In this document: piece by piece, positions 1 to 64,000 of the stretch
How positions within the stretch are numbered: position 1 is the first letter of the stretch
Layout: every line of letters starts with the position of its first letter
Assembly: GCA_964518565.1 (NCBI GenBank)
Contig: CAZFGX010000001.1
Location: 588,470-652,469 of the forward strand
Length of the DNA: 64,000 nucleotides
Reading direction: 5' to 3'
Source of the DNA: an uncultured Gammaproteobacteria bacterium
GTDB taxonomy: Bacteria; Patescibacteriota; Microgenomatia; CAZETR01; Amesbacteraceae
The notes under the pieces: generated by a model
Database searches by the model: none
What the model was told of the DNA's origin: nothing
Seen by the model: only the letters and a program-made list of their open reading frames with translations
Translations under genes and position numbers: made by a program

Positions 1-85
1 CTGCTGGCAGCCAGTCGCGAGCAGTGTTGCCCCAAAAAGCCCGCAAATTCGCTCTTTTGTCATAATTTAATTATATAATAGACGT

Positions 86-1129
86 ATGTCTATTACATCT
101 CTTATGACCCCTCACGGAGAAATAAAAACCCCAGTCTTCATGCCTGTCGGTACCCAAGCCACAGTAAAATCCATCTCCGCAGATGAATTACACCACATCG
201 GAGCACAAATCATTCTAGCCAACAATTATCATTTGTATCTCAGGCCAGGTGGCGAAACAATCCACGAATTAGGCGGGCTCCATTCATTCATGAACTGGCC
301 CAAACCCATTCTGACTGACTCTGGCGGTTTCCAAGTCCTCAGTCTGGGCGGGAAAAACGGCATGGTCAAAATCACGCCAGACGGCATCAAATTCAAATCC
401 CATATCGACGGCTCCACACATTTTTGGACGCCAGAAGATGCTATTCGCCATCAATTTCTCCTCGGTGCCGATATTATTATGCCGCTAGATATCGCCACTC
501 CCCACACCGCTACCAAATCTGAAGCCAAACAAGCTATGAAAACTACACACGAATGGCTAGTTCGGTGTAAAAACGAATGGCTTAGACTTCAAAATGAAGA
601 TCCCAGATTTACAAACCATCATCCACTCTTGTTTGGTATTGTCCAAGGTGGATATCACAGAGAATTACGCCGAGAGTCAGCCCAGTTTATTACCGATTTA
701 GATTTACCTGGCATCTCCATCGGCGGCGAAACCATAGGCTACTATATGAATGAAACAGAAGAAGTTTTGTCATGGATTGACGATATTTTGCCAAAAAACA
801 AACCTCACTATGCCATGGGACTAGGTGGCCGACCGTCAGATCTGACTCGAGCCTTTGCCTGTGGCATCGACATGTGTGATTGTGTCGCCCCTACTCGAAT
901 AGCCCGCCACGGCATGGTCTATGTCTCAAAAGATGTCTCAGCAAATGAAATGCTCAATCTAAACAATGCCAAGTTCCGTCATGATAAAACCGAATTCAAT
1001 CCTCAACTCTTTCCCGGCATCACTTTTGCATACCTCCACCACCTGTTCAAAGCAGGCGAAATCCTCGGTATCCGCATCGCCACCCTCCACAACCTGTCAA
1101 AAATGATTGAGACCGCAAATCAATGCTAG
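86..1129 (+). CDS. tgt: queuine tRNA-ribosyltransferase
   Basis: 347 aa; LTDSGGFQV motif and a C-terminal Cys cluster (CxCxxC) typical of TGT. Confidence 0.88.
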   Translation: MSITSLMTPHGEIKTPVFMPVGTQATVKSISADELHHIGAQIILANNYHLYLRPGGETIHELGGLHSFMNWPKPILTDSGGFQVLSLGGKNGMVKITPDGIKFKSHIDGSTHFWTPEDAIRHQFLLGADIIMPLDIATPHTATKSEAKQAMKTTHEWLVRCKNEWLRLQNEDPRFTNHHPLLFGIVQGGYHRELRRESAQFITDLDLPGISIGGETIGYYMNETEEVLSWIDDILPKNKPHYAMGLGGRPSDLTRAFACGIDMCDCVAPTRIARHGMVYVSKDVSANEMLNLNNAKFRHDKTEFNPQLFPGITFAYLHHLFKAGEILGIRIATLHNLSKMIETANQC

Positions 1130-1138
1130 AATATTTTT

Positions 1139-1675
1139 ATGTCAGAGGTGGGAGAAGTATCAATCAAAAAAGAATACCAACCAATCGAATTTCAGCATAA
1201 AGTACTACCAAGTATTAAAGAAGCTTGTGGAATCGAACCAAACGAACCAGTGGTTCTCATGGTTCACATAACAAGAGCAGATATTGCCGAAGATGAAATA
1301 CTAAGAGATGGCTTCATTAATGTAAGCGAAAGAGGCACGTTAGCACCAATAACAGACAATCCAGACTCATATCAGGAACCTGGTGTGCCAAGTATTGCAT
1401 TAAAGAAAACACAAACTCAATCCAGTATATCTATGATTACTTTTTGCCTCCCTGCTAGCCAAGTAATGAAAGATCCAGAAGGTAAATATGGCTATTGGTT
1501 TAACAATCCTCTACCCGACAACGCAAATCCAAAATTAAAAGAGACATATGACCAAACAGTAGTCAAATATAACCCTTTTGACGGCACCCCCCTTAAAAAA
1601 GCAAAAGACGATCCCAGCCTCTATCCAGTATACATACCTCCAAAATATATCATCGGAATCGCCACATCAGCATAA
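1139..1675 (+). CDS. hypothetical protein
   Basis: 178 aa ORF, tightly spaced after tgt, no recognised motif. Confidence 0.45.
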   Translation: MSEVGEVSIKKEYQPIEFQHKVLPSIKEACGIEPNEPVVLMVHITRADIAEDEILRDGFINVSERGTLAPITDNPDSYQEPGVPSIALKKTQTQSSISMITFCLPASQVMKDPEGKYGYWFNNPLPDNANPKLKETYDQTVVKYNPFDGTPLKKAKDDPSLYPVYIPPKYIIGIATSA

Positions 1676-1694
1676 GACAATGTTAAAATAAGTC

Positions 1695-2444
1695 GTGTCA
1701 GAAACTGCTTTCACACCTCAAATTGAGGCCATAGGACTCGAACCAAATTTACAAATATTACCCATCACTGTTTTACGTGAAGGACACATTCCCGATTCTC
1801 GAATAAAAGTAGCCAAAGACTTACGACACGATTTGAAATATATTCTTTTACCCAGAAACGGATTAGAGCAAACCCAAGTTCACCAAACAATCGATTTAGA
1901 AGTACAAGCAATAAATCTAGGAAATTATCTAGACATGCCAGTGGTTGCCCAAGCACAAGAAGTATCAAAAGATGGCATTTCATATATCGCACAAACATAT
2001 ATTGAAGACGCAATTGAACTCGGTCCAGAAACAAAATTAAGTGAACAATCAGTAAAATACAATGAACAACAAACGGCATTAGCAAAGGGAGCCTTGTATC
2101 AAGCAATATTAGATTTAGGTGCGGACAACAATCAGTATTTAATTGACCCAAAAACTCAAAAAATTTATCTGAGCGATATTACACTGCCAAACAATTTCGA
2201 TACGAATATTGACACGTATCAAACACCAAAATACTTTTTACAAAAAGAGCATCCTTTATACAAAGAGCAAATAGGTGGCCTCACCACAGCCGCTTTTTTT
2301 GAAACGTTAGAAAAATTAGATAATTTAGAACCAGTCGATATTCAATGGGCATTCGAAGACAATATACAAGTAGCAGAAAAGTTTACTCAAAGAATCAAAA
2401 ATACAGCAAAGATATTTCGAGACTTAGCTCATTCAACTTTTTAG
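1695..2444 (+). CDS. hypothetical protein
   Basis: 249 aa ORF, no recognised motif. Confidence 0.45.
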   Translation: MSETAFTPQIEAIGLEPNLQILPITVLREGHIPDSRIKVAKDLRHDLKYILLPRNGLEQTQVHQTIDLEVQAINLGNYLDMPVVAQAQEVSKDGISYIAQTYIEDAIELGPETKLSEQSVKYNEQQTALAKGALYQAILDLGADNNQYLIDPKTQKIYLSDITLPNNFDTNIDTYQTPKYFLQKEHPLYKEQIGGLTTAAFFETLEKLDNLEPVDIQWAFEDNIQVAEKFTQRIKNTAKIFRDLAHSTF

Positions 2445-3314
2445 CCAGGCACTAAACTCTTCCCCAATCTCCGGATGTTTCTTGGCCATTTTTACCACCG
2501 TCTGTAAATAAGACATTGGTGTTCCAGAATCCATATATTCCGCATTCTTCAGTTCCACACCAACTACACGTTTACCATCTGCAATCATTAGCTTTACCAC
2601 ATCGTTCCAATACAGTTCAGTCCCTGCTGCAGTTTCCTTTACCGCACTATCTACATAATCAAAAATATTAGGCGTAAAAATAAATGGCGAAATTGTAGCC
2701 AGATCAGAAGGTGCCTTATCTTTACCAGGTTTTTCAATCATATTTTTGACATCAATTGCTCCATCCTCTACTTCGACGCCACCAACAAAACCAAACCGCT
2801 TATAATCTTCATCTTTTGTCGCTTTTACACAACCCAGACAACTTGAATCATATTTGTGATATGCAGCTATCAATTGTTGAAAAGCATTTGGCTCAGACAA
2901 GAAAAACTCATCACTCCAGCAATATACAAATGGTTCATCTCCCACTAAATGCCGGACATTTAATAACGGTGTTCCATTGCCATATGGACCCTTTTGGCGG
3001 ACATACACAAAATTTGCCATGTCTGAAATCCGTTCTATTTTTTCCAACAATGGTTTCTTCTTTTCACCACCCATTTTCAAATTCTCCACCAAATCACCAT
3101 GTGGTCGGTCAAAATGATCTTCAATTGCGCGTTCGTGGTAGTTTGTGACGATAATAATGTCTTCGACGCCTGCATCAACCAATTGCTCTACTACATATTG
3201 AATAACCGGCTTATCTACAATTGGTAACATTTGCTTTGGCATCGCTTTAGATACCGGCAAAAACCGGGTAGCAAATCCAGCAGCTGGAATGACGGCTTTT
3301 CGTACTTTCTGCAT
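2433..3314 (-). CDS. galU: UTP-glucose-1-phosphate uridylyltransferase
   Basis: 293 aa; N-terminal AVIPAAGFATRFLP nucleotidyltransferase motif; whole-length GalU-like. Confidence 0.82.
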   Translation of the reverse strand: MQKVRKAVIPAAGFATRFLPVSKAMPKQMLPIVDKPVIQYVVEQLVDAGVEDIIIVTNYHERAIEDHFDRPHGDLVENLKMGGEKKKPLLEKIERISDMANFVYVRQKGPYGNGTPLLNVRHLVGDEPFVYCWSDEFFLSEPNAFQQLIAAYHKYDSSCLGCVKATKDEDYKRFGFVGGVEVEDGAIDVKNMIEKPGKDKAPSDLATISPFIFTPNIFDYVDSAVKETAAGTELYWNDVVKLMIADGKRVVGVELKNAEYMDSGTPMSYLQTVVKMAKKHPEIGEEFSAWLKS

Positions 3315-3379
3315 ACGTTATATTATAACCCCAAAGAAGTCTTGACAGCAAACAAAAAAAGTTTCACACTTTAAAAGAC

Positions 3380-4942
3380 GTGAGTAAGCAAAAAATTAAA
3401 AAAACTCAACTTCTAAATAGCAAAATTGTTCTTGCAGCATCTTTGGCCATAATTTCAGCGTTTGTTCTGATTATATTTGGCTCCCAAAACCAACACGGGA
3501 TTGCCACCACAGCCGCAACTCAAAACGATAAACCGATTTACACAAACGCTCTAGAGTCTGGCTGGGAAAACTGGTCTTGGGATGGTACGGTAGACCTAAA
3601 ATCGCTCAACCAATATGGCAATTATTCTATCTCTTTCCGACCAAAAAAAGCCTACGCAGGACTCTATTTACATACCAATACCAGTATTGATTCTAGCGCT
3701 TATTACAAAATAAATTTTCAAATCAAATCCGGCAGCCAAAACCAGCGCCTACGAGTGTTTGCCTATGGACCTGAAAACAAACCGCTTACTTCAGGTGAGT
3801 ATCTCAGTGGTTATCTTCCCACTGATAAATACAAAAACTACAGCGTAGATCTCAAAGCATTAAACCCAAAAAAACAACCAATTAAAGGTTTTTCTTTCCA
3901 GCTTGTTGGGGACAATCTCGGCAGCATCTTTTACGTAGACAATATTTATCTAAATAGCGCCACCCCCACTACCCCTAGCCCGACATCAATTGAATTTCCA
4001 CCAATCATTCCTCCAACAGTCATTCCCACTACAAAACCTACAACATTTACAACCACGCAAAGAGTGCTAGTGTATGACTTTAACCCTATCATTTCAAATG
4101 GCCAACGTATTCGCGAATTAGTCGGATGGACCGATCCCAAAGTCCTTGAAACCCAATACGTAAACACTATGAGAGACGTAAGCTGGGGCAATCTAAACTA
4201 TCAAATAGTGCAGAGATTTGAAAATATCGACGATATTCTCACTCGTTCAGACGGCTACAACTATTCCCCAACCGATTTTTACAATGTCGCTCGCGGTTTC
4301 CAAACGCCACACAGCCCAGTCTGGGCAGACTACAACGCATTTATCAAAAAATACTCGATGTGCGAAACAGCCAATGCCCAAAATATCGATGAAATCTGGC
4401 TCTGGGGAGCGCCTTGGCAAGGATTTTATGAAGCAAATATGACAGGGCCTGGCGCATTCACTACCAACGGACCAGTTATTTTAGGCACAACTTGTAACCA
4501 CAAAGTCTCCATAATGGGTTTTAGCTACGAAAGAGGTCTCAGTGAAATGCTAGAAGATCAAGGCCATCGCTTTGAAGGCACAATGAACCAAGTATTTAAA
4601 GAAGAACCACGTCCTTACGGTACACCGCAAAACACCGCTTGGGGTAAATTTGTAGCCGCTTGTGGCTGGATGCATCGACCACCAAATACTCTCGATCCTC
4701 AAAAAAGTGAATACAACTATGTAGATTCCTCAAATATCCTGACTACATGTCCGCAATACCAAACTTATCCAAATATGTCTACAAATCGGGTCGAAATAAA
4801 TTGTCGAACATGGAGTTGTGATGGTCTAGAGTTTAAAAAATGGTGGTTCAAACTTATCCCACATGCAGACGGTCGGGACACAACAGGCAAACTCAACAAT
4901 TGGTGGCCATACATCACCAATTTTGACAAAGCTATACAATAA
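3380..4942 (+). CDS. secreted/membrane-anchored hypothetical protein with Pro/Thr linker
   Basis: 520 aa; N-terminal TM helix; PTTPSPTSIEFPPIIPPTVIPTTKPTT linker; GTG start. Confidence 0.5.
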   Translation: MSKQKIKKTQLLNSKIVLAASLAIISAFVLIIFGSQNQHGIATTAATQNDKPIYTNALESGWENWSWDGTVDLKSLNQYGNYSISFRPKKAYAGLYLHTNTSIDSSAYYKINFQIKSGSQNQRLRVFAYGPENKPLTSGEYLSGYLPTDKYKNYSVDLKALNPKKQPIKGFSFQLVGDNLGSIFYVDNIYLNSATPTTPSPTSIEFPPIIPPTVIPTTKPTTFTTTQRVLVYDFNPIISNGQRIRELVGWTDPKVLETQYVNTMRDVSWGNLNYQIVQRFENIDDILTRSDGYNYSPTDFYNVARGFQTPHSPVWADYNAFIKKYSMCETANAQNIDEIWLWGAPWQGFYEANMTGPGAFTTNGPVILGTTCNHKVSIMGFSYERGLSEMLEDQGHRFEGTMNQVFKEEPRPYGTPQNTAWGKFVAACGWMHRPPNTLDPQKSEYNYVDSSNILTTCPQYQTYPNMSTNRVEINCRTWSCDGLEFKKWWFKLIPHADGRDTTGKLNNWWPYITNFDKAIQ

Positions 4943-5918
4943 GCATTGCATCTCCAAAACTGTAGAATCGATATTTCTCAGCAATAGCTATTTCATACGT
5001 TCGACGAATCAGATCTGTACCAGCAAATGCGGATACCAATAACAATAAAGTGCTTTTAGGTAAATGAAAATTCGTGATCATCGCTCCAACAGTAGAAAAC
5101 GTGTAACCAGGATACATAAAAATATTGGTAGTGCCAGACCGTTTACCAGAATTTCCCCATGTCTCCAAAGTCCTAACAGATGTGGTTCCTACACCAATGA
5201 TTCGTTTTTTTTCTTGTAAGATTTTTTTTAGCGTTTCGTCTGTTTCGGCTGATATTTCATATCGTTCGGCGTGCATTACATGCTCTTCTATCTTTTCTGA
5301 CTTCATTGGCAAAAATGTTCCCAATCCTACATGCAAAGTTACTTCCAATTGGTCAACTCCATCAGTGGCCAATCCAGCAAGTAATTCAGATGTAAAATGC
5401 AAACCAGCAGTCGGCGCCGCCACTGAGCCTTCTTGCTTCGCGTAGACTGTCTGATAATCAGACAGACTTACATCAGACGGTGCATGAATGTATGGCGGCA
5501 ATGGTACCAAACCAATGTCATATATCAGTTTCATAAATGCCTCACCTTGAATTGAAAATCGCAAATATCCATTCTCTTGCACGTCTGCAGTTAATTTGCG
5601 ATCAAAAAATAATTTTTTAGCTCCACCAATATTTTTCCCAATAAATTTCCACTCTTCACCAACTGACTCAAGGAGCAAGACCTCAATCGCCCCACCCGTT
5701 TCTTTGTGACCCAACAATCTTGCTGGAAAAACCTTTGAATTATTAAAGACCAAAACATCAGATGGTTTTAAATAATTGGTCAGATTGTGAAAAATATCGT
5801 GTGAAATAGTTCCAGATTTCCTATTCACTACCATCAACCGACACATATCTCTGGGCTCTATTGGCTGGTGAGCTATCAATTGCTCAGGCAATTCATAATC
5901 AAAATCCGATACATTCAT
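4932..5918 (-). CDS. queA: S-adenosylmethionine:tRNA ribosyltransferase-isomerase
   Basis: 328 aa; N-terminal FDYELPEQLIAHQP and full-length QueA-like. Confidence 0.88.
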   Translation of the reverse strand: MNVSDFDYELPEQLIAHQPIEPRDMCRLMVVNRKSGTISHDIFHNLTNYLKPSDVLVFNNSKVFPARLLGHKETGGAIEVLLLESVGEEWKFIGKNIGGAKKLFFDRKLTADVQENGYLRFSIQGEAFMKLIYDIGLVPLPPYIHAPSDVSLSDYQTVYAKQEGSVAAPTAGLHFTSELLAGLATDGVDQLEVTLHVGLGTFLPMKSEKIEEHVMHAERYEISAETDETLKKILQEKKRIIGVGTTSVRTLETWGNSGKRSGTTNIFMYPGYTFSTVGAMITNFHLPKSTLLLLVSAFAGTDLIRRTYEIAIAEKYRFYSFGDAMLIV

Positions 5919-5920
5919 TC

Positions 5921-7057
5921 CTATTTACCCAACAGTTTAGAAAACAGATTTGTGTGCCACAAATCTTGAAGTGTCACCAAAGCAATCAACACCAAAAGCG
6001 CCATCATTCCCCATGAATTTATTTTTTGTTCAAAATCCGCCGACATTCGTTTTCCTCGAATCCATTCTAAAATAATAAACAGCACTCGCCCACCATCTAG
6101 TGCGGGAATAGGTAAAATATTAAACACAGCCAAATTTACAGACAAAATAGCCGTTAATTCAACCAAAGGCCAAAAGCCATATCCAGCGACCACTCCAGTT
6201 AGTTTATAAATTCCCACAGGTCCTGATACATCTTGCGGCACCTCACCTCGAGACAAATTTTGTCCTATCATTCTAAACCCATCTACTACTCGAGCAATCC
6301 AAATATAGGTAGTAGAAAATCCTTGCTTAACAATATTAACCAAACATGTTGCGGTCCAACCATCACAAGGCTGCATCTCCAAGTAAGTAAAATCTGAAAT
6401 TGCCACACCCAAGGCACCCTGATCTTTTGGTGGATTTACACGAGGAATTAAATTCACCACAAAACGTTGAGTTTTTTGTTCTGCCAATCCTTCAAACAAT
6501 TGAATCCCCTCCCCGCGTTCAATCGTCAAATTTACTCCCAAACCCGCCCAAGATTTCATCAGATCCGAAAATTCTTTTACATCCGAGATCTCTTTACCCT
6601 CAACAGCCACGATTCTATCCTGAGCCTTAATACCCGCTCTTTCTGCAGGAGTCTCAGGCAGTGTCTGCAGCACTGTCACTTTTTGCTTTACGACTTGTGG
6701 CACCCCCACTACTCCATACAAAAATCCAAACGCCACCAAAGCCAACAACAAATTCATACACACACCCGCAGCAACCACTGCAATACGACTCAATTTATTT
6801 TTACCCCAAAAACTTTTATTTTTATCTTTTTCCGTTTCTCCTTCCTCACCAAATAATTTCACAAATCCACCAAACAAAAGTGGATAGAGAGAAAACTTTA
6901 TTCCACGAACCTTAACTGACACCAAAGCTTTTGTAAATGGCAACCCAAAAGCAAATTCTTCTACACGAATACCAAAAAGCAAAGCTACCAAAAAATGGCC
7001 CAATTCATGAATTAAAACTAAAACAGATAAAACTCCAAAAAAGATCAAAAAATTCAT
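5921..7057 (-). CDS. rseP: RIP metalloprotease (site-2 protease, M50)
   Basis: 378 aa; HELGH zinc motif in first TM, PDZ-like middle, multi-TM. Confidence 0.82.
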   Translation of the reverse strand: MNFLIFFGVLSVLVLIHELGHFLVALLFGIRVEEFAFGLPFTKALVSVKVRGIKFSLYPLLFGGFVKLFGEEGETEKDKNKSFWGKNKLSRIAVVAAGVCMNLLLALVAFGFLYGVVGVPQVVKQKVTVLQTLPETPAERAGIKAQDRIVAVEGKEISDVKEFSDLMKSWAGLGVNLTIERGEGIQLFEGLAEQKTQRFVVNLIPRVNPPKDQGALGVAISDFTYLEMQPCDGWTATCLVNIVKQGFSTTYIWIARVVDGFRMIGQNLSRGEVPQDVSGPVGIYKLTGVVAGYGFWPLVELTAILSVNLAVFNILPIPALDGGRVLFIILEWIRGKRMSADFEQKINSWGMMALLVLIALVTLQDLWHTNLFSKLLGK

Positions 7058-7079
7058 TAAATGTATTCTACCAAAAATA

Positions 7080-7634
7080 CTAGACAGTCATCAATTCTTT
7101 TTCTTTTATTTTCCCCAAGTTTTCAATTTCTTGCATCATTGAATCGGTCAAATCCTGCAGTTCCTTTTCCAATCGTTTTTTATCATCTTCAGGTAAATTG
7201 CCTTCCTCTGCAGTTCGTTTAAATTCACCCATTTTTTCATGGCGCAATTGTCGCAAACGAACCCGACCATCTTCCAATTTTGTATGCAACAATTTTACAT
7301 ATTCCAATCGGCGTTCCTGGGTAAGAGCTGGAAAGGTCAAACGTACAATATTGTTATCTATTACTGGATTCACGCCAATGTTTGCAGCTTCAATATCCCG
7401 ACGAATCTCGCCAATAGTCGACTGGTCATAAGGCGTCAATACAATCATCTGTGGCTCTGGTACAGAAATACTCGCCATTTCCATAACCCGCATTCGAGTG
7501 GAGCCTCCATATGCCTGAACAAAAATGTTTTCCACCAATGCTGGATTTGCACGCCCTGTTCGAATCATTGCCACTTCCTCCCGCGTAAACTCTACAGACT
7601 TTTGCATTTTTTGTTTTGTCTCGACTATATCCAT
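7080..7634 (-). CDS. frr: ribosome recycling factor
   Basis: 184 aa; full-length Frr similarity. Confidence 0.9.
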   Translation of the reverse strand: MDIVETKQKMQKSVEFTREEVAMIRTGRANPALVENIFVQAYGGSTRMRVMEMASISVPEPQMIVLTPYDQSTIGEIRRDIEAANIGVNPVIDNNIVRLTFPALTQERRLEYVKLLHTKLEDGRVRLRQLRHEKMGEFKRTAEEGNLPEDDKKRLEKELQDLTDSMMQEIENLGKIKEKELMTV

Positions 7635-7640
7635 AGTGAC

Positions 7641-8093
7641 TTAGACTCGTATCACAGAAATATCAACGATTTGGATATTTTCACCCAATTTACCAATAGA
7701 CTCCTTTACCAAATCCGCCACTTTTTTACTTGAATCTCGGATATATTCCTGAGCCAATAATTCCTCTACGTTTGCTGGATCAGTGGCTGAAATCTGCAAA
7801 GCAATTTCTTTTCCTAGCTTTTCAAAATCTTCTGTTTTGGCCACAAAATCGGTCTCACAAGCCAATCCCACCATAGAACCAATTCGTCCAGTGTGATGAA
7901 TATAGCTAAACACTTTTCCAGCTTTCACTTCCCGATCAGATTTCTTTGCAGCTTTTTCAATCCCTCTCTTGCGAATCAATTCTGCAGCAGCAACCAGATC
8001 TCCTTTTGTCTCTTCTAATGCACTTCGACAATCAGAAATTCCTGCCCCAGTTTGATCACGTAATTTTTTGATATCCTCAATATTAAGCTTCAT
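7641..8093 (-). CDS. tsf: elongation factor Ts (short form)
   Basis: 150 aa; N-terminal IKKLRDQTGAGISDCRSAL UBA-like EF-Ts motif; immediately downstream of rpsB. Confidence 0.85.
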   Translation of the reverse strand: MKLNIEDIKKLRDQTGAGISDCRSALEETKGDLVAAAELIRKRGIEKAAKKSDREVKAGKVFSYIHHTGRIGSMVGLACETDFVAKTEDFEKLGKEIALQISATDPANVEELLAQEYIRDSSKKVADLVKESIGKLGENIQIVDISVIRV

Positions 8094-8859
8094 TTTTTTT
8101 GGTCTTTGTTTTTGTTTTTACAGGCTCAGCTGATACATTTTCACTGATCGGTCGAGCAGATTCAAGAGCAAGAGTCGGCAAGCCTTTAGCAATAGCTACT
8201 GCGTTGGCCACTTCATTAATCAATAATTCTATAGATCCAGTTGCATCATCGTTGGCGGGAATGACATAGGACACATTTGTCGGGTCGCCATTAGTATCTA
8301 CAATTCCCACTACCGGAATACCGATTCTTTTTGCTTCAGCCACAGCTACTTCTTCTCGATGAGTATCCACAATAAACAACGCATCTGGCACAGAAGTCAT
8401 GTTAGCAACACCACCCAAAAACTTTTCTAATTGAGCAATTTCACGATCGATTTGCAATTGTTCATATTTTGTATATTTTTTATATTCACCTTGCTCTCGT
8501 TTAGATTTCATATCAGCAAGTTTGCGAATTCTACGGCTAATTTGGTTCCAATTTGTCAAAAATCCACCTACCCAACGAACTGAAAAATAAGGCACCTGGA
8601 CACGCAAGGCCGCTGTTTTGACCAAATCTGCAGCTTGACGTTTTGTACCTACAAACAAAATGGTTTTATTGTTTTTCACCAAATCAGTTACAAAATCACA
8701 AGCCACATCTAGACCTTCTTTTGTCTTAGCCAAATCAAAAATATGTACCCCACCTCGCTCACCATAAATATACTGCTTCATTTTAGGATTCCAACGACGC
8801 ACCTGATGGCCAAAATGGCTACCTGATTCTAATAGTTGTTTGAGAGATACAGAACTCAT
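8083..8859 (-). CDS. rpsB: 30S ribosomal protein S2
   Basis: 258 aa; LLESGSHFGHQVRRWNPKM S2 signature; GGAGG SD upstream. Confidence 0.9.
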   Translation of the reverse strand: MSSVSLKQLLESGSHFGHQVRRWNPKMKQYIYGERGGVHIFDLAKTKEGLDVACDFVTDLVKNNKTILFVGTKRQAADLVKTAALRVQVPYFSVRWVGGFLTNWNQISRRIRKLADMKSKREQGEYKKYTKYEQLQIDREIAQLEKFLGGVANMTSVPDALFIVDTHREEVAVAEAKRIGIPVVGIVDTNGDPTNVSYVIPANDDATGSIELLINEVANAVAIAKGLPTLALESARPISENVSAEPVKTKTKTKKNEA

Positions 8860-8878
8860 AATGTTTTCCTTATGCCTC

Positions 8879-8914
8879 CTCTAGTACGTGTGGTTTAGGA
8901 AAACGGTACTAGAG
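8879..8914 (-). promoter_or_regulatory. 9-bp-stem hairpin (CTCTAGTAC...GTACTAGAG) in rpsB 5' leader abutting the SD
   Basis: perfect inverted repeat seen directly; position analogous to known S2 autoregulatory leaders. Confidence 0.35.
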
Positions 8915-8940
8915 TGTGAAATAAACTTGGGCTATTCTAC

Positions 8941-11373
8941 ATGACACCATGTAAAATAGCTAGTATGACCCATGTTTGGTGGCATTATCACGTTGGGCTG
9001 ATCTATTACAAAAAATGGTGGCGCAAGCTATATCAAGCAATAAACCACTACTTCTCATTTGGCGACCTAATAAAAAATTTATTCTCACCCTGGAAAAGAA
9101 TTTCTTCTAGCTCAGGTAGTCACGCAAGTGTGAGCAAGCGCTGGGAAGCGTTCACCTTTAACAGTGTATCCAGATTTATGGGTGGATCTGTGAGAATAGT
9201 CCTATTTATAGCTGGAATATTTGCCTATGTATTTGCGACAGGTCTTGCCACATTAGGCTTTTTGCTTTGGTTAGTATACCCACCAATAAGTAGATCTATG
9301 CACACCCGGTACAAATTATTATTCCTACCCCAAGATTTATCCAAAAGTGGTTCAATCCCCATGGAAAAATTGTTTGACAATCCCGCTGGTCATTTTTTTC
9401 TTACCCATCTAGGAATTTCATCTGCAGATTTACTAGACGCAGCAACAAACAATGCCATTCAAACAAAACCAAACACTTCATCTTTTACAGACCTTATCTC
9501 TACCGCATTAGAACAAAATATATGGACTCCAGATTTTCTACGCAATCGTCAATTAACGGCAGACGACTTTAGAGCTACGGCATCATGGTGGGATTATCAA
9601 GCTATACAAAAATACCAAGTTATTCCCCAGACAGACTTTGGGCCAAGTTTTGGCTCCACTCTCACCTTTGGCTATACACCAAATCTAGACAAATACGCTT
9701 CAGATTTACGCCGTACCAAACTCACCTCAGCCGATATTCCTCGTCCAGATACCATAAATCGTTTAGAAAGAAGTGTCGTTGCAGGCAAAAGCGTCATTCT
9801 GGTCGGGCCACCTGGAGTAGGAAAAAAAGCTGCGATATTAGCAGTAGTCAAAAATATGGCTAATAATAGGCATTTTTTAGAGGTGGGCTTAAATGAAATC
9901 CTTTCAGAGTCGATCTACGATATTAACGGCAAAAAAGCCTTATTGACCAAAACACTCAAAGAAGCCAATAGTGCTGGCAATGTAACCATAATCATTCGAG
10001 ATATTCATCGATTCGTCAGCAGCAATGTCGACGGGTTTGATTTTTCTGATGTGATCGAAACTCAAATCGAAAAAGGTTTACAGATCATCGCCTTATCTAC
10101 AAATTCTGATTATGAAAAATATCTCTCGCCAAATTTAAAAATTCGCAAGCTATTTGAATCTATCGAAATTACCCCACCGAACCTTTCCGAGACACTCGAT
10201 ATTCTTATTGCTCGAGCACAAGAGTGGGAAAGCAAAAAACACCTTACTATTTTGACCCCTGCGTTAAGAAAAACTGTCACTCTCGCAGATAAATATTTGA
10301 CCGATCTCCCCTTTCCAACCAAAGCTGTTGAATTACTGGATGCGGCCATTGCGTATAAAACACAACAGCGCGGCTCCACAATCACTCCAACAGATATTGG
10401 ACACATACTGTCAGAAAAAACCGGTATTCCAATGACCAATCTATCCGCATCAGATAAGCAAAAATTGGCTACATTAGAAGACAATATTCATGCTCGCCTG
10501 GTTGGCCAAGATTTGGCCGTCTCTCTTATTGCCCGCAGTCTCAGAGCCCGAGCCACTGGCCTTGGTGGAGAAAACAAACCCGTCGGTTCGTTTTTATTTT
10601 TAGGTCCAACTGGTGTAGGTAAAACCGAAACAGCCAAAGCACTCGCCGAAGTTTATTACGGATCAGAAAACCAAATTATGCGTTTTGATATGGCCGAATA
10701 TGCACACCAAGATGGGCTAATGCGTCTTCTAGGATCTGCCCAATACAATATTCCCGGAACACTCACTACTGCGATAAAAAATCATGCAGCTGGACTATTA
10801 CTACTAGACGAAATCGAAAAAGCTCCTCCCCAAATATTCAATCTCTTTTTGACCTTATTAGATGAAGGCTATATCACCGATGCTTTTGGTCGAAAAATAA
10901 ACGCCCAACATTTATTTATCATTGCCACTTCAAACGCCGGATCAGAAGTAATTCGCGAATTAGTCGGCCAAGGTATAGTTGGCGAAAATTTACAAAAACT
11001 CGTATTAGAACACATACTGAAAAATGGCTACTTTTCACCAGAATTCATCAATCGTTTTGATGCAGCAGTTGTATACCAACCTCTTTCAGCTACAGACTTA
11101 GTCCATATTGCCCAACTCCAACTCACATCACTCCAACACCGTATGTTAGAACAAAACATCCGTCTAGATATAGATACCTCTGCAATTCAGCATTTAGCCA
11201 CGCGCGGATATGATCCAGCATTTGGAGCTCGGCCCATGAAACGTCTAATAGACCTGAGCATTGCCGACATGCTGTCACAAGCCATATTGGCCGGCAAAAT
11301 TAATCCCGGAGACCATATAACACTTACCGGTCACAACGACTTATTTTCCTGGCAACACGTGACCCAAAAGTAA
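8941..11373 (+). CDS. membrane-anchored Clp/Hsp100-family double AAA+ ATPase
   Basis: 810 aa; Walker A GPPGVGKK and second Walker A GPTGVGKTETAKALA; N-terminal hydrophobic hairpin (IVLFIAGIFAYVFATGLATLGFLLWLV); true start may be downstream. Confidence 0.72.
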   Translation: MTPCKIASMTHVWWHYHVGLIYYKKWWRKLYQAINHYFSFGDLIKNLFSPWKRISSSSGSHASVSKRWEAFTFNSVSRFMGGSVRIVLFIAGIFAYVFATGLATLGFLLWLVYPPISRSMHTRYKLLFLPQDLSKSGSIPMEKLFDNPAGHFFLTHLGISSADLLDAATNNAIQTKPNTSSFTDLISTALEQNIWTPDFLRNRQLTADDFRATASWWDYQAIQKYQVIPQTDFGPSFGSTLTFGYTPNLDKYASDLRRTKLTSADIPRPDTINRLERSVVAGKSVILVGPPGVGKKAAILAVVKNMANNRHFLEVGLNEILSESIYDINGKKALLTKTLKEANSAGNVTIIIRDIHRFVSSNVDGFDFSDVIETQIEKGLQIIALSTNSDYEKYLSPNLKIRKLFESIEITPPNLSETLDILIARAQEWESKKHLTILTPALRKTVTLADKYLTDLPFPTKAVELLDAAIAYKTQQRGSTITPTDIGHILSEKTGIPMTNLSASDKQKLATLEDNIHARLVGQDLAVSLIARSLRARATGLGGENKPVGSFLFLGPTGVGKTETAKALAEVYYGSENQIMRFDMAEYAHQDGLMRLLGSAQYNIPGTLTTAIKNHAAGLLLLDEIEKAPPQIFNLFLTLLDEGYITDAFGRKINAQHLFIIATSNAGSEVIRELVGQGIVGENLQKLVLEHILKNGYFSPEFINRFDAAVVYQPLSATDLVHIAQLQLTSLQHRMLEQNIRLDIDTSAIQHLATRGYDPAFGARPMKRLIDLSIADMLSQAILAGKINPGDHITLTGHNDLFSWQHVTQK

Positions 11374-12084
11374 ATTTTCAAACAAACAAGCCACAGTCAC
11401 AGGTCCCACCCCACCTGGCACAGGAGTAAAAAAACTACTTTTACTATTCACCTCTGATACAAAGTCTCCCTGAGGATACCCCACATCAATACAAATTGCC
11501 CCATCCGAAACCATATCCGGCAAAATTAATCCCTCTTGCCCAGTAGCTGAAATAATCACATCAGCATCGCGTATCTCCTTTACCGAAAAATCTTCTTTAT
11601 CCATTCCGACAACAGTATGTCGTTTCCCTAATTCATTTGCCACTTTCGAACCAACCGTTCCCCAAACTCCGACCACAACAATATTTAGATCATCTGCAGA
11701 TCTTTGGGTTATCAAAACAGCTTGGTCTAAAATTTTTAAAATCGCTCTCACTGTTGCTGGCAAATAAACACTTTCCTCTTGCATCCCATCTACATCTTGA
11801 TCAGGCAAAAACTTTTCTACTATCTGATTTGAGCCCAAAAATGGCAACTGCACCATTTTTCCATCTGCAACAGCTGACAAAAAATCTAGTTCTTGCTCAT
11901 AAACATCCATTTGCACTCCTAATCGTTGGGCGACACGTTTTTTCATTGCCACATATTTGACCCCAGATTCGTTATGCGAATCCAACAAAACCGCCAATAC
12001 TTTTTTTCGAGACATTTCAGGCAATTTCAACAATTGTCCAAGTATTTCCTCAGAAAATTGCTTCCCATCAAAAATCACACCCAT
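11341..12084 (-). CDS. folD: methylenetetrahydrofolate dehydrogenase/cyclohydrolase
   Basis: 247 aa, FolD-like throughout; convergent 33-nt overlap with the upstream ATPase gene. Confidence 0.82.
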   Translation of the reverse strand: MGVIFDGKQFSEEILGQLLKLPEMSRKKVLAVLLDSHNESGVKYVAMKKRVAQRLGVQMDVYEQELDFLSAVADGKMVQLPFLGSNQIVEKFLPDQDVDGMQEESVYLPATVRAILKILDQAVLITQRSADDLNIVVVGVWGTVGSKVANELGKRHTVVGMDKEDFSVKEIRDADVIISATGQEGLILPDMVSDGAICIDVGYPQGDFVSEVNSKSSFFTPVPGGVGPVTVACLFENLLLGHVLPGK

Positions 12085-12087
12085 ACA

Positions 12088-13755
12088 CTAATACGATTCA
12101 GACAGAGTAACAAACATTGAATAATTATTTTTATTGTTCACTAATTCAACTGAATTCAAATTAGCAGGAAAGGTACCAAATTCCATTCCTTTTGCAGTGT
12201 AGATCCCCACGCCAGTTGCGGAGTATTTCATATCGTTTACTGCCGGACTTTGCCCATTAGTGTTATACAACAACCAATACTGAGTTTTTTCAGATAAATT
12301 GGTGTGAATTGGCAATGTGTTCCACGAATGAGGTGTCAATACTCCCACCTGAGTCGTTGCCAACAAGTTGCCCGGCCGATTTGCAGCAGTATTTGAATAA
12401 ATAGCTAATTGAAAATTTTTATTCATGTCTGATGTATCTACTTCATCCACATATACACTAATAGATTTTGTAGTGCCGGCAGAGGTATTCATAAACCTGG
12501 AACCATTGATATATCCTGAATTTGAAGTATCAGTCAATTCGCCTACCGACGAATTTCCAATTGTATTAGCAGTTGTTTCTACTGGTAATGTAGAAAAACC
12601 CAACACTCCATTGGGCTTTGTCGAACTTTCACTAGACAAGTACATCGAAAAATTATTCCCAGTCAGCACCCCAGTACCAAAACTTGCAGGCCATCCTGAA
12701 CCAAAGGCTTGCGGCAATACACTATACACACCAATGCCATTTTTACCTGGCAAATACTTCAATGCATTGTCAGATGCAGTCTTGCCATTTGAATTGTAGA
12801 CCAACCAATAATATGTATTTGGCGACAATACAGCCGACATGGTTACTTTTTGCCACTCGGCTGCAGTATCCAATGTTTGGGTAGGACTACTAGCAATCAA
12901 CGATCCCGGCTTGCCATTTTGATCCGCAAAAATTGCCATGCCAAAGGTATTATTTGGCGCCGAGACAATGTTGGTAACTGCGACATATGCACCCAAGACC
13001 TGCATTGGCTCAGACCCAGTCTTTACGCGTAATCCATTCATATAATTTGCATTCAAGCTATCTATCATTGGCCCAATAACAAAATTTCCCACCCCATCAT
13101 CAGATACTTGTGCAGGTAACTCAGGTGAAGTAGTGGGCACAACAACGACAGTCGGAGTAACCACTACACGAGCCATACTCCGAGGTTGGTTCAATAAAAA
13201 AGAGATCGGTTCAACTTCAACTTTTAGTTTTTGTGAAACAGTATTTGTCACCTCTGAACCAGCCAAATCAATCGTCAACATAGTATTTGCGTTTACATCC
13301 ACAGTATTTGATGTGATCTGAAACGAAGCCAACTCAAATGTACCCATTGGCGCATTTGCCTTATCCTGTGCGGATACTCCCAAAACAACAGTCGCCTTAC
13401 CAGAAGAATTTGCTTCTGCCATAGTAGTTTTTTGGATGACAGTTTTTAATGCCGTTGCAGTATTGATCTCAGAAACCAAATGAATTTTTGTCTGGTCAAA
13501 TTGAATAGTAGCCCGCACCAAACCGACATTTTGACTACCAGAATCCAACACCAATCGCACATTTTGATTTGGCGGTAATCGCTGACTATCCGAAGTAAAA
13601 CGAAAATGTACTACCTGGTTTGCTGCTTGGATAGTGCCGCCTTGTTGCTGTCTTGCCAAATATACACTACCCGGAATAGCAACCACCAATCCCAACAAAA
13701 CCAACAATGGTGCCAATGAAAACCCACCTCGAAACGTATTCATGAATTTGCTCAA
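12088..13755 (-). CDS. secreted hypothetical protein with internally duplicated C-terminal domain
   Basis: 555 aa; N-terminal TM; two similar ~70-aa segments (YYWLVYNSNGKTASDNALKY / YWLLYNTNGQSPAVNDMKY). Confidence 0.5.
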   Translation of the reverse strand: MSKFMNTFRGGFSLAPLLVLLGLVVAIPGSVYLARQQQGGTIQAANQVVHFRFTSDSQRLPPNQNVRLVLDSGSQNVGLVRATIQFDQTKIHLVSEINTATALKTVIQKTTMAEANSSGKATVVLGVSAQDKANAPMGTFELASFQITSNTVDVNANTMLTIDLAGSEVTNTVSQKLKVEVEPISFLLNQPRSMARVVVTPTVVVVPTTSPELPAQVSDDGVGNFVIGPMIDSLNANYMNGLRVKTGSEPMQVLGAYVAVTNIVSAPNNTFGMAIFADQNGKPGSLIASSPTQTLDTAAEWQKVTMSAVLSPNTYYWLVYNSNGKTASDNALKYLPGKNGIGVYSVLPQAFGSGWPASFGTGVLTGNNFSMYLSSESSTKPNGVLGFSTLPVETTANTIGNSSVGELTDTSNSGYINGSRFMNTSAGTTKSISVYVDEVDTSDMNKNFQLAIYSNTAANRPGNLLATTQVGVLTPHSWNTLPIHTNLSEKTQYWLLYNTNGQSPAVNDMKYSATGVGIYTAKGMEFGTFPANLNSVELVNNKNNYSMFVTLSESY

Positions 13756-13760
13756 GCTTA

Positions 13761-14957
13761 CTAAACCAGTGGGAAACTCGTCAATAGTTGTCGTACTTCA
13801 CTATTGTATCGAACATCGCTTGAAAGAGCTTGAAAAATAAATTTGGCAATTTGTTTCATCTCAGCCTCCTTCATACCCAAAGTTGTTATAGCCGGAGTAC
13901 CCAATCGAATACCAGACGGCCGAAATGGCGGATTTGGATCATGAGGGATGGCATTCGCATTGACAATAATTCCTGAAGTTTCCAATTTTGTAGCTGCAAC
14001 CTTTCCATCCATACCAAACATTTGTACATCCATAACCATCAAATGATTATCAGTTCCACCAGTCACCAATACACACCCCAAGTCAGTCAAAGACTCCGCC
14101 AATTGTTGTGCATTGTTCACGACCTGATTCATCCGTGAAACAAATACTGACGATTGCGCCAAAATCATTGTTGCCGCAATGCCAGCTACAGTTGCATTAT
14201 GTGGCCCACCCTGCAAACCAGGAAACACCGCCCGATCAATCTTTTTGGCCAGTTGTTCATCGTTAGTCAAAATGACAGCTCCCCGAGGGCCACCCAGTGT
14301 CTTATGGGTTGTACTCATAACTACGTCCGCAATTCCTACAGGCGATGGATGACGGCCCGCCACAACCAGTCCGGCAATATGTGAAATGTCTGCCACCAAA
14401 TATGCCCCCACTTCCTGGGCAATATTTTTAAAACGTTGCCAATCAATAACTCGTGGATATGCCGTCGTTCCCGCAATAATGACTTTTGGTTTTTTCTCTC
14501 GTGCCAATTTCTCCACCTCGGCAAAATCAATCCATCCATTTTCATCCACATCGTATTGCACACTGGAAAAAAATTTGCCCGAAAACGTAATATCCGGATG
14601 ACCATGAGTCAAATGTCCCCCAGCTGACAATTTCATTCCCATAATACACTCACCCGGCTCTGCCAGTGCCATCAAAATCGCCGCATTTGCCGGACTCCCC
14701 GAATACGCTTGCACATTTGCATATCTTGCTCCAAATACTTTTTTGGTCTCCTCTATCGCCAACCGTTCTATTTCATCTATTTGTTCATTTCCTTGATAGT
14801 ATCGCTTGCCCGCATACCCTTCAGAATATTTATTATTCAAAAACAACGCTTGGGCTTTTAAGACATCAGCCGACTGATAATTTTCCGAAGGAATCAACAT
14901 CAGCGTCTGCTCCTGTCGCAGTCGCTCTTTTTCAATATATTGTAATAATTGATCCAT
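13761..14957 (-). CDS. glyA: serine hydroxymethyltransferase
   Basis: 398 aa; full-length SHMT similarity including the PLP-lysine region TTHKTLGGPRG. Confidence 0.9.
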   Translation of the reverse strand: MDQLLQYIEKERLRQEQTLMLIPSENYQSADVLKAQALFLNNKYSEGYAGKRYYQGNEQIDEIERLAIEETKKVFGARYANVQAYSGSPANAAILMALAEPGECIMGMKLSAGGHLTHGHPDITFSGKFFSSVQYDVDENGWIDFAEVEKLAREKKPKVIIAGTTAYPRVIDWQRFKNIAQEVGAYLVADISHIAGLVVAGRHPSPVGIADVVMSTTHKTLGGPRGAVILTNDEQLAKKIDRAVFPGLQGGPHNATVAGIAATMILAQSSVFVSRMNQVVNNAQQLAESLTDLGCVLVTGGTDNHLMVMDVQMFGMDGKVAATKLETSGIIVNANAIPHDPNPPFRPSGIRLGTPAITTLGMKEAEMKQIAKFIFQALSSDVRYNSEVRQLLTSFPLV

Positions 14958-14972
14958 AAATAACTATTATAA

Positions 14973-15011
14973 GCAAAAAAAATGCAGGAGGGATGAAGTC
15001 ACCCCTCCTGC
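14973..15011 (-). terminator. intrinsic terminator closing the 15.0-19.8 kb operon
   Basis: GCAGGAGGG...CCCTCCTGC 9-bp stem followed on the minus strand by a U8 run. Confidence 0.6.
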
Positions 15012-15017
15012 GCTATC

Positions 15018-15296
15018 TCAAGCAACCTTCTTTATTTTTTTGATTGCTCGAGCCTTAAGTGAAGAAACGAATGGCTCATAATAAGCCATGAAACGTGGAG
15101 AATTCGTCAACTCTTTCCAACCAACAGAAAGCATTACGCTCAATGTCGCCAGTAAAAAGTAACTTATTCCCACCCGATTTTCGCCAACTCGAAATGCAAA
15201 AATACTCATGGCCATCAGACCAAGAAATACCCCAGCTTTGAGCAAGCGTTTAAAAACATCCCATGCGATTGGGCGAAGTGATGGTTTAGGCTTCAT
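15018..15296 (-). CDS. small membrane protein (operon gene 9)
   Basis: 93 aa starting MKPKPSL; 2 TM; the tracked 187-aa ORF's upstream part overlaps the next gene in another frame; 4-nt ATGA overlap. Confidence 0.4.
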   Translation of the reverse strand: MKPKPSLRPIAWDVFKRLLKAGVFLGLMAMSIFAFRVGENRVGISYFLLATLSVMLSVGWKELTNSPRFMAYYEPFVSSLKARAIKKIKKVA

Positions 15297-15712
15297 GACA
15301 TCACCTTCCAGAGTCCGAGTATCAAACCCAAGGGACCAATCACATATGCCAATGTGGCCGTATTTAGTCCTGGACCTCGCACAGACAAGACCTGTGCACT
15401 CACAGGTCGCACACGCATAAATGCCGGCACCAATGCACCAGTCAATACCAGATACACCACCGCCAACACAATCAGCACACAACCCAATCGATCTCCCAGA
15501 ACCAATCCGATCACCACCATCCCCAACGCCATCAAAACTTGGAAGTATGGGTGGAGATTTCCCAAAATCGCAATCGGCCAACTTCCTGTCGGCCGAACCA
15601 CGATCGGGTCACGCGTCAACACCATCCCCAAAACAACCGCCGCCATCAAAATCCAGCGCAAAGCACCACCTGACATTCGCAGAGAGGGTCGAACCGGAAC
15701 TGGACTAGCCAT
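15293..15712 (-). CDS. polytopic membrane protein (operon gene 8)
   Basis: 139 aa, 4 predicted TM helices. Confidence 0.45.
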   Translation of the reverse strand: MASPVPVRPSLRMSGGALRWILMAAVVLGMVLTRDPIVVRPTGSWPIAILGNLHPYFQVLMALGMVVIGLVLGDRLGCVLIVLAVVYLVLTGALVPAFMRVRPVSAQVLSVRGPGLNTATLAYVIGPLGLILGLWKVMS

Positions 15713-16271
15713 TTGGTTTCCTCCCTTCGCCCATTAGCCCACCACTCCGAGCGGGTAATTGTTTGACGTCTGGTTTTCGTATTTGATACTGCGGCGGCAG
15801 AGTTTGTCCCGGCGGTAATGCCGGAGGAGTATTAGAATTCGTCGAATTTGCATGAACGGCGTCTCGAGCCAATAACAAGGCTTCTTGCAAGGCCTTTGTC
15901 TGATTCGCCTGTGCAAACGCCTGTGCTTCTTGGGCTCGATATTTGCTCTGATTGTTCTTGTACCACAAAAAGCCTCCACCGCCACCGATCACAGCTACAG
16001 CCCCCACTACCAGCAAAATCCGCTGATTAGTCTCTTCAGGTGTCAATGGCCGATTCATCTCAGCCGTTTTCGCCGCCTGCATCTGACTTTGATCAGCTCG
16101 CCGATTTGCATCTGCGATTTGCTGATTTGCATTTGCCATAATCCCATTCACAACTTCTACAGGCACTTGGGGCACTGGCGTCGGCTGAGCTTCTCTGGAC
16201 CCGATAGATGCGCTCGCATCACATCCGGCCAACAAAACCAAGAAGCTGATTAGTACGATAAGTCGTCCCAT
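15705..16271 (-). CDS. lipoprotein with TM segment and Gln/Ala-rich region (operon gene 7)
   Basis: 188 aa; LLAGC lipobox; internal GGGGG-TM. Confidence 0.45.
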   Translation of the reverse strand: MGRLIVLISFLVLLAGCDASASIGSREAQPTPVPQVPVEVVNGIMANANQQIADANRRADQSQMQAAKTAEMNRPLTPEETNQRILLVVGAVAVIGGGGGFLWYKNNQSKYRAQEAQAFAQANQTKALQEALLLARDAVHANSTNSNTPPALPPGQTLPPQYQIRKPDVKQLPARSGGLMGEGRKPNG

Positions 16272-16272
16272 A

Positions 16273-17055
16273 TCACCACCATCCTGGTCCGATCACTCGC
16301 ATAAGACCTGCCAACAGGATGAGTCCCGCGACATACATCTCACGCATGAATGCCGGCCCGGCTTCATCAAAAGAAGGCACAAAAAACAAGCTGATCTGTA
16401 TTAGCAATCCAACAATAATTACTCCCAATGGTAAAACCACAATCTCACCACTAGAGAAAAATTCTGGTGCATACAGAATCGCACCGCCAAGTGCCATAAG
16501 CACTATTGCCAACCAATTATTGTGCCCATAGTAAATGTAATTTTTTCTATCGATTGGGTATCCATACTTTACCCATGCCCCCCAGCCCAAACCCCAAACA
16601 GCAAAAGCAAATCCACACAGGACATATTTTGCGAATACAGAATTCAGCAAAGGAGGCACTCCAAACACCCATTTACCGATAAAAAAACTTACGGCAACCC
16701 ACAACCAGCCAAACCACGATTTACGAAACAACACTTCAAACAATCGACCAAATTGGGCCATCAAGCTTTTATCAAGCACTGGTGGCACATCTGAAACTGT
16801 TTGCTGTGGCATTTGAGAAATAAACGCGGCCTCTGGTGCATGTGCAGATCGAGGCGGTGGTGTTTGTTTTGGTTGTTGTGGTGGCATTATCAACGGAATT
16901 GAACGCGTTTTTTGTCCCGTTGAATTGTTTGTTGGTCTAGTCCCTTCGCCCATTAGACGCATTTCGAACACCTCCGTTTGCCATGCCTCCGAGTGGAGGC
17001 AATCCGGGCTGGCCAAACCCTGGAACAGAAATAACATTTGGTTTTGCTGCTTCAA
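16273..17055 (-). CDS. polytopic membrane protein (operon gene 6)
   Basis: 260 aa ORF; real start probably an internal Met (about 16953-16962) because the upstream part overlaps the SPFH gene. Confidence 0.4.
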   Translation of the reverse strand: MKQQNQMLFLFQGLASPDCLHSEAWQTEVFEMRLMGEGTRPTNNSTGQKTRSIPLIMPPQQPKQTPPPRSAHAPEAAFISQMPQQTVSDVPPVLDKSLMAQFGRLFEVLFRKSWFGWLWVAVSFFIGKWVFGVPPLLNSVFAKYVLCGFAFAVWGLGWGAWVKYGYPIDRKNYIYYGHNNWLAIVLMALGGAILYAPEFFSSGEIVVLPLGVIIVGLLIQISLFFVPSFDEAGPAFMREMYVAGLILLAGLMRVIGPGWW

Positions 17056-17758
17056 TAGCAGATGCCAACATTCTGCCGACTTCTATCTGTGCATAACCAT
17101 TTCTACCCAAAATCTGAACCATCTTTGCGATCGCCAATGCATTAGATTCGATTCGTGATCGCTCCACATCAGCTTCAAGACGCTCTTGTTCAGCCTTCGC
17201 AGATGCACCAACAAAATCAAACTGTCCCAAAAACAGCTCGTTCAACCGACACCCCCATTCTTGGACTGTTGGGTTCAATGCATTGATAATTGACTGTTTT
17301 AAACCCAACGTAGTCAATTGTTTTAAATCATGCAAATTTAAACTCTGAACTGTTTCAGCAGTCATAAGTGGGATGATTTGGCGCAACGCAATGTTTGGCT
17401 TACGCCCCGGAGCAAATCTCAGTTTATCAGGATCAACGATCTCCAAGATAAACGACAAACTTTGCCCTGGAGTAGTATTACTAAATTCGATATCCCACGA
17501 ATCCAGAGTAGTCGCTCGAATATTTGGGAAACCAACGATCTGAGGACCTTTTAGCTCTTCACCAATCACCATTGGCCATGCAGTCATTACCACTGGTGTA
17601 TTCACGCCACTCCAGACAATATCATCGATTAGTTTGATAAAAACAGTTCTATCGCCTCTAATCCATCTAATTCTGCCAGAATACCGCAACAACACCACAA
17701 CTATAGCAATTACCAAACATACCAATGAGCCATAATCTTGTAAAACCTGCCAGCTCAT
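16937..17758 (-). CDS. SPFH/band-7 (stomatin/HflC-like) domain protein (operon gene 5)
   Basis: 273 aa; N-terminal TM, SPFH-like core (…ILEIVDPDKLRFA…) and a C-terminal AEQERLEADVERSRIESNALAIAKM coiled-coil typical of stomatin/HflC. Confidence 0.6.
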   Translation of the reverse strand: MSWQVLQDYGSLVCLVIAIVVVLLRYSGRIRWIRGDRTVFIKLIDDIVWSGVNTPVVMTAWPMVIGEELKGPQIVGFPNIRATTLDSWDIEFSNTTPGQSLSFILEIVDPDKLRFAPGRKPNIALRQIIPLMTAETVQSLNLHDLKQLTTLGLKQSIINALNPTVQEWGCRLNELFLGQFDFVGASAKAEQERLEADVERSRIESNALAIAKMVQILGRNGYAQIEVGRMLASAIEAAKPNVISVPGFGQPGLPPLGGMANGGVRNASNGRRD

Positions 17759-18531
17759 CTACCACCTCCCTTTCGCTTGTTATGAAATTCTTCAAAAGGG
17801 TCAGAAATGACAACAGGCACTTCAGGAGAGGCTGCGTCTACCACTTTGGCAGGAGTAGCAGCTGCAGCTGGCTTTACAAAAGCTGCCATATTTAGCCCCG
17901 TCTGATGTAAAAGCTGCATCGCTTGCTCACTCGTTATTACACCCCTATCCAAAAGAGTGAGGATGGTATCTCGATCGACCTGTATTAGCTTTGCCGAATC
18001 GCCAACTTGTTGCATCAGTTCTCGGACTTTTTGTACCGCACCAGCCTGACCCAAAAGTGATAGATCTACCTGTTCACCACCTGGACCCTTGACCATTGCT
18101 TGTACCACAGAACTAGTCCCTGGTGGCGCACCAGCCGCCTGCAAAGCTTTGTTCACTGCTGCTTGTGTTACGGCTTGAGACATCGGCCGGCCACCAGTTT
18201 GACTTTTGGCTCGACTAACAACACCCAAGATACCCAATATCACAACCAAAACAGGTCCGATTCCTCGACCGATCAATGTCGGGCCAATCAATTGATCACC
18301 CAACACTCCGGTACTACCTCCCAAAAGCAACCAAAAAATCAAATTGAAAATGCCCCCGCCGTTACGAAAACTATTCACCAGCGAAAGAAACATTCCCAAC
18401 GTTCCGACACCTGAAAGTGTCGCAATTTTTGGTAATTCGATAGGCAAAAGCGGTTGAATCATCTCCCAGCCAAACCAACCACCCGCTACCAAAGCGAGGG
18501 TGATAATAGCCGGTAACAAAATCCCGATCAT
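17755..18531 (-). CDS. membrane protein with SHOCT-like C-terminal motif (operon gene 4)
   Basis: 258 aa; 4-5 TM; C-terminal LTLLDRGVITSEQAMQLL resembles the SHOCT consensus; ATGA overlap with SPFH gene. Confidence 0.45.
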   Translation of the reverse strand: MIGILLPAIITLALVAGGWFGWEMIQPLLPIELPKIATLSGVGTLGMFLSLVNSFRNGGGIFNLIFWLLLGGSTGVLGDQLIGPTLIGRGIGPVLVVILGILGVVSRAKSQTGGRPMSQAVTQAAVNKALQAAGAPPGTSSVVQAMVKGPGGEQVDLSLLGQAGAVQKVRELMQQVGDSAKLIQVDRDTILTLLDRGVITSEQAMQLLHQTGLNMAAFVKPAAAATPAKVVDAASPEVPVVISDPFEEFHNKRKGGGR

Positions 18532-18543
18532 AATTTCCCTCCT

Positions 18544-18864
18544 TTAGGGATTTCCACCTCCGGATGGAGGCGAAATCTGATCAATTGGCACTACAGCCTG
18601 AAGTTGTTGGACAGGCGTTATCATTTGTGGTGGGTCAATTTGGACATAGTTTTCCACTGAACCTACTGCTTTTGCATGACCTTTAAAATGACCGATCGCC
18701 AATGCACCAACAATAGTCTGGTTACTCGGATCAAATCCAACGTTTGCCACCACACCTGTGCCGTCATTTACTTCGACACTGGCCTTATTCGTATGGCCAA
18801 CTCGGCCCCCACCTTCCGCACCAACAATTCGTAAAAATGCATCAAGAATTTGAGACAAGTTCAT
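18544..18864 (-). CDS. hypothetical Gly/Val-rich protein (operon gene 3)
   Basis: 106 aa, no signal peptide. Confidence 0.4.
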   Translation of the reverse strand: MNLSQILDAFLRIVGAEGGGRVGHTNKASVEVNDGTGVVANVGFDPSNQTIVGALAIGHFKGHAKAVGSVENYVQIDPPQMITPVQQLQAVVPIDQISPPSGGGNP

Positions 18865-19106
18865 ACAACCTCCACAGGAAAAAATTCAGTCGATTTACAC
18901 TCAACACCTTTTAAGGTGATTCGAGACAGTTGAATCTGAATTTTGCCATCAGGCAATGTCAATGCATTGACTTGAATTCCACACTTGAGTTGAATCACTT
19001 CACTCATCGTCGTCCCATCAGAAGTTGTCGACGAAACAGTCGACGACCCACCAAAGTTGAAGTTGATAAACTTCAACAGGGTCAAAAACGAAATAAGCGT
19101 CTTCAT
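18861..19106 (-). CDS. small secreted protein (operon gene 2)
   Basis: 81 aa with signal peptide; ATGA overlaps on both sides. Confidence 0.4.
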   Translation of the reverse strand: MKTLISFLTLLKFINFNFGGSSTVSSTTSDGTTMSEVIQLKCGIQVNALTLPDGKIQIQLSRITLKGVECKSTEFFPVEVV

Positions 19107-19801
19107 GGTGAAAATTGTGAAATCGGATGGTCTTTTGCCAAAACATGAGCCGTACGCATAACAGCCCTCAGATCTTCTACTCCCAAACGACCAAGGGTCT
19201 CCAAGGTGAATCGTACAGCATTCTCAGATATCGACAATTTTTCATTCGCCAATGCCTTTTCATTCGCCAATGCCCTCTGAAAATACAATACATCCTCATT
19301 AGCTCTAGCCAAGTCTTCAAGCCACAACACTCTCTGAAAATACAATACCACCTCAGCCGAATGCTGAGCCAATTCAGTCAACAGATGTCCAAAGAGTTTT
19401 GATTGATTCATCAAATCAAAATTTGGCCCATCAACCCTCTCTCGACGATCGAGCGGTAATGATCGAAAATGTGTGTACCAGTTTCGGACGTCAGCAGTCG
19501 AAATACTCCAAATGACTTCCATCGCAGTGCGATGTTTCTCAGGCTCTGGCGCCACGACGGGCGCCACCTTTGCCTGTGCTGGGATATTGCGCTGCACCAT
19601 CCCAATAGTTTGCACTACCGGTTTTGGTGCGTCGTTTCCTGAAGACCACACGATCCAACCCCCAGCTGCTGCTAACGGAAATCCAAAAAGTACCAGTACC
19701 GTCGGCATCAATCCTTCTTCAGAACTACCATCGCCAAAAATAAAAGCCAAAACAAGCAACAACAATCCAAGGCCAGCTGCCACATAACCGAATCTTTTCA
19801 T
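19103..19801 (-). CDS. membrane protein with internal repeat (operon gene 1)
   Basis: start taken at MKRFGY, preceded by a GGAGG SD; 2 TM; repeated VLYFQRVLWLEDLARANEDVLYFQRALANEKALANEK. Confidence 0.45.
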   Translation of the reverse strand: MKRFGYVAAGLGLLLLVLAFIFGDGSSEEGLMPTVLVLFGFPLAAAGGWIVWSSGNDAPKPVVQTIGMVQRNIPAQAKVAPVVAPEPEKHRTAMEVIWSISTADVRNWYTHFRSLPLDRRERVDGPNFDLMNQSKLFGHLLTELAQHSAEVVLYFQRVLWLEDLARANEDVLYFQRALANEKALANEKLSISENAVRFTLETLGRLGVEDLRAVMRTAHVLAKDHPISQFSP

Positions 19802-19978
19802 ATCAACCTCCAATAAAAACACTATAGGATATTTTATCTTCTTCACCTAAGTTTTTAAGGTGCCATTTCTTCAATACCCAAAAAACTCGGCGCAAAACCG
19901 ACTCCTAGGTGATAGAAATGTAGGCGAATTTTACCTCTATGCTATGGGATATGCAAACTCATCTGCTAAAATGCTTCC

Positions 19979-20611
19979 ATGTTCCGCGAAAGCCGTCCTT
20001 CAAATCCAGAACAACCCAGCTCCAAAGCCTACAAAGATCTCTCGTCTACCTTCATCGGCAGCTTTCCCCTGTCTCCTCAGCAAATCTCTGGCCACTACCT
20101 AGTGTTTGACCTAGCCGCCCACTACTATCGCCATCATCAGCCAGAAATTATTGCAGCTGCTGCCAAAAATCCCCCAGCACCACACTTAGACATTCCCAAA
20201 TGGCACATTCCTCTGCCCAGTCCCCAAGGAACAGCTGAATCTATCTGGGGCACTTTCATGTCTAAGCTGGCCAACCCTACTCCAGACGCACCCGAACCAC
20301 CTCTCGAATCTCTATTTGCCTTTCTGGCTCGCACCGACCAAACTTTTTACGATGCGCACATCAAACGCCACGCTCCCCAACATCACATGAGCCATTTACG
20401 CCGATATTTTGTTCACGGCGAACTTCCTGCCCAAAACAAATTTTATGATTGGCTAAAAACCTACGGCAGCGAGTACTTATCCCAACACAAATCCAAACTT
20501 CTCTCATTGGCAGTGCATCCCGATACTGCAGCTCCTCGCTGGCAACAGGATATTAGTACCTATATCAAATTCTGGGACCAACACTTCATAGACGAATTCT
20601 TTACACGTTAG
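19979..20611 (+). CDS. hypothetical protein
   Basis: 210 aa, His/Pro-rich, GC-elevated. Confidence 0.35.
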   Translation: MFRESRPSNPEQPSSKAYKDLSSTFIGSFPLSPQQISGHYLVFDLAAHYYRHHQPEIIAAAAKNPPAPHLDIPKWHIPLPSPQGTAESIWGTFMSKLANPTPDAPEPPLESLFAFLARTDQTFYDAHIKRHAPQHHMSHLRRYFVHGELPAQNKFYDWLKTYGSEYLSQHKSKLLSLAVHPDTAAPRWQQDISTYIKFWDQHFIDEFFTR

Positions 20612-21201
20612 CGCTCAATTACTGGCTTAATCACTGCCCAAATCCGGTTTGCCACTGTCAACATTGGCGCATCCCCACCTACTCTTACCCAACCATACCG
20701 ATCCGCCATCTGCAAATACATTTTCCGCGCTCGATACCATTCTTCTTCATCTCCATATGGATGATCCAACGGATGTGATTCTTCTTTCATTGGCCCATCA
20801 ATAAATACTGCAATATCGGGATTCATCGAATCCTTGTTGATCTCTTCCATCTGCTCGATACCAAGACCTCGCAATACTCCCCACACCATCCCCGTACCCT
20901 TATAGTTTTCCGCCACTACCGTCACACCAGAATCTAGCCATGACCGCAAGGTAGACTCAAAATCTTTTCGATTTTGGGCAAACAATTTTTGCATCTCATC
21001 TTCTGGTAAATGCAATTTTTTCTTATGCAAAATTTCATCCAATTTTGCACCAGTAGGCTTCAGATCGTAGATTGGATATCTCAATGCACGCACCAATACT
21101 CCACGCTCTCTCAATCGCTCCTCCACCAGATTCATCAATTTACTTTTCCCTGTACCATCCGGACCATACAATGCAATAAACAAACCTTTTCGTGGTGCCA
21201 T
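20608..21201 (-). CDS. thymidylate/deoxynucleoside kinase-like P-loop kinase
   Basis: 197 aa; LYGPDGTGKS P-loop at N-terminus, dNK/Tmk-like size. Confidence 0.55.
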   Translation of the reverse strand: MAPRKGLFIALYGPDGTGKSKLMNLVEERLRERGVLVRALRYPIYDLKPTGAKLDEILHKKKLHLPEDEMQKLFAQNRKDFESTLRSWLDSGVTVVAENYKGTGMVWGVLRGLGIEQMEEINKDSMNPDIAVFIDGPMKEESHPLDHPYGDEEEWYRARKMYLQMADRYGWVRVGGDAPMLTVANRIWAVIKPVIER

Positions 21202-21230
21202 ATCACAGTTATAGCATATAATGCTTTGGC

Positions 21231-22238
21231 ATGGGTAAAAAAGCGTTGATTATCGGTGTCTCTTCTCAAGACGGCTCATATTTAGCGGATCTCCTCTTAG
21301 AAAAAAAATACGAAATAACCGGCACTATTCGTCGCACCACCAGTATTCAAAAAGAAAATATTAGTCATCTCCAAGGACAAATAGATATTCAGGCGTGTGA
21401 TCTCGTAGATGCTAGCAGTATCGAAGAAGTAGTCAAAAATACTAGTCCAGATGAAATTTACAACATAGCCGCCCAATCAGTCCCCGCAGATAGCTGGTCT
21501 CATCCTATTTACACCGGTGAGGTCACCGCTCTTGGCCCAGTCAGAGTTTTTGAAGCTGCCAAAAAATTTGCCCCAAATGCTCGAGTGTACCAAGCCAGCT
21601 CAAGAGAAATTTTTGGCAACATTCATGCCGAATCTGCCAATGAGGCTACACCTATTAGCGCCAACAACCCTTACGGTATTGCCAAAGCTTATGCGCATAT
21701 GATGATCGAAAGTTATCGCCAGTCATATGGCATGTTTGTGTGTGGCGGCATACTTTTCAATCATGAAAGTCCTCGCCGCAGCCTCCATTTTGTCACTCGA
21801 AAAATTACCGCCGCGGCTGCTTGTATAAAAAACCAGGTCAAACATCTCCCCATCAACGAAGTCGGCAAACCACTCATCGACCAAGACCAAAAACTCCACC
21901 TCGGACTATTAGACGCTCGTCGGGACTGGGGGTATGCCAAGGAATATGTTCAGGCCATGTGGCTGATGCTGCAAAATTCCCAACCCAAAGATTATGTCAT
22001 TGGCACTCATACGACTCATTCTGTCCAAGAAGTCTGTGAAATCGCCTTCGCTCATGTAGGCCTACCATGGCAAGATCATGTCGTCTCCGACAAACAACTC
22101 CTCCGCCCTACAGAAATAAAAGAGCTCACAGGCGATTACTCTGCCGCCAAAAAAGACCTCGGCTGGGAACCAAAAACCAGCTTCAAACAATTAATAGAAC
22201 TCATGGTCGACGCCGATCTAGAACGGTTCCACAACTAA
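21231..22238 (+). CDS. gmd: GDP-mannose 4,6-dehydratase
   Basis: 335 aa; GVSSQDGSYLADLLLEKKYEITGTIRR matches GMD N-terminus; SDR YxxxK region. Confidence 0.78.
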   Translation: MGKKALIIGVSSQDGSYLADLLLEKKYEITGTIRRTTSIQKENISHLQGQIDIQACDLVDASSIEEVVKNTSPDEIYNIAAQSVPADSWSHPIYTGEVTALGPVRVFEAAKKFAPNARVYQASSREIFGNIHAESANEATPISANNPYGIAKAYAHMMIESYRQSYGMFVCGGILFNHESPRRSLHFVTRKITAAAACIKNQVKHLPINEVGKPLIDQDQKLHLGLLDARRDWGYAKEYVQAMWLMLQNSQPKDYVIGTHTTHSVQEVCEIAFAHVGLPWQDHVVSDKQLLRPTEIKELTGDYSAAKKDLGWEPKTSFKQLIELMVDADLERFHN

Positions 22239-22375
22239 GCCAGTGTCAGCAGCCCCACCCCTACCAATGCCGCCACAGCTGGGTGTTCCTTCACAAATCC
22301 CACAAACTTCTCCCACCAGGCATTTAAAATATTCTTAGATTCAGATTTGGGCTGTTTTTCCATACTTCTATTATA

Positions 22376-23989
22376 TCAAGGCAGGCTTATTCGATTCTTT
22401 CGTATCTCAAACTGTTCCATAGTTTTCAACAAATGAATATAATTTCTGATTTTAGATGGTTCAGGATTAGCAAAATAGTCAGGCTCAACTGCAGGCACAT
22501 CAGCCATCACTTCACTAAAATAATGTTTACCAAATTCGCGTACTAGAGTAGACAGTTGCTTTATATCTGCCTCTGGGTGTTTCTGCAATTCCGATTGAGC
22601 TGTTGTTCCAATCATGTCCAAGATCAGCGGATTCCTTTTCAAAAAATCATCCATTCTTTTGCCAAATGGTTCACTGGTGTTCTCTCCAGCAATCAATCGT
22701 TCGCAAACCATGTGAGTAATTCTGTCAACAGAAGATAAAAATGCTCTACGTCGAATATTTACTCTACGAAAATATCGCTTTCGAATCACTGCCAACTCTT
22801 CTGTGTCCTGTTCCGAAAGACCAACAGAATTTTTTTTATACTGCTCCAACCAATTAGTTAAAATGGGCATATTTGAGTCATCCAACTTTTCCCTGATTTT
22901 ATCCAAAGAAACAGTATCAGAAAAATTTGGCACATTCATACGAAACTGTCCATCTGTAGAACCTATCCGACCTCGATCAGACAAAACCATCTCTGTTGAT
23001 TCCAAATACTCGATAGCCAGCGGAGAACGAACAAATTTATTCAAGAAAGCAAAATCTTCAGAGAATGTGTTATAAGGATATCCATTCACTGCTCGAAAAT
23101 TTTGCACCCTCACAGCCACTCGACTCCCTCCCGAAAAACGTGTTCCCGTATATTCAATGTTACCTCGACTAAAAACAAGCCCGTCATGAATATAAGACAT
23201 GAATGAAGACATACGTTTTTCTACTGACTCACCAGGAATCAAATCGGGATATTCAGCAGTAACCACTTGAATTGGTTTGATAAATACACCAGAAGAACCG
23301 TCGTACTGTTCCAACAAACCAGCAACATATTTTGATTTCAAAAATACATCTCCATCAATAAAATCTATTATGCCCTGTCCACGTTTTATCTTTCGAAAAC
23401 GTTCATATGCCACATGTCCACCAACATTTCTGGCATACCCAATAGGGTTAAATGTCGCCTCTTGCTCAGACTGGCTAAATGCCTTATCTTCACTTGAGCA
23501 ATCAATTGCCTGAATATTTACCTGTCTAGTACGTGCTAAAAAGAAAACCTCTTGTTCTTCCTTCGTAAGTTTTAAAGCTTGTAACTCAATGGCCAACTGT
23601 TCATCAGACAAATCAGAACCGTATAAACTCAGAATTTGTATATGGCGCTGATTTTCCTCAAATCTATTTCGCAACAATTCAGCACTTGATCCCTCATATC
23701 TTGTTTGCGTATCCCCTGTTCCTTCGCTGGACTTAGCAGCACGTAAAGAATTGTTTACAACAACCAAAAATTCATAACTCTTCGTATCCACACCGTGTTG
23801 TGTTGCTGCACTACGTAATAAACGCCAAAAATTTCCACTATGCAATTCAGCCAAAGAAGGGATGACCACTGACAACTTTAATTCAGGATGAGGAGGCCGC
23901 AAATTCTGAGCATATTTATCAAGTATTTCTTGATGCTCAATTTCAAAATTTGTTATTTTTTCTGATTCAATAGGACTACCTTTTTCCAT
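22376..23989 (-). CDS. large hypothetical protein, possibly GT-A glycosyltransferase-like
   Basis: 537 aa; KLSVVIPS...EFLVVVNNS resembles GT2 beta1/beta2; weak. Confidence 0.45.
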   Translation of the reverse strand: MEKGSPIESEKITNFEIEHQEILDKYAQNLRPPHPELKLSVVIPSLAELHSGNFWRLLRSAATQHGVDTKSYEFLVVVNNSLRAAKSSEGTGDTQTRYEGSSAELLRNRFEENQRHIQILSLYGSDLSDEQLAIELQALKLTKEEQEVFFLARTRQVNIQAIDCSSEDKAFSQSEQEATFNPIGYARNVGGHVAYERFRKIKRGQGIIDFIDGDVFLKSKYVAGLLEQYDGSSGVFIKPIQVVTAEYPDLIPGESVEKRMSSFMSYIHDGLVFSRGNIEYTGTRFSGGSRVAVRVQNFRAVNGYPYNTFSEDFAFLNKFVRSPLAIEYLESTEMVLSDRGRIGSTDGQFRMNVPNFSDTVSLDKIREKLDDSNMPILTNWLEQYKKNSVGLSEQDTEELAVIRKRYFRRVNIRRRAFLSSVDRITHMVCERLIAGENTSEPFGKRMDDFLKRNPLILDMIGTTAQSELQKHPEADIKQLSTLVREFGKHYFSEVMADVPAVEPDYFANPEPSKIRNYIHLLKTMEQFEIRKNRISLP

Positions 23990-23991
23990 AA

Positions 23992-24909
23992 TTATCCTAA
24001 AAATGCCAAGTATTCCTGGCGAATATGTTTTTTATCATTACACAAAAATGTCACCGCTTTTGGTAACACTTTGATATGTACGCCACCTGTATGTTTTACT
24101 GGATCGCCATCGATTTGCACAAATGGCTCACCCTCGATAAATAATTCTGTCGCCTGAAATTGCACCTTGCCCTTGTCCGAATAGAAGGGATGGACATATC
24201 CGCGAAATCTCAGATTGGTCAAATAGGCAAATTTTGACGAAAAAATCGTACAATCCATTTTTAAATCATTCAATTTTGCATTCGGTGCCACAATAAAGTT
24301 TTTGCCAATTGTCGGACTATTGGAAATCAAAAGACACGATGAATTTGCCCGCAATTTCACTTGTCTATCAATCGTGACATCTATCGGTCTATCCTTGTGC
24401 TCCACCAAACTCTTCACTGCCGCCACTGTATATGAATGCGGTCCAATGTACTGATAATGCGCCCGGTTATGTACCACTCGCGCTTCATAACCTAGACTGA
24501 CTGAAAATACACCGATTCGGTTACCAGCAATATTTGTCTGCAACAAATCAATCGTTACAGCATTGGCTCGCCGTTGCAATACATCAAAGGCCTTATCCAT
24601 TGTTTCTACCCCAAAACAATATGACAGAGCATTACCAAACCCAAACGGCAATACAGCTATAAGCGGTCGTTTTTTACATTCTACTACCGCCTGCGACACT
24701 GCATTAATAGTTCCGTCTCCCCCAGCTGCCACCACCACATCCACCCCGGCCTCAGCCACCAAGACTGCCAAATCTTTTACTTTTGTGATATCTTTCGCCT
24801 GTTCGTCTGGTATTTGATACCGTTTTTTTGCCGCCAACCAAAGCGCTTTTCCTCGGCCACCACCTGACAAAGGGTTATATAAATACAAAAATTTGGTTGG
24901 GTCCACCAT
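23992..24909 (-). CDS. diacylglycerol/lipid kinase catalytic-domain protein (YegS/DgkA-like)
   Basis: 305 aa; NPLSGGG and VVAAGGDGTINAV DAGK_cat motifs. Confidence 0.68.
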   Translation of the reverse strand: MVDPTKFLYLYNPLSGGGRGKALWLAAKKRYQIPDEQAKDITKVKDLAVLVAEAGVDVVVAAGGDGTINAVSQAVVECKKRPLIAVLPFGFGNALSYCFGVETMDKAFDVLQRRANAVTIDLLQTNIAGNRIGVFSVSLGYEARVVHNRAHYQYIGPHSYTVAAVKSLVEHKDRPIDVTIDRQVKLRANSSCLLISNSPTIGKNFIVAPNAKLNDLKMDCTIFSSKFAYLTNLRFRGYVHPFYSDKGKVQFQATELFIEGEPFVQIDGDPVKHTGGVHIKVLPKAVTFLCNDKKHIRQEYLAFLG

Positions 24910-24926
24910 ACTATTCTAATCGATAA

Positions 24927-26921
24927 TTAAGAGGTTGGCGTCGGCTTGTTCCAACTGGCAAAATCGCAGTCGGGATATCGGCTACAACCATAAAAACTCT
25001 TGCCCTTTTTCGTCTGTCGCATAATCACATCTCCTGTCGTGCACTTTGGGCATTTCACTCCGATTTTATTTTGATAATTCGCTTTATAATCACAATCCGG
25101 ATATCGGCTACAGGACAAAAATTTACCAAATTTCCCTATACGAACAATCACTTCACCTTGTTGGCATTGTGGACAGGTCTCCCCTGTTGTTTCTACTTCT
25201 ATTTTTACTCGAGCTGCATGCTCACCCACTTGCTCCAGTTCTTTTGCAAATGGCGCATAAAACTCCTTGAGAGTTGGTATCCATTTACGTTTTCCGTCTG
25301 CGATTTCATCTAACCTATCCTCCATATTAGAAGTAAATTCATAATTCACAATATCAGCAAAATTACCCACTAAAAAATCATTCACCGCAATACCCAAAGC
25401 TGTTGGTCGAAAACGCTTATCAATTTTTTCTACATATCGCCGATCCTGAATCGTCGTTAGTGTTGGAGCATATGTACTAGGCCGACCAATCCCCATCTCC
25501 TCCAATGCCTTAATCAAACTCGCATCATTGTACCGAGCCGGCGGCAGGGTAAATTTTTGCTCCTTAAACAGTTCAATAAAATTGAGTTTTTCTTTTGCAG
25601 TCAACTCTGGCAAAGCTTGCTCGTCTACTTTTTCTTCTTCCATTTCAGCTTCTTCATCTGGCTCTACTTGTTTTGTTTTAGTATGTACCTTCAAAAACCC
25701 ATCAAACAAAATCGTCTCCCCCTTAGCTTCCAATCCATACTCAATATCACCTAGAGTATGCACCAACACTCGAACTCCTTCGCCTCTTGCCTCTGGCATC
25801 TGGCTAGCCACAAATCGCTTCCAAACCAAATCATACATTCGTTGTTGATCCCGATTCAATGCCACGACCCCTGCGCTATGTGGTTGCTCAGACACATTGG
25901 TTGGTCGAATGGCCTCGTGAGCTTCTTGAGCGACTTTATTTTTGGTCTTAAAAATTCGCGGGCTGGGCAATATATATTCCTGACCAAAAGTATTCAATAA
26001 AAATTCCTTACACATCACCAACGCTTCTTCGGCAATATTTGTCGAATCAGTTCGGTGATAGGTAATAAAGCCCTCCTCATATAGACTCTGCGCCACTTGC
26101 ATAGTTCGCTTTGCGCTCCAACCCAATTTGTTTGCCGCAGTCTGTTGCAATGTCGAAGTGGTAAATGGCGCAGATGGAGATTTTTTTATTTCTCGTTTGA
26201 TTACATCTTTTACTTCATATGCTGCTTTTTCCAAATAAAGAGTGACCTCCGATGCTTCAGCTTCCGAACCTACGCTATATTTTTCCCCAGCTTTTTCTGC
26301 GAGCTGCACTACAAATTTTGTCTGCCGCTCAGGCTGCAATGTAACTTGGATCGTCCAATACTCTACTGGTACAAATTTTTCTATCTCGCGTTCTTTCTCT
26401 ACCACCAATCTCACTGCCACACTTTGTACCCGGCCAGCAGACAATCCCCGCCGTACTTTTTTCCACAACAATGGCGAAAGTTTATATCCCACCAAACGAT
26501 CCAATATTCTTCGTGCTTGTTGAGCATCCACCAACGGCATATCCACGGATCTTGGATGTGCTAGAGCCTCAGATATGGCAGATTTGGTAATTTCATGAAA
26601 CACAATCCGTTTAAAATCAGTCTTTTTCGGATTTAATAATTGACTCACATGCCAAGCAATCGCCTCCCCTTCTCGGTCAGGATCCGTCGCCAGGTAAACA
26701 GTGTCGGCTTCTTTTGTCAGTTCTTTTATTTCTTTTATTTTCTCTTTTTGTTTGTCGGTTTGGACATATGTCGGCTCAAAATCATGTTCGATATCTATAC
26801 CGATTTTTCGTTCCGGCAAATCTCGAATATGCCCATACGTAGCCGCCACCCGCCAGGTGTTTCCCAAAAATTTGCCCAATGTCCGAGCTTTTGTTGGTGA
26901 CTCGACCAAAATTACATCCAT
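24927..26921 (-). CDS. topA: DNA topoisomerase I
   Basis: 664 aa; TOPRIM N-terminus (LVESPTKARTL), catalytic Tyr region, two C-terminal Cys4 zinc ribbons. Confidence 0.9.
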   Translation of the reverse strand: MDVILVESPTKARTLGKFLGNTWRVAATYGHIRDLPERKIGIDIEHDFEPTYVQTDKQKEKIKEIKELTKEADTVYLATDPDREGEAIAWHVSQLLNPKKTDFKRIVFHEITKSAISEALAHPRSVDMPLVDAQQARRILDRLVGYKLSPLLWKKVRRGLSAGRVQSVAVRLVVEKEREIEKFVPVEYWTIQVTLQPERQTKFVVQLAEKAGEKYSVGSEAEASEVTLYLEKAAYEVKDVIKREIKKSPSAPFTTSTLQQTAANKLGWSAKRTMQVAQSLYEEGFITYHRTDSTNIAEEALVMCKEFLLNTFGQEYILPSPRIFKTKNKVAQEAHEAIRPTNVSEQPHSAGVVALNRDQQRMYDLVWKRFVASQMPEARGEGVRVLVHTLGDIEYGLEAKGETILFDGFLKVHTKTKQVEPDEEAEMEEEKVDEQALPELTAKEKLNFIELFKEQKFTLPPARYNDASLIKALEEMGIGRPSTYAPTLTTIQDRRYVEKIDKRFRPTALGIAVNDFLVGNFADIVNYEFTSNMEDRLDEIADGKRKWIPTLKEFYAPFAKELEQVGEHAARVKIEVETTGETCPQCQQGEVIVRIGKFGKFLSCSRYPDCDYKANYQNKIGVKCPKCTTGDVIMRQTKKGKSFYGCSRYPDCDFASWNKPTPTS

Positions 26922-26945
26922 GACAGATATTATAGACTAAATCCC

Positions 26946-28661
26946 TTATTCACCGGTTTCCTGAGGAATATTTGCGTAGGGATAGGTATCACTTACATCA
27001 AAAAACTTCGCCAATATTTGCCGCGCAATCGGCGCAGCTGCATTAGATCCTTCCCCTCCTCCTTCGACCAATACCGTGACAGAAATTCGTGGTGCATCGG
27101 CAGGTGCATAGATTGTCAGCCAAGCATGTGTGCGCATTTTTCCAGATTCACCCACATATTCGGCCGTTCCAGTTTTACAAGCCAACACCGGCAAGATATC
27201 TGATGAAGATGTATACAAAGCCGTCGATTTTCCTGCTCTAGCTGCCTCATTCCAATCAAATAAAGGAAACGCCGTGCCACCTGGACTACACGCGCCCAAC
27301 ATTCCCTCATGAACGATTTTCAAAGCAGAAGCAGAAATTTGTACCGTTTCGCATTCACCACTGTTGGCTTGAATTACCATATGAAGTGGACATTTCCGAC
27401 CATCCGCAGCCAACACATTGGTCATCCGATTGACTTGAATAGGCGTCAGTAATGTATCCGCTTGGCCAATTGCCATATGATATGTATCTCCCAAAAACCA
27501 ACCCGAACCACTTAAGCGTTTACGAGTCTCAGGTGTCCCCACAATTCCTTCTACTTCTCCGCCTATTTCCACTCCTGTTTTTTCACCCATGCCCAATCGT
27601 TTCGCCCAACTAGCAATTTCTTGCGACCCCGTCATCTCTCCTACTTTGTAAAAAAATGTGTCCGTAGATCGAGTCAAAGATCGCGAAAAATTCACCACCC
27701 CTTCCGTCCCTCCATGTTTAGTAAACAACCAGTTTGTATATCGAAATGTTCCCACTGTCACCACTCCAGTATCCGTATAAACAAAATCCGATTTTACCTT
27801 GCCAGAATCAATCGCCGCTATTGTGGTATTCATTTTAAAAGTCGACCCCGGCGGATAAATACCTCCAATCGCGCGATTAAACATGGGCAAATTACCATCC
27901 GTTAATGCCGCAGCAATATTTTTTGGATCAAATCCTGGTGCACTTACCAGCGCCAACACTTCCCCGGTTTGAGGATTACTGACAATGGCCGCACCTTTTC
28001 TGACTCGACTCTTCATGAGCCCTTCATAAGCTACTCGAGACAACTCGGCATCAAGCGTCGTATACAAACCATGTCCAGCAGTTGGCTGACGCAAACCCAA
28101 ACTTCGCACCACTGATCCAGCATTATCGACCTCGATCAGTTTTCCCCCATCGACTCCCCGCAAACTCGACTCAAACGCCTGCTCAAGTCCCATCCGCCCA
28201 ATCATATCCTTCGCCTCATATTTCTTCCCAGCATTTTTCAACAAACCCACCTCATCCTCCATCACTTCACTCAAATATCCCAACACATGACTAGTAGCTT
28301 CACCATATGGATATATCCGTTTCCAGGCTTCACGTTCCCGACCCATTTCATCCGTATATGTATATTTTTCACCTCGAGCCAACTCTTTATCATTTCTGTC
28401 ATAAATTATTCCTCGTTGTGCTGGGACTTTTAATGTTTTAATTCGATTTTCATCTGCCAACACTGTGTACATATCACCTTTAAATACCTGCAACACAGCC
28501 AGCCGAACAAACAACAGCCCAAACCCCAACAACATTACCAACCAAATCAACCACCCTCGCCGATAATCGCGCGTATCCTGTTCTTTCAATCGACTCTTTG
28601 TTCCCGAAAAATCCGACACCACAAAATCCGAAAAACTTACTCCCGGACGAAATCGCTTCAT
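26946..28661 (-). CDS. penicillin-binding protein 2 (transpeptidase)
   Basis: 571 aa; N-terminal TM, GSTFK active-site motif, KTG triad. Confidence 0.82.
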   Translation of the reverse strand: MKRFRPGVSFSDFVVSDFSGTKSRLKEQDTRDYRRGWLIWLVMLLGFGLLFVRLAVLQVFKGDMYTVLADENRIKTLKVPAQRGIIYDRNDKELARGEKYTYTDEMGREREAWKRIYPYGEATSHVLGYLSEVMEDEVGLLKNAGKKYEAKDMIGRMGLEQAFESSLRGVDGGKLIEVDNAGSVVRSLGLRQPTAGHGLYTTLDAELSRVAYEGLMKSRVRKGAAIVSNPQTGEVLALVSAPGFDPKNIAAALTDGNLPMFNRAIGGIYPPGSTFKMNTTIAAIDSGKVKSDFVYTDTGVVTVGTFRYTNWLFTKHGGTEGVVNFSRSLTRSTDTFFYKVGEMTGSQEIASWAKRLGMGEKTGVEIGGEVEGIVGTPETRKRLSGSGWFLGDTYHMAIGQADTLLTPIQVNRMTNVLAADGRKCPLHMVIQANSGECETVQISASALKIVHEGMLGACSPGGTAFPLFDWNEAARAGKSTALYTSSSDILPVLACKTGTAEYVGESGKMRTHAWLTIYAPADAPRISVTVLVEGGGEGSNAAAPIARQILAKFFDVSDTYPYANIPQETGE

Positions 28662-28669
28662 AGTATGTA

Positions 28670-29752
28670 TTATCTTAACCCACCTGTCACCCGTACTCGT
28701 TTCAAAAGTTCTGGATCATCCAATACTTTTCCACATCCGCGCACCACACATGTCAACGGATCTTCAGAAATATATACCGGCATTCGCGTCTCTTCCGACA
28801 TGAGCTTATCGATTCCAGGAATCAATGCTCCTCCTCCTGCCATCATTATCCCCCGCTCCAAAATATCTGAAACCAATTCTGGTGGAGTTTCTTCCACCAA
28901 ATCTGCTACTGACGATACGATTTCGTTTAGTGTTGGCAGCATCGCCTCCCGAGCTTCATCAGAAGTAATCTTTATCGACTTTGGCAAACCAGATTCCACA
29001 TCTCGTCCTCGCACCACCATATATCGTAGTGCTGGCCGAAGAACTCCTTTTTCATCTACTGCTGTAAATGCCTCAATATGGGCATTTCCTATAGAAGTTT
29101 TTACTTCTTCAGCCGTTCGCTCTCCCAACAATAAGTTATATTTGAGTCTCATGTAATGAATGATCGAATCATCCAGCTCGTCCCCAGCCAATCGCACAGA
29201 TTTATTTACCACCACTCCACCCAATGAAATCACCGCCATCTCAGATGTGCCCCCGCCAATATCGACTATCAATGATCCACCAGGTCCATCAATCGGCAAT
29301 CCTGCCCCAATAGCTGCTGCCATCGGCTCTTCTATCAAATATGCGCTCCTTGCTCCGGCTGAAAGTGCCGCTTCTTGTACCGCGCGCCGTTCCACTTCGG
29401 TAACCCCAGATGGAATACCTATCACGACTCGCGGCTTAGGTACGCGGGGAATCAATTTTCCACTCTCATGCACCTGCAAAATATAATGTTTGAGCATCGC
29501 TTCTGTCGCATCAAAATCTGCAATCACCCCATCTTTTAATGGTCTAATCGCCTCAATCGTTGCCGGTGTCCGACCCAACATTTTTTTCGCCTCTTCACCT
29601 ATTGCCACCACTTGCTTGGTCTTACGATGTCTGGCCACCACCGACGGCTCACGAATCAAAATTCCCTTGCCCTTAACATGAACCAAAGTATTAGCCGTTC
29701 CCAAATCAATGCCTACATCATAGGATAACAAGCCGAAAAAATAGTCCAGCAT
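28670..29752 (-). CDS. mreB: rod shape-determining protein MreB
   Basis: 360 aa; GIDLGTANTLV actin-fold motif, full-length MreB. Confidence 0.9.
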   Translation of the reverse strand: MLDYFFGLLSYDVGIDLGTANTLVHVKGKGILIREPSVVARHRKTKQVVAIGEEAKKMLGRTPATIEAIRPLKDGVIADFDATEAMLKHYILQVHESGKLIPRVPKPRVVIGIPSGVTEVERRAVQEAALSAGARSAYLIEEPMAAAIGAGLPIDGPGGSLIVDIGGGTSEMAVISLGGVVVNKSVRLAGDELDDSIIHYMRLKYNLLLGERTAEEVKTSIGNAHIEAFTAVDEKGVLRPALRYMVVRGRDVESGLPKSIKITSDEAREAMLPTLNEIVSSVADLVEETPPELVSDILERGIMMAGGGALIPGIDKLMSEETRMPVYISEDPLTCVVRGCGKVLDDPELLKRVRVTGGLR

Positions 29753-29792
29753 ACAGCCGGACTATACGATGTCTCGTTCACCTTATCAAGGC

Positions 29793-29848
29793 AAAAAAAA
29801 TACCCCCGAAAGCGTTTCCACTTCCAGGGGTAAACAAATTGATAACTA
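29793..29848 (-). terminator. 56-nt repeat copy 1: hairpin plus U-run (minus-strand intrinsic terminator / 3' UTR)
   Basis: near-identical to 30795-30850; the hairpin closes with two G-U wobbles only when transcribed from the minus strand; followed by UAUUUUUUU. Confidence 0.55.
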
Positions 29849-29864
29849 AGTTTCAAAATCTGAG

Positions 29865-30269
29865 TCAGATCATGTCCGGTGATGAATTTGGATCGGTCAT
29901 ATCGTGAACCATTAAATACAATCCTGCCCCCAACAGACCAGAAACCACAGCCACCAAAATCACACCAGTAGAATTCATATCCGGGAAACTGTGAAAATAA
30001 CCATAACTCTTTATCCATGGAACACAGAAGGTCATGATTTTTGTTTCCACAAAAGCCACAATACTCACACCACCAACCATTGGGAAAAAATGTTGGCCAG
30101 ATGTACCACGCGTACCACTGTATGTTTGAAATATCCACGTCATCAACAATCGCCACAAAAGTGAAAGCACTGCTGGCACAATAACCACACTCCCCAGCAT
30201 CAACACCGATACGATTATGATCATAATCTTACGCGTAAAAATTGGTGAATCGAAAGATATTCCTACCAT
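29865..30269 (-). CDS. small polytopic membrane protein
   Basis: 134 aa, 4 TM. Confidence 0.45.
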   Translation of the reverse strand: MVGISFDSPIFTRKIMIIIVSVLMLGSVVIVPAVLSLLWRLLMTWIFQTYSGTRGTSGQHFFPMVGGVSIVAFVETKIMTFCVPWIKSYGYFHSFPDMNSTGVILVAVVSGLLGAGLYLMVHDMTDPNSSPDMI

Positions 30270-30355
30270 TACTGCTGCAAAAAAAAATACTTACACCGAT
30301 CAACAAGCTAATAACACGAGGCGAAATCACAGTTGAAGCTTTCATAACACACTCC

Positions 30356-30748
30356 TTAAGAAACTGAATTTGAATTATGCATAAATGCAAAAGTCGGAAT
30401 ATAGAAAATCGCCGTAACAACAAGCATCATTGATACTGAATTTTGCGTCACTACCATACGAGATTCTGAATATTGATTCACCCATTCCACCCCAAAAACA
30501 TACAAAGTTGCTTCTAAGGCTAATACGGCAAACAAACCCATCACCCCAGCAAAGGCCAACTGCATGGTCGATAAAATCGTCAGTTTAGCCGCCAGCCAAA
30601 CCGCCAATTTTTTCCACCAATATCCAAAGACTATTGGTACAACAATCATTGAAGTACCCAACAAAATCGGGGCAACCAAAAGTAGCAATTGCATAAATCC
30701 TCCCAAACACTCTTTTTTAGTTATCAATATCAAAGTACAAACACTCAA
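30356..30748 (-). CDS. small polytopic membrane protein
   Basis: 130 aa, 4 TM. Confidence 0.45.
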   Translation of the reverse strand: MSVCTLILITKKECLGGFMQLLLLVAPILLGTSMIVVPIVFGYWWKKLAVWLAAKLTILSTMQLAFAGVMGLFAVLALEATLYVFGVEWVNQYSESRMVVTQNSVSMMLVVTAIFYIPTFAFMHNSNSVS

Positions 30749-30794
30749 AACAGCCGCATATAGGCTTAGTAAATGTTTATAGGCCTATTATATC

Positions 30795-30850
30795 AAAAAA
30801 ATACCCCCGAAAGCGTTTTCCACTTCCAGGGGTAAACAAATTGATAACTA
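30795..30850 (-). terminator. 56-nt repeat copy 2: hairpin plus U-run
   Basis: 56/57 identity to copy 1; directly after the stop of the 30857..31171 gene. Confidence 0.55.
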
Positions 30851-30856
30851 GAACGT

Positions 30857-31171
30857 TCAGACAAACCGTCGCAAAAACACAGTCAGAATCAAATCTGTGA
30901 GCACGTATCCCAACAGCACAAAACACGTGCTGAAAACTTTCACTATTACGTCACTTTCAATTACTGGCCACTGCATCACTGCAAAAATCATCATCACGAC
31001 ATATGGATACAAGACCCATGCCAAAACTCCACCCACTACATAAGAGTAATTTCTCAAGTTGTCTGGAACATTTGGCAAAGCAAACCGCCTCACACCCAAA
31101 CAAAACAAAATTCCAACGACAGCAGGGATGATCCCAATCCCAACAACCAACGAAAGAGTAGGCATATTCAT
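30857..31171 (-). CDS. small membrane protein (paralog of 31661..32008)
   Basis: 104 aa, 3 TM; shared C-terminal YVLTDLILTVFLRRF / YILTDIVLFRFFQRN. Confidence 0.5.
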   Translation of the reverse strand: MNMPTLSLVVGIGIIPAVVGILFCLGVRRFALPNVPDNLRNYSYVVGGVLAWVLYPYVVMMIFAVMQWPVIESDVIVKVFSTCFVLLGYVLTDLILTVFLRRFV

Positions 31172-31179
31172 GATAATTC

Positions 31180-31692
31180 TTAATTCACTCCTTCCAAAAC
31201 TTTACGAGCGTTACCGTATCCCATCAAATAAAAAACCACTGCCACACTTCCAAACAATAGTCTCCCTGTCCAGATGTGTGCCATTGAGTTATCTGACGAT
31301 CCAACAACCCAAGTATCTAAAGACCAAACGGTAAATTTACCTATACCATAACCCAGCAATATGGCAGTCAACACACCAACAAGTCGATCATATCTGAAAT
31401 ATCTTGCAGACCCACAAAGTGTTACGACCAACTTCCACAAAAGACCATAAATCACGTGCCCACAAACCAGAGGGACTAATACAAAGGCCACAATCCCCCC
31501 TAGAGCAAGAGCGATTTTTACAACAACATTAATGTAAAACATGAGCTCTGCAGAGGAAGCCAATGAGCCAAAAACCAACACGACAAGCAATATTGCAAAC
31601 CCTAAAATACTTACGCTCACTAAATTACGTTTTTTCCCAGTATTCATACAACCTCCAATATTAGTTCCTCTGAAAAAATCGAAACAACACAA
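31180..31692 (-). CDS. small polytopic membrane protein
   Basis: 170 aa ORF (start possibly the internal MNTGKK), 4 TM. Confidence 0.45.
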   Translation of the reverse strand: MCCFDFFRGTNIGGCMNTGKKRNLVSVSILGFAILLVVLVFGSLASSAELMFYINVVVKIALALGGIVAFVLVPLVCGHVIYGLLWKLVVTLCGSARYFRYDRLVGVLTAILLGYGIGKFTVWSLDTWVVGSSDNSMAHIWTGRLLFGSVAVVFYLMGYGNARKVLEGVN

Positions 31693-32008
31693 TGTCAGTC
31701 AGGATATACCCCACACCAACAAGTGCAGCGCCAAAGATATTCACCAGTACTTCAATCGTGGAAAGTGGCACACGTAAATACTCGACCACATCAGAAGCCA
31801 TATACATGCCAGAAAAAATCTGCATGGTGATTCGAGAATTCAAAAATCCCGACAACACACCACAAAACATGAGGGCAATCGGATAGCTCTGAAACTTCAT
31901 TCTGGGCAACACAAATGATCTCATAATCACACAAGCCACTAAACCGACAGTCAAAGACGCGATCACTACGCTCGCAACCACCCATCCCAAACTTGCTGTA
32001 ATATTCAC
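31661..32008 (-). CDS. small membrane protein (paralog of 30857..31171)
   Basis: 115 aa, 3 TM, conserved C-terminal motif. Confidence 0.5.
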   Translation of the reverse strand: MNITASLGWVVASVVIASLTVGLVACVIMRSFVLPRMKFQSYPIALMFCGVLSGFLNSRITMQIFSGMYMASDVVEYLRVPLSTIEVLVNIFGAALVGVGYILTDIVLFRFFQRN

Positions 32009-32141
32009 AAAATTTCCTCCTTATTTTCTAGTTATCAAAATGTCAAAGAACACTAGCTCCTGAAAAAAAATCGCAAAACGATTTCCTCAGAATGGCTATA
32101 GGCCATTATACCCCACAAAATCCATCTGTTAAACTTATGCC

Positions 32142-34091
32142 ATGCCGTTTGTCACCAAATGTTTACGCTTTTGTTTTGCTCTGATTTTTGGCCTGACTCC
32201 GCTACTATTTCTCCCCTTCACTTCCGAACTTTTCGAATTCAACAAATTATTTCTCATCTATCTTCTCACTATTATTATTCTTGGCTGTTGGGCAATACAA
32301 ATGTTTAGCGAAAAACGTGTCATCTTCAAGCGCACACCATTAGACCTACCCCTTCTTCTGTTTCTAGGCATCTCTATAGTTTCAAGTCTCTTATCTATCG
32401 ATACCCACACCTCACTGATCGGCTATTACGGCCGCTGGAACGGTGGTCTCTATTCACTTCTAAGTTATGCAGTGCTGTATTGGGCGTATGTCTCAAATAT
32501 CGACAAAGAGGTCAGCCAAAAACTGATCAAATATACACTTCTGCCTTCTGTAGTCATCGTTGCTATATATGCTTCACTCGAACATTTTGGCTTTTCTTTT
32601 TCTTGTTTAGCTATTACCGGAAAATTCGGGGTGGACTGCTGGGTCCAAGATGTCCAAAACCGCGTCTTTGCCACCATTGGTCAACCAAATTGGCTGGCAG
32701 CGTATTTAGTGGGTCTGATATTTATTCCACTCGCCTATGTACTCGAATCAAAAAAAGCTCCCTATCTGCAAATAGCTATCAGCTACCTCTTATATATCTG
32801 TCTCATTTTCACCAAATCTCGCTCCGGCATCTTGGCCTTTGGCATCTCCAGTCTCATATTTTGGTTTCTGCCATTTTTTACTGCCAAAACCAAAAAATAT
32901 TTACCTCTCAGTATTTTTTTTGGTGTAGCTATATTTTTTGGCTTACTCATCAAAAATCCAATTCAAGAATATCTATTCAAATCTTCTACACCAAACACCT
33001 CTGTTGGTCCTGCTCTTGAAGTCGGTGGCACCGAGTCCGGCGCCATTCGCAAAATCGTCTGGGAAGGCGCGATCAATATCTGGCGCGAATCCACCAAAAC
33101 ACTACTTATTGGCACCGGCCCCGAAACTTTCGCCATGGCTTATTACAATCATCGCCCACTGGCTCACAACAACACCTCCGAATGGGAGCTTCTCTACAAT
33201 AAAGCTCACAACGAATTTCTCAACCAACTCGCCACCACCGGTCTTCTGGGCTTGGCTTCCTACATTTTCTTGCTCATTATGATGGCCAAACTATTTTTTG
33301 GCCACAAGACATCTTCCCCTCTCCAACTAGCGCTTTTTTGCGGCTGGATATCGATATCCGTCACCAATTTTTTAGGCTTCTCCGTCGTCGTCACTCAAAT
33401 TTTGCTCTTTTTACTCCCCGCCATATCTCTTTCACTCCAAACTTCCAAACTGTCGAATAAAGTTTATGTTCAACCGTTATTTTCTATTGGTGTATTTCTC
33501 ATCGCTGGCATAGCCATCTATTTTGTCGGCAAAATTTGGATTTCTGATATTCATTACGCTTCATCCCAAAAATATCTATCTTATTTCAGTCGCGCCGACA
33601 ATCCAGACCCACAAGATCTACTCACAGCCTACAACGAAGCCAGTATTGCCTATGACCTCAATCCTAACGAACCATTTATCGACACTCAGCTCGCCGACAC
33701 TGCCGCATACCTGGCTCTCTACACCGGCGAAAAAGATGCCACCACCTCCAGCCAACTGACTACGCTAGCCACCATGGCCAGCCAAAAAGCACTAGCCACG
33801 TCTCCACTTCACCCCCTACATTACAAATCCGCCGCCAGAGTCTATATTTTGCTTTCCGCCTTTAAGCCAGAATATCTGACCACTGCGGACAAAATCCTCC
33901 AGTATGCCCAAGATCTGTCCCCTACAGATCCACGAATTCCCTATAATCGGGCTATTATTGCCAAATACCAGCAAGACAAACCCAAGGCCAAACAACTGTT
34001 TTTGGATAGTCTAAAGCTCAAGTCCGACTTCGGTGATGCCATAGCTCAGGTCAGTCAATTAGCCTCAGACTCAGCCAAACCCAAAAAATGA
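32142..34091 (+). CDS. O-antigen ligase/polymerase-family membrane protein with C-terminal TPR-like repeats
   Basis: 649 aa; about 12 TM; HNEFLNQLATTGLLG Wzy_C-like motif; C-terminal helical repeats. Confidence 0.68.
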   Translation: MPFVTKCLRFCFALIFGLTPLLFLPFTSELFEFNKLFLIYLLTIIILGCWAIQMFSEKRVIFKRTPLDLPLLLFLGISIVSSLLSIDTHTSLIGYYGRWNGGLYSLLSYAVLYWAYVSNIDKEVSQKLIKYTLLPSVVIVAIYASLEHFGFSFSCLAITGKFGVDCWVQDVQNRVFATIGQPNWLAAYLVGLIFIPLAYVLESKKAPYLQIAISYLLYICLIFTKSRSGILAFGISSLIFWFLPFFTAKTKKYLPLSIFFGVAIFFGLLIKNPIQEYLFKSSTPNTSVGPALEVGGTESGAIRKIVWEGAINIWRESTKTLLIGTGPETFAMAYYNHRPLAHNNTSEWELLYNKAHNEFLNQLATTGLLGLASYIFLLIMMAKLFFGHKTSSPLQLALFCGWISISVTNFLGFSVVVTQILLFLLPAISLSLQTSKLSNKVYVQPLFSIGVFLIAGIAIYFVGKIWISDIHYASSQKYLSYFSRADNPDPQDLLTAYNEASIAYDLNPNEPFIDTQLADTAAYLALYTGEKDATTSSQLTTLATMASQKALATSPLHPLHYKSAARVYILLSAFKPEYLTTADKILQYAQDLSPTDPRIPYNRAIIAKYQQDKPKAKQLFLDSLKLKSDFGDAIAQVSQLASDSAKPKK

Positions 34092-34114
34092 CGTTCACCT
34101 GATAAAATCGGAAT

Positions 34115-34657
34115 ATGTCAGCCATTGTCACTACCCCAAACCCAGTCCTCAAACAAGTGGCCAAACCTGTCACCAAAGTCGACAAAAAGCTACTCAGCCT
34201 CATAGACGACATGGTTCGCACACTTAATGCGGCCAAAGATCCGGAAGGTGTTGGTCTGGCGGCCCCTCAAATTGGCATTTCTCTACGAATATTCGTCATG
34301 CGACCAAACAAACGCTTCAAGCCTCGCGTCTACATCAATCCCGAAATTCTCAAGCTCTCCCAAAAAACCCAATCCGTAGATGACAACGATGGTGTCTATG
34401 AAGGCTGTCTGTCTATCCCCCACCACTATGCCCCCATCACTCGATCCCTTTCGCTCACTCTCAAATACCAGACACTAGATACAAATTCCGAGGCTGGATT
34501 GATCACCAAAACCGAGAAATTTACCGCTTTCCCCGCTCACATCATCCAACACGAAGTCGACCATCTAAATGGTGTTTTATTCACCGACCATGTCCTGTCC
34601 CAACAAACCAAGCTCTATCGAATCCATGGCAAAACCTGGGAAGAAGTCCAGCTCTGA
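34115..34657 (+). CDS. def: peptide deformylase
   Basis: 180 aa; GVGLAAPQIG, EGCLSIP and HEVDHLNG motifs. Confidence 0.88.
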   Translation: MSAIVTTPNPVLKQVAKPVTKVDKKLLSLIDDMVRTLNAAKDPEGVGLAAPQIGISLRIFVMRPNKRFKPRVYINPEILKLSQKTQSVDDNDGVYEGCLSIPHHYAPITRSLSLTLKYQTLDTNSEAGLITKTEKFTAFPAHIIQHEVDHLNGVLFTDHVLSQQTKLYRIHGKTWEEVQL

Positions 34658-34789
34658 TTGCCATTTTTGACTATAAGATATAAAATTCCTCCACTAGGTT
34701 GGCCCTTTGACATCGTAAAAATGCGTTTTTCGACCTCAAAAGGCACTAGAATCTTTCGTGTGTTTTTAGGAAAAAGTGAGGATATAGTA

Positions 34790-35377
34790 ATGGCAAAATT
34801 AGACATTCAATCAGCGGTGAGCCAGATTCAAAAATTGATGGACAAGCCCGGCGGCGCATCTCAACAAGAAATCGATGCCATCACGGCACAAGTTCCCAAA
34901 AGATTCCGCGTTCGTGTCATCCAACACGCCGGCGGAAAATGGACCGGCGAAGGTGAAAACCGAAGGTTTGTATACCGAGGAAAATCCTTCATTACCGCAG
35001 TCGCAATTCCAGTTCCCCAAATTTCATGCGGCCAGATTCAGGACTATGTCATGGAACTTCTGACACAATATCCATCGGGTATTCGCAGATCAGAATTCTG
35101 GAACAATATCGAAATCTTCGCTGGACGAAAACTATCGATTACCGACAAACAGTCCGCAATTGGGAAAGCACACGTCGTCCTCAAAAATGATGTGTACTAC
35201 CCACTTCGTCCAACAGCTGCAATTGAACATCCGGCAACCAAACTTCAAAGCACGCAAGTGATTGAAATGTATGCCGACGAGATTCAATCTAGCACAGCTG
35301 GAAAACTAGGTGCACGTTTCGATTTTGGTGGAAAAGTGAAACTGGTCATCCAAATTTTTGGTGGGAAAAAGGAGTAA
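34790..35377 (+). CDS. hypothetical protein with two winged-helix-like modules (cassette gene 1)
   Basis: start at MAKLD with an upstream purine-rich SD; the repeated module pattern is shared with the next four genes. Confidence 0.45.
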   Translation: MAKLDIQSAVSQIQKLMDKPGGASQQEIDAITAQVPKRFRVRVIQHAGGKWTGEGENRRFVYRGKSFITAVAIPVPQISCGQIQDYVMELLTQYPSGIRRSEFWNNIEIFAGRKLSITDKQSAIGKAHVVLKNDVYYPLRPTAAIEHPATKLQSTQVIEMYADEIQSSTAGKLGARFDFGGKVKLVIQIFGGKKE

Positions 35378-35381
35378 ATGT

Positions 35382-35792
35382 ATGTCGAGTCACGTGGCAA
35401 AAGAATACATCGTGCTCGAAATCATCGACAAAGTTCTAGCAAATCCACAACGACGAATCAGCAGACCAGATCTCTGGAAAATACTAGAAACAAATAGTAT
35501 CCAGAACCAACACCGTGGAGCATATATCGGAGCCGCAAAACTAAGAAAAATCAATTCATCGGGAAAAGGCGTGTACTACGAGTTACCCGAACAGTACACT
35601 CGCGAGAGTTTTAACCAAAAAACTATCAAACTCACACCGCGAACTATCAGCGCCCCGACATATGAACCCATCCCTATGGAAAAGAAAAAACCCAACAAGT
35701 GGATTCCGATTATTGGAATAGCAATCATCTTGATTGGTATTGCAGTCGGCGTGGCCTACTGGGCCAGCGTACTCGTGCAATCCGCACGATAA
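35382..35792 (+). CDS. wHTH-like module protein with C-terminal TM anchor (cassette gene 2)
   Basis: AAGGAG SD; N-terminal ...ISRPDLWKIL...GKGVYYEL; C-terminal IPIIGIAIILIGIAVGVAYWA. Confidence 0.5.
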   Translation: MSSHVAKEYIVLEIIDKVLANPQRRISRPDLWKILETNSIQNQHRGAYIGAAKLRKINSSGKGVYYELPEQYTRESFNQKTIKLTPRTISAPTYEPIPMEKKKPNKWIPIIGIAIILIGIAVGVAYWASVLVQSAR

Positions 35793-35804
35793 GGAGAAAA
35801 TTGT

Positions 35805-36617
35805 ATGCTTAACGACGAACAATACGCCACTCCTGAAGCCTTCGTCATGGACTTGCTTCAACGAGCCGGAACAACTGGCGTGAAGGTTAATCAACTAAAA
35901 ATGCTGCTCCAGCAACGAAACTATCCTTCACACGGTCGCGCACTTGGCATGCTTTTAGTTAAAGCAGGTACGATGAAAGTTGAAGACACCTACTTCAAAC
36001 TAGGTATTGTCGAAAAGGCAAACATGTCCAGCTCTGCAATTAACATCAAACAGGCAGCCAAAGTTGCAAGAATGATTGTCGAATCTCAACCAGGACAAAC
36101 TATCTTAAAAACACAATTTGTTCAAGAAATGGTTGCCAAAGGTTTGGACATATCAGTTCTCAGCCCTATCGAAAGGGGCCGACTTATCCTAACAGCCGGA
36201 CTGGCAAATACAAATTTGCAAGCGACTCCAGACCTGGAAAACCCAGAAAACGAAATCTGCTACACGCTAAAAAGCGTAGCATTTCGGAATGCTCGCGCTC
36301 AAAATCTTCCGATGATGAACGGCCCGCACGGCTGGGCAACAGGTCAAGGACCAAAAAACGAAGAGAGAAAGAAGCGGCATTATCGCCGGCGTAATCAAAA
36401 TCCCAATCCTCCACTCACTCCGCCATCAACCCAAGTTCCGACAGGAGCTATGGAAATCCCCTTCACTGCCGATGAAGTAACGATTAAAGGAGACAACTCC
36501 ACCTTTACGAAAACTGGCAAATTCAAAGTGTATTTGGTGCCTGTCGGCATCGTACTCTTATTGGTTGCCGCCGGCGTAATTTTCGCCCCTCAAATCGCCA
36601 AAGCATTTGGAGGGTAA
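35805..36617 (+). CDS. protein with two wHTH-like modules and C-terminal TM anchor (cassette gene 3)
   Basis: AAGGAG SD; ...GTTGVKVNQLKMLL...TYFKLG; Arg/Lys-rich linker; C-terminal VYLVPVGIVLLLVAAGVIFA. Confidence 0.5.
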   Translation: MLNDEQYATPEAFVMDLLQRAGTTGVKVNQLKMLLQQRNYPSHGRALGMLLVKAGTMKVEDTYFKLGIVEKANMSSSAINIKQAAKVARMIVESQPGQTILKTQFVQEMVAKGLDISVLSPIERGRLILTAGLANTNLQATPDLENPENEICYTLKSVAFRNARAQNLPMMNGPHGWATGQGPKNEERKKRHYRRRNQNPNPPLTPPSTQVPTGAMEIPFTADEVTIKGDNSTFTKTGKFKVYLVPVGIVLLLVAAGVIFAPQIAKAFGG

Positions 36618-36899
36618 ATGGCTACGTTAACCGAAGTCGCCACTGAACTAAGTCAATACTTTGCCGAAAAAGGAAGCGATGGCATAACGACGCAAGAAGT
36701 TGTCGCTTTTATGGTAGGAAAAAAAATAGTTGTGGGAGAAGTAATGAATGTGGTTCTACACAGCATCGGTGCAGAAAAAGTTGACGGTATTTACCGTCTC
36801 AATCCTAATGCACAAAAAACTGCACTAAATCCCAGCGTCGACACATGGGTAAGAGAGACAAAAAAACCCAGTGTTCCGGGAATTTCAAATCAAAAATAA
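36618..36899 (+). CDS. small wHTH-like module protein (cassette gene 4)
   Basis: 93 aa; ...GSDGITTQEVVAFM...GIYRLNP; start 1 nt after the previous stop. Confidence 0.5.
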   Translation: MATLTEVATELSQYFAEKGSDGITTQEVVAFMVGKKIVVGEVMNVVLHSIGAEKVDGIYRLNPNAQKTALNPSVDTWVRETKKPSVPGISNQK

Positions 36900-36911
36900 A
36901 AGGAAATTGAT

Positions 36912-37280
36912 ATGTCAAACAGTGAATTCAAAAATGCTATCGATCGTTTGAAACCAGTTCTCCAACAAGCCGGCAGTGCCGGTGTTACATCACAAATGTT
37001 TTTGGAGCTAACTGCACATCTAGACAAAATTGCCCGAGGTCGTCTCATCGGCTCCTTGCAGGCATTCACTCTGTCAAATGGAAATATTGCCTTACGCAAA
37101 TTCAAGACAACTGCCGAATCCGCTCCGGCATCTAATCACGAGTCTGGACCCGAATCTGCAAATGTGCATTCAGGTGTCAGCCAAGTAAGTTTTGAGGACA
37201 ACGCAGGTCGATCCTTGACGTACGGCCCAGAAGCGGGCAAAACGTTTACAGTGATCGTCCAAGAAAACGCGAAAAAGTAA
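36912..37280 (+). CDS. small wHTH-like module protein (cassette gene 5)
   Basis: 122 aa; ...GSAGVTSQMFLEL...IALRKF; GGAAA SD. Confidence 0.5.
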   Translation: MSNSEFKNAIDRLKPVLQQAGSAGVTSQMFLELTAHLDKIARGRLIGSLQAFTLSNGNIALRKFKTTAESAPASNHESGPESANVHSGVSQVSFEDNAGRSLTYGPEAGKTFTVIVQENAKK

Positions 37281-37306
37281 CCAACCTATCCCAGCATGCC
37301 GAAGAT

Positions 37307-37681
37307 TTATTTCTTCGTTGTGCTGGGTCTTTTTTTTGCCTGTCGTTGCTCCACTTTCTGTTTCCGACTCACTCGCAATTTTTCATGAATCTCTTGCACT
37401 TCATCTGGCACAAATGCTCCATCAGCAAGATACACCGGCACATCCCCCATTCGACTCATACCAGGAATTATTTTATGCGTCCCATCTGGCATCCGAATTC
37501 TGCGCACACGCCCTTTTACCACTTCTTTTTTCTCTCCCACATTCATGACATAGCCTTGACTCTCTACTCCGCCTTCGTCATACATATTTCCATCTCCACC
37601 CATTTCAGCATCATTTTCCGTATTCATTCCCAACTTTCGCTGGATGTCTGCAATACTTAGTCTTCGTTCAATACTCATCAC
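37307..37681 (-). CDS. hypothetical basic protein
   Basis: 124 aa, Lys/Arg-rich C-terminus, convergent with the cassette. Confidence 0.4.
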   Translation of the reverse strand: MMSIERRLSIADIQRKLGMNTENDAEMGGDGNMYDEGGVESQGYVMNVGEKKEVVKGRVRRIRMPDGTHKIIPGMSRMGDVPVYLADGAFVPDEVQEIHEKLRVSRKQKVEQRQAKKRPSTTKK

Positions 37682-37694
37682 GTATAATTGTACT

Positions 37695-38489
37695 ATGAAG
37701 TTGCAAATAGTTTTCTTTGGCTCGTTTCAACACTATTCAGTCTTAGTCTTAGAACAGCTAGAAAAACACTTTGAGGTAATTGGTGTAGTCACTACTCCTC
37801 CTCGCCCTGCCGGCCGTCACCTCAAACTCACATCTACTCCAGTAGCAGATTTCGCAAACCTCCACAAACTCCCACTATTCGAACCGCCATCATTAAAAAA
37901 CATCGATCCGACTACACTTATACCTACTCGACCAGACCTTATTGTCGTCGCTGGCTACGGCAAACTTATCCCCAAAAATTGGCTAGACTTTCCTACCAAA
38001 ATGGCCATCAACATGCACCCATCCCCACTACCCAGATATGCCGGCCCCATGCCTGGCGAATGGCAAATTCTCAATGGTGAAACCCAATCCGCAATTTCAC
38101 TTATTCAAATGTCCGAACAATTTGATTCCGGCGGTATTCTCGTCCAAATCCCGTTTAATATTTCACCTACTGAAACACGCGAAACATTTTACGATCGAGC
38201 CTTTCACCTAGCCGCAGACATTCTCGTAGCTGAACTACCAAAAATAGCCTCAGGTCAGATCACTCCTCACAGCCAAAATCCAAATCCCACAGCAGCCTCT
38301 ACCTACGCCAAAAAACTCACCCGGGAAGATGGATTTGTCTCTTGGGAGGATCTAAAAAAACCAGAAATTTTAGATAAAAAACGGCGCGCCTTCTTTGGCT
38401 GGCCAGGACTGTGGTCTATCAATCCTTCTGGCAAAAGAGTTAAAATCGTCTCATTAGAACCCATAAAATTAATTGAAGAAGGCAAATAA
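37695..38489 (+). CDS. fmt: methionyl-tRNA formyltransferase
   Basis: start at MKLQIVFFGS; formyltransferase N-domain with HPSPLPRYAG and a C-terminal domain. Confidence 0.85.
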   Translation: MKLQIVFFGSFQHYSVLVLEQLEKHFEVIGVVTTPPRPAGRHLKLTSTPVADFANLHKLPLFEPPSLKNIDPTTLIPTRPDLIVVAGYGKLIPKNWLDFPTKMAINMHPSPLPRYAGPMPGEWQILNGETQSAISLIQMSEQFDSGGILVQIPFNISPTETRETFYDRAFHLAADILVAELPKIASGQITPHSQNPNPTAASTYAKKLTREDGFVSWEDLKKPEILDKKRRAFFGWPGLWSINPSGKRVKIVSLEPIKLIEEGK

Positions 38490-39550
38490 TGTCCGAGATT
38501 AACACTTCACCTGAAGTAATAAAAAATCCCTATACAGGTATCAGATTTGAACCAGCCCAACATCGCTTAATCGGCAAAGATAACTTCAGCGAACCATATT
38601 TCAATCAGGAAGTTGCCAAAAGACTGGCACTCTATCAACCGCAAGTTTTAACTATCGAAGGCTTACCTAATACTTTAGGCCTCGGAATGGATGAAGAAAA
38701 AGATATTCCATTTCTCACGCGGGTCATACCAGGACCAATCGAAACGGTCTACGGCAAACATACAGATGTATACGTCATAGCTTCTGACAACTTTGAAACT
38801 GCTGCTGCGGCATTCACTACCAGTTTAAATGATGACGCATACAGTAAAGACGCAGGAGAAAGACTAAAAAAAGAAATGTACGCCACCCTACCCGAATTTG
38901 CCACCAAACCAGCAATTTACGCGAGTGTGCTTTTAGTTGGACTAGCTATCGATAAATTCTCTACCAAAACAGAAGAAAAAATGTCTAGAAGAAATTTTCT
39001 AAAAATAGCTGGCAAAACTGTCGCAGCTGCCGGATCAGCGGCATTTCTCGCCCAATTAAGCACCCCCTTTGCTGCCACAATGACCACAACGGAAGAAAGT
39101 AGAGATCATGTGCTCAGTGCGTTAGACACCATAGATCAACTTATCCAACCCACCAAACAAAAAATAATCAATGGCAGGACTGCAGAGCAAATAGCCCAAA
39201 CCCAAGACACTATCGACCATCTCGGTTTGCCCAAAAATACCGACGCAGCCGTCATGATGGGTTTTATGCACAGCTTTAATGCCCGCCAATTACTCAACGA
39301 CCCCCAAGAACGAGATTCTGCCATTCGCGAACTGTTTAAAATCCACAAACAATCTACAATTGAAACCTGCAAACAGCTCAAACTCTCTGCTGAAGAAACC
39401 GGACTTGCCGTAAATGTTTATCTTCCCGAATTATTCAAACGTATCAATCTATTAAAAGTTTCCACCCAAAAACCCCACAAACTTACAAACATGGTTACAT
39501 TCTATAGCCCTCAAATATCTTCAGCGATTCAAACAGTTCAAGAAGTATAA
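38489..39550 (+). CDS. hypothetical protein with internal twin-arginine (SRRNFLK) motif
   Basis: 353 aa; MSRRNFLKIAGKTVAAAGSAAFLAQL at residues ~165-190. Confidence 0.5.
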   Translation: MSEINTSPEVIKNPYTGIRFEPAQHRLIGKDNFSEPYFNQEVAKRLALYQPQVLTIEGLPNTLGLGMDEEKDIPFLTRVIPGPIETVYGKHTDVYVIASDNFETAAAAFTTSLNDDAYSKDAGERLKKEMYATLPEFATKPAIYASVLLVGLAIDKFSTKTEEKMSRRNFLKIAGKTVAAAGSAAFLAQLSTPFAATMTTTEESRDHVLSALDTIDQLIQPTKQKIINGRTAEQIAQTQDTIDHLGLPKNTDAAVMMGFMHSFNARQLLNDPQERDSAIRELFKIHKQSTIETCKQLKLSAEETGLAVNVYLPELFKRINLLKVSTQKPHKLTNMVTFYSPQISSAIQTVQEV

Positions 39551-39555
39551 GTTTC

Positions 39556-39783
39556 TTACGCCGTTGCAACTTTTGCCGTCATCGTAGGCTTGTTTGCTCC
39601 CTTGAGTTTACGCAAACATTTGGTGCACAATTTTAGTCCCATCCAGGCATGCAAATTTGGCCGAAACACCTTTCGGGTGTGATGAGCACGTTTTTTCCAA
39701 CGATTACCAGCCACACCACGATGGTGAGTCCCGGTTTCACCGTACTGAACGCCTTTTTCACAATAGTCGCACATATATGCCAT
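39556..39783 (-). CDS. rpmB: 50S ribosomal protein L28 (zinc-ribbon form)
   Basis: 75 aa; GNRWKKRAHHTRKVFRPNLH matches the L28 core; CxxC...CxxC. Confidence 0.72.
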   Translation of the reverse strand: MAYMCDYCEKGVQYGETGTHHRGVAGNRWKKRAHHTRKVFRPNLHAWMGLKLCTKCLRKLKGANKPTMTAKVATA

Positions 39784-39821
39784 AGTGGGAGAATTTTAGC
39801 ATGCGATGCTAAAATAATCTA

Positions 39822-40412
39822 ATGTTAGGTTTACTCTTTAGCGATCCCTACAGCTTTATCCTGACCCTAGGTAGTCTAATCCTGGCTATCGGCCTCCACG
39901 AAGCCGCCCATTGCTACATGGCCGACCGCCTAGGCGATCCCACCCCTAGATCTATGGGCCGCCTGACACTAAATCCCATTGCCCACCTCGATCCACTCGG
40001 TACTCTGTCCATTGTTCTAACTGGCATGTTTGGCTGGGGCAAATCTGCTCCGTTTGACCCTTACAACCTCCGTAACCCAAATCGAGATATTCGCCTCATC
40101 GCCTTAGCTGGACCAGCCACCAACCTCTTATTGGCCATCATAGGTGCAATCATATTTCACCTGATTCCCACACCTACACCAGTCGCCAATATCATAGTGA
40201 TGTTCATGGCACTAAATATAAATTTGGCTCTATTCAATTTATTACCCATCCCTCCGCTCGATGGCTCAAAAATCTTTTTCCCAAAAACCGCCACCCAGCC
40301 TCGAAATTATCAAACTACATATATACTCCTCGTTATTCTCATCATGACTGGGATCGTCGGCCAGATTATCAGCCCAATTTCCCAAACCATACTTCATCTC
40401 TTACTCGGCTAA
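39822..40412 (+). CDS. M50-family (site-2 protease-like) zinc metalloprotease
   Basis: 196 aa; HEAAH in the first TM, polytopic. Confidence 0.68.
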   Translation: MLGLLFSDPYSFILTLGSLILAIGLHEAAHCYMADRLGDPTPRSMGRLTLNPIAHLDPLGTLSIVLTGMFGWGKSAPFDPYNLRNPNRDIRLIALAGPATNLLLAIIGAIIFHLIPTPTPVANIIVMFMALNINLALFNLLPIPPLDGSKIFFPKTATQPRNYQTTYILLVILIMTGIVGQIISPISQTILHLLLG

Positions 40413-40413
40413 T

Positions 40414-40596
40414 ATGACTACCAAAGAAGCATATGTTCATGTAAAACCCCAACAGAGTGAAGACATGCTTACGCAAAAGCAAATCTTGCAAAACATGCTA
40501 GAGATCATCAACAACCCTCAATCTCCCAAATGGGCCGTCGATGCCGCCTTCGAACGCATCAGATCCATTAGATCTAAACCTGGCTCTCGTGCTTGA
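40414..40596 (+). CDS. small hypothetical protein
   Basis: 60 aa ORF immediately after the M50 gene. Confidence 0.3.
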   Translation: MTTKEAYVHVKPQQSEDMLTQKQILQNMLEIINNPQSPKWAVDAAFERIRSIRSKPGSRA

Positions 40597-40600
40597 CGAA

Positions 40601-40610
40601 TTGGTATAAT
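40601..40610 (+). promoter_or_regulatory. extended -10 promoter (TGGTATAAT)
   Basis: seen directly; precedes a ~190-nt non-coding stretch ending in a terminator. Confidence 0.45.
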
Positions 40611-40614
40611 AGAG

Positions 40615-40802
40615 TTGTCCTACCGTAAAGGATAGTGGAGAAATTTTCCTTAACTATTTTTTCCTATAGGGCTTGCACAATTTTGTTGTAGTCCTCGTAC
40701 TACAACAAACAATTTCGTCTTAGTTTCTTTGACGAAAAAGCTCGCCCACCTTTTCGAAGGCTTAGGGAAAAACCTTCACGCCTCAAACGGCGGGACACCA
40801 AA
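40615..40802 (+). ncRNA. candidate structured small RNA (unclassified)
   Basis: no ORF; internal perfect 8-bp hairpin GTTGTAGT-CCTCGT-ACTACAAC; bounded by the promoter and an intrinsic terminator. Confidence 0.3.
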
Positions 40803-40829
40803 AATCCCCACGTTAGTGGGGATTTTTTG
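40803..40829 (+). terminator. intrinsic terminator
   Basis: ATCCCCAC-GTTA-GTGGGGAT followed by TTTTTTG. Confidence 0.7.
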
Positions 40830-40844
40830 TTAAAATAAGTCAGT

Positions 40845-40919
40845 GCCATCTTAGCTCAGCGGCAGAGCAGCTGTTTTGTAAACAGCAGGTCCTCGGTTCG
40901 AATCCGAGAGATGGCTCCA
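40845..40919 (+). tRNA. tRNA-Thr (anticodon UGU), CCA encoded
   Basis: cloverleaf read by hand: acceptor GCCATCT/AGATGGC, anticodon loop TTTGTAA, T-loop TTCGAAT. Confidence 0.88.
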
Positions 40920-40926
40920 AAAAAAA

Positions 40927-42972
40927 CTAGTAGCTCAAAACAATTCTCGGCCGATTTGTCACCACCGCTTCTGAAGAAGAAATGTTCATACCATCAGCCC
41001 GAGGCGAATCTATAGCCAAAGTAAATACAGTACCAATATTCGACTTCACAAATGAAGTAATATCCAATTGTATCCATTGATTCGCCACTCCTCCACCAGA
41101 ATTTGTCGCCAAAATCGTACCCAAATCTGGCCTATTGGCAAATGTCAGTGTTTCTTCAGTCCAAGATGTGTTCGCGACTTGACGAACACGCTGTGGACTA
41201 ACTGAAGGCGCATCTTTACTCGCTGTAATCTTAAAACGTAATTTTGCCGAAGAAATATTCTTACCCAAATAGCCTCGAGTATCAAACTTCATATATGTAA
41301 TTTTTGTCGGATCTCCATCTATAAATAATTCTGTAACGTTTGCATGGGTGATATTTGGATACACTGCGGTGACATAAGAATCTTCTACTGGCACAACCTC
41401 AGCGCCTTGAGTTGACGGAACTGGAGTAGTAATAACCGTAGGTACCACCGTCGATGTTGGCATCACAGAAGGTTGAATAGTAGCCGTAACAACCGGGAGT
41501 GTACAATTTGATCCATTATTTACTGGAACACAATTGAGATTGTTTGCAAATACGAGACTATCCAATTTCAGCCCATTTTCTTTTCCAACCACTCGAATAC
41601 TGTGAGTTCCAGCACTCAAGGTTTGCAAAATTCGCGAGCCTGTCTGGCCATTCATATAATCCACCCACACCCATGAATTTGTTGCCATAGTTGCAAGATC
41701 CCCCACCAAAATCGGACAACCCGAATCTATTTGTAAATAATAGGCATTGGATGTAGAAGATCCTGCCATCATTCGGCTCCAAACCACATACTGGCCAGTA
41801 GAAGCAATAGATACACTCCCTGTTGCGACTCCAAAGGTGGTGGGAATGGCAGCACAAGTAGATAGAGTTGGCGTAGGCGTATTCGGCTGAGGAGTATTGG
41901 TGGGTTGACCAGGAATAGGAGTAGCTGTAGGTATAGGTGTAGGAGTATTTGTAGGCCGAATAGTATTAGTTGGTACAATAGTTGGAGTATTGGTCGCTAC
42001 AGGTACAGGAGTAATGTTTGGATCATTCGTAATAGTAAACGAGTCAACAAGTCCTCCTCCGCCCACATTTATATAGCTATAAGCTATTTGTGAAGGTGAA
42101 ACAATAAATTTTCCCCATCCATAATTTGAACTCACATTTGTGGATTTTTCAAAATATGGATATTCAGAATCTGTAGTATTCAAACCACGAAACCCTTGTC
42201 CACCAGTACCCAGTACATCAATTACCAACCCTTGACCTTGTATAAAATTTCCTCCTGCGGCACTCACGCAACTAGCCACATATGTCCCTGCAGTCGCACA
42301 AGATAACTGCTTTGATCTTTCATACCCATGCTCATGACCTTGTAGCACTAGATCTACTTTTTTATTGAACAACAATGTCATAAATGGTGTCCCTACTTCA
42401 TTCCCCTTTTCCATTACCGAAATATAATTCTTATGCATTCCAACCACGACCCACTTAATACCACGAGCCCTCGCATCATCAATAGCATTTGAAGTAAATG
42501 TGTAACCAGTACCACCAACAGCATAGCTAATTGCACCAGATCCATACGATCCGCCTACTCCCGGTCTTACCATTACAAATCTAGCAATTGGGTTATTAAC
42601 CGGGTAATCAAAATAATAATTATGTCCATACGTACCAACAATATTCACACCAGCCCTCGGACAATTAGCTATATATGTCTCAATATTTCCCGAGCTACTT
42701 TCACCAGAATCATGATTTCCTGTCACTAGTAATAAATTTGTGAATGTCCCCCATTTGCTACACCAGTTTTGTTCAGCAGTGGTATAAGCCAAATCACCCA
42801 AGGCCAAAAATAAATTTGGATTTTGCTGTCTGATACTATTTGTCACATTTCCAAAATTTGATCCATTTGCAAAGTCCCCCGCAGCCCCAAAACTAAAACT
42901 AGTCGATTGAGCAAATACCTTGTCACCAAAAAACAAGCTCATAAAAAACAGAAGTGTAAAGTATTTTTTCAT
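40927..42972 (-). CDS. secreted calcineurin-like metallophosphoesterase with Thr/Pro linker and C-terminal domain
   Basis: 681 aa; signal peptide; GDLAYT, GNHD and GHEH phosphoesterase motifs; PTNTPTPIPTATPIPGQPTNTPQPNTPTPT linker. Confidence 0.7.
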   Translation of the reverse strand: MKKYFTLLFFMSLFFGDKVFAQSTSFSFGAAGDFANGSNFGNVTNSIRQQNPNLFLALGDLAYTTAEQNWCSKWGTFTNLLLVTGNHDSGESSSGNIETYIANCPRAGVNIVGTYGHNYYFDYPVNNPIARFVMVRPGVGGSYGSGAISYAVGGTGYTFTSNAIDDARARGIKWVVVGMHKNYISVMEKGNEVGTPFMTLLFNKKVDLVLQGHEHGYERSKQLSCATAGTYVASCVSAAGGNFIQGQGLVIDVLGTGGQGFRGLNTTDSEYPYFEKSTNVSSNYGWGKFIVSPSQIAYSYINVGGGGLVDSFTITNDPNITPVPVATNTPTIVPTNTIRPTNTPTPIPTATPIPGQPTNTPQPNTPTPTLSTCAAIPTTFGVATGSVSIASTGQYVVWSRMMAGSSTSNAYYLQIDSGCPILVGDLATMATNSWVWVDYMNGQTGSRILQTLSAGTHSIRVVGKENGLKLDSLVFANNLNCVPVNNGSNCTLPVVTATIQPSVMPTSTVVPTVITTPVPSTQGAEVVPVEDSYVTAVYPNITHANVTELFIDGDPTKITYMKFDTRGYLGKNISSAKLRFKITASKDAPSVSPQRVRQVANTSWTEETLTFANRPDLGTILATNSGGGVANQWIQLDITSFVKSNIGTVFTLAIDSPRADGMNISSSEAVVTNRPRIVLSY

Positions 42973-42974
42973 AT

Positions 42975-43475
42975 TTATTTAGTTTGCTGTAAATCAATCA
43001 CAACTTCAACTGTATCTTCCTCTACTTCTATCCCTACATACCCGCTCAACATGCCCTTAGAGATATGAATAATTTGTTCAGATGTAGCAGTCTTGTCATT
43101 TGGAGCTTCGACTCTCCACCCCAGCTTTGTAAGCTCCTCTTCATACCATGCTTCCAATTGCATTACAGTTCTTTTTGTTGTAACCCACTTAGCATAATAA
43201 TCTCCACTCGTATATGCCGGCATTATTCGTTTGCGTGATTCGCGCAGCTCCAAAGTTTCTGCCACTGGAACCATTGGAAACCCTTCGACTATTTGTGTTT
43301 CACTCTCCACTGTGTTTTGTTCATCATTCACAGGCACCTCTTGTGTCATAAATTTACTTTTTGATGAATTATCAGATACTGATTGTTTTACCCCCATATT
43401 CAACTTCCAGACCAAAACAGACACCAAAATTACTGCAAAAGCTGTCCCAACTATAGTCAAAATTTTGTGTTTCAT
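42975..43475 (-). CDS. membrane-anchored hypothetical protein
   Basis: 166 aa, N-terminal TM. Confidence 0.45.
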   Translation of the reverse strand: MKHKILTIVGTAFAVILVSVLVWKLNMGVKQSVSDNSSKSKFMTQEVPVNDEQNTVESETQIVEGFPMVPVAETLELRESRKRIMPAYTSGDYYAKWVTTKRTVMQLEAWYEEELTKLGWRVEAPNDKTATSEQIIHISKGMLSGYVGIEVEEDTVEVVIDLQQTK

Positions 43476-44743
43476 TGTTCTAAAGGTGGCAAGGTATTTC
43501 GTAATATATCAATATACAAATTAGAGTTTTGTACGCCGTATGCAGCAGGCGCCGAAGTATCAAGTTCATCTTTACCAGTTGCTGAATTGAATTTGACTTT
43601 TTGTGCCGGCTCTACACCAGATCCTTCACCCCATTCATTCCACGTTTCTACGAGCCTCCATGTCGCAGACGAAGCATTCATTTGATTCACAGCTGAGGTA
43701 AATGCCGCACTATCACGTGCCAACCGCTCCGCAGAACCAGGATTATCCAACCAAAATCCTGGAGACACAGAAAAAGAATACTTTCCTTGATTATCAGTTC
43801 TGACCGCAGGAGCATATTGATGCCAAGAATCAGGCTGATCTGCATCAGATATATATCCAGAATGAACTTTTAAGACTGTATAAAAAGCATTTCCAACCTG
43901 AGCGTTCGCCTGTGCCCATCGCGTACTAGTCGCAGCTGATTCCTGCCCCCCATACACGAAAATCACTGGTTTTCCATTCACTCGCAGATAATACGGACTG
44001 GAAGCATAATCTGATTTTATGTGATTCAAATCCGCCACCAACGTAGATACGGCTGGATCAGCAAATCCTTCATCTTCATAGTACACTGCCCAACGTAAAT
44101 TTGGATACGGATTGTCTGATCTAGCCATAAAATCTTTCAAAATATGTGACAAGGCCACATCTTCTTTAGTTCCTGGCCCCCACCAAGACGCAATTGCTGC
44201 TTCTAGTTTTGCTTCTTTCATTTTTGCCACCTGCCATTTGAAATTTGTGTAGTCATTGGCCGAATACAGCTCCCCCGCTGGATCAAATGCCGCAGTATTC
44301 GAATCCGGTAAATAATGCGAAAACCAGGTGTTTGGAGGCGAACCTGCATCCACATGTGGATCACTCCAATAACTATATGCCCCATCAGTTTTTGGATTTT
44401 TGTACCACATATAATAAAAGGTTGCATAATATGGAGCCATCGGTTGGAAAGAAGTATTTGTAGGTGATAGCGTCGCGGAAGGCACAGTTGTATTAGTAGC
44501 GATTGAACCAAACTGGATATATTTTCCGTCAGACGCTGAAGCATCAGCTACGATTTGAGCTCCTGCCACATTTGCCGTTTCTGGCTCAAATTGATTCTGT
44601 GCGGCCGCTGCGTAAACACTCCTGTTTGTCAAAATCGTCACAATCGCAGATTGATTAAAGCTAATAAATAAAAAAGCACCCAAAAATGCTACATACAGAG
44701 CAAGCCTACCTGTTCCTGCATAAAAAATTTTATCCCTGTTCAC
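43472..44743 (-). CDS. secreted glycoside-hydrolase-like protein (GH99-like WNEWGEG motif)
   Basis: 423 aa; N-terminal TM; ETWNEWGEGS resembles the conserved WNEW(H)EG of GH99-type TIM-barrel hydrolases. Confidence 0.5.
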   Translation of the reverse strand: MNRDKIFYAGTGRLALYVAFLGAFLFISFNQSAIVTILTNRSVYAAAAQNQFEPETANVAGAQIVADASASDGKYIQFGSIATNTTVPSATLSPTNTSFQPMAPYYATFYYMWYKNPKTDGAYSYWSDPHVDAGSPPNTWFSHYLPDSNTAAFDPAGELYSANDYTNFKWQVAKMKEAKLEAAIASWWGPGTKEDVALSHILKDFMARSDNPYPNLRWAVYYEDEGFADPAVSTLVADLNHIKSDYASSPYYLRVNGKPVIFVYGGQESAATSTRWAQANAQVGNAFYTVLKVHSGYISDADQPDSWHQYAPAVRTDNQGKYSFSVSPGFWLDNPGSAERLARDSAAFTSAVNQMNASSATWRLVETWNEWGEGSGVEPAQKVKFNSATGKDELDTSAPAAYGVQNSNLYIDILRNTLPPLEQ

Positions 44744-44794
44744 CTATCTATCCTGCTGCCAAAAATTAGCGCTGTCAATATGCTACGATAAATT

Positions 44795-46390
44795 ATGGCC
44801 AGATTACCGGTAGTTGGGAGTGACGATGGAAATTGGGGTTCGATATTAAACACATTTTTAGGAGTCGCTCACAACTCAGACGGCACACTCACTAGCAATG
44901 GAACAGTATTCGTAGTCGCTTCTGACGGACCTACTACGTTTCAAAATGTCGCTACATACAACTGTGACGGCACTGCCGACGACGTCCAAATCCAGGCAGC
45001 CATAGACAGTCTACCTTCTACTGGAGGCAGCATCATGCTTAGTCGTGGCACATTCAACATAGCCGCTCGAATAGACCTAGGCACAAAAACCAATATCGAT
45101 ATTTGCGGCGAAGGCTGGAGTACGGTTATCAAACTCACTGCCAATACTGATACTCAACTTATTGGTTCATCAGGAGCATGCGCTCGAATCACTATTAGAA
45201 ATATTGCCTTTGACGGTAATCGTTCAAACCAATCTACCGGCACCACTCGTCAAGCTATTCGTTTCACTTCCAGTAGCGCCCAAGACATCAAACTACAAAA
45301 TCTATATATCCATGACACATACAATCACGGCATCAGTATTTCTTGTCTCAAAGTTCATATCACCAACTGCACAATCGCTTCTTGTGGACTAGGTGTTTCA
45401 CCTGGCGACGGAGGCATAATTCTCAATTCCCCTTCAGACAGTTGCATAGTGTCAGGTTGTGAAATAAGAAGTTGTGGTGGAGACGGTATCTCAAATCAGG
45501 GCACTCGTCACAATATCGTCAACAACAAATCTCACGACAACCAGGACACTGGCATAAATCTGGCTGGTGGTGGTCATATTGTCATCGGCAACGAAGTCTA
45601 CCTGAATTACAACTCTGGCATAAACACCGGTTCAGGAGACAATTTGGTCATTTGTTACAACATCTGCTATGCGAATGGTCGCAACACTGGCGCCAATCCT
45701 TCAAACGCCGGCATCCGTGTCCGGGACAGCACTAGCGTTGTCGACACTTCTACAGATGTGATTGTCATGGGCAATCGCTGTTATGACGACACATCTACCT
45801 ACGCACTAGGCGGTTCCAGCGGCCAACTCTATGGCATCGAGATCATGCATGGTGCAGTCGGTGGCGCCAGCTCACCTGACTATCTAGTCATCACTGGCAA
45901 CGATGTCCGCAGCAATCTAACTACAAATATTTATCGCAACAATGTCGGCTACAATGTCTTGATCTCCAACAATTTAGGCGACGACTCCAGCCCCAGACTG
46001 GTCACTGAAACATTTTCCATGATTACCCCTGGTGCCACAGCTATCACCTGGACATCCATGCCCTCCTCTCAAACCGAGTTCAATGGTGCTACGAGAAATA
46101 GAATCAAAGTAGATCTGACTGGTGCAAACCAAATTCGACTCGTGGCCAAAATCATTGTTGTCGGCGCTACTGGCTCCAAACTACGTCTCCAATACTCCAC
46201 CAACGAAAGTTCCTGGACAGATGTCAGCACTTCAGGCGACGTGGCCTGCGATGCTGTAGCTACCACCGCCGGCTCCTGGGTCTCTATTCCCGACGCTGCC
46301 AAAACCGATATCTACCTACGCATCTCAGGACTATCTGGCGACGGCGCCACCTCTCCCCAATTTGGTCTAGCTACAGTTCAAGTCAGATAA
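44795..46390 (+). CDS. right-handed parallel beta-helix (pectate-lyase/tailspike-like) protein
   Basis: 531 aa; repeated (S/N)xCxIxxCGxxGIS-type PbH1 coils; no signal peptide. Confidence 0.62.
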   Translation: MARLPVVGSDDGNWGSILNTFLGVAHNSDGTLTSNGTVFVVASDGPTTFQNVATYNCDGTADDVQIQAAIDSLPSTGGSIMLSRGTFNIAARIDLGTKTNIDICGEGWSTVIKLTANTDTQLIGSSGACARITIRNIAFDGNRSNQSTGTTRQAIRFTSSSAQDIKLQNLYIHDTYNHGISISCLKVHITNCTIASCGLGVSPGDGGIILNSPSDSCIVSGCEIRSCGGDGISNQGTRHNIVNNKSHDNQDTGINLAGGGHIVIGNEVYLNYNSGINTGSGDNLVICYNICYANGRNTGANPSNAGIRVRDSTSVVDTSTDVIVMGNRCYDDTSTYALGGSSGQLYGIEIMHGAVGGASSPDYLVITGNDVRSNLTTNIYRNNVGYNVLISNNLGDDSSPRLVTETFSMITPGATAITWTSMPSSQTEFNGATRNRIKVDLTGANQIRLVAKIIVVGATGSKLRLQYSTNESSWTDVSTSGDVACDAVATTAGSWVSIPDAAKTDIYLRISGLSGDGATSPQFGLATVQVR

Positions 46391-46393
46391 TTG

Positions 46394-46399
46394 TATAAT
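46394..46399 (+). promoter_or_regulatory. -10 box TATAAT upstream of tRNA-Tyr
   Basis: TTGTATAAT lies 11 nt before the tRNA 5' end. Confidence 0.4.
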
Positions 46400-46409
46400 C
46401 ACTAGTATT

Positions 46410-46491
46410 GCTGGGATACCGAAGCGGTCAAACGGGCCTGACTGTAAATCAGGTGGCTACGCCTTCGAAGGTTCGAGTCCTTCTCCCAGCA
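46410..46491 (+). tRNA. tRNA-Tyr (anticodon GUA), long variable arm, no encoded CCA
   Basis: hand fold: acceptor GCTGGGA/TCCCAGC, anticodon loop CTGTAAA, 13-nt variable arm, T-loop TTCGAGT. Confidence 0.85.
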
Positions 46492-46588
46492 CAAATCCTT
46501 CAGTCTCAAATCTATATGCTATAATCACTATAGGATATTTAAACACTGCGTTTAAATTCAGTCTAGTACTTTAATAGTTGGAGGTATT

Positions 46589-47077
46589 ATGTCAGCTACA
46601 AATCGTGTAGGTATTCCATTGCAAGAATGGGTAAATAACAATAATCCTTCAGAGGATCTGTATGCAAAAGGAGGCTTCTGGCGTCAAATCTATTTTGTCA
46701 GAGACGAACTCCCTTCTGCCCTTTCCAAAAATTACGATGAATACGTTGCAATCAAAGAAGAAACTCTTGTGATCTCTCACCACTGGTCAAAATCTGTACG
46801 CTTACCAGTGTATCGCCTAACGCTAAAAGATGGCACTACTCTGGTGATGCGCTGCAATTTTTCCGATTGGAAAGTTTCAGTAAATTCTCAAAGAGAAATT
46901 CGCATCAACTTTCTGAATCTATTCGACTCCACACCAGTAGTCCATCATGTCTACTGTGAAGGATTTCCCAAAGAATTAGTATTTGGCTCCTACTTACATA
47001 GCGGGAGGCAGTTCACATTCGAGATAACCACAAATTACAAACTGTTCACCTTTTGCTGGTTACTCACCCACAGTTAA
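46589..47077 (+). CDS. hypothetical protein
   Basis: 162 aa; GGAGG SD. Confidence 0.45.
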   Translation: MSATNRVGIPLQEWVNNNNPSEDLYAKGGFWRQIYFVRDELPSALSKNYDEYVAIKEETLVISHHWSKSVRLPVYRLTLKDGTTLVMRCNFSDWKVSVNSQREIRINFLNLFDSTPVVHHVYCEGFPKELVFGSYLHSGRQFTFEITTNYKLFTFCWLLTHS

Positions 47078-47081
47078 ACCT

Positions 47082-47525
47082 ATGAAAACAAAGAAACTTA
47101 TTCCGTTCGCTCTAGATCGCCTCAAACCAGTTCCGAAATTCTATGTCCCAAAGCCAGGTACAAAATTTGCTGATCACAAATTACGCCCAGACATAATTCT
47201 TGCCGAAACAGCCGCTCATCCACAAACAGGTTGGGTATATGTCGGTATTGTGTCAGAACACACACCGTATGGCCAAGGAATCTGCATCGCGATCAAATTT
47301 GAAGATCTTCGCGAAGCAAGCGATGGAGATATACTAAAAGCCCTACTTATGCCCCACCCTCACGACGATTTTTATGCCGGCAAATTCATGCCACCGAATG
47401 TGGGAAATGCAATCGAAGCAAAGAAATTTGGTCAGATAATAACCGATTGGAGATTGACCATTTCAAAGCAAATCAATCAAATTGTAGTCTCACACGGCTG
47501 GCAAGCAAAAAAAGAGAAGTCCTAG
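47082..47525 (+). CDS. hypothetical protein
   Basis: 147 aa. Confidence 0.45.
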   Translation: MKTKKLIPFALDRLKPVPKFYVPKPGTKFADHKLRPDIILAETAAHPQTGWVYVGIVSEHTPYGQGICIAIKFEDLREASDGDILKALLMPHPHDDFYAGKFMPPNVGNAIEAKKFGQIITDWRLTISKQINQIVVSHGWQAKKEKS

Positions 47526-47546
47526 GAATTCAAGGAGTTGCAGTAA

Positions 47547-47833
47547 TGCTAGCAAAAAAAATTCGCAGCTTCATTATCTTCGTATTGCGAGCCACAAGCA
47601 AATTGGAGCCTATACTAATCAGAGCTGAGTTTACAGCAATTGGTTTTTCCGGCCACGTATCAGAGGTCGACAAATCTATCGCAAGACAAAACAATTTCAA
47701 AGACCTAAACCGTTTCGAAAAATGGATTCTTAATCCCACAATCGAAGCAGAGAAAGAAAAACGTAAAGAAAATTTTCGACAAGCAGTGATCGAGGTCACA
47801 GGAGAAGATCCAGAAATCGATTGGACAGAATAA
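47547..47833 (+). CDS. hypothetical protein
   Basis: 95 aa from MLAKK; the tracked ORF start overlaps the previous gene. Confidence 0.4.
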
Positions 47834-47845
47834 ACCTCTAAATCC

Positions 47846-47883
47846 CAGCACCCTGCGGCTCACGCCAACGGGTGCTTTTTTTA
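47846..47883 (+). terminator. intrinsic terminator
   Basis: CAGCACCC...GGGTGCT stem followed by TTTTTTT. Confidence 0.65.
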
Positions 47884-47925
47884 TGCCTTGTAGTATTTCA
47901 CTTCAGCTATTGTTATGATTGGCAT

Positions 47926-48285
47926 ATGTCATTCAGATTTCGTTCAGCTGTCATTTACGATCGAGTCCATTTGTACGCCAAAGAAATGTACAACATGACC
48001 GGTCGCTTTCCCGAATATGAACGCGACGGTCTGATCAAAGACATTCGGTCCACCTGTCTCAATCTAGTCAAAGAAACCGCTATCACCTTAAACAAACCCA
48101 AAGGCCAAGAAGAAACCAAAGATTCCTACAAACAATGCCTCAATAGTATTAGTGAACTGGTGGCCTTATTTGATTTTGCCTTCCGAATGGAATACATCTC
48201 CGAAATTCTTCATACTCGGGCGATTCAATTTTCTGAAGATGCAATGAAATACCTCTACGAAGCCAAAGACGTCCACGGCAAATAA
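47926..48285 (+). CDS. four-helix-bundle protein (23S rRNA IVS-type family)
   Basis: 120 aa; FRFR...IY...MTGRFP.YERDGL..IRS pattern matches the family. Confidence 0.6.
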   Translation: MSFRFRSAVIYDRVHLYAKEMYNMTGRFPEYERDGLIKDIRSTCLNLVKETAITLNKPKGQEETKDSYKQCLNSISELVALFDFAFRMEYISEILHTRAIQFSEDAMKYLYEAKDVHGK

Positions 48286-48312
48286 GCAAATTTTTGGTAA
48301 AATCTATTTCGT

Positions 48313-48384
48313 GCCTGGGTAGTTCAGTGGTAGAACGCATTCTTGGTAAGAATGAGGTCGAGAGTCCGATTCTCTCCCCAGGCT
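48313..48384 (+). tRNA. tRNA-Thr (anticodon GGU), no encoded CCA
   Basis: hand fold: acceptor GCCTGGG/CCCAGGC, anticodon loop TTGGTAA. Confidence 0.85.
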
Positions 48385-48414
48385 CACTAGCACTATTACC
48401 AAAATAGCGTCGAG

Positions 48415-48487
48415 AGATCGATCACGAACGAAGTGAGGGATAGAGAAAAAATCGAAGATTTTTTTGATATTCTCTCCCCAGGCTCAG
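48415..48487 (+). repeat. degenerate duplicate of the tRNA-Thr(GGU) 3' half (att-like direct repeat)
   Basis: GTCGAGAGATCGAT...ATTCTCTCCCCAGGCTCA repeats GTCGAGAGTCCGATTCTCTCCCCAGGCTCA of the tRNA, with a ~45-nt insertion. Confidence 0.6.
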
Positions 48488-48491
48488 ATCT

Positions 48492-48695
48492 TTAGCAATC
48501 CTTCACCGTATTACCTTGAGCGTCACTGTGATATCGGGGACAATGTGTAGCCGTAGCAGCTGGTTTTTGTTCAGTAATTTTTAATCCTTGAGACGGTCCT
48601 TCTTCAAATTTAATATCACACCCAGATAGCCCCAATACCCCCATTACCCATACACCAGTAATCACAGCTTGGCGAATTGCTCGCTCCTTATCCAT
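48492..48695 (-). CDS. small lipoprotein
   Basis: LSGC lipobox after an N-terminal hydrophobic segment; 67-71 aa. Confidence 0.4.
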   Translation of the reverse strand: MDKERAIRQAVITGVWVMGVLGLSGCDIKFEEGPSQGLKITEQKPAATATHCPRYHSDAQGNTVKDC

Positions 48696-48726
48696 GATAA
48701 GACCCAATTATAGGGCAAAAGTCTGT

Positions 48727-49956
48727 CTAACGCGAATCGTACATCGTGCGCAAATATTCTTTTATGGTTGTAGCCCCATTTTTTACTAGCCGAATCCCCT
48801 CTGTATTTAGATCTGCAAACCCAGACTCCACCAATTTTTTCCGAAACTCTTCTTCCGTCCCACCTGCCAAAACCAAATCTCTCACCTTGTCATCCATCTT
48901 CAACATTTCAAAGACACCCACCCGACCCTTATACCCTGTCTGGACACACCAATCACAACCCTTGCCAGTAAATAGTTGAAAATTGGTATCCCCTATTTCT
49001 TTTTGCATCAATTTTTTCCCTTCCTCTGTCGGCGCCACTGCCGTCTTACAATGGTCGCACACTCGCCGCATCAAATGCTGAGATAAAATTCCTCGAACTG
49101 CATAATTGATCATGTACCGATCAACCCCCAAATCCATCAGTCGGTACAATGCACCTGCGCTATTTCGACTATGAATTGTCGAGATCACCAAATGTCCAGT
49201 CAACGAAGCCTGAATGGCCACCCGAGCGGTTTCTGCATCTCGAATTTCACCGACAAACACCACATCTGGATTGAGTCGCAAAATCATGCGCAAACCCGAC
49301 ACAAAATCCAAACCTATTTCCTGTCCCACCTCTATCTGATTTACCCCCGGCATGATGTATTCCACCGGATCTTCAATAGACATAATATTCATCTCCCCAT
49401 TATTCAAATATCGCAAACAGGTATGCACAGTGGTAGTTTTTCCGGATCCAGTAGGGCCAGCAACCAAAAATAGACCATATCTTCCTGCAATACTTTCCTG
49501 CATCATTTTGCCCATTTCAGGCAACATACCTAGTTGGGCAAATTCAGAAAATTCCGGGATATCCAATACCCGAAATACAATCATTTGGCCAAAATTCGTC
49601 GTTACGATCGCTACACGACACACGTACGGATGACCTTCAATATCAAATCGAATTTTAGATTCCTGTGGCTTACGACTTTCCGTCACATCCATATTTCCCA
49701 ATACTTTCACCCGCGTCAATACCTGGGTATATGTTCCAGGTGGCATTTCGCCAAACGTCGTCAACACCCCATCGACACGAAACCGTACCAAAGTTGTCTT
49801 TTCCTGAGGCTCAAACAAAATATCCGAAGCTTTTAGCCTGACTGCCTGGGCAAACACCAAATCCACGATCTCCACTGGCGAAGACATGCTAGACAATTGC
49901 AATAGATCAGACATAGGCAGTACTACTATTCTCCAAGCTAGACTACCCAATGTCAA
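48727..49956 (-). CDS. GspE/PilB-family type II/IV secretion ATPase
   Basis: 409 aa; Walker A GPTGSGKTTT; Asp/His boxes; C-terminal tetracysteine CDHC...CDWC; start may be the internal MSDLL. Confidence 0.8.
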   Translation of the reverse strand: MTLGSLAWRIVVLPMSDLLQLSSMSSPVEIVDLVFAQAVRLKASDILFEPQEKTTLVRFRVDGVLTTFGEMPPGTYTQVLTRVKVLGNMDVTESRKPQESKIRFDIEGHPYVCRVAIVTTNFGQMIVFRVLDIPEFSEFAQLGMLPEMGKMMQESIAGRYGLFLVAGPTGSGKTTTVHTCLRYLNNGEMNIMSIEDPVEYIMPGVNQIEVGQEIGLDFVSGLRMILRLNPDVVFVGEIRDAETARVAIQASLTGHLVISTIHSRNSAGALYRLMDLGVDRYMINYAVRGILSQHLMRRVCDHCKTAVAPTEEGKKLMQKEIGDTNFQLFTGKGCDWCVQTGYKGRVGVFEMLKMDDKVRDLVLAGGTEEEFRKKLVESGFADLNTEGIRLVKNGATTIKEYLRTMYDSR

Positions 49957-49988
49957 TCCGAGAAAAAAATGCTATAATTAGTGGCAAT

Positions 49989-50162
49989 ATGGCCAAAAAA
50001 GGTGCCCGACAAATTTATGCCTTGATCTGCAGTGTCTGCAAAAGACAAAACTATGCTATGGTCAAAAACAAAATCAATACACCTGAAAAACTGACTTTTG
50101 ACAAATATTGTCCCAAGTGTCGCAAACACACCGAACACAAAGAATCCAACAAATTAAAATAA
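49989..50162 (+). CDS. rpmG: 50S ribosomal protein L33 (zinc-ribbon form)
   Basis: 57 aa from MAKKG; CSVC...CPKC; NKINTPEKL matches the L33 core. Confidence 0.72.
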   Translation: MAKKGARQIYALICSVCKRQNYAMVKNKINTPEKLTFDKYCPKCRKHTEHKESNKLK

Positions 50163-50190
50163 CCAATTAGTGGTATGATCTGAAGTAGAC

Positions 50191-50733
50191 ATGGAGTCTG
50201 AGTCTAAGACATCACTCCTACCCCTCTTTATCGGCGTACTCATAATCGCCACTTCCGCCACCGGTTACATTCTTCTCCTCAAATCTCCACCTGATCCAGC
50301 CAAAAATCGTGTTCTATCAAAAAATATTGAGGTCTCCCCCACACCTGGCCCTACAACCACACCCACGCCCATCACCAAGTCACTTCCAGCTATCGATTAT
50401 CCCAATACAAACTTTATTTCAGCCACTGCGACCGCCAGCCAATATTCTATAACCGACCCCAAATCCTGCGAACAATTTGATCCCACCAATGCCACCAGCC
50501 CCATCCAAACCAGCACCTTCCACGATCAAACTGTCTTTTACCAAACCTCAGGCACAGTAGAAGGGACAGTAGTCACCGAAACCCGCCAATACCACCTACC
50601 AAAAGACAACATCTGTGAAGAAAAAACTCTTACCCTCAAAACCACAAATATACGCTCCATCGACCCAGCCAAAAAAATCAAGGCCGTCGATACTGATCTA
50701 ATCTGGCAACGACTCGAATCCCTCCTCCCGTAA
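50191..50733 (+). CDS. secreted hypothetical protein
   Basis: 180 aa, N-terminal TM, Thr/Pro stretch. Confidence 0.45.
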   Translation: MESESKTSLLPLFIGVLIIATSATGYILLLKSPPDPAKNRVLSKNIEVSPTPGPTTTPTPITKSLPAIDYPNTNFISATATASQYSITDPKSCEQFDPTNATSPIQTSTFHDQTVFYQTSGTVEGTVVTETRQYHLPKDNICEEKTLTLKTTNIRSIDPAKKIKAVDTDLIWQRLESLLP

Positions 50734-50805
50734 ATTTTGGTAAAATGACTTCATCTAGGGGTGTCGTTCAACGGCAGCCCCGCAGCTGCGGGGTCCAAAA
50801 CCAAA

Positions 50806-51060
50806 ATGTATTACGTCTACATTTTAAAAAGCGAACATGACGGAAATATATATACAGGTTACTCGTCTGACTTAAAACGTAGAATCCAAGAACACCAATC
50901 TGGAAAAGTAGACTCAACAAAAAACCGCTTACCTATAAAATTAATATATTACGAAGCATATCTGAGCGAAACAGATGCTAGGAATAGAGAACAGTATTTA
51001 AAAAATGGTGGAAATGCCAAAAACACGTTAAAATCACAAATACAAAACTCTTTAAAATAA
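50806..51060 (+). CDS. GIY-YIG nuclease family protein (YhbQ/UPF0213-like)
   Basis: 84 aa from MYYVYILKS; GNIYTGYS..L.RR..EH motif. Confidence 0.68.
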   Translation: MYYVYILKSEHDGNIYTGYSSDLKRRIQEHQSGKVDSTKNRLPIKLIYYEAYLSETDARNREQYLKNGGNAKNTLKSQIQNSLK

Positions 51061-51072
51061 ACTGTTCATCGC

Positions 51073-51144
51073 AGGGCCGTGATGTCAATGGTAGCATGGG
51101 GGTCTCCAAAACCTCTCGTCCAAGTTCGAATCTTGGCGGCCCTG
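51073..51144 (+). tRNA. tRNA-Trp (anticodon CCA)
   Basis: hand fold: acceptor AGGGCCG/CGGCCCT, anticodon loop CTCCAAA, T-loop TTCGAAT, discriminator G. Confidence 0.85.
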
Positions 51145-51221
51145 CATTGAACAATTACAAAAATTCGCAGTCTCCAATCCCGCCGCTGCGGGACGATTCC
51201 TTCCACCCCTGCCAAATCACA

Positions 51222-52223
51222 CTATTTTGCAAAACCTCCAAAATAGCTTGTCAGATCGTCAAAATTTTCCGCAAAATACTCCAAGCTATCTACATGAGGT
51301 TTTATAAATATATCTGGACGACAATTTTGTTTTAAATAATGCTCTGATTCTATCCACAGGCTCTGAATCTTTTTATAAAAATAAACCTGCCAACCCATTT
51401 CTATCTCAGATTGAGACAAGGGATATTCAGACTGATACGTCGTCATAAACGCCTCGATATTGCCCATATCTTTCTCAGTCGGAACTCCTTCGACACACAT
51501 ATAATCCATAGATCTAATCACTTCATAAATCCTATGTCTCACTCCAGTCTTTTCAAAATCAAACACATGACTCACATTATTATTACCATCAAAAAATACA
51601 TTTCCATCATGAAAATCTCCATGAATTTGGTGAGAGGGATTTAAATCAAAATTTGTATGATCTGGAATAGACTTTTCTACAAATCGTAGCTTGAGTTCCA
51701 GCCCGCGCAGTGCAATCCGATCAAAGTCATCCGATTCAGATTTAGATAAAATACTCTCTCTAATATTCTCTGCTTTATGTATAAATTCTGCCGTATCCCA
51801 GGTTTCTATTTCTCCATCAGCACCAAAAGGCAATTCACTCCCCAATCTATGGATCTTCGCCAGCATTTTTGCCATCGATTTAAAATGAACTACCTCCAAA
51901 TCTCTTCTACTTATCTGTATCGCATCAACAAACGGAAAAAGTGCATACACTCCACCTTCAAAAGAAAAAAAAGTACCGTCTTTTCCTATCATGGGCAAAA
52001 TTACCGGCACACCACCTTGAGAAAAAAATTTCTTTACCCGATGGACTTGGGCTACTTGTTCAGAGTCTTCAAATCGATATCTCTTCAAAAAATATTTCTG
52101 CTGCCGATTAGCCAAAATATAATTTTTACTCAGTACCCCTTTTTGCACCTCAGAAACAACCCTCAGATCATCACGTAAATCGAAATTACTTTTTATATAC
52201 GCCAATAAATCATCCACCGCCAA
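51222..52223 (-). CDS. phosphotransferase-family kinase (APH/choline-kinase fold)
   Basis: 333 aa; HGDFHDGNVFFD catalytic motif and downstream D..FE. Confidence 0.62.
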   Translation of the reverse strand: MAVDDLLAYIKSNFDLRDDLRVVSEVQKGVLSKNYILANRQQKYFLKRYRFEDSEQVAQVHRVKKFFSQGGVPVILPMIGKDGTFFSFEGGVYALFPFVDAIQISRRDLEVVHFKSMAKMLAKIHRLGSELPFGADGEIETWDTAEFIHKAENIRESILSKSESDDFDRIALRGLELKLRFVEKSIPDHTNFDLNPSHQIHGDFHDGNVFFDGNNNVSHVFDFEKTGVRHRIYEVIRSMDYMCVEGVPTEKDMGNIEAFMTTYQSEYPLSQSEIEMGWQVYFYKKIQSLWIESEHYLKQNCRPDIFIKPHVDSLEYFAENFDDLTSYFGGFAK

Positions 52224-52268
52224 ATATTATCAAACCTCGAGATGAAATCAATCAAGTTTTGTCAAAAG
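52222..52268. repeat. 47-bp direct repeat copy A
   Basis: 43/47 identical to 53008-53054; spans the last codons of the VOC-ASCH gene and the leader of the kinase gene. Confidence 0.6.
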
Positions 52269-53009
52269 TATTTTTATCCCCACCACTCCACACTTCTTTT
52301 CCTCTTCTTCAGAATAAAACTTCCGTATTTGTTCCAACAACTGTATTTTTGTAGTTCCTCCAAACCAACCCGGGTCAAAATCTGAAAACAATAATTCAAA
52401 ACTTGGATAGCGCAATAGACCGACAACGTGAGCAGTAACCGACTCCATCAGATCTGGATTCTTTTTAAATACAATTTTGTCCCCTATCTGTATCTGTTGG
52501 CGCTTCTCGTCATATAGCCGCGATTCAATAATTTTTTTCCCAGACCTGATCGCCTCAAAAGGCTCAGGTTGAAGTTTCATTTCATAAACAATAGATTTTT
52601 CAAACTGATAGTGCGGCGATTCAGGCATGATCTGAACCAACTCTATTTTGTTTCCTTCTGGATCAAACAAGTATGCAGCCAAATTTTTATCTTTCATATT
52701 CATGATTTCGGAGTCAAAAACTACCCCCCTACTCTCCAAATCAACTTTCGTTTTCGCTATATCCTCTACCGTAAAAGCAATATGTCTTAATCCGATACTC
52801 TCTTTGTCGTCAAACACTAGACGTTTGTTTCCACCCAAACACAATTCCAAATACTGCCCCTGAGAAATATGTACATACACAATCCGCAAAGATCCGTCAT
52901 CATTAAAAATTTTAAACGCTTCTGCAAACCCCAATCCCTTCACATAAAACCGCAACATGGTATCTATATCCTTGACCCGAATTGCATTATGCCCAAATCG
53001 CATAATCAA
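52248..53009 (-). CDS. VOC (glyoxalase/bleomycin-resistance fold) - ASCH domain fusion protein
   Basis: 253 aa; N-terminal HNAIRVKDID...GLGF VOC pattern; C-terminal ...EAIRSGKKIIESRLYDEKRQQIQIGDKIVF ASCH-like. Confidence 0.55.
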   Translation of the reverse strand: MIMRFGHNAIRVKDIDTMLRFYVKGLGFAEAFKIFNDDGSLRIVYVHISQGQYLELCLGGNKRLVFDDKESIGLRHIAFTVEDIAKTKVDLESRGVVFDSEIMNMKDKNLAAYLFDPEGNKIELVQIMPESPHYQFEKSIVYEMKLQPEPFEAIRSGKKIIESRLYDEKRQQIQIGDKIVFKKNPDLMESVTAHVVGLLRYPSFELLFSDFDPGWFGGTTKIQLLEQIRKFYSEEEEKKCGVVGIKILLTKLD

Positions 53010-53054
53010 ATATTACCAAACCTAGAGATGAAATCAATCAAGCTTTGTTAAAAA
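53008..53054. repeat. 47-bp direct repeat copy B
   Basis: immediately 5' of the VOC-ASCH start; contains TTGATT...TGGTAATAT promoter-like elements on the minus strand. Confidence 0.6.
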
Positions 53055-53199
53055 ATTTCACCACAACTAATTCTGAATTTGCATAAATAATAACCAACTA
53101 CTATAGGTTTAATTATGCTGGTTTTTTTGATATAATCTACACAGCAAAACATTCTGTTTTGAGCACATTCAAATCGAGAAGGCATAAGGAGCAGGAGTT

Positions 53200-54093
53200 A
53201 TGAAAATCGATCCAAAAAATGGCAGTATTACACGCCTGACAAACGGTCATCATTTAGTTCGAATTGTAGGTAAAACGCACCTGGCTAACTTGCCGGGCAT
53301 TGTATGTAAAAACCCACAAGCACCCGAAGCAAAACGCATCTATGAAAAACGTTTTACACAAAAACGCATCTATCTCCCTTTTGAGGCAGATATAGCACGA
53401 GAGAGCATACTGGGACGTACACGCGAAGATTCAATCGTGTTGGGCATGACCGGTTACTCAAGTATCAAACCCGAAGACTGTGCCGCCTGGGGAATTCAAC
53501 CAGAAGCATATGAAGCAGCTTGCCAAGAAGTGTTGGCAAACATGGTTCTAGCAATTCGTACGGAATATCCCCGAGTCAATATTGCAATCGCCGATGGTGC
53601 ATCAGATCTCGGTGTAGACCAAGCGGTCATTGGTGTCTCCAGACATTTAAACCTCCCCCATCTCGGACACTCGTGTCCAAACTACATGATGTATGTCAAA
53701 GATGACCACGATACTGTCTTGGTTTCAAACACTCAAGACGAATATTCAGATGAATTTATCCGCAGTTTAGATATTCTCTGTTCTGTCGGAGGCAGACTTC
53801 AAGCACTATTACACGACATCAAGGCCGCAATTCTGTTCAACAAAAAGGTTTTGTTGTTTGATCTTGTCAGAACAATTTCTATCAATCGTGGCGGTCCAGC
53901 AGCCCGGGGTGCAGATGGCGGCGTACACGATGCCACATCTGCATTTTTAGCAGCAATCAGACTATTCCAAGGCGAAAATCAAACTCAATCATATGAAGCA
54001 ATGCGTGACTGGGTCAGAGACCAGACCGTTAAAGTCACTCGACCACTGGTCTCTCCTCAAAGCGCCTTCTCAAAATGGCAACGCGATCTCTAA
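53200..54093 (+). CDS. hypothetical protein
   Basis: 297 aa; TTTGATATAAT -10 and AAGGAG SD upstream. Confidence 0.45.
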   Translation: MKIDPKNGSITRLTNGHHLVRIVGKTHLANLPGIVCKNPQAPEAKRIYEKRFTQKRIYLPFEADIARESILGRTREDSIVLGMTGYSSIKPEDCAAWGIQPEAYEAACQEVLANMVLAIRTEYPRVNIAIADGASDLGVDQAVIGVSRHLNLPHLGHSCPNYMMYVKDDHDTVLVSNTQDEYSDEFIRSLDILCSVGGRLQALLHDIKAAILFNKKVLLFDLVRTISINRGGPAARGADGGVHDATSAFLAAIRLFQGENQTQSYEAMRDWVRDQTVKVTRPLVSPQSAFSKWQRDL

Positions 54094-54211
54094 AGCACCT
54101 CTGGGTGCAAGATAAAAATGACATGACAATTCTTTGCATATAGCGCACCAGAAAAAGCATCTCATTCTTATCCTTGCATACACCCAAGGTGCTTTTTCTT
54201 TTTTTCTTTAG

Positions 54212-55411
54212 TTGTACAATAAAATGGTGAAGCACAAGACGATTGTCATCCTTCTAATCTTACTCCTGCTCACTCTCATCCTCGTCTTTATCACTATAAA
54301 ATTACCCAGGTGGACTACGTACAATAATATTTCCGGCTCCCCACTCTATGACGGCAAATTTGCCCATCTGACTATTTTTCCACCTCCCCTGGGCGGAATT
54401 AGCATCTTACCTCCAAACTACATACCCAAAACCAAAACCATATCTCTCTCAATTATCGACCCAAAAACAAAACAAACTTCCGAACTACCTCTCTTCAAAG
54501 ATATATCTGAAATGCGCACCGTTAAAGTATTAGCCGACACATCAAAACCCTTACTTTGGGCAGTCGCCGAACCGCGCCAAGATTGCAGCTGGCCAAAATC
54601 CAAGCTTCCTCTTAGTGAATGCAAAACTGAATTCTACAAAATAGATACCACGACGGGTCAAAAATCATTAATATCTGAATTTGAATTCAAACCCAATAGA
54701 TATATTATTCCTCTGGTTCAAGATTTTAAAAATGGTGCGATCTGGTTACTATCCAATCACAACCTCAGTGGCCTAAACACCAACCAATCGAATGCTTATA
54801 TAGCCCAAGAAGAAGTCATTCGTTTTGATCCAGGCACTCAAAAATTTACCTCCTACAAAACCGCAATATATCCACAAACAGATAAGAACGATTGGAGCAT
54901 TTTTACCAGTGGCTTCCCAGGCAGTAAAAAAATAGCCGATACAGATACAGATGGCAATTTATTTTTCTTAACTGAAACAGCCAGTGGCTCATCCCAACTC
55001 GCAAAAATCGATGTAAATCAAAACAAAATTATTCCCATCCCACTCCCTCAAACAATTGGAAATGGGGAATTTGTCATAGACAAATCAAAACAAATGCTTT
55101 ATCTGACGAATTATTCTTGGGATGGAAACGGCCCCAGCTATCTATTTCAATACGACATAAAAACCAATCAATTTAAAAACTTCGGCACATTGCCCATTCA
55201 TGACAGAGACGATGTCAGAGGTTTATTATTTAATCAGGGAAAACTATATGCTGGATTTTTCAAGGGATTAGGGATATTTAATCCCTTGACAAAAACATGG
55301 AAAATCATCACCCAAAAAGATGGTCTCTACGAAAATCCAGTCAAAAATATTTACCAATTAAACAAACAGCTGTGCGTCGACCACGAAAGCACTGCAATAA
55401 GTTGCCAATGA
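54212..55411 (+). CDS. secreted hypothetical protein
   Basis: 399 aa, N-terminal TM. Confidence 0.45.
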   Translation: MYNKMVKHKTIVILLILLLLTLILVFITIKLPRWTTYNNISGSPLYDGKFAHLTIFPPPLGGISILPPNYIPKTKTISLSIIDPKTKQTSELPLFKDISEMRTVKVLADTSKPLLWAVAEPRQDCSWPKSKLPLSECKTEFYKIDTTTGQKSLISEFEFKPNRYIIPLVQDFKNGAIWLLSNHNLSGLNTNQSNAYIAQEEVIRFDPGTQKFTSYKTAIYPQTDKNDWSIFTSGFPGSKKIADTDTDGNLFFLTETASGSSQLAKIDVNQNKIIPIPLPQTIGNGEFVIDKSKQMLYLTNYSWDGNGPSYLFQYDIKTNQFKNFGTLPIHDRDDVRGLLFNQGKLYAGFFKGLGIFNPLTKTWKIITQKDGLYENPVKNIYQLNKQLCVDHESTAISCQ

Positions 55412-56007
55412 CCAAAAAATCCTCACCTCCCACCTACTCTCACTACGTCATTATGACACTACTTTTACTATGTATTGTTACCAGCTTTTTTGCTATTCAT
55501 CTGTTCAAAAAACAGCGTAGTGACACTGCCCAGCCACTGACTCAAAACTCCAACATCACAACAATCCAACCTGAATGTACGAAAAATAACTTTTTACCCA
55601 AAAACCAATATCTTCCTGCCTACCAAGTTAAACAAGGCGACACCTTACTATCTATCGCCAAAACCCAGCTCAAAGACGCCAGTCGGGTCAATGAACTAAT
55701 TCAACTCAATAGCGATATATATCCTTCACTATCTATAGAAAAACCATTTTTGGAAAAAGGCTGGAAACTAGCACTACCTCCCAAAGACACAGTCACCAAT
55801 GGCCTTGTCTATGTGGTAGCTGGTCGCGTCACCAAAAGTGCGTATGGCTGGGGCATTCACTCAAAAAATTCAAGCACAGGACCCTTTTTGCTATCCGAAC
55901 TGCCTGAAAACATAGTCACTAACGACTGCGCCATAGTTATTTACCAGGGCAACGACATAAAAACTGGAATGGGAAGTATCAAAGTCTTTTCGGTCTTAAA
56001 GCAATAG
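55408..56007 (+). CDS. membrane-anchored LysM-domain protein
   Basis: start MTKKSS overlaps the previous stop (ATGA); TM; YQVKQGDTLLSIAKTQL...LIQLN LysM. Confidence 0.55.
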   Translation: MTKKSSPPTYSHYVIMTLLLLCIVTSFFAIHLFKKQRSDTAQPLTQNSNITTIQPECTKNNFLPKNQYLPAYQVKQGDTLLSIAKTQLKDASRVNELIQLNSDIYPSLSIEKPFLEKGWKLALPPKDTVTNGLVYVVAGRVTKSAYGWGIHSKNSSTGPFLLSELPENIVTNDCAIVIYQGNDIKTGMGSIKVFSVLKQ

Positions 56008-56009
56008 TC

Positions 56010-56129
56010 TTACAAAGAGTTGGTATAAATCGCTACGAATATTGTCACAGTAATGGCCAAAATTATTGCAATCAAAACCAACAATTCCACGACGGCAATA
56101 CCAGAATATTTTTTAAAACTAAAAAACAT
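56010..56129 (-). CDS. tiny type IV pilin-like hydrophobic peptide (possible remnant)
   Basis: MFFSFKKYSG|IAVVELLVLIAIILAI: basic leader-Gly, Glu at +5, hydrophobic helix; only 39 aa. Confidence 0.22.
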   Translation of the reverse strand: MFFSFKKYSGIAVVELLVLIAIILAITVTIFVAIYTNSL

Positions 56130-56222
56130 ATTTCTAATTATGAATAGTAGAAAAAAACTTTTCAACACCAAAAAACAACGCAAACAGCTCAAATCCCGAC
56201 GACAACAGTATATACTATACAT

Positions 56223-56873
56223 ATGCGTATCTTTGCCGCCATCATTGCGTTTTTTACCTCATTGTTTCAGCCTACTAAACCAAACATTGTTTTAGATGCA
56301 CTTCCTACCCCTACAGAAATAATTTCGATATCCAAAATCAACCTTTCCTCACCGTCACCAACATTGCCAAAAGCAAAACAAGCAATTCAACCAACCACCA
56401 GGCCAACAAATTCGATTTCAGCTACTTCTAGCCCAGCTACATCTACCCGAGTCACTCCTACCGCAATTCCGACCGCAGTTCAAACTCAATCATTCACCCC
56501 TACCACTACTCCAATACCCCAACCTACCTACACCACAGCTACATCATGTAGCAGTGTCACAATCAGCGGCGCATCGTATGGTGGCAATCAATATGGCAAA
56601 GAAATCTACTACACCAATAGCAGCAGTACCATTACCATCACCGCCAATACCACACCACCAAACGGTAAGGTGGCCTGGAAAGTTGCTTCATTTTCAAACC
56701 AACTACCAAATGGTGGTAGCTTTTCAGCTACAAACCAACCTACCACTACCTACACGGCACCTCCCAACAATTCAGGTTCAGACCAGGGTGTAGAAATCCG
56801 TGGAGACATTTCCGAATATCCTGGTCCCTGGCTATACTGTCCACCGTTTACTCTGGCCATTCATACCAATTAA
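56223..56873 (+). CDS. secreted Thr/Pro-rich protein
   Basis: 216 aa; signal peptide; long T/P/S-rich region. Confidence 0.45.
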   Translation: MRIFAAIIAFFTSLFQPTKPNIVLDALPTPTEIISISKINLSSPSPTLPKAKQAIQPTTRPTNSISATSSPATSTRVTPTAIPTAVQTQSFTPTTTPIPQPTYTTATSCSSVTISGASYGGNQYGKEIYYTNSSSTITITANTTPPNGKVAWKVASFSNQLPNGGSFSATNQPTTTYTAPPNNSGSDQGVEIRGDISEYPGPWLYCPPFTLAIHTN

Positions 56874-56877
56874 TATC

Positions 56878-57282
56878 ATGGCCATACATCTTCCTTTTAC
56901 TATTGGTACTTCTCCCGATTTAAACATTCGCGGAATCATTGCCTCTGAACCAATCAAAAAAAATCAAATCATCGAACGTTGTCCCATTATCATGGTCAGC
57001 AAAAAAGAAGAGCCCGCCCTCAAACAAACTGTTTTATGGAAATATTATTATGAATGGAATCGCAATTTTCATTGTATCTGCCTCGGATACGGCAGTCTAA
57101 TAAACCATTCATACACACCCAACGCCCGCTATGCATTCAATACCAAAACCCGCGAACTTATCTTCAAAGCCCTTCGCCCAATTCATCCTGGAGAAGAAAT
57201 CACCGTCAATTACAACTATGTACCTGATTCCAAAGATCCCGTCAATCCTGAACTGATAGACTACAATTCTCACATGAGCTAA
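56878..57282 (+). CDS. SET-domain protein (putative lysine methyltransferase)
   Basis: 134 aa from MAIHL; GYGSLINHSYTPNARY (NHS.xPN) and EEITVNY SET motifs. Confidence 0.65.
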   Translation: MAIHLPFTIGTSPDLNIRGIIASEPIKKNQIIERCPIIMVSKKEEPALKQTVLWKYYYEWNRNFHCICLGYGSLINHSYTPNARYAFNTKTRELIFKALRPIHPGEEITVNYNYVPDSKDPVNPELIDYNSHMS

Positions 57283-58502
57283 GTGGGCATTCCCCATAGT
57301 TCAAACATTTTTTCCAATCCTTCAGGCAACGGTGGCACAATCCAGGCCTTTGTCCTATCTAGTTGTTCTCGTTGATGCTTTACATACGAATATGCTCGCT
57401 CCAATCGTTTTGTATCCACCGACAATCGCACTTGATTGTCATCCCAGCTCAACAAACCTGACCCCACCAACGCCTCATAACACATGGTACTCGAATTCAC
57501 ATACGCCTTCATAGCCGGCGAAGAAAAATCAAAAAATACGTCTTTGTGATAGGCAACAGCCAAGGATGCAATAATTTTTTTTCTTTCTAGGGGATTGGAT
57601 ATTGCCCAATTTAAAAGAATCTCTAGAGTATTTGCATCTGGTCCAGATTCAGAATAAATTTTTTTTATTTTGGGATAATAATGATGTGCTTGTTCATGCA
57701 AAACATAAATCAGTGACTGATACCAACCCGCATCATTTTTAGTCTCACCGAGTTGTTCAAAAATTTGCCCAGCAAGCGGCAATTCTTTAATAGCTTGTGG
57801 AAACAAATAAAAAGTATTTGCCTCAGAAAATGCTTGGCCACAGGAAACAGATCCTACACCCCATCCACCTGCTGCCAATACCTGCAATATCATTGGCCGT
57901 TTATGCAGTCCTCGCCTAAATCGGGGATGCAAATCCTGGACTCGCTGGCGCCAAGGTCCAAATTGCTGTTCCAATGCATGATCTGGCATTGCCAAATACA
58001 CTTCAGGCTCTGCTTGACCAATATTGGAGTCAGTAGCACCAATCACCATCAGTAATGGCAAGTCAGGATTATTGATATAAAAATCATACATACAGTGTTC
58101 CAATTCAGTATTCAATTCCACCAACTCAGCCCGACTAGTCACTTCAAACAAACAGCTCGTTCGTTGCAAAATTGGTCGATAAACACTTGGTAACTCTTTC
58201 AAATCTTGCTTTATTTGACCTTGTATCCTGCCAACAATTTCTGGCGCCACATCTTTCGCAGCCAAAAAAGAGCTCGCTCGTCCGCGTTCCAGCTGACAAA
58301 CAAACAATTCCGATATCGGCTTCATCAGTCGCCCCAGATGTCTGACGGCCAGACTCTCTGCATTTTTTTCTATACGCTCTTGTCGCTTGTCCACCAAGTG
58401 TAAACGGCTACGCACATACTCAGCCGCATCTTTTGTAGTCGCTTGATAAAAAATCCCTCCACCCAACGCCTCAGAATCAAAAAATGGGATTTCCCCTTTC
58501 AT
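57279..58502 (-). CDS. hypothetical protein with HEQAH (HExxH) motif
   Basis: 407 aa; single HExxH; otherwise unrecognised. Confidence 0.45.
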   Translation of the reverse strand: MKGEIPFFDSEALGGGIFYQATTKDAAEYVRSRLHLVDKRQERIEKNAESLAVRHLGRLMKPISELFVCQLERGRASSFLAAKDVAPEIVGRIQGQIKQDLKELPSVYRPILQRTSCLFEVTSRAELVELNTELEHCMYDFYINNPDLPLLMVIGATDSNIGQAEPEVYLAMPDHALEQQFGPWRQRVQDLHPRFRRGLHKRPMILQVLAAGGWGVGSVSCGQAFSEANTFYLFPQAIKELPLAGQIFEQLGETKNDAGWYQSLIYVLHEQAHHYYPKIKKIYSESGPDANTLEILLNWAISNPLERKKIIASLAVAYHKDVFFDFSSPAMKAYVNSSTMCYEALVGSGLLSWDDNQVRLSVDTKRLERAYSYVKHQREQLDRTKAWIVPPLPEGLEKMFELWGMPT

Positions 58503-58524
58503 ATCTACCCGTTATACTACATAT

Positions 58525-59184
58525 GTGAGCAGTCGTTTGCACAAATTTCAATCAAAAATGCTTCGCGACACTGCCATGGTCATCCTTGCTTTAGTCAGCG
58601 TATTTCTGATTATTTTTGAAGTCTTATCCACTCTTGGCTTTAGCGCATATCACTCCATCGGCTGGATCGACCTAATTATCTCCGGCTTATTTCTAGGAGA
58701 CTTTTTTCTCCATCTCCACAACTCTCCAGACAAACAGCGTTTTTGGCGTAGGCACTGGTGGGAGCTCCTTGCCGCCATTCCATTTGTCCTGCCTATTTCG
58801 CCCACAATTCTTCGTTTTTTACGCATTGTCCGTTTTATCATCCGGCTCAAAATTCTGATCGAAGCCTCGACTGAATACGCCAAAAATTCCTATGCTATTT
58901 ATATCGTTAATATCGTCTTAATTATTATTTTCTCTGGTGCAGCCGGATTTCATTATTTTGAATTTGGCACCAATCCCAATGTCCACTCATATTGGGACAG
59001 TATTTGGTGGGCCATTGTTACTAGTACAACCATTGGGTATGGCGACATTTTCCCAGTCACCACTGGTGGGCGAGTGGTCGCAATTGGGGTCATGTTTTTT
59101 GGCATTGCCAGTTTAGGAACATTTATTGCCTCAATAAATTCTTATTTCCTCAATCGCCGCATCAAGCGATTGAAAAAACGGTAA
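58525..59184 (+). CDS. voltage-sensor-containing K+ channel (KvAP-like, short)
   Basis: TTIGYGD selectivity filter; S4-like LRFLRIVRFIIRLKIL with Arg at every third position. Confidence 0.7.
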   Translation: MSSRLHKFQSKMLRDTAMVILALVSVFLIIFEVLSTLGFSAYHSIGWIDLIISGLFLGDFFLHLHNSPDKQRFWRRHWWELLAAIPFVLPISPTILRFLRIVRFIIRLKILIEASTEYAKNSYAIYIVNIVLIIIFSGAAGFHYFEFGTNPNVHSYWDSIWWAIVTSTTIGYGDIFPVTTGGRVVAIGVMFFGIASLGTFIASINSYFLNRRIKRLKKR

Positions 59185-59204
59185 TTGCTGCCTATACTAC
59201 ATCT

Positions 59205-59681
59205 ATGGCCAAGACTCTGATACCCCAATTGTCATTGGCAGCTGGAGTCGTAGTAATTATCGCTTCAACCCTTATTATCACTTCCCATACATCTACCAGT
59301 CCCAAGCCAGCATTCGCCGCCAAAAACCCAAACCAGACTCCTACACCCAAATTACCAAAATTCTCTGACTTTGTTCCTGGAAAAATGTTCCAAGACCTAA
59401 AAGTTGTCAGCGTGTCCCCAAACTCACCAATAAATACCGTTACATTTAAAGGCCACCTGACTCTCGAGGGAGTAGTAGATGACAAAAATTGTCTCACCCA
59501 GCTAACCGCTTCTTCCTCTGCCCAACTACCACAAATCTCTCACAATAATCATCCCAAAATTTGTTTTAAAATTCCTCTCCCGATTACCAAAAATCTACCC
59601 ACAAAAATTCGAGTCGACAATCTCGGCGCCAACCAATCAAATGGCGACTATCAAGCTACTTTCATCTCAGTAGTAAAATAG
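59205..59681 (+). CDS. secreted hypothetical protein
   Basis: 158 aa, signal/TM at N-terminus. Confidence 0.45.
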   Translation: MAKTLIPQLSLAAGVVVIIASTLIITSHTSTSPKPAFAAKNPNQTPTPKLPKFSDFVPGKMFQDLKVVSVSPNSPINTVTFKGHLTLEGVVDDKNCLTQLTASSSAQLPQISHNNHPKICFKIPLPITKNLPTKIRVDNLGANQSNGDYQATFISVVK

Positions 59682-59685
59682 ATAC

Positions 59686-60240
59686 ATGACTAAATCCTCA
59701 TGGACTCCAAAATACCCCCGCACTGGATTTGCCGTTATGTTAGTCATTGCCAAATCTCGATCCAAAAAACGCACCCTTTACCCCTTACGCAGATTTTGTA
59801 AAAGCGAAAAAGAAATTGATAGATATATAAATGAAATCAACAAAGCATTTCAGGAAGAAAAAACCGGCCACCACATAAAATCTGTTTATGTGGCAGACTT
59901 ACGCTTCTCCAAAAATTGGGAACTTTTACCCGAATATTGGCAACAACCAGGGGAGGGATTTGACCAAGGATTACGCGATAAATTATTTGTCGACTTTTTA
60001 GACGAATTCTCTCTTCGTCAATCCGGCTGGCTCATGCTGATCACTCCAGAAACTAAAATCCGCAACACAGAATTGTATTCTGTCCCCATGCCTTTACGGC
60101 TAATCAAACGGGAATCAGACACTGAAGCATTTATGCGTTATTCAAATTGGCATGTCGATCAAAACGCTACGCACGCCGCAATGTATACAGTGGAAAATCT
60201 AACCCAATACTACCTCAGTCGTAACATTCCACTTCACTAA
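59686..60240 (+). CDS. hypothetical protein
   Basis: 184 aa. Confidence 0.45.
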   Translation: MTKSSWTPKYPRTGFAVMLVIAKSRSKKRTLYPLRRFCKSEKEIDRYINEINKAFQEEKTGHHIKSVYVADLRFSKNWELLPEYWQQPGEGFDQGLRDKLFVDFLDEFSLRQSGWLMLITPETKIRNTELYSVPMPLRLIKRESDTEAFMRYSNWHVDQNATHAAMYTVENLTQYYLSRNIPLH

Positions 60241-60973
60241 GTAAGTTCGAATATTCCTTACCCGATAAATGCCAACTCCCAGGTCGATAGGGGTGATCCA
60301 AATCATCAATCATCACATATGGCGCATAAGCCAAAAGCGCCACTCCCAAAGTCAAAACATACTTCAACCACCATGAAGAAATAGGTAATACCAAAGACAT
60401 AAACACGATCATAATCACAGCAAAAAATAAAAACATACGCAAAATAATCGGTGTTGTTCTACGACTATAATTCTCTCGCTGCTCTTTCCAATGCATAATC
60501 TTCGCCAATAGATCGTATGCAATCTGGGCTGTTCGTGAATTTTTATTTTGATCCTCTAGTGTATAAATCGCATCTTCAAGCCGCATCAACGCTTTATGGG
60601 TCATTTCAGCAGATGGTCCATGACCATGCTGCCAACCTGAATGCACCAGTGCCTGTAAATATCCCTTCATTTCTTCTCTTATTAATCCATGCAAACGCAA
60701 AGGCAAGTGTCTAGCTAACAAATGCAGCTGTTTCAAGGCATTTATTTCTCCATGGCTCGCCTCCACCAATCGATCCCACACATTCCATTTACTCTGCACC
60801 ACAAACCCCGACAATACACTAAAAATAAACCCAGCCATCGAATATAGCCCCACAACTACCAAGATATCTCGCTCACTCAAAAAGTGAAACACGGGAACAC
60901 TGCCTATCAACCAAAACAAAAATGTATAAACAACCAAAAAAATACTCAACAACAAAGCGACGCGATTGGGCAT
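60215..60973 (-). CDS. polytopic membrane protein
   Basis: 252 aa, 4+ TM. Confidence 0.45.
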   Translation of the reverse strand: MPNRVALLLSIFLVVYTFLFWLIGSVPVFHFLSERDILVVVGLYSMAGFIFSVLSGFVVQSKWNVWDRLVEASHGEINALKQLHLLARHLPLRLHGLIREEMKGYLQALVHSGWQHGHGPSAEMTHKALMRLEDAIYTLEDQNKNSRTAQIAYDLLAKIMHWKEQRENYSRRTTPIILRMFLFFAVIMIVFMSLVLPISSWWLKYVLTLGVALLAYAPYVMIDDLDHPYRPGSWHLSGKEYSNLLSEVECYD

Positions 60974-60977
60974 AAAA

Positions 60978-62315
60978 TTATTGTATCACTCGAATCAGTA
61001 GTTTATCTCTATCTTTTGCCAAGATTTCATACTGACGAGGGGAGAGACCAGATCCCAACAGTCTCCAGTCACGAGTGATCAACAAAAACGGTTTAGGTTC
61101 TTGTTTAACCAAATCCGCCAAGCTCGGCAACACCTTGATCACTTTTTTGTTTGAATAAAAAACTACTGCCGGCACCGAATCATCGTCCAAATACAAAATT
61201 CCCGGGTATCCAGCTGCTTTTTGCGCCAATATTTGTTCATCTGATATATAACGCTGCGTATCCACAAACTCTGTCCAATTTCGTACCATCAACCCTATAC
61301 CAATCATTCCAGCAAAACCCAACACCAAGCCAAGCCTTACGAATTTAAAGGGGACAAAGCTGGCTATCCAAATCAAAAATCCAAACAAGGCCAAGTGAAC
61401 AAATGGATACGCTGGAATCATATGCCATATCTGTCCACGCGATGAAAATAAAAAGGGCAACATAATGGATACTGCTGCCACCACAGGTACGAAATACGCC
61501 CGTTTAAATCTGACCAGACTTCCGACCATACCCAGCATGCCATACCAAAACCACTTTCCAAATCCGTTGTAAAAAAAGGTTTTTACCTGAGCTAAATTTG
61601 GCAAAAATTCAAACCTCTGTCCCACACCCGGAAGTCCAATAGAAAAATATCTAGTCAAAAATATTTCCGAAGCTGCCATATTTGCCTGCACCCATAGCCC
61701 AAGAGGGAACAATACTAATATTACTCCCAACAATATCTCCCACCATCTATATATAGAAACTCCCCAAAATATAATTACTAGCACCGGAAAAACCGTCAAT
61801 GGTACCATTGTCTTTGTCAAAAGCAGACTCACCAGCATGAGTAAAAACGGCCAAACATAGACCCGATTTGTCCTGGCCTTCCAAGCAAAATAAATAGTCG
61901 TCACGAAAAAAAATGTCAAAAATATATCCAAATTTCCTGTCCGCGACCGATACAAAAACCAAGGCGATGTGGCCAAAGAAAATGCAGCACAAAATCCAGC
62001 CAATTTATTGTAGAGCGCTTTTCCCAACAAGTAGACAAACCATACAGTCAACAAACCAACTACACTAGACAATATGCGCGAACCAAATTCATTTGCACCA
62101 AAAATTTTTTGTCCCAAAGCAATCAGCCAAAATCCCATTGGGGGATGATCAGTAAATACCGCCTGATTAAAATGCATTACCCATAAATCCTTACCCAACA
62201 ATATTTGCTTGGCGATCTCTGCATACCACGCCTCATCCCAACTGACCAGCGACATTTGCCCCAACTTAAACAAAAACCAAGGGGAGACAGCAAATACCAA
62301 CAAAATTCCTAACAT
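60978..62315 (-). CDS. GT39/PMT_2-family glycosyltransferase (ArnT-like)
   Basis: 445 aa; >10 TM; N-terminal WDEAWYAEIA...FTDHPP loop motif typical of ArnT/PMT. Confidence 0.7.
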   Translation of the reverse strand: MLGILLVFAVSPWFLFKLGQMSLVSWDEAWYAEIAKQILLGKDLWVMHFNQAVFTDHPPMGFWLIALGQKIFGANEFGSRILSSVVGLLTVWFVYLLGKALYNKLAGFCAAFSLATSPWFLYRSRTGNLDIFLTFFFVTTIYFAWKARTNRVYVWPFLLMLVSLLLTKTMVPLTVFPVLVIIFWGVSIYRWWEILLGVILVLFPLGLWVQANMAASEIFLTRYFSIGLPGVGQRFEFLPNLAQVKTFFYNGFGKWFWYGMLGMVGSLVRFKRAYFVPVVAAVSIMLPFLFSSRGQIWHMIPAYPFVHLALFGFLIWIASFVPFKFVRLGLVLGFAGMIGIGLMVRNWTEFVDTQRYISDEQILAQKAAGYPGILYLDDDSVPAVVFYSNKKVIKVLPSLADLVKQEPKPFLLITRDWRLLGSGLSPRQYEILAKDRDKLLIRVIQ

Positions 62316-62371
62316 GAGTTATCAAATTCTATACTCTTGACAACATTTTTCAAACAGTTCATAAATAGGGT

Positions 62372-63277
62372 ATGGCACGTCTGCCCGCGATGCTACTAGT
62401 AGGGACTTCATTCATCGCTGCCACCTCCACCGCATTTGCCGCCACAGACCATCTAGTTATATCTGAAATTCAAACACGTAGCGTAGCCAACGCTGACGAT
62501 GAATTCGTCGAGCTATACAATCCCACTTCAAGTCCTGTAGTCATTGACGGGCTTCGTCTACGTTTAGGCGCCAGTTCAAACCTTATCGATTCAATGAACG
62601 GCACAATTCCTGCTCATGGATTTTATTTAGTCAGCAAACCTGGTGCAAATCTACCTATAGCTTCCGATGCCACATATTCAGCTTCTTCTTCAGCTATTAC
62701 CAGCAGTAGCACCATCACCTTACTCGACACAGATCATGCCACCATCATCGATAGAGTAGGGCTAGGTACTGCCACACTATTTGAAACTGCATCAGCTGCT
62801 ACGCCATCGGCAGGAGGAAGTATTGAGCGCAAAGCCAAATCCACATCTACACCTACATCTATGCAAAGTGGAGGAGTAGACGAATTCGAAGGCAATGGGG
62901 AAGACACCGACAACAATGCCTCAGATTTTAATATCCGAGATATTTCAAATCCCCAAAACGCTACTTCCACAATAGAACCAACCGTGGCCATTCCGACACC
63001 TACAGCTACGCCTACATCAACCCCAATCCCAACACCAACTTCTACACCCACACCAACTATGACTCCGGCGCCCACAGCTACGCCTACACCCACAACGACT
63101 CCCATACCAACAATAGCTCCCACCATGACGCCCACAGCCACACCCACACCACCAGCTCCACCTAGCACATTTTTCCCCAAGCCCATTCTCAAATGCACAG
63201 TTACCTATATACCTCACGAAATGTTTGGCACTACAATTTATTTCCCCAGACTTCATTGTGAAGTCGTCAGGCTGTAG
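62372..63277 (+). CDS. secreted lamin-tail-domain (LTD) protein with Thr/Pro linker
   Basis: signal peptide; LVISEIQTRSVANADDEFVELYNPT LTD motif; PTPTATPTSTPIPTPTSTP linker. Confidence 0.6.
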   Translation: MARLPAMLLVGTSFIAATSTAFAATDHLVISEIQTRSVANADDEFVELYNPTSSPVVIDGLRLRLGASSNLIDSMNGTIPAHGFYLVSKPGANLPIASDATYSASSSAITSSSTITLLDTDHATIIDRVGLGTATLFETASAATPSAGGSIERKAKSTSTPTSMQSGGVDEFEGNGEDTDNNASDFNIRDISNPQNATSTIEPTVAIPTPTATPTSTPIPTPTSTPTPTMTPAPTATPTPTTTPIPTIAPTMTPTATPTPPAPPSTFFPKPILKCTVTYIPHEMFGTTIYFPRLHCEVVRL

Positions 63278-63724
63278 GGGAGAGACCTCTATCTTCAATA
63301 AAAAAAATTTATTAGTCTATATATATTGTCACCAAAACAATATCTACTCCAAAAAAAATAAAATTTTTTTAATGTATAAAGGCTTTTTCAATACTCAATA
63401 AAAAAACCAAGTTATCAACACTCACCCGGCTCCGCTAATTTTTCACACTCACCTGCCAAAATGATATAGTTTGATATCCTCTAGCAAAATTATCTCAGAC
63501 TCCCCTTTGCTAATCTTTTTTTACTATATATTCATTTGTATACCAAAAAAAATTCTCATTCCGTGAAAACTTTTTTTCACAAAACAATACTACAAAAAAA
63601 TAAATTTCAAATGACTAACTAACCATGATTTTAATTTACGGCCGTTTAAACGCCTTTTATCGCCTCGGTATTTTAGCCTCACAGAGCCGATAGACCGCCT
63701 CAAATAGCGGTCTACCAAAAAAAT

Positions 63725-63994
63725 CTACTGTACCAATACAGCTTGCGCTGCTTTTGCACATTCCAAATCCTGACTCACATCCATAGAACCTCCGACACCA
63801 ATTCCACCAACCAATACATTATTTATCTGCACTGGCACACCACCAGCAATAGTCGTCAGCTCACCAGCAAACAACGAATTAATATCATGATAAGGTTTTC
63901 CTTCAGCTGCATATGGAGCCATATCAGCAGTCGCCATACCCAAAGTTCCAGACGTATACGCCTTTGCAAAGGCAAAACGTGGACTAATCGTCAA
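63725..63994 (-). CDS. GlcG/DUF336-like (putative heme-binding) protein
   Basis: GGVPV...[21 protein letters not shown] resembles the GlcG family; lies near the window edge. Confidence 0.45.
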
Positions 63995-64000
63995 TGCACC

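Follow-up and report, generated by a model that had tools for sequence, protein, structure and literature searches.

A tightly coupled operon of mostly membrane proteins around a divergent, putative SPFH-type protein in an uncultured bacterium

Known SPFH loci and the g1-g9 locus

The stomatin/flotillin-NfeD operons are represented by P. horikoshii PH1511/PH1510, E. coli qmcA-ybbJ and yqiK-yqiJ, B. subtilis floA-yqeZ and floT-yuaF, and S. aureus floA-nfeD. More broadly, bacterial SPFH loci are patchy, divergent, and context-specific (PMC13086221). Here, we describe a locus of nine co-directional ORFs, g1 to g9, which run from 19801 to 15018 on the minus strand of a 64,000-nucleotide stretch of DNA (the window), as the initial annotation of this DNA had it (Table 1). 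The locus resembles stomatin/flotillin-NfeD operons in that the putative SPFH protein, g5, is predicted to have an N-terminal anchor and a C-terminal helical oligomerisation region, in that translational coupling links its gene to one for a protein with a TM bundle and a soluble C terminus, and in that a cytoplasmic orientation is predicted for the SPFH domain. In contrast to those operons, the neighbours of g5 carry no NfeD/OB-fold signature (the partner g4 is SHOCT-like instead), at least three more membrane proteins (g6, g7, and g8) are co-conserved, and the SPFH domain of g5 is too diverged for the Pfam cutoff.

Three other systems invite comparison. With the Band_7_1 (PF13421)-SHOCT fusions of the B. 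subtilis YdjI type, the locus would share an SPFH-superfamily domain and a SHOCT-type hairpin; however, the SHOCT-like element here is sub-threshold and sits on a separate polytopic protein, g4, the Pfam match of g5 is to Band_7 (PF01145) and not Band_7_1, and no PspA or YdjG/H-like partners were detected in the operon. The HflK/HflC-FtsH cage, an SPFH scaffold around specific membrane-protein clients, provides a conceptual model for g5 and its partners, but the present locus has one SPFH gene and not a paralogous pair, FtsH is absent from the operon, and the charge distribution of g5 suggests a cytoplasmic and not an extracytoplasmic SPFH domain. Like the strain-variable, narrowly distributed PaFlo3-9 loci of P. 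aeruginosa (PMC13086221), g5 is encoded by a divergent SPFH-type gene of patchy occurrence and non-conserved context, with no clear orthologues; unlike g5, the PaFlo proteins are recognised by standard models and several are paired with NfeD. The present operon is also far less common than those loci, and the set of partners conserved with it is its own. The g1-g9 locus is not a well-known operon.

Table 1. Positions of the genes and other features of the locus within the window
Feature	Coordinates	Strand	Description
g1	19103..19801	-	232 aa; N-terminal 2-TM hairpin, then ~180-aa predicted cytoplasmic domain
g2	18861..19106	-	81 aa or 48 aa; least certain gene of the operon
g3	18544..18864	-	106 aa; soluble, Gly/Val-rich; ATGA overlap with g2
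g4	17755..18531	-	258 aa; 3 clear TM segments, probably a fourth, followed by ~150-aa Ala/Gln-rich C-terminal domain
g5	16937..17758	-	273 aa; N-terminal TM anchor, putative divergent SPFH/Band_7 domain, long helical region
g6	16273..16962	-	229 aa; basic Pro/Gln-rich N-terminal tail of ~80 aa, then ~5 TM segments
g7	15705..16271	-	188 aa; lipobox signal peptide, ~65-aa extracellular segment, one TM segment, cytoplasmic tail (predicted)
g8	15293..15712	-	139 aa; ~4 TM segments
g9	15018..15296	-	92 aa; very basic 2-TM hairpin protein
25-nt direct repeat, copy 1	15713..15737		g7/g8 junction; reads LMGEGRKP in the g7 frame; 88% identical to copy 2
25-nt direct repeat, copy 2	16932..16956		g5/g6 junction; reads LMGEGTRP in the g6 frame
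Candidate sigma-70-like promoter	19831..19858	-	TTAAAA-16-TAAAAT (consensus scan); upstream of g1, in a 177-nt divergent intergenic region
Intrinsic terminator	14974..15011	-	12-bp stem, 4-nt loop, T8; 6 nt past the g9 stop
Recombination breakpoint versus L065	16380..16400		sharp, near 16390; DNA identity ~45-65% on the left, 90-100% on the right

Operon architecture and base composition

The junctions of the operon are unusually tight. Six of the eight overlap, compared with 7 of the 36 same-strand junctions elsewhere in the window (Fisher p=0.005), which bears out the translational coupling that had been proposed for the block; the overlaps themselves, including four of the ATGA type, stand, and their number is six, not the seven first counted. 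ATGA overlaps join g1 to g2, g2 to g3, g4 to g5, and g8 to g9 (4/8 junctions, versus 1/36 elsewhere in the window), while g7 and g8 overlap by 8 nt and g5 and g6 by 26 nt (17 nt if counted from the second ATG). The other two junctions are a 1-nt spacer between g6 and g7 and a 12-nt spacer, carrying AGGAGG, between g3 and g4. A Shine-Dalgarno sequence precedes eight of the nine starts, including a GGAGG 5 nt ahead of the g1 ATG at 19801, 4 nt upstream of the g3 start, and 8 nt ahead of the g6 ATG at 16962. The strong intrinsic terminator reported to close the block was found; its stem contains 8 GC pairs and is intact in L066, a relative that is 92% identical, in which both substitutions fall in the loop. 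The promoter candidate upstream of g1 is weak, because a consensus scan yields the same number of such sites in shuffled sequence as in the real sequence. In total, these observations support a single tightly coupled transcription unit that encodes mostly membrane proteins around a putative SPFH-type protein.

Does this coupling mean that the products work together? Unrelated genes are often packed together in compact genomes, and g1-g9 might encode small membrane proteins that are co-transcribed but functionally independent, with no common complex. Overlaps do occur elsewhere in this compact genome (the 7 of 36 junctions above), and the partner complex of g5 is itself something that we infer. 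Nonetheless, we regard functional independence as unlikely: ATGA coupling is concentrated in the operon, the order g4-g5-g6-g7-g8 is kept in a second lineage, L003, at only 28-40% identity, and three consecutive products share a terminal motif whose form changes in step from one lineage to another (see below).

The genes of the locus are real, as judged from frame scores, an excess of synonymous changes in g8 and g9, and the synteny of g4-g8 in L003. Under a codon model trained on the remaining window genes, the annotated frame is the best one for eight of the nine ORFs (g9 is tied), and for seven of those eight the margin lies inside the range of the other window genes. Compared with L066, g8 has 36 synonymous versus 13 non-synonymous codon changes and g9 has 14 versus 6; a g9 variant of at least 90% identity is present in a second assembly. 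The 81-aa form of g2, which starts at the ATGA overlap, lacks a Shine-Dalgarno sequence and has almost no coding margin (0.011, versus 0.084 for the short form and 0.161 for g3), and so g2 may be only 48 aa long, starting from the ATG at 19007 that the gene caller chose.

The initial annotation put the GC content of the block at about 50%, against 38-42% for its flanks, and took this difference as a sign of acquisition as a unit. These values were overstated: the operon has 46.7% GC and the 48 other genes of the window have 42.5% (sd 3.2%). Codon positions 1 and 2 account for most of the excess, and the shift can therefore be attributed mostly to amino-acid composition; GC3 is 41.3% versus 37.8% in the other window genes, a difference of ~0.5 sd, and codon usage looks native. 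The proposed acquisition as a unit is not supported by these values. Among the nine genes, g7 (51%) and g8 (53%) are the only GC standouts.

A recently acquired mobile island or a prophage remnant, such as a holin/spanin-type lysis cassette, would account for the somewhat raised GC (most of all in g7 and g8), for the absence of the operon from the nearest syntenic relative, L004, and for the weak PHROGs matches (E=0.09-0.2) between g7 and both an Rz-like spanin and a holin-like family. Those matches, however, are not significant, and the same GC is reached by window segments at 20-21 kb, 27-30 kb, and 33-35 kb. Moreover, the operon is accompanied by no integrase, flanking tRNA, or bounding repeats; g5 matches nothing in phages or plasmids, and the g5 and g6 profiles match nothing in IMG/VR. 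The locus shows little sign of foreign origin, and we consider this explanation to be largely refuted and extremely unlikely.

The SPFH assignment and the proposed partner proteins

The assignment of g5 to the SPFH family is indirect. The protein scores 14.9 bits against Band_7 (PF01145; E=0.029), under the gathering cutoff of 23.6, whereas its one distant homologue, P0002 (E=4e-18 by phmmer in 1.84 billion representative proteins), is over that cutoff at 31.0 bits (E=3.1e-7; HMM positions 26-170 of 176). The sub-threshold match of g5 spans the region equivalent to that of P0002. Because g5 falls under the cutoff and P0002 lies over it, g5 would belong to Band_7 by transitivity only, and the SPFH/band-7 assignment of the initial annotation holds indirectly, through the homologue and not on the score of g5 itself. 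No canonical SPFH protein was reached from g5 in the phmmer search, and an hhalign comparison of the g5 family with E. coli QmcA yielded no match. An AF2 model from a 2-sequence MSA has a mean pLDDT of 45.8 (<50 for residues 1-121); helices at residues 181-219 and 224-237 reach pLDDT 50-80 in this otherwise poor model, and Foldseek against the PDB returned only noise, with nothing at E<=0.001. AF2 models with mean pLDDT of 45.8 and 43.1 are unusable. At the N terminus, a hydrophobic segment (residues 5-23; KD 2.33) is followed by RYSGRIRWIRGDR, a feature conserved in P0002, with five Arg residues directly after the TM anchor; a segment that reads AAKPNV(I/V)S is also conserved. Through P0002, we read g5 as a putative, very divergent stomatin/flotillin-type SPFH protein.

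None of the nine ORFs exceeds threshold in Pfam, NCBIfam, PHROGs, or PADLOC, and the eight partner proteins of g5 have no significant family match; in the HMM family databases, g1 and g3 match no family. As first noted, no enzyme domain is recognisable in HMM searches of the nine ORFs. Other descriptions made by the initial annotation also agree with our results: g1 has two TM segments and internal repeats (VLYFQR x2 and ALANEK x2), g3 is the Gly/Val-rich soluble protein, and membrane proteins lie downstream of g5, with g6 and g8 polytopic, like g4, and g9 carrying two TM segments.

The polytopic protein said to bear a SHOCT-like motif is g4; it is polytopic, but its SHOCT-like hairpin (residues 190-208) scores only 14.7 bits against PF22746 (E=0.024), under the cutoff of 27. 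The L003 homologue is 30% identical to g4, with IFWLLL and GDQLI conserved; it has no SHOCT match at E<=1 and retains only G197, I199, and T200 (G-x-I-T) of the motif. The commonest SHOCT architecture is a fusion to Band_7-type domains (PMC3581485), and therefore a SHOCT-like domain beside an SPFH gene would fit a functional link.

One could instead read the locus as a canonical stomatin-NfeD pair with unrelated neighbours, in which g4 or g3 is a highly diverged NfeD. The gene for g4, a protein with 3-4 TM segments and a soluble C terminus like a short NfeD, lies directly upstream of g5 with an ATGA overlap, an adjacency retained in L003, and when the g4 family is compared with E. coli YbbJ in hhalign, 10 TM columns align (IFWLLLGG versus IFWLSLGG). 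The probability of that alignment, however, is just 2.6%, and NfeD (PF01957) has no match at E<=1 among the nine operon products and five L003 homologues. The C-terminal domain of g4 is probably helical, given that it is Ala/Gln/Leu-rich and SHOCT-like, whereas that of NfeD is an OB-fold beta-barrel. In addition, g4 and g6-g8 are all co-conserved with g5. We judge such a pair to be highly unlikely; that the cluster might prove to be a canonical stomatin-NfeD operon had been named at the outset as a refutation, and the locus matches none, with NfeD absent and the family limited to three lineages.

In g6, a PSFDE(A/S)GPAF(M/L)RE loop and a C-terminal GxGWW are highly conserved. The lipoprotein proposed initially is g7, whose lipobox (LLAGC) reads MGRLIVLISFLVLLAGC; the lipobox occurs in all three lineages (LLAGC in g7 and L065, LSAC within LSLSAC in L003), and by the L-[AS]-[GA]-C signal-peptide criterion g7 is a predicted bacterial lipoprotein. 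Its predicted extracellular segment carries a conserved VPVEVVN motif, and its tail terminates in LMGEGRKPNG. The LMGEG peptide match of the direct repeat beats all 100 shuffles (z ~4). More generally, a motif of the form L-[MW]-x-[EG]-[GA]-R-x-P is found at the tails of g5 and g7 and at the head of g6, as LMGEG.RP in the window and as LW(N/K)G(A/G)(R/H)LPP in L003. Based on hydropathy and the positive-inside rule, applied by hand, nearly all soluble parts of the operon products would be cytoplasmic, with only the ~65-aa lipid-anchored N-terminal segment of g7 outside.

Distribution, apparent allele exchange, and a proposed model

Among billions of proteins, the operon family occurs in only three uncultured lineages. 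The g4-g8 order is shared with L003, whose contig begins inside g4, so that the comparison covers g4-g8. Housekeeping genes (glyA, folD, tmk, gmd, and topA) lie on either side of the operon, and the operon is absent from L004, the nearest glyA-syntenic relative. In a close relative with flanking genes that are 86-98% identical in nucleotide sequence, a ~40-58% identical allele stands in place of g5 and the greater part of g6 (amino acid identity, 41% for the g5 C terminus and 58% for g6). Read in operon orientation, the left side of the breakpoint contains g5 and the bulk of g6, and the right side contains the end of g6 together with g7. Among close relatives, g5 and g6 behave together as a module that can be exchanged, as seen in a single 1.4-kb metagenome contig (L065), which could be chimeric.

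Could the locus be a fast-evolving conflict system, that is, one for membrane-acting phage exclusion, abortive infection, or a host/partner-cell interface, with the SPFH protein and g6 as a strain-swapped specificity module? The divergent allele with its sharp breakpoint would suit such a role, as would the extremely narrow and patchy distribution, the absence of the operon from L004, and the greater divergence of g8 (86% nucleotide identity) than of glyA (96%). However, the nine proteins have no match in PADLOC or PHROGs (against the PADLOC-DB v2 defence models, nothing falls below E=0.03), they contain no effector or sensor domain (nuclease, protease, NTPase, or other), the surrounding genes are housekeeping genes and do not form a defence island, and the mosaic comes from the one possibly chimeric contig. 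We therefore hold a conflict system to be improbable.

For the roles first suggested for the block (membrane microdomain, envelope stress, or phage exclusion), PADLOC and PHROGs yield no match, and the divergent g5-g6 allele of the close relative is the only hint of a conflict-type role.

The reading that we favour, with moderate confidence, is that this one transcription unit produces a complex of several subunits at the cytoplasmic side of the membrane, with the divergent SPFH scaffold g5 as its organiser. By analogy with established SPFH proteins, the N-terminal helix of g5 would anchor it in the membrane, and g5 would form a ring or cage by oligomerising via the long helices of its C terminus and the conserved AAKPNV(I/V)S segment. 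From gene order, which is our basis for any physical association of the products, and from translational coupling, we posit that g4, g6, g7, and g8 are fixed partners or clients of g5 and that g1, g3, and g9 probably are as well. In this model, g4, with its TM bundle and cytoplasmic SHOCT-like helical domain, would occupy the place of the NfeD gene in classical operons, and the L-[MW]-x-[EG]-[GA]-R-x-P motif could be a shared docking peptide of g5, g6, and g7. The g5 scaffold may co-assemble with lineage-specific membrane partners, with g5-g6 as a swappable module. The likeliest physiological role of the complex would be to compartmentalise or stabilise a membrane protein assembly, as is the case for other bacterial SPFH systems.

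What might such a complex do? We speculate, as an unlikely but specific case, that it is a previously undescribed SPFH-based membrane machine in a small-genome uncultured bacterium, in which the g5-g6 scaffold-plus-channel-like pair would serve as an interchangeable cassette that sets specificity and is subject to diversifying selection, for example in membrane-level phage exclusion or partner-cell interaction, and in which the motif-bearing termini would dock three subunits to one hub.

Layout, coding status and composition of the operon

From 19846 to 14973, nine ORFs (g1 to g9) run co-directionally on the minus strand and end at a terminator (see the table), so that the nine-gene block with a strong terminator described in the initial annotation is largely correct in its anatomy. 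Read directly from the sequence, four junctions are ATGA overlaps (g1/g2, g2/g3, g4/g5, and g8/g9), the g7/g8 and g5/g6 overlaps measure 8 and 26 nt, and spacers of 1 and 12 nt separate g6/g7 and g3/g4. Seven overlapping junctions had been claimed; the coupling stands, but the count is 6 of 8. Given that same-strand genes overlap at 7 of 36 junctions elsewhere in the window (Fisher p=0.005), this tight coupling is a real local feature; ATGA-type junctions account for 1 of those 36. GGAGG-like ribosome-binding sites lie 4-8 nt 5' of the g1, g3, g4, g5, g6, and g8 starts, weaker GGAGG-like sequences precede g7 and g9, and sequence reading found no such site upstream of the long-form g2 start.

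Features of the operon and of two neighboring orphan ORFs; g1-g9 starts were refined by Shine-Dalgarno location
Feature	Position	Strand	Description
ORF210	19979-20611	+	210 aa, His/Pro-rich orphan
g1	19801-19103	-	232 aa
g2	19106-18861	-	81 aa, or 48 aa if start = 19007
g3	18864-18544	-	106 aa
g4	18531-17755	-	258 aa
g5	17758-16937	-	273 aa
g6	16962-16273	-	229 aa
g7	16271-15705	-	188 aa
g8	15712-15293	-	139 aa
g9	15296-15018	-	92 aa
Direct repeat, copy 2	16932-16956		25 nt, g5/g6 junction
Direct repeat, copy 2	15713-15737		25 nt, g7/g8 junction
Terminator	15011-14974		12-bp stem, 8 GC pairs, T8 tail
555-aa ORF	12088-13755	-	between folD and glyA

A codon model trained on the 48 other ORFs of the window ranks the annotated frame first for every operon ORF but g9, which is a tie (-0.002), and most operon coding margins resemble those of the training genes. 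Whether g2 is a gene is uncertain: its margin is marginal for the long form (0.011) versus 0.084 for the 48-aa form, which the gene caller of another assembly likewise picked. A close-relative contig (L066, metagenome assembly GCA_020050275.1) covers the end of g7, g8, g9, and glyA at 92% nucleotide identity; relative to it, the codon changes in g8 comprise 36 synonymous against 13 non-synonymous ones (14 against 6 in g9), and both substitutions in the terminator fall in the loop and leave the stem unchanged. A 3.3-kb contig of a second lineage (L003), from another run, carries homologues of g4-g5-g6-g7-g8 with the order kept, at 28-40% identity. These codon changes and this synteny mark at least g4-g9 as genuine genes that evolve under selection; for g1 and g3 the support comes only from coding statistics and from their place in the operon. 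Per-gene nucleotide identities to L066 are 96% for glyA, 93% for g9, 86% for g8, and 98% for the g7 tail, g8 thus diverging more than its neighbors, with most of its changes synonymous. Another contig, from SRR8893623, matches g7-g8 at 92% nucleotide identity. Internal DNA repeats within g1 (19241-19355) comprise a pair, 57 nt apart, that encodes VLYFQR(V/A)L twice, and a tandem duplication of 18 nt that yields ALANEK-ALANEK.

The GC elevation reported at about 50% has the right direction, but its size was overstated: the nine ORFs together reach 46.7% versus 42.5% (sd 3.2%) in the other window genes. Most of the excess comes from the first and second codon positions (55.7% and 43.0% versus 50.2% and 39.6%) and reflects Gly/Ala/Val/Pro-rich membrane proteins, while GC3 is 41.3% versus 37.8% in other genes, a shift of ~0.5 sd. 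Within the operon only g7 (51%) and g8 (53%) deviate, and other 1-kb bins of the window attain equal values. Because codon usage is native under the codon model of window genes and the flanks are housekeeping (glyA, folD, a Clp-type ATPase, tmk, gmd, and topA), nothing supports a recent acquisition of the whole block (acquisition as a unit had been suggested), and recent horizontal transfer as inferred from GC was rejected on GC3 together with native codon usage. A prophage lysis cassette was rejected as well, given that no integrase is present and that phage, plasmid, and IMG/VR collections returned no matches. Across the window (1-64000), 62 of the 63 full 1-kb bins have a negative GC skew, and the cumulative skew drops almost monotonically to -14; therefore, no replication origin or terminus lies inside it.

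Several other orphans and surface-related genes occupy the window. ORF210, divergent from the operon, overlaps the tmk 3' end convergently by 4 nt, has no Pfam match, is called coding by the codon model, and shows 96% nucleotide conservation in SRR8893623 (a contig covering ORF210-tmk); it could act as a regulator or be an orphan without relation to the operon. The 555-aa ORF matches nothing in Pfam, has a hydrophobic, signal-like segment at its N terminus, and probably encodes a large orphan protein that is secreted or lies at the surface. Envelope- or surface-related genes lie at 32142-34091, 40927-42972, 44795-46390, 48727-49956, and 60978-62315 (Wzy_C O-antigen-ligase-like, metallophosphoesterase with CBM96, beta-helix, T2SSE/PilB-type ATPase, and PMT_2 glycosyltransferase), and the large ORFs lacking a Pfam match include 3380-4942, 22376-23989, 38489-39550, 54212-55411, and 57279-58502.

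A divergent SPFH candidate and its neighbors

All nine products stay below the curated thresholds of Pfam, NCBIfam, PHROGs, and PADLOC, and in the same libraries the homologues on L003 and on L065, a contig of a close relative, give nothing significant but Band_7 for P0002. The best family match of g5 is itself Band_7, below cutoff (E=0.029). Run exhaustively with phmmer against 1.84 billion representatives, g5 recovered only itself and P0002 (30% identity, E=4e-18) and no canonical SPFH protein. P0002 clears the Band_7 gathering score (31.0 versus 23.6 bits, HMM positions 26-170 of 176) and, on that basis, the g5 family can be assigned by transitive homology to a very divergent SPFH lineage. 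Thus, the scaffold call of the initial annotation holds only through the homologue, g5 on its own being sub-threshold. The layout of g5 is as expected, with an N-terminal hydrophobic anchor, an Arg-rich stretch, a central domain, and long helices, and it carries a conserved AAKPNV(I/V)S segment. AF2 models of g5 (2-sequence MSA, mean pLDDT 45.8) and g6 (3-sequence MSA, pLDDT 43.1) were unusable, and Foldseek of the former against the PDB returned noise only. PDB sequence searches with the g5 protein and the g5, g4, and g6 profiles gave no matches, nor did hhalign of the g5 family against Escherichia coli QmcA give a meaningful one.

The product of g4 has 3-4 transmembrane (TM) segments followed by an Ala/Gln-rich C-terminal domain with a SHOCT-like match. 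This match, proposed from the sequence earlier, is present but weak and sub-threshold (E=0.024); its G-x-I-T core is kept in the L003 homologue. According to the SHOCT-defining paper, the commonest SHOCT partner is a Band_7-type domain (PMC3581485), and a SHOCT-like element adjoining an SPFH gene therefore fits, but does not prove, a functional link between g4 and g5. An NfeD signature is absent throughout the operon (Pfam on the nine products and the L003 homologues; hhalign of the g4 family, with no meaningful match to E. coli YbbJ), for which reason a canonical stomatin-NfeD pair was rejected, and this agrees with the earlier view that this is not a known operon.

The predicted lipoprotein and small membrane proteins are likewise seen, in g7 and in g8 and g9 (small TM proteins), respectively. 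In g7, the lipobox is conserved across all three lineages, and the protein further carries a VPVEVVN motif on the external side, another TM segment, and a tail in the cytoplasm. In g6, which has a basic Pro/Gln-rich N-terminal tail and ~5 TM segments, the PSFDE(A/S)GPAF(M/L)RE loop and the GxGWW end are strikingly conserved. From a manual application of the positive-inside rule to the predicted segments, we infer a cytoplasmic location for nearly every soluble part, namely, g3, the C-domains of g1 and g4, the SPFH domain of g5, the N-tail of g6, the C-tail of g7, and both ends of g9; only the first ~65 aa of g7 would lie outside.

When 5.8 billion clusters were searched through a k-mer filter with g5 and with the g6 and g4 profiles, the only returns were the genome of the uncultured source organism (a 1,001,365-bp NCBI contig, also present in two Logan runs), P0015 (on L003), and P0016 (on L065), and scans with the g5 or g6 profile found no locus among GTDB species representatives, JGI metagenomes, or IMG/VR. 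As judged from these collections, the operon family is extraordinarily rare, with three lineages carrying it. The closest glyA locus among GTDB representatives (L004; CAZXHY010000006.1, 1-15115) shares glyA-rpsB-tsf-frr-rseP synteny with the window, has no operon homologue, and carries a histidine phosphatase and a Maf-like gene in the operon's place, between a tmk-like gene and glyA. Because its glyA identity is only 60% (aa), L004 is too distant to date the operon's arrival and says little on this point.

Mosaicism of g5-g6 and a common terminal motif

We compared L065 (JAHZTE010731416.1, from the same assembly as L066) with window positions 17345-15940. DNA identity is 45-65% across the C-terminal half of g5 and most of g6 and jumps to 90-100% from ~16390 through g7. 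At the protein level, the g5 C terminus is 41% identical and g6 is 58% identical overall, with its last 31 residues 100% identical, and g7 is ~95% identical. This jump indicates an exchange in a close relative, where a distant allele has taken the place of g5 and the larger part of g6, unless the short L065 contig is chimeric, an alternative that would need near-identical DNA at the junction. The exchanged part, on the former reading, leaves out the high-GC g7 and g8, which fall in the conserved part. A 13-nt repeat near the breakpoint (16393-16405/17977-17989) was rejected as a cassette boundary, since we estimate that 5 kb of sequence would contain several such pairs by chance.

The g6 N terminus (MRLMGEGTRP) and the g7 C terminus (GGLMGEGRKPNG) have a common motif, encoded by the 25-nt direct repeat. 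The L003 homologues have LWNGARLPP (g6h N terminus) and LWKGARLPP (g7h tail) at the matching positions and a third copy, LWNGGHLPP, in the g5h tail, with direct repeats at 1532-1566 and 1642-1676 encoding motif copies. The motif therefore co-varies between lineages, LWxGxxLPP in L003 standing where the window has LMGEG.R.P, and it is plausible that it serves as a common docking peptide kept uniform by gene conversion.

A model for an SPFH-centered membrane module

SPFH scaffolds are found throughout life, and their assembly into rings or cages is established for HflK/C, stomatin, flotillin, prohibitin, and erlin. In the best-supported model, which we regard as somewhat probable, the operon products would assemble, at the membrane's cytoplasmic face, into a complex scaffolded by the SPFH protein. 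By analogy with other SPFH proteins, g5 would oligomerize into a ring or cage; the translationally coupled g4, g6, g7, and g8 would be its stoichiometric partners or clients, with g4 taking the position of NfeD, and g1, g3, and g9 are probably partners or clients as well. The output could be stabilization or compartmentalization of a membrane assembly, or it could be a conflict function, as hinted by the cassette exchange. Of the original interpretation, then, the SPFH-centered membrane module outside any known operon is retained, but not its acquisition as a unit.

In its working, the operon would most resemble the stomatin/flotillin-NfeD operons, from which it differs in lacking NfeD, and the Band_7-SHOCT proteins, from which it differs in that its SHOCT-like element stays below threshold. 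Its SPFH domain is recognized only through P0002. Like the patchy, divergent SPFH loci described in Pseudomonas aeruginosa (PMC13086221), it is patchy and divergent; unlike them, it has its own conserved partner set.

That scaffold and one partner were replaced together in a close relative suggests that the g5-g6 pair co-evolves, which is a testable prediction on how an SPFH scaffold contacts its client. Bacterial SPFH clients are known in few cases, namely, FtsH for HflK/C and NfeD and unfolded proteins for FloA. The operon ties a minimal, very divergent SPFH protein to defined, co-conserved membrane partners without NfeD, and, if these partners assemble with g5, it would offer a compact setting in which to ask what lies inside an SPFH cage.

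Follow-up and report, generated by a model that had tools for sequence, protein, structure and literature searches.

Several described systems share features with the locus analysed here. Kite proteins (ScpB, MukE, Nse1 and Nse3) are conserved housekeeping subunits with two consecutive winged-helix domains, and in HARE-HTH (PF05066, e.g. the RpoE delta subunit) and MarR wHTH domains three helices are followed by a wing strand. Elsewhere, allelic 'cassettes' are maintained because their conserved flanks allow recombination; examples are the comC/blp pherotype loci of pneumococci, the hsdS specificity genes of type I systems and pilin variants. Integron cassette arrays and acquired immunity islands are rows of small co-directional orphan genes at variable chromosomal spots; a tandem winged-helix fold is atypical of immunity proteins. 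The genomes of CPR/Patescibacteria are small and rich in orphan genes, and to our knowledge their strain-level variation is almost unexplored.

The window (the whole 64,000-nt stretch of DNA that was analysed) came from the genome of a rare, uncultivated Microgenomates (CPR) bacterium. In it, def (peptide deformylase; 34115–34657, plus strand; Pfam PF01327 Pep_deformylase, 2.7e-40) and fmt (methionyl-tRNA formyltransferase; 37695–38489, plus strand; Pfam PF00551 Formyl_trans_N, 1e-27) formed the left and right borders of an islet of small genes. The plus strand carried g1 (34790–35377, 195 aa), g2 (35382–35792, 136 aa), g3 (35805–36617, 270 aa), g4 (36618–36899, 93 aa) and g5 (36912–37280, 122 aa), spaced by 4, 12, 0 and 12 nt in that order, with the Shine-Dalgarno sequences GTGAGGA, AAGGAG, AAGGAG, GGAGGG and AAGGAA, respectively. 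The minus-strand gene gm (37307–37681, 123–124 aa), encoding a small basic protein, ran towards g5 and away from fmt. The arrangement that the earlier note on this DNA had described between def and fmt, with five closely spaced genes on the plus strand and a convergent one on the minus strand, was confirmed. Separate gene predictions, made on Logan contigs of identical sequence, gave the same lengths. A start of g1 at 34658, a TTG opening an ORF directly 3' of def, was rejected; the true start was the ATG at 34790.

A conserved, non-coding intergenic region of 132 nt (34658–34789, plus strand) precedes this ATG, and in it a promoter scan found a promoter-like site at 34658–34686 (TTGCCA-17-TAAAAT, 10/12 match). 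Positions 34634–34723 were 100% identical in strain variant L053, compared with 89–98% for def. The leader between def and g1 had no significant RNA fold (z = 0.21), and Rfam matches across the window were tRNAs only. The islet products were mostly basic, small and without signal peptides.

The pair def and fmt is co-localised in 58% of bacterial species (PMC12690207), and the statement that they are almost universally adjacent was therefore overstated for bacteria but true for this clade: in about 25 Microgenomates loci (including L002–L005, L007 and L023–L037) they lay 0–175 nt apart. In the two nearest relatives, L019 and L043, one minus-strand gm-like small ORF was present between def and fmt, and nothing else. 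The wzy-def-fmt-M50 synteny was kept in relatives. With def next to fmt in the roughly 25 relatives, and the gm-like ORF alone between them in the nearest two, g1–g5 are a lineage-specific insertion relative to these relatives, as had been proposed. The same five genes in related genomes had been named as the mark of an ancient lineage feature; strain-level relatives (~90% nucleotide identity) did hold the same operon at def-fmt, but g1–g5 were missing from all genus- and family-level relatives examined. The top-strand GC3 skew of g1–g5 was −0.23 to −0.31, against a window average of −0.50 ± 0.12 (Mann-Whitney p = 0.0009). Amesbacteria, a sister lineage, carried different cargo at the same def-fmt junction.

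An AF2 model of g1, built from a 3-sequence MSA, contained two domains (aa 1–64, nt 34790–34981; aa 77–140, nt 35018–35209), both of the order H-b-H-H-b-b, with pLDDT of 74–88 in the first and 68–83 in the second. The first comprised H6-17, b, H25-32, H37-47, E49-52 and E59-62, and the second H80-93, b, H100-111, H117-127, E129-132 and E135-138; the C-terminal 55 aa were modelled with low confidence. The model has the alpha1-beta1-alpha2-alpha3-beta2-beta3 winged-helix topology, and on it g1 is a soluble, basic protein of two winged-helix domains. The g1 alleles of other strains held the same architecture at 38% identity. The best Foldseek matches to the g1 model were ScpB, Rpc5 tWHD, Nse1/3, SelB and Rok; the list was dominated by tandem winged-helix proteins, all of them weak matches (E >1e-3, TM-scores about 0.2–0.3). 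ScpB 3w6j had an E of 7e-3 (TM 0.2), and a model of RpoE appeared at rank 21 (E 0.23). As in kite proteins, two winged-helix domains follow one another in the g1 model, which spans about 190 aa and has no catalytic domain, and chains of ScpB and Nse1/3 were its commonest matches. Unlike kite proteins, g1 had no match to an SMC_ScpB or MukE profile in Pfam or PDB-sequence searches, no kleisin or SMC gene was found in the islet, and g1 was lineage-restricted and hypervariable between strains.

Seven copies of one ~60-aa winged-helix-like module had been described in the five products. By plain BLASTP, no significant relatedness among the modules was detected. Smith-Waterman comparison with shuffled sequences gave z = 5.8 for g1 module 1 and g5, z = 5.2 for g3 module 1 and g5, and z = 3.6 for module 1 of the g1 allele P0007 and g5; every other pair had z < 3, with a median z of 0.39. 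A leave-one-out HMM was clearly above shuffles for g5 and g3 module 1 only, and g1 module 1 and g3 module 2 failed this test. In hhalign comparisons of mini-profiles, g1 module 2 and g2 aligned in register over 54 columns (44%, E 2.4e-4), g5 aligned in register with g1 domain 1 and g3 module 1 (31–33%), and the g4–g5 link was weak (5%). In g4 and g3 module 2 the pattern was visible by eye alone, with no in-register sequence link to the other modules. Judged by sequence, g5 and the N-termini of g3 and g1 are clearly related, and g2 appears linked weakly to the second domain of g1. Sequence thus supported the repeated module for three to four copies, with g4 and g3 module 2 as unproven members. 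The winged-helix fold was supported by the model of g1, and indirectly, through the in-register links to g1 domains 1 and 2, for g5, g3 module 1 and g2. A C-terminal motif noted by eye in g1, g3 and g5, [FY]xADE...GK.K.V, was dropped, since hhalign scored it at chance level.

Searches of Pfam, PHROGs, PADLOC and NCBIfam yielded no credible match for g1–g5 or gm, and with PDB sequence searches added, no catalytic domain or known family was detected in g1–g5. A g1-family profile had no match in the PDB, and the hits of an eight-module profile, short and spurious, were limited to a designed repeat protein and the UBA domain of LATS2. The islet modules (~60–70 aa) resemble HARE-HTH and MarR wHTH domains in that three helices are followed by a G-x-hydrophobic-aromatic-x-L wing strand. 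The assignment to these families did not hold: hmmscan of Pfam-A at E ≤ 1 gave no match of any of g1–g5 to HARE-HTH (PF05066), and none to MarR, MarR_2 or HTH_27 was found in Pfam. The islet proteins were without the acidic tail of RpoE, and the g1 model was without the flanking dimerisation helices of MarR.

In g2, an N-terminal wHTH-like module was followed by a TM helix at aa 107–128 of 136 (nt 35700–35765), and in g3, two wHTH-like modules and a basic linker were followed by one at aa 242–262 of 270 (nt 36528–36590). Kyte-Doolittle maxima of the two helices were 2.6–2.7 (19-residue window), the N-flanks were K-rich (4 K each) and the C-tails had 8 residues, in line with the single C-terminal anchor after a basic stretch that the earlier note had seen in both. 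With a single TM helix within about 30 residues of the C-terminus, an N-flank that follows the positive-inside rule and no signal peptide, both proteins are predicted to be tail-anchored; their domains would therefore lie on the cytoplasmic face of the membrane. The AF2 model of g3 was poor (pLDDT 42.8), with three helices per module and a wing without confidence, and Foldseek matches to it carried no meaning; the fold of g3 is therefore not established.

Comparison of sister strains showed that g1 and g3 were replaced by alleles of 36–39% identity, while the flanks were 89–100% identical; the sample was very small, with three alleles of g1 and two of g3, all from short contigs. The g1 alleles P0006 and P0007 were 38–39% identical to g1 and lay within conserved flanks; at the start of g1, a stretch of about 50 nt saw nucleotide identity fall from 100% to about 45%, and at 35354 it was back to 89–100%. 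In L018, g3 had sharp identity breaks at 35807 and 36537, which bounded a variable part at 35808–36536. P0002 (205 aa, 39%) was the only g3 homologue among 5.8 billion clusters; it was without module 1 and its TM tail was 100% identical, so that the g3 alleles differ in module number. Another match of the exhaustive search, P0008, was repetitive junk sequence and not a homologue. Within the two cassettes dS was saturated (1.7 to infinity), whereas in the flanks it was 0.12–0.49. Amino acid identity and dN/dS were 90% and 0.12 for g2 (against L053), 99% and 0.04 for g4, the most conserved islet gene (against L018), and 89% and 0.20 for g5 (against L018). These dN/dS values of 0.04–0.20 indicated that g2, g4 and g5 are functional, and the three genes are under ordinary purifying selection.

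The sharp change of identity at the gene borders, the saturated dS inside with low dS outside and the neighbours under purifying selection are shared with the comC/blp, hsdS and pilin cassette loci. Unlike those loci, the variable genes here encode cytoplasmic or tail-anchored winged-helix proteins, and the window revealed neither invertible repeats nor a recombinase; no paralogues or silent donor copies of the islet genes were present in the 64-kb window or the other 50-odd loci. The islet resembles integron arrays and acquired immunity islands as a row of small co-directional orphans at a variable chromosomal spot. It differed from integron arrays in having no attC-like sites, no inter-cassette repeats and no integrase among the neighbouring genes scanned, and in the translational coupling of an ordinary operon; with gaps of just 0–12 nt, there is no room for attC-type repeats. 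The earlier note's idea of a cassette array drew unexpected support from the swapping of g1 and g3 for deeply divergent alleles between strains, but none in the sense of an integron-like or recombinase-associated array.

The reading that we tentatively favour is that g1–g5 are an accessory operon, probably related to conflict, which encodes winged-helix binders associated with the membrane and in which two allelic cassettes recombine. The operon would be specific to this Microgenomates lineage and would have entered the junction between the converging 3' ends of def and gm, where an insertion does no damage. It would have a promoter-like site of its own and translational coupling between its genes. 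The encoded proteins would be built on winged-helix-type domains, g5 and the N-terminus of g3 being akin to g1 domain 1 and g2 being a probable relative of the second domain of g1. Acting in a complex associated with the membrane, they would most likely bind nucleic acid or other proteins as partners; the suggestion of nucleic-acid binding comes only from the predicted fold and the basic charge. The alleles of g1 and g3 would have diverged anciently, been maintained in the population and been exchanged by homologous recombination through the conserved flanks, giving a conserved g2/g4/g5 scaffold with variable 'specificity' subunits g1 and g3. The role may be to sense or exclude phage or foreign DNA, or strain-specific recognition. 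Variable subunits on a conserved scaffold are what balancing or diversifying selection typically leaves behind, so that a role in conflict or recognition appears the most likely, and we would rank it above a housekeeping regulatory role. Against this reading count the weak Foldseek matches of g1, the small sample of alleles and the result of PADLOC-DB v2, which gave 0 families at E ≤ 1 for g1–g5, gm and g353. Diversifying selection would also be expected on surface proteins more readily than on cytoplasmic ones, and the hypervariability of g1 and g3 could result from relaxed constraint plus recombination.

A prophage or mobile-element remnant, with early or regulatory DNA-binding genes left after integration at def-fmt, would account for small, tightly packed orphans with winged-helix folds, for their atypical GC3 skew and for the different cargo in Amesbacteria. 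We nevertheless consider it unlikely: no flanking direct or inverted repeats, att sites or repeat family between genes were found at the islet, and a Pfam scan of ORFs of at least 110 aa from about 15.7 kb to 56.9 kb of the window revealed no integrase or transposase. In addition, g1–g5 had no match in PHROGs, the islet had no relatives in IMG/VR and no BFVD fold match reaching significance, g1 and g3 had no relatives among INPHARED phages or PLSDB plasmids, and the operon was stable at the same site in strains differing by about 10% of nucleotides. Small genes in tandem, two membrane-anchored products and hyper-divergent alleles with old dS between conserved flanks would also suit an array of immunity-type or antitoxin-type proteins. 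These could be orphan cassettes that protect against polymorphic toxins, or a toxin-antitoxin set that has escaped recognition, with strain-specific alleles matching strain-specific toxins. Such an array is rather improbable, given that the islet contained neither a toxin gene nor a toxin fragment, that no Pfam Imm or antitoxin family matched even at E ≤ 1, that the fold is not the usual one of immunity proteins, and that the islet, unlike acquired interbacterial-defence islands, was without a recombinase.

We give a similarly low probability to lineage-specific housekeeping factors for DNA organisation or transcription (ScpB/kite-like adaptors or RpoE-delta-like HARE-HTH proteins, some tethering DNA to the membrane). 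The Foldseek ranks of ScpB, Nse1/Nse3 and RpoE, the basic charge of the proteins and the housekeeping genes all around speak for it; the restriction of g1–g5 to strain-level relatives, the hypervariability of g1 and g3, the silence of the Pfam ScpB, HARE-HTH and MarR profiles and the lack of an SMC or kleisin partner in the islet speak against it, and TM-scores of 0.2–0.3 indicate a generic tandem winged-helix architecture. Finally, the module could be a chance pattern in five unrelated orphans that are merely neighbours, some perhaps non-functional. Module pairs that mostly behaved as shuffles, the two leave-one-out failures, the silent BLASTP and the unreliable g3 model point that way. It is nonetheless quite unlikely in view of the z of 5–6 linking g5, g1 module 1 and g3 module 1, the register of g1 module 2 with g2, the two predicted winged helices of g1 and the functional genes indicated by dN/dS.

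Within the favoured reading of an accessory operon, a more specific form is doubtful: a previously undescribed CPR conflict or recognition system, enzyme-free and all-winged-helix, with g2/g4/g5 as scaffold, g1 (soluble) and g3 (membrane-tethered) as specificity subunits, and g1/g3 alleles under balancing selection, e.g. for sensing or excluding phages or foreign DNA at the inner membrane face or for marking strain identity to the host bacterium. The locus is compact and has clear limits, at least one of its orphans obtained a fold from structure prediction, and the population comparison points to g1 and g3 as the genes on which balancing or diversifying selection has acted over a long time. 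Should the conflict reading be true, the islet would be a defence or recognition module that has no enzyme and that present defence-finder tools miss; should it be wrong, the locus still shows that accessory genes have landed repeatedly at the def-fmt junction in the clade related to Amesbacteria.

The gene gm is probably an older resident of the junction, outside the insertion. Its GC3 skew was native-like (−0.62), and its positional counterparts in L019 and L043 were likewise on the minus strand, small, basic and in the same place. No BLASTP similarity was found between gm and these ORFs, so that their orthology is positional only. Against L018, gm had a dN/dS of 0.14 and a dS of 1.3.

The layout of the def-fmt region was established from the list of ORFs together with the raw sequence. 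The def gene (34115–34657, +; Pep_deformylase, 2.7e-40) and the fmt gene (37695–38489, +; Formyl_trans_N, 1e-27) were separated by five plus-strand genes, g1 (34790–35377, 195 aa), g2 (35382–35792, 136 aa), g3 (35805–36617, 270 aa), g4 (36618–36899, 93 aa), and g5 (36912–37280, 122 aa), together referred to as the islet, and by a minus-strand gene, gm (37307–37681, 123–124 aa), convergent with g5. The intergenic gaps across g1–g5 were 4, 12, 0, and 12 nt, and a purine-rich Shine-Dalgarno site preceded each of the five genes. Protein lengths were the same in gene calls made on Logan contigs of 100% identity. This was the arrangement described in the earlier note, except for its left coordinate of 34658: the TTG at that position is only the first codon of the open frame that follows def, and g1 itself begins with the ATG at 34790. 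The intervening 132 nt contained a promoter-like TTGCCA-17-TAAAAT and behaved as a conserved intergenic region.

One strongly hydrophobic C-terminal helix was found in each of g2 (residues 107–128) and g3 (residues 242–262), with lysine-rich sequence before it and only 8 residues after it, in agreement with the single membrane anchor and basic linker proposed for these genes. Since no signal peptide was found in any islet protein, g2 and g3 should be, as predicted tail-anchored proteins, oriented with their bulk facing the cytoplasm. The net charge was +9 to +11 for g1, g2, and g3; g4 was neutral and g5 only +2.

The best species-representative match of the def protein was a Candidatus Amesbacteria MAG (59%), followed by Blackburnbacteria and other Patescibacteria, which assigns the window to a CPR bacterium of the Microgenomates group. 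The gene order wzy-like, def, fmt, M50 peptidase was kept across the Microgenomates relatives, and the def-fmt distance was 0–175 nt in about 25 of their loci. The statement that def and fmt are almost universally adjacent therefore held for this clade; for bacteria generally it did not, the two being co-localised in only 58% of bacterial species in a 2025 survey (PMC12690207). In the two nearest relatives, L019 (def 65%) and L043 (def 62%, fmt 51%), a def-fmt gap of about 370 nt carried a single small basic minus-strand ORF (986–1309 and 182–619, respectively) placed and oriented like gm. By BLASTP, gm showed no similarity to these ORFs. Each of the three genes lay directly upstream of, and divergent from, fmt, and the proteins had position, size, and a basic C-tail in common. 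The dS of gm between strains was 1.3, much above that of its neighbours.

In the Amesbacteria locus (L001, L020–L022), def and fmt were split by 3.4 kb of genes unrelated to g1–g5. This cargo (L001 10546–13930, Candidatus Amesbacteria MEXP01000025.1; also in L020–L022) consisted of a plus-strand gene, whose 373-aa product has a TM segment in its centre, and minus-strand orphans of 151, 84, and 474 aa, and no Pfam family was found in its proteins. Searches by tblastn found no g1–g5 homologue in the relatives' loci, including L019, L043, and Amesbacteria. Composition pointed the same way, in agreement with the insertion of g1–g5: the third-position GC skew of the top strand was -0.50 ± 0.12 for the 54 other genes of the window, whereas all five islet genes had values of -0.23 to -0.31 (Mann-Whitney p=0.0009). 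The value for gm, -0.62, looked native. These results showed an inserted, lineage-restricted operon at def-fmt, and the insertion claimed in the earlier note was upheld by the adjacency of def and fmt in the relatives, the tblastn result, and the atypical skew. We conclude that g1–g5 were inserted en bloc where def and gm face each other with their 3' ends, and that accessory DNA entered the def-fmt junction on more than one occasion within the clade; the junction has the look of a recurrent landing site. The g1–g5 block was flanked by neither direct nor inverted repeats. The scanned neighbours were housekeeping or unassigned genes (topA, tmk, PBP2, mreB, a pilB-like ATPase, and sugar-metabolism genes), with no integrase among them.

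The same locus was compared in a few short contigs of sister strains from other samples. In contig L053, the def protein was 96% identical to that of the window and the def-g1 spacer up to 100%; over about 50 nt where g1 starts, nucleotide identity dropped to about 45%, persisted at that level through g1, and was back to 89–100% at about 35354, with g2 90% identical. A third g1 allele, sharing its right-hand junction with that of L053, was present in contigs L051 and L052. In contig L018, the 38 nt up to and including the g3 start codon were 100% identical, 35808–36536 was unalignable, and the g3 protein was 39% identical and without the first module; from 36537 onward identity was 87–100%, with the g3 TM tail 100%, g4 99%, and g5 89% identical at the protein level. 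Within this part, 36667–37026 (g4 and the g5 start) was 98–100% identical. These comparisons showed allelic replacement at g1 and g3. In the variable segments dS was saturated (1.7 to infinity) and dN was 0.6–0.8, whereas dS in the flanks was 0.12–0.49. Judging from these values, the g1 and g3 alleles are old, not just fast-evolving, and have been shifted between backgrounds by homologous recombination via the conserved borders. The three g1 alleles had a common architecture and the core and wing motifs GGAS, AGKW.G, R(R/H)FV.R.K, EFW, KYYP(L/V), and VKLVIQ. Neither silent donor copies nor paralogues were found in the window or the other loci retrieved.

A 90-nt tract covering the def end and the def-g1 spacer (34634–34723) was 100% identical in L053, while def itself was only 89–98% identical; it could be a conserved promoter/operator or a very recent recombination tract. 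Two contigs of SRR29476927, L054 and L055, were both 100% identical to the window, overlapped by only 10 nt (35901–35910), and both broke about 100 nt into g3, which may reflect an assembly-graph fork from co-existing g3 alleles in that sample.

BLASTP among the five islet proteins revealed nothing significant. In a leave-one-group-out HMM test, all 300 shuffles were beaten only by g5 and g3 module 1; g1 module 2, g2, and g4 were marginal, and g1 module 1 and g3 module 2 failed. Smith-Waterman alignment against shuffles gave z values of 5.8 (g1 module 1–g5), 5.2 (g3 module 1–g5), and 3.6 (module 1 of the g1 homologue P0007–g5), with no other pair above 3. These links were confirmed in register (31–33%) by hhalign with small profiles, which added a link between g1 module 2 and g2 (44%, E 2.4e-4, 54 columns). 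A pattern seen by eye, aromatic-x-A/E-D-E/N ... G-K-x-K/F-V/L-x-L/I-V, occurred at aa 155–190 of g1, 215–245 of g3, where it leads directly into the TM helix, and 90–120 of g5; its hhalign scores were at chance level, so as a shared C-terminal motif it is unconfirmed.

The AlphaFold2 model of g1 (MSA of g1 and two homologues; mean pLDDT 66) contained two well-defined domains, residues 1–64 (pLDDT 74–88) and 77–140 (pLDDT 68–83), and a low-confidence stretch in the last 55 residues. Both domains had the order helix, short strand, helix, helix, strand, strand, which is the canonical winged-helix topology. Foldseek of the model against the PDB gave no match below E=1e-3; the list, with every E at or above that value, consisted almost entirely of winged-helix proteins, mostly tandem: ScpB (7e-3), Rpc5 tWHD (8e-3), Nse1/Nse3, SelB WH2-4, Rpc34, Rok, cullin WH-B, and an RpoE model. 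For g3, the model built from a two-sequence MSA (pLDDT 42.8) suggested three helices per module and was unusable for fold search. The repeated winged-helix module of the earlier note was thus shown, as a predicted fold, for both g1 domains; sequence links would extend it to g5 and the g3 N-terminal module, and probably to g2, whereas in g4 and in module 2 of g3 it is unproven. The proposed HARE-HTH/MarR membership found no support in Pfam profiles.

Searches of Pfam, PHROGs, PADLOC, and NCBIfam gave no match to g1–g5. Among 5.8 billion protein clusters, g3 matched only itself and a 205-aa homologue, P0002, and g5 only itself and an 89% variant; exhaustive HMMER of 1.84 billion representatives with g1 returned only itself, P0006, and P0007 (38–39% identity). 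IMG/VR contained no relatives of the g1 family, the g3 family, g2, g4, or g5, and INPHARED phages and PLSDB plasmids none of g1 or g3. Against PDB sequences, an 8-module profile gave spurious short matches only and a g1-family profile none. Between the window and strain variants, dN/dS was 0.04 for g4, 0.20 for g5, 0.12 for g2, 0.14 for gm, and 0.06 for def, showing purifying selection on g2, g4, and g5; the islet genes are functional despite the absent family matches.

The predicted g1 fold resembles tandem winged-helix adaptors (kite proteins, Rpc34, SelB), although g1 belongs to no profiled family. In its population behaviour the islet resembles allelic specificity loci (pherotype, hsdS, pilin), from which it differs in having no recombinase, repeats, or silent copies. 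It was also examined as an integron-type cassette array, as a prophage, and as a catalogued defence system, and matched none of these. As no enzymatic domain was found, the islet proteins would work through binding, to nucleic acid and/or to one another, in an assembly located possibly in part on the cytoplasmic face of the membrane, with g1 and g3 as putative variable "specificity" components and g2, g4, and g5 as putative conserved ones.

Loci under balancing or diversifying selection typically have long-lived alleles in recombining backgrounds, and for this reason a role in conflict or recognition (sensing or excluding phage or foreign DNA, or strain identity) is the reading we prefer, tentatively. 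The islet might instead be a block left by a decayed mobile element, an array of immunity or antitoxin proteins, a lineage-specific set of ScpB-type or RpoE-delta-type housekeeping proteins that organise DNA, or unrelated orphans with a chance pattern; each of these four explanations has some support and each also faces specific contrary evidence. A winged-helix fold and an accessory islet are each ordinary alone. The suggested combination, enzyme-free, partly tail-anchored winged-helix proteins in a CPR genome, two of them anciently polymorphic, is unusual and testable. The evidence for it is thin, the contigs being few and short.

Other features of the window were recorded. A 353-aa orphan, g353 (38489–39550, +), lay between fmt and the M50 peptidase gene, its start overlapping the fmt stop codon (ATGA). 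No counterpart was found by tblastn in the relatives' loci; its GC3 skew was native-like, and a twin-arginine-like motif, SRRNFLK and then a hydrophobic stretch, was located mid-protein (residues ~158–190), not at the N-terminus. Between mreB and the wzy-like gene (29865–32008, -), several small ORFs of about 102–170 aa without a Pfam family could be divergent mreC/mreD or more orphans. The third-position skew of the 54 genes was independent of gene orientation, a very strong strand compositional bias, and cumulative skew fell monotonically over the profiled 30–42 kb, which places at least that part of the window in a single replichore arm. Just upstream of tRNA-Thr (48313–48385), a 137-aa protein (47872–48285, +) had a sub-threshold match to "23S rRNA intervening sequence protein" (27.3 bits; cutoff 33.8).

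Follow-up and report, generated by a model that had tools for sequence, protein, structure and literature searches.

Genomic islands at tRNA genes arise when an integrase inserts DNA at the 3' end of the tRNA gene, and the repeats associated with them typically reach several tens of nucleotides. Phage morons are autonomous promoter-gene-terminator units carried by prophages. Among bacteria, members of the CPR have reduced genomes. In CPR bacteria the PF05635 domain (23S_rRNA_IVP), which is functionally uncharacterised, was reported inside insertions of 16S and 23S rRNA genes (PMC11270868). Here we analyse a locus within a 64,000-nucleotide stretch (referred to as the window) of a chromosome of Candidatus Amesbacteria (CPR, Microgenomates), at which a cassette of three small genes, ORF1-3, follows directly on a tRNA gene. 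We favor the view, with a probability of about 60%, that this cassette is the decayed remnant of an integrative element at an attachment site in the 3' end of that tRNA gene.

According to a preliminary description made from the sequence alone, a tRNA-Tyr and a tRNA-Thr gene bracket three co-oriented hypothetical genes, which are tightly spaced, begin with a GGAGG motif and are closed by an intrinsic terminator, and a four-helix-bundle (4HB) gene. ARAGORN, Rfam, the open reading frame coordinates and the sequence itself bear out this anatomy (Table 1).

Table 1. Features of the locus between tRNA-Tyr and tRNA-Thr(GGU), with positions in the window.
Feature	Position	Strand	Basis or remark
tRNA-Tyr(GTA)	46410..46492	+	ARAGORN; Rfam RF00005, 60.9 bits
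Left copy of 9-nt direct repeat TCCCAGCAC	46484..46492	+	sequence
Promoter-like extended -10, TGcTATAAT	46517..46525	+	sequence reading; putative
ORF1, 162 aa	46589..47077	+	open reading frame
ORF2, 147 aa	47082..47525	+	open reading frame
ORF3, 95 aa	47546..47833	+	open reading frame
Right copy of 9-nt direct repeat TCCCAGCAC	47843..47851	+	sequence
Intrinsic terminator, AGCACCC ... GGGTGCT then T7	47847..47882	+	fold
-10-like element TGtTATGAT	47911..47919	+	sequence; end 6 nt before 4HB ATG
Four-helix-bundle (4HB) gene, 119 aa	47926..48285	+	23S_rRNA_IVP / TIGR02436 family
Promoter-like TGgTAAAAT before tRNA-Thr(GGT)	48295..48303	+	sequence
tRNA-Thr(GGT), anticodon GGU	48313..48385	+	ARAGORN and Rfam
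Second attachment-like scar	48369..48486	+	18-nt exact repeat, tRNA-Thr(GGT) 3' end

All four ORFs between the two tRNA genes share one orientation, and for each of the four the annotated frame ranks first of the three frames by codon usage. ORF1 and ORF3 are preceded by ribosome-binding sites (GGAGG at 46580-46584 and AAGGAG at 47532-47537, respectively), and gaps of 4 and 20 nt separate ORF1 from ORF2 and ORF2 from ORF3. The cassette spans 46493-47842, so that its first base lies directly after tRNA-Tyr, and its GC content (0.41 vs 0.43) is not deviant. Its neighbors are tRNAs, the 4HB gene, pilB and glycan-related genes. The window gene order is also present on two more metagenome contigs, and all ORF1-bearing contigs have the same layout. 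The hairpin that closes the cassette (47847-47876, followed by T7) has a folding energy of -17 kcal/mol (z = -3.8), and an equally good fold was obtained in none of 200 shuffles; a simple terminator scanner missed it because its loop exceeds 8 nt. At the other end, the promoter-like extended -10 element precedes the start of ORF1 by 64 nt, in a region resembling the element before tRNA-Tyr (TATAATCACTA at 46384-46394 and 46520-46530), and was not called by a sigma-70 scanner that needs a -35 match.

We compared the interval with that of five distinct Amesbacteria (L008, L009, L011, L012/L013 and L014), reached via PilB homologs and contig look-ups, whose PilB is 65-68% identical to that of the window. 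PilB of the window is 100% identical to a protein on a 1.0-Mb NCBI contig; the next-best PilB matches (67-68%) were named Amesbacteria, and a PilB scan of genome contigs returned distant Paceibacteria loci only, without tRNAs. In five out of five relatives the order tRNA-Tyr, 4HB gene, tRNA-Thr(GGU), pilB is kept, and tblastn found no match to ORF1, ORF2 or ORF3 in any of them. Downstream of tRNA-Tyr, the slot that ends at the 4HB gene is nearly empty in L008 (41 bp) and L014 (54 bp), and it is occupied by unrelated genes in L009 (a DUF4349 gene) and L012/L013 (a PsbP/DcrB-like gene). The accessory character that the preliminary description had ascribed to the whole islet is thus upheld for ORF1-3, which are missing from an interval that occurs both empty and differently filled, but not for the 4HB gene, which alone is conserved in distant relatives.

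Because the relatives are distant, gain at this locus is not strictly separable from loss elsewhere. We nonetheless consider it unlikely that ORF1-3 are ancestral in Amesbacteria and were deleted from the sampled relatives, with the repeat at the cassette ends arising by coincidence. The genomes of the relatives are streamlined and strongly prone to deletion, and the unremarkable GC content of the cassette speaks for this view. Against such losses, however, no trace of the three genes was left in any of the five relatives, the slot holds unrelated genes in two of them, and the families of ORF1 and ORF3 have a patchy distribution, tied to phages or a recombinase rather than tracking lineage. 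The placement of the repeat is likewise hard to ascribe to coincidence. By resampling, a repeat of this kind would arise somewhere in the spacer with a probability of about 0.024, which is not overwhelming, but with one of about 0.001 when positioned, as here, exactly at the cassette boundary.

The left copy of TCCCAGCAC covers the 3' strand of the acceptor stem, the discriminator base and one more base, and we propose the 3' end of tRNA-Tyr as the attachment site. The right copy begins 10 nt past the stop codon of ORF3 and extends into the terminator's 5' arm; two more occurrences of the 9-mer in the window are on the opposite strand. Repeats of tRNA 3' ends were also found elsewhere. At tRNA-Thr(GGT), two 18-nt copies (48369-48386 and 48469-48486) enclose an 82-nt insert, and in the relatives we found repeats of 17 nt at tRNA-Tyr of L009 and of 14 and 13 nt at tRNA-Tyr and tRNA-Thr, respectively, of L011, while L031 has 3'-end repeats of 15 and 18 nt at two tRNAs. 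A control with tRNA 5' ends in place of 3' ends gave 0 matches. Since 3'-end repeats are common both in the window and in relatives, the locus qualifies as a recombination hotspot, and the repeat bounding the cassette agrees with the tRNA-flanked integration hotspot suggested beforehand. The 17-nt repeat pair of L009 does not surround the gene occupying its slot, and the 3'-end 9-mer of tRNA-Thr(UGU) occurs again at 46171 inside a beta-helix gene, probably by chance.

Direct repeats flanking the cassette at a tRNA 3' end, together with the short repeat-flanked inserts at other tRNAs, could also be read as signs of a still-mobile miniature element (for instance a satellite or a mobilisable cassette) with TCCCAGCAC as its core site, which an integrase encoded elsewhere would move in trans. 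We regard this as highly improbable, given that the collections searched hold no second copy or related cassette, that the repeat is short and that the three genes are distributed independently of one another. We rejected a transposon whose target duplication would measure 9 bp, as there is no transposase and terminal inverted repeats were not visible by eye. More generally, neither the cassette nor the set of genes called in the 16 kb around it includes an integrase, a recombinase or any other gene for mobility, and profile searches detected no recombinase domain in ORF1-3. For the remnant of an integrative element that we favor, the points against include this lack of mobility genes, the length of the repeat, only 9 nt, the further occurrences of its 9-mer in the window, the GC content, the L009 repeat pair that leaves out the occupant gene, and the lack of presence/absence polymorphism among ORF1-bearing contigs.

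To characterize the cargo, ORF1-3 were concatenated and used in an exhaustive HMMER search, which returned 841 matches (E<=1e-3), 431 of them with E<=1e-10; among the best 150 of the 841, 146 align to ORF1. A word-index search with the same query, which is much less sensitive, gave one match. ORF1 therefore belongs to a large, unnamed family, marked by the motifs FVRD, H-T-S-K-S-x-x-L-P-V, R-x-N-F-x-D-W-K-V-S-V and Y-C-E-G-F-P. Its AlphaFold2 model is confident (pLDDT 95.1, pTM 0.89), yet Foldseek matched it to nothing in PDB or BFVD, and none of ORF1-3 had a match in Pfam, PHROGs, NCBIfam, PADLOC, PDB sequences or GenBank phages (INPHARED). A pattern scan of IMG/VR, for which a narrower ORF1-family alignment was used because the broader one was too diverse, identified homologs in 8 viral contigs of 46-191 kb, and others are located on the phage-like contigs L003 and L019. 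In uncultivated phages, members of the family belong to modules for replication or nucleotide metabolism. A homolog lies between topoisomerase II subunits and a helicase in L021, and in Paenibacillus megaplasmids one directly follows tmk. In the CPR loci L015 and L017 the homolog is solitary, in the latter case downstream of tRNA-Ser. The codon score of ORF1 (0.045) is 2.7 sd below the mean of 31 long window ORFs (0.284 +/- 0.088), but short native genes such as rpmG score low as well. Because polar residues are conserved across the family, our best guess is that ORF1 would act as an enzyme or bind nucleotides.

The other two genes have different distributions. ORF2 matched only itself among the best 150 of the 841 matches, below which weak homologs (E ~1e-18 to 1e-3) would rank, and it had no homolog by tblastn in the five relatives or in GenBank phages. 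ORF3 is predicted to form a helical hairpin (pLDDT 88.5, modeled from a four-sequence alignment) and has no PDB match. Three homologs (P0203, P0267 and P0269) are among the best 150 matches, and the family is small and scattered over CPR metagenomes (16 metagenome loci), with copies that are pseudogenised or truncated by transposases and one, in L032, situated ~480 bp from a large serine recombinase. Homologs of ORF1, ORF2 and ORF3 co-occurred in none of the loci fetched; the three thus do not constitute a conserved module, they need not have arrived together, and a three-gene system was rejected.

These distributions also bear on whether the cassette encodes a functional accessory system, for example in anti-phage defence, superinfection exclusion or toxin-immunity, with ORF1 as effector and ORF2 as its partner. 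The tight, co-oriented packing with the 4-nt gap between these two genes, the presence of a promoter-like element and terminator of the unit's own, and an ORF1-family member (P0237) with N-terminal RHS/YD repeats in a polymorphic-toxin-type architecture would all suit such a role. We judge it improbable all the same. The RHS fusion is a single case, no homolog of the supposed partner appeared among the best 150 matches or in the five relatives, and the phage members of the ORF1 family sit in replication or nucleotide-metabolism modules. Homologs of ORF1 have varied downstream partners or none and are often solitary, which would be an odd pattern for a toxin dependent on an immunity protein. 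Finally, PADLOC-DB gave no match to ORF1-3 at E<=0.1, and the idea that the islet carries defence cargo was accordingly not sustained.

The 4HB gene has a different standing. Its product matches PF05635 (E = 2.9e-6) with a score of 27.9 bits, short of the cut-off of 33.8 bits, and more weakly TIGR02436 (18.8 vs a cut-off of 24) and Avd profiles (21 bits against an 80-bit cut-off). The syntenic orthologs of the five relatives, six in number and 27-34% identical to it, all match PF05635 at E<=0.01 (best E = 4.2e-10), in keeping with the family assignment made earlier. In all relatives examined it lies directly 5' of tRNA-Thr(GGU), and we therefore count the 4HB gene not as cargo but as a conserved resident of the cluster of tRNA genes; it stands outside the insertion and would be a vertically inherited, fast-evolving member of that cluster in Amesbacteria. 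Rfam detected no rRNA in 40000-52000, and the gene is therefore not within an rRNA intervening sequence. Identity as a DGR Avd was rejected for want of a nearby reverse transcriptase, the called genes of L001 and of the relatives' syntenic loci containing no RVT domain. The only PADLOC match of the 4HB protein (E = 0.023) looks like noise. Judging from sequence, the position of the -10-like element in front of the gene suggests a leaderless mRNA, and L008 and L014 have a similar hexamer 7 nt before the ATG of their 4HB genes.

Starting from the anatomy of the locus, the repeat at the cassette ends, the lack of ORF1-3 in relatives, the way the families are distributed and the predicted folds, we infer how the cassette may have been acquired, eroded and transcribed. 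The ancestral layout would have been tRNA-Thr(UGU), tRNA-Tyr, the 4HB gene and tRNA-Thr(GGU), followed by a convergent pilB; an empty site would have tRNA-Tyr joined straight to CCTGCGG...GGGTGCTTTTTTT, with a single copy of TCCCAGCAC. ORF1-3 then probably entered the variable slot 3' of tRNA-Tyr, ahead of the 4HB gene, as a lineage-specific insertion. Most likely they came with an integrative element or prophage, whose recombination with the tRNA-Tyr 3' end would have left the 9-nt repeat at either end of the cassette. Subsequent deletion would have removed the integrase and most other genes of the element. What is left may act as an autonomous, moron-like transcription unit with its own promoter-like -10, ribosome-binding sites and terminator, although the terminator perhaps once stood directly 3' of tRNA-Tyr and was displaced by the insertion. 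The cargo would then be a mosaic rather than a system, combining a phage-module family (ORF1), a CPR-scattered and often decaying family (ORF3) and ORF2, for which no homolog was detected.

As a genomic feature, the cassette islet is of an ordinary and known kind that leaves current concepts unchanged. It offers a small, clean case of reduced CPR genomes gaining and eroding foreign genes at tRNA 3' ends, in which an ancestral tRNA cluster has been split by insertions and bears repeat scars at several tRNAs. The main corrections to the first reading are that the 4HB gene is core to the locus and that a defence function is unsupported. Two parts of the locus, both uncharacterised families of structural or biochemical interest, might tentatively be considered new biology, doubtful as this is at present. 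From its model, ORF1 may found a structurally novel and widespread family, with >400 clusters at 50% identity, whose members may be phage replication or nucleotide-metabolism proteins. In phage-like megaplasmids their translation may be coupled to that of tmk, and CPR bacteria may have captured them as single genes. The 23S_rRNA_IVP-type 4HB gene, in turn, may extend the unexplained link of this family with stable RNA from rRNA insertions to tRNA operons; if true, this would suggest that the gene takes part in the processing of stable RNA or homes into loci that encode it.

Set against the known systems, the cassette resembles tRNA-gene islands in its position at a tRNA 3' end, the repeat of the tRNA terminus at its far boundary, its absence from the site in relatives, its cargo of mobile-element origin and the scars at neighboring tRNAs. 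By contrast, it has no integrase, holds just three genes in 1.35 kb, has a 9-nt repeat at its ends where islands usually have a longer one, and shows no shift in GC. With phage morons it shares a promoter-like -10, ribosome-binding sites, a strong intrinsic terminator and small genes without known function, one of them from a phage-borne family; it differs in lying outside any recognisable prophage, with no phage structural or replication genes in its flanks, and in that its terminator may belong to the tRNA. The 4HB gene is unlike DGR Avd in having no reverse transcriptase near it, and it is like the 23S rRNA intervening-sequence proteins in residing within a stable-RNA gene cluster, although between tRNA genes rather than inside an rRNA gene. 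Within the PF05635 family it is set apart by a score under the Pfam cut-off and, as far as can be read from the sequence, by apparently having its own promoter at a single locus that is vertically conserved across Amesbacteria.

The preliminary description had placed three small ORFs, a hairpin terminator and a four-helix-bundle (4HB) gene between tRNA-Tyr and tRNA-Thr, an anatomy that is borne out by ARAGORN, Rfam, ORF calls, folding and codon scores. Four ORFs, all co-oriented, fill the space from tRNA-Tyr to tRNA-Thr(GGU), and in each of them the annotated frame scored highest when codon scores of the three frames were compared. ORF1, ORF2 and ORF3 make up a cassette (46493-47842) whose GC content does not deviate; the codon score of ORF1 is unusually low, as it is for some short native genes. 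A promoter-like extended -10 element, TGcTATAAT, can be read in the cassette at 46517-46525.

Features of the tRNA cluster in the window (anticodons in DNA letters)
Feature	Position	Strand	Product or strength	Remarks
tRNA-Thr(TGT)	40845-40919			ARAGORN, Rfam
tRNA-Tyr(GTA)	46410-46492	+		ARAGORN, Rfam
ORF1	46589-47077		162 aa	GGAGG at 46580-46584
ORF2	47082-47525		147 aa	4-nt gap after ORF1
ORF3	47546-47833		95 aa	AAGGAG at 47532-47537
Hairpin, then T7	47847-47876 (hairpin)		-17 kcal/mol	z = -3.8
ORF4 (4HB gene)	47926-48285		119 aa	
tRNA-Thr(GGT)	48313-48385	+		ARAGORN, Rfam
PilB-like ATPase gene	48727-49956	-		adjoins tRNA cluster
tRNA-Trp	51073-51145			ARAGORN, Rfam

The PilB-like ATPase of the window shares 100% identity with a protein of an NCBI contig of 1.0 Mb; the relatives ranking next (67-68% identity) are named Candidatus Amesbacteria, a CPR/Microgenomates lineage, and we located the tRNAs at PilB-ortholog loci from five distinct genomes (L006-L008, L009/L010, L011, L012/L013 and L014). 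All five share the order tRNA-Tyr, 4HB gene, tRNA-Thr(GGU), pilB. Comparison of the tRNA-Tyr to tRNA-Thr interval, as had been proposed, revealed both empty and differently occupied slots: between tRNA-Tyr and the 4HB gene there is no gene in L008 (41 bp), L014 (54 bp) or L011 (about 280 bp), a 292-aa DUF4349 gene in L009, a PsbP/DcrB-like membrane protein in L012/L013, and ORF1-3 in the window (1,433 bp). Searches with ORF1, ORF2 and ORF3 by tblastn returned no match in any of the relatives' loci. Judged by these comparisons, ORF1-3 were probably inserted into a slot whose content varies, and their differential loss from the relatives is an unlikely alternative history.

Other parts of the cluster also vary. 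tRNA-Thr(UGU) lies 25-27 nt upstream of tRNA-Tyr in L008, L011 and L014, which implies that the cluster also received the approximately 5.5 kb separating them in the window (40920-46409), a second insertion larger than that of ORF1-3. Genes in this segment code for a metallophosphatase-CBM96 protein, a protein of 166 aa, a GH99-like protein and a beta-helix protein of 531 aa; the matching position in L012 is taken by a zinc-finger protein of 259 aa. tRNA-Thr(GGU) is followed by the pilB stop codon after just 5-12 nt in L008, L009 and L012; in the window, a minus-strand ORF of 67-71 aa with a lipobox-like LSGC lies between them (48492-48707), and tblastn found no homolog of it in any of the relatives' loci. 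ARAGORN places tRNA-Thr(GGU) of L014 (7298-7370) on the opposite strand relative to the other relatives, implying that DNA between the 4HB gene and pilB has been locally inverted. L011 carries a perfect 123-nt tandem repeat (11415-11680, 2.2 copies) that begins within tRNA-Thr(GGU), at its 5' end, and reaches upstream, which is further evidence of recombination at the tRNA cluster. A GIY-YIG nuclease-family gene (Pfam; 50761-51060) sits directly upstream of tRNA-Trp and is preceded by rpmG and a 180-aa ORF, and a GIY-YIG-like ORF lies just downstream of tRNA-Ser in L031.

The preliminary description had read the whole interval, 4HB gene included, as an accessory islet. This holds for ORF1-3, found in none of the five relatives, and fails for the 4HB gene, kept in all of them: because the gene order is the same in 5/5 relatives, the 4HB gene is by synteny a conserved, fast-evolving resident of the ancestral tRNA cluster and not cargo. 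Its orthologs (115-126 aa) are 27-34% identical to ORF4, compared with 65-68% for PilB, and all match PF05635 (23S_rRNA_IVP; best E = 4.2e-10). ORF4 itself scores 27.9 bits, under the 33.8-bit cut-off, with weak matches to the TIGR02436 and Avd profiles, and is assigned to the PF05635 family by orthology. A DGR Avd was ruled out because no reverse transcriptase was among the genes called near the 4HB gene in this genome or the relatives' loci. Classic members lie inside an rRNA gene, whereas the gene described here lies between tRNA genes. In CPR bacteria, the functionally uncharacterised PF05635 domain has been reported in 16S and 23S rRNA insertions (PMC11270868). In the window (47911-47928) and two relatives (L008, about 11687-11700; L014, about 7728-7745), the ATG of the 4HB gene lies 6-7 nt past the end of a -10-like hexamer, and a Shine-Dalgarno sequence is absent in all three, which together suggest a leaderless mRNA.

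The boundaries of the cassette carry a short repeat. The final 9 nt of tRNA-Tyr, TCCCAGCAC (46484-46492), recur at 47843-47851, 10 nt past the ORF3 stop codon, where they overlap the terminator's 5' arm; by Markov resampling of the spacer, such a repeat is expected by chance with P of about 0.024 anywhere in the spacer and about 0.001 within 60 nt at the cassette boundary. Longer repeats of tRNA 3' ends in cassette-like geometry occur downstream of other tRNA ends: tRNA-Thr(GGU) of the window (18 nt, offset 84 nt) and of L011 (13 nt, 62 nt), tRNA-Tyr of L009 (17 nt, 29 nt) and L011 (14 nt, 58 nt), and tRNA-Leu (15 nt, 151 nt) and tRNA-Ser (18 nt, 360 nt) of L031. A control search with tRNA 5' ends gave zero matches. 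These repeats are the footprints expected of site-specific recombination followed by loss of the inserted element. At 48369-48486 in the window, the exact 18-nt repeat of the tRNA-Thr(GGU) 3' end, ATTCTCTCCCCAGGCTCA, brackets an 82-nt insert. The insert holds another copy of GTCGAGAG, a sequence of the T-arm region, and is able to pair with the repeat's second copy; the whole looks like an attachment-site scar whose element was almost fully deleted. Three extra copies of TGTGCTGGG(A), which is the tRNA-Tyr 3' end in reverse complement, lie in the window at 19575-19584, 28417-28426 and 37319-37327, above expectation for a 9-10-mer, and no tRNA was called at these sites.

We favor, with a probability of roughly 0.6, the reading that ORF1-3 are what decay has left of an integrative element or prophage whose attachment site would have been the tRNA-Tyr 3' end in the ancestral tRNA cluster. 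If the right-hand repeat copy is the original tRNA terminus, the hairpin and T-run would once have directly followed tRNA-Tyr. Transcription of the remnant as a self-contained, moron-like unit is probable. The cassette and the genes called around it include no integrase or other mobility gene, and it is very improbable that the cassette is still mobile.

An exhaustive HMMER search with ORF1, ORF2 and ORF3 concatenated (one representative per 50%-identity cluster) returned 841 proteins at E<=1e-3, of which 431 passed E<=1e-10; ORF1 could be aligned in 146 of the 150 best matches listed. Members of its family are mostly 150-230 aa long, with W14, Q33, F36, R38, D39, H65, S67, K68, S69, L72, P73, R88, N90, W94, S97, Y122, E124, G125 and F126 invariant or nearly so, and are without a match in Pfam, PHROG, NCBIfam, PADLOC or PDB sequences; the fold is apparently novel. 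Homologs occur on eight IMG/VR viral contigs (46-191 kb) and on two phage-like contigs, L003 and L019. A DNA ligase and a Pyr_excise gene are also present on L019, and in L021 a homolog is directly flanked by topoisomerase II subunits and a helicase. On Paenibacillus megaplasmids, the homolog abuts the tmk (dTMP kinase) stop codon, starting at or 28 nt past it (L046, 5357-6468; L047, 5320-6504) in a phage-like region with macro-domain, YopX and SprT-like genes. It is solitary in the CPR loci L015 and L017, with a tRNA-Ser 585 bp upstream in L017, and no neighbor gene is conserved across the loci compared. Gene neighborhood and conserved polar residues are the sole grounds for the most plausible reading of ORF1, a phage-derived enzyme or nucleotide-binding protein of a replication or nucleotide-metabolism repertoire. 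A single member, P0237 (416 aa), joins a C-terminal ORF1-family domain to N-terminal RHS/YD repeats (Pfam E = 1.8e-11), an architecture reminiscent of polymorphic toxins.

The ORF3 family is small (about 50% identity; 16 metagenome loci) and has no copy in viral contigs. About 480 bp separate one copy from a large serine recombinase, and another sits between infB and rbfA in opposite orientation. Two copies are decaying: that of L030 (386-688) has an in-frame stop codon, and that of L033 (110-1399) is cut to its C-terminal part by a transposase and continues a transposase-like ORF. ORF3 is predicted to form a helical hairpin (pLDDT 88.5), and the model had no match in the PDB. No ORF2 homolog was found among the matches listed (best 150 of 841); weak ones could rank lower. 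ORF1 and ORF3 homologs were never together in any locus examined, which rules out ORF1-3 as one system and implies that the islet is a patchwork of genes that move independently. It is improbable that ORF1-3 are a unit for defence or toxin immunity.

The feature is real and of a kind already known, and the value of the locus lies chiefly in the ORF1 family and in a 4HB gene that has its place within a tRNA cluster. The cassette resembles tRNA-associated genomic islets in where it lies, in the repeat at its boundary and in the empty site that relatives show; it differs from them in having no integrase and a short repeat, and we therefore class it as an islet remnant rather than an intact island.
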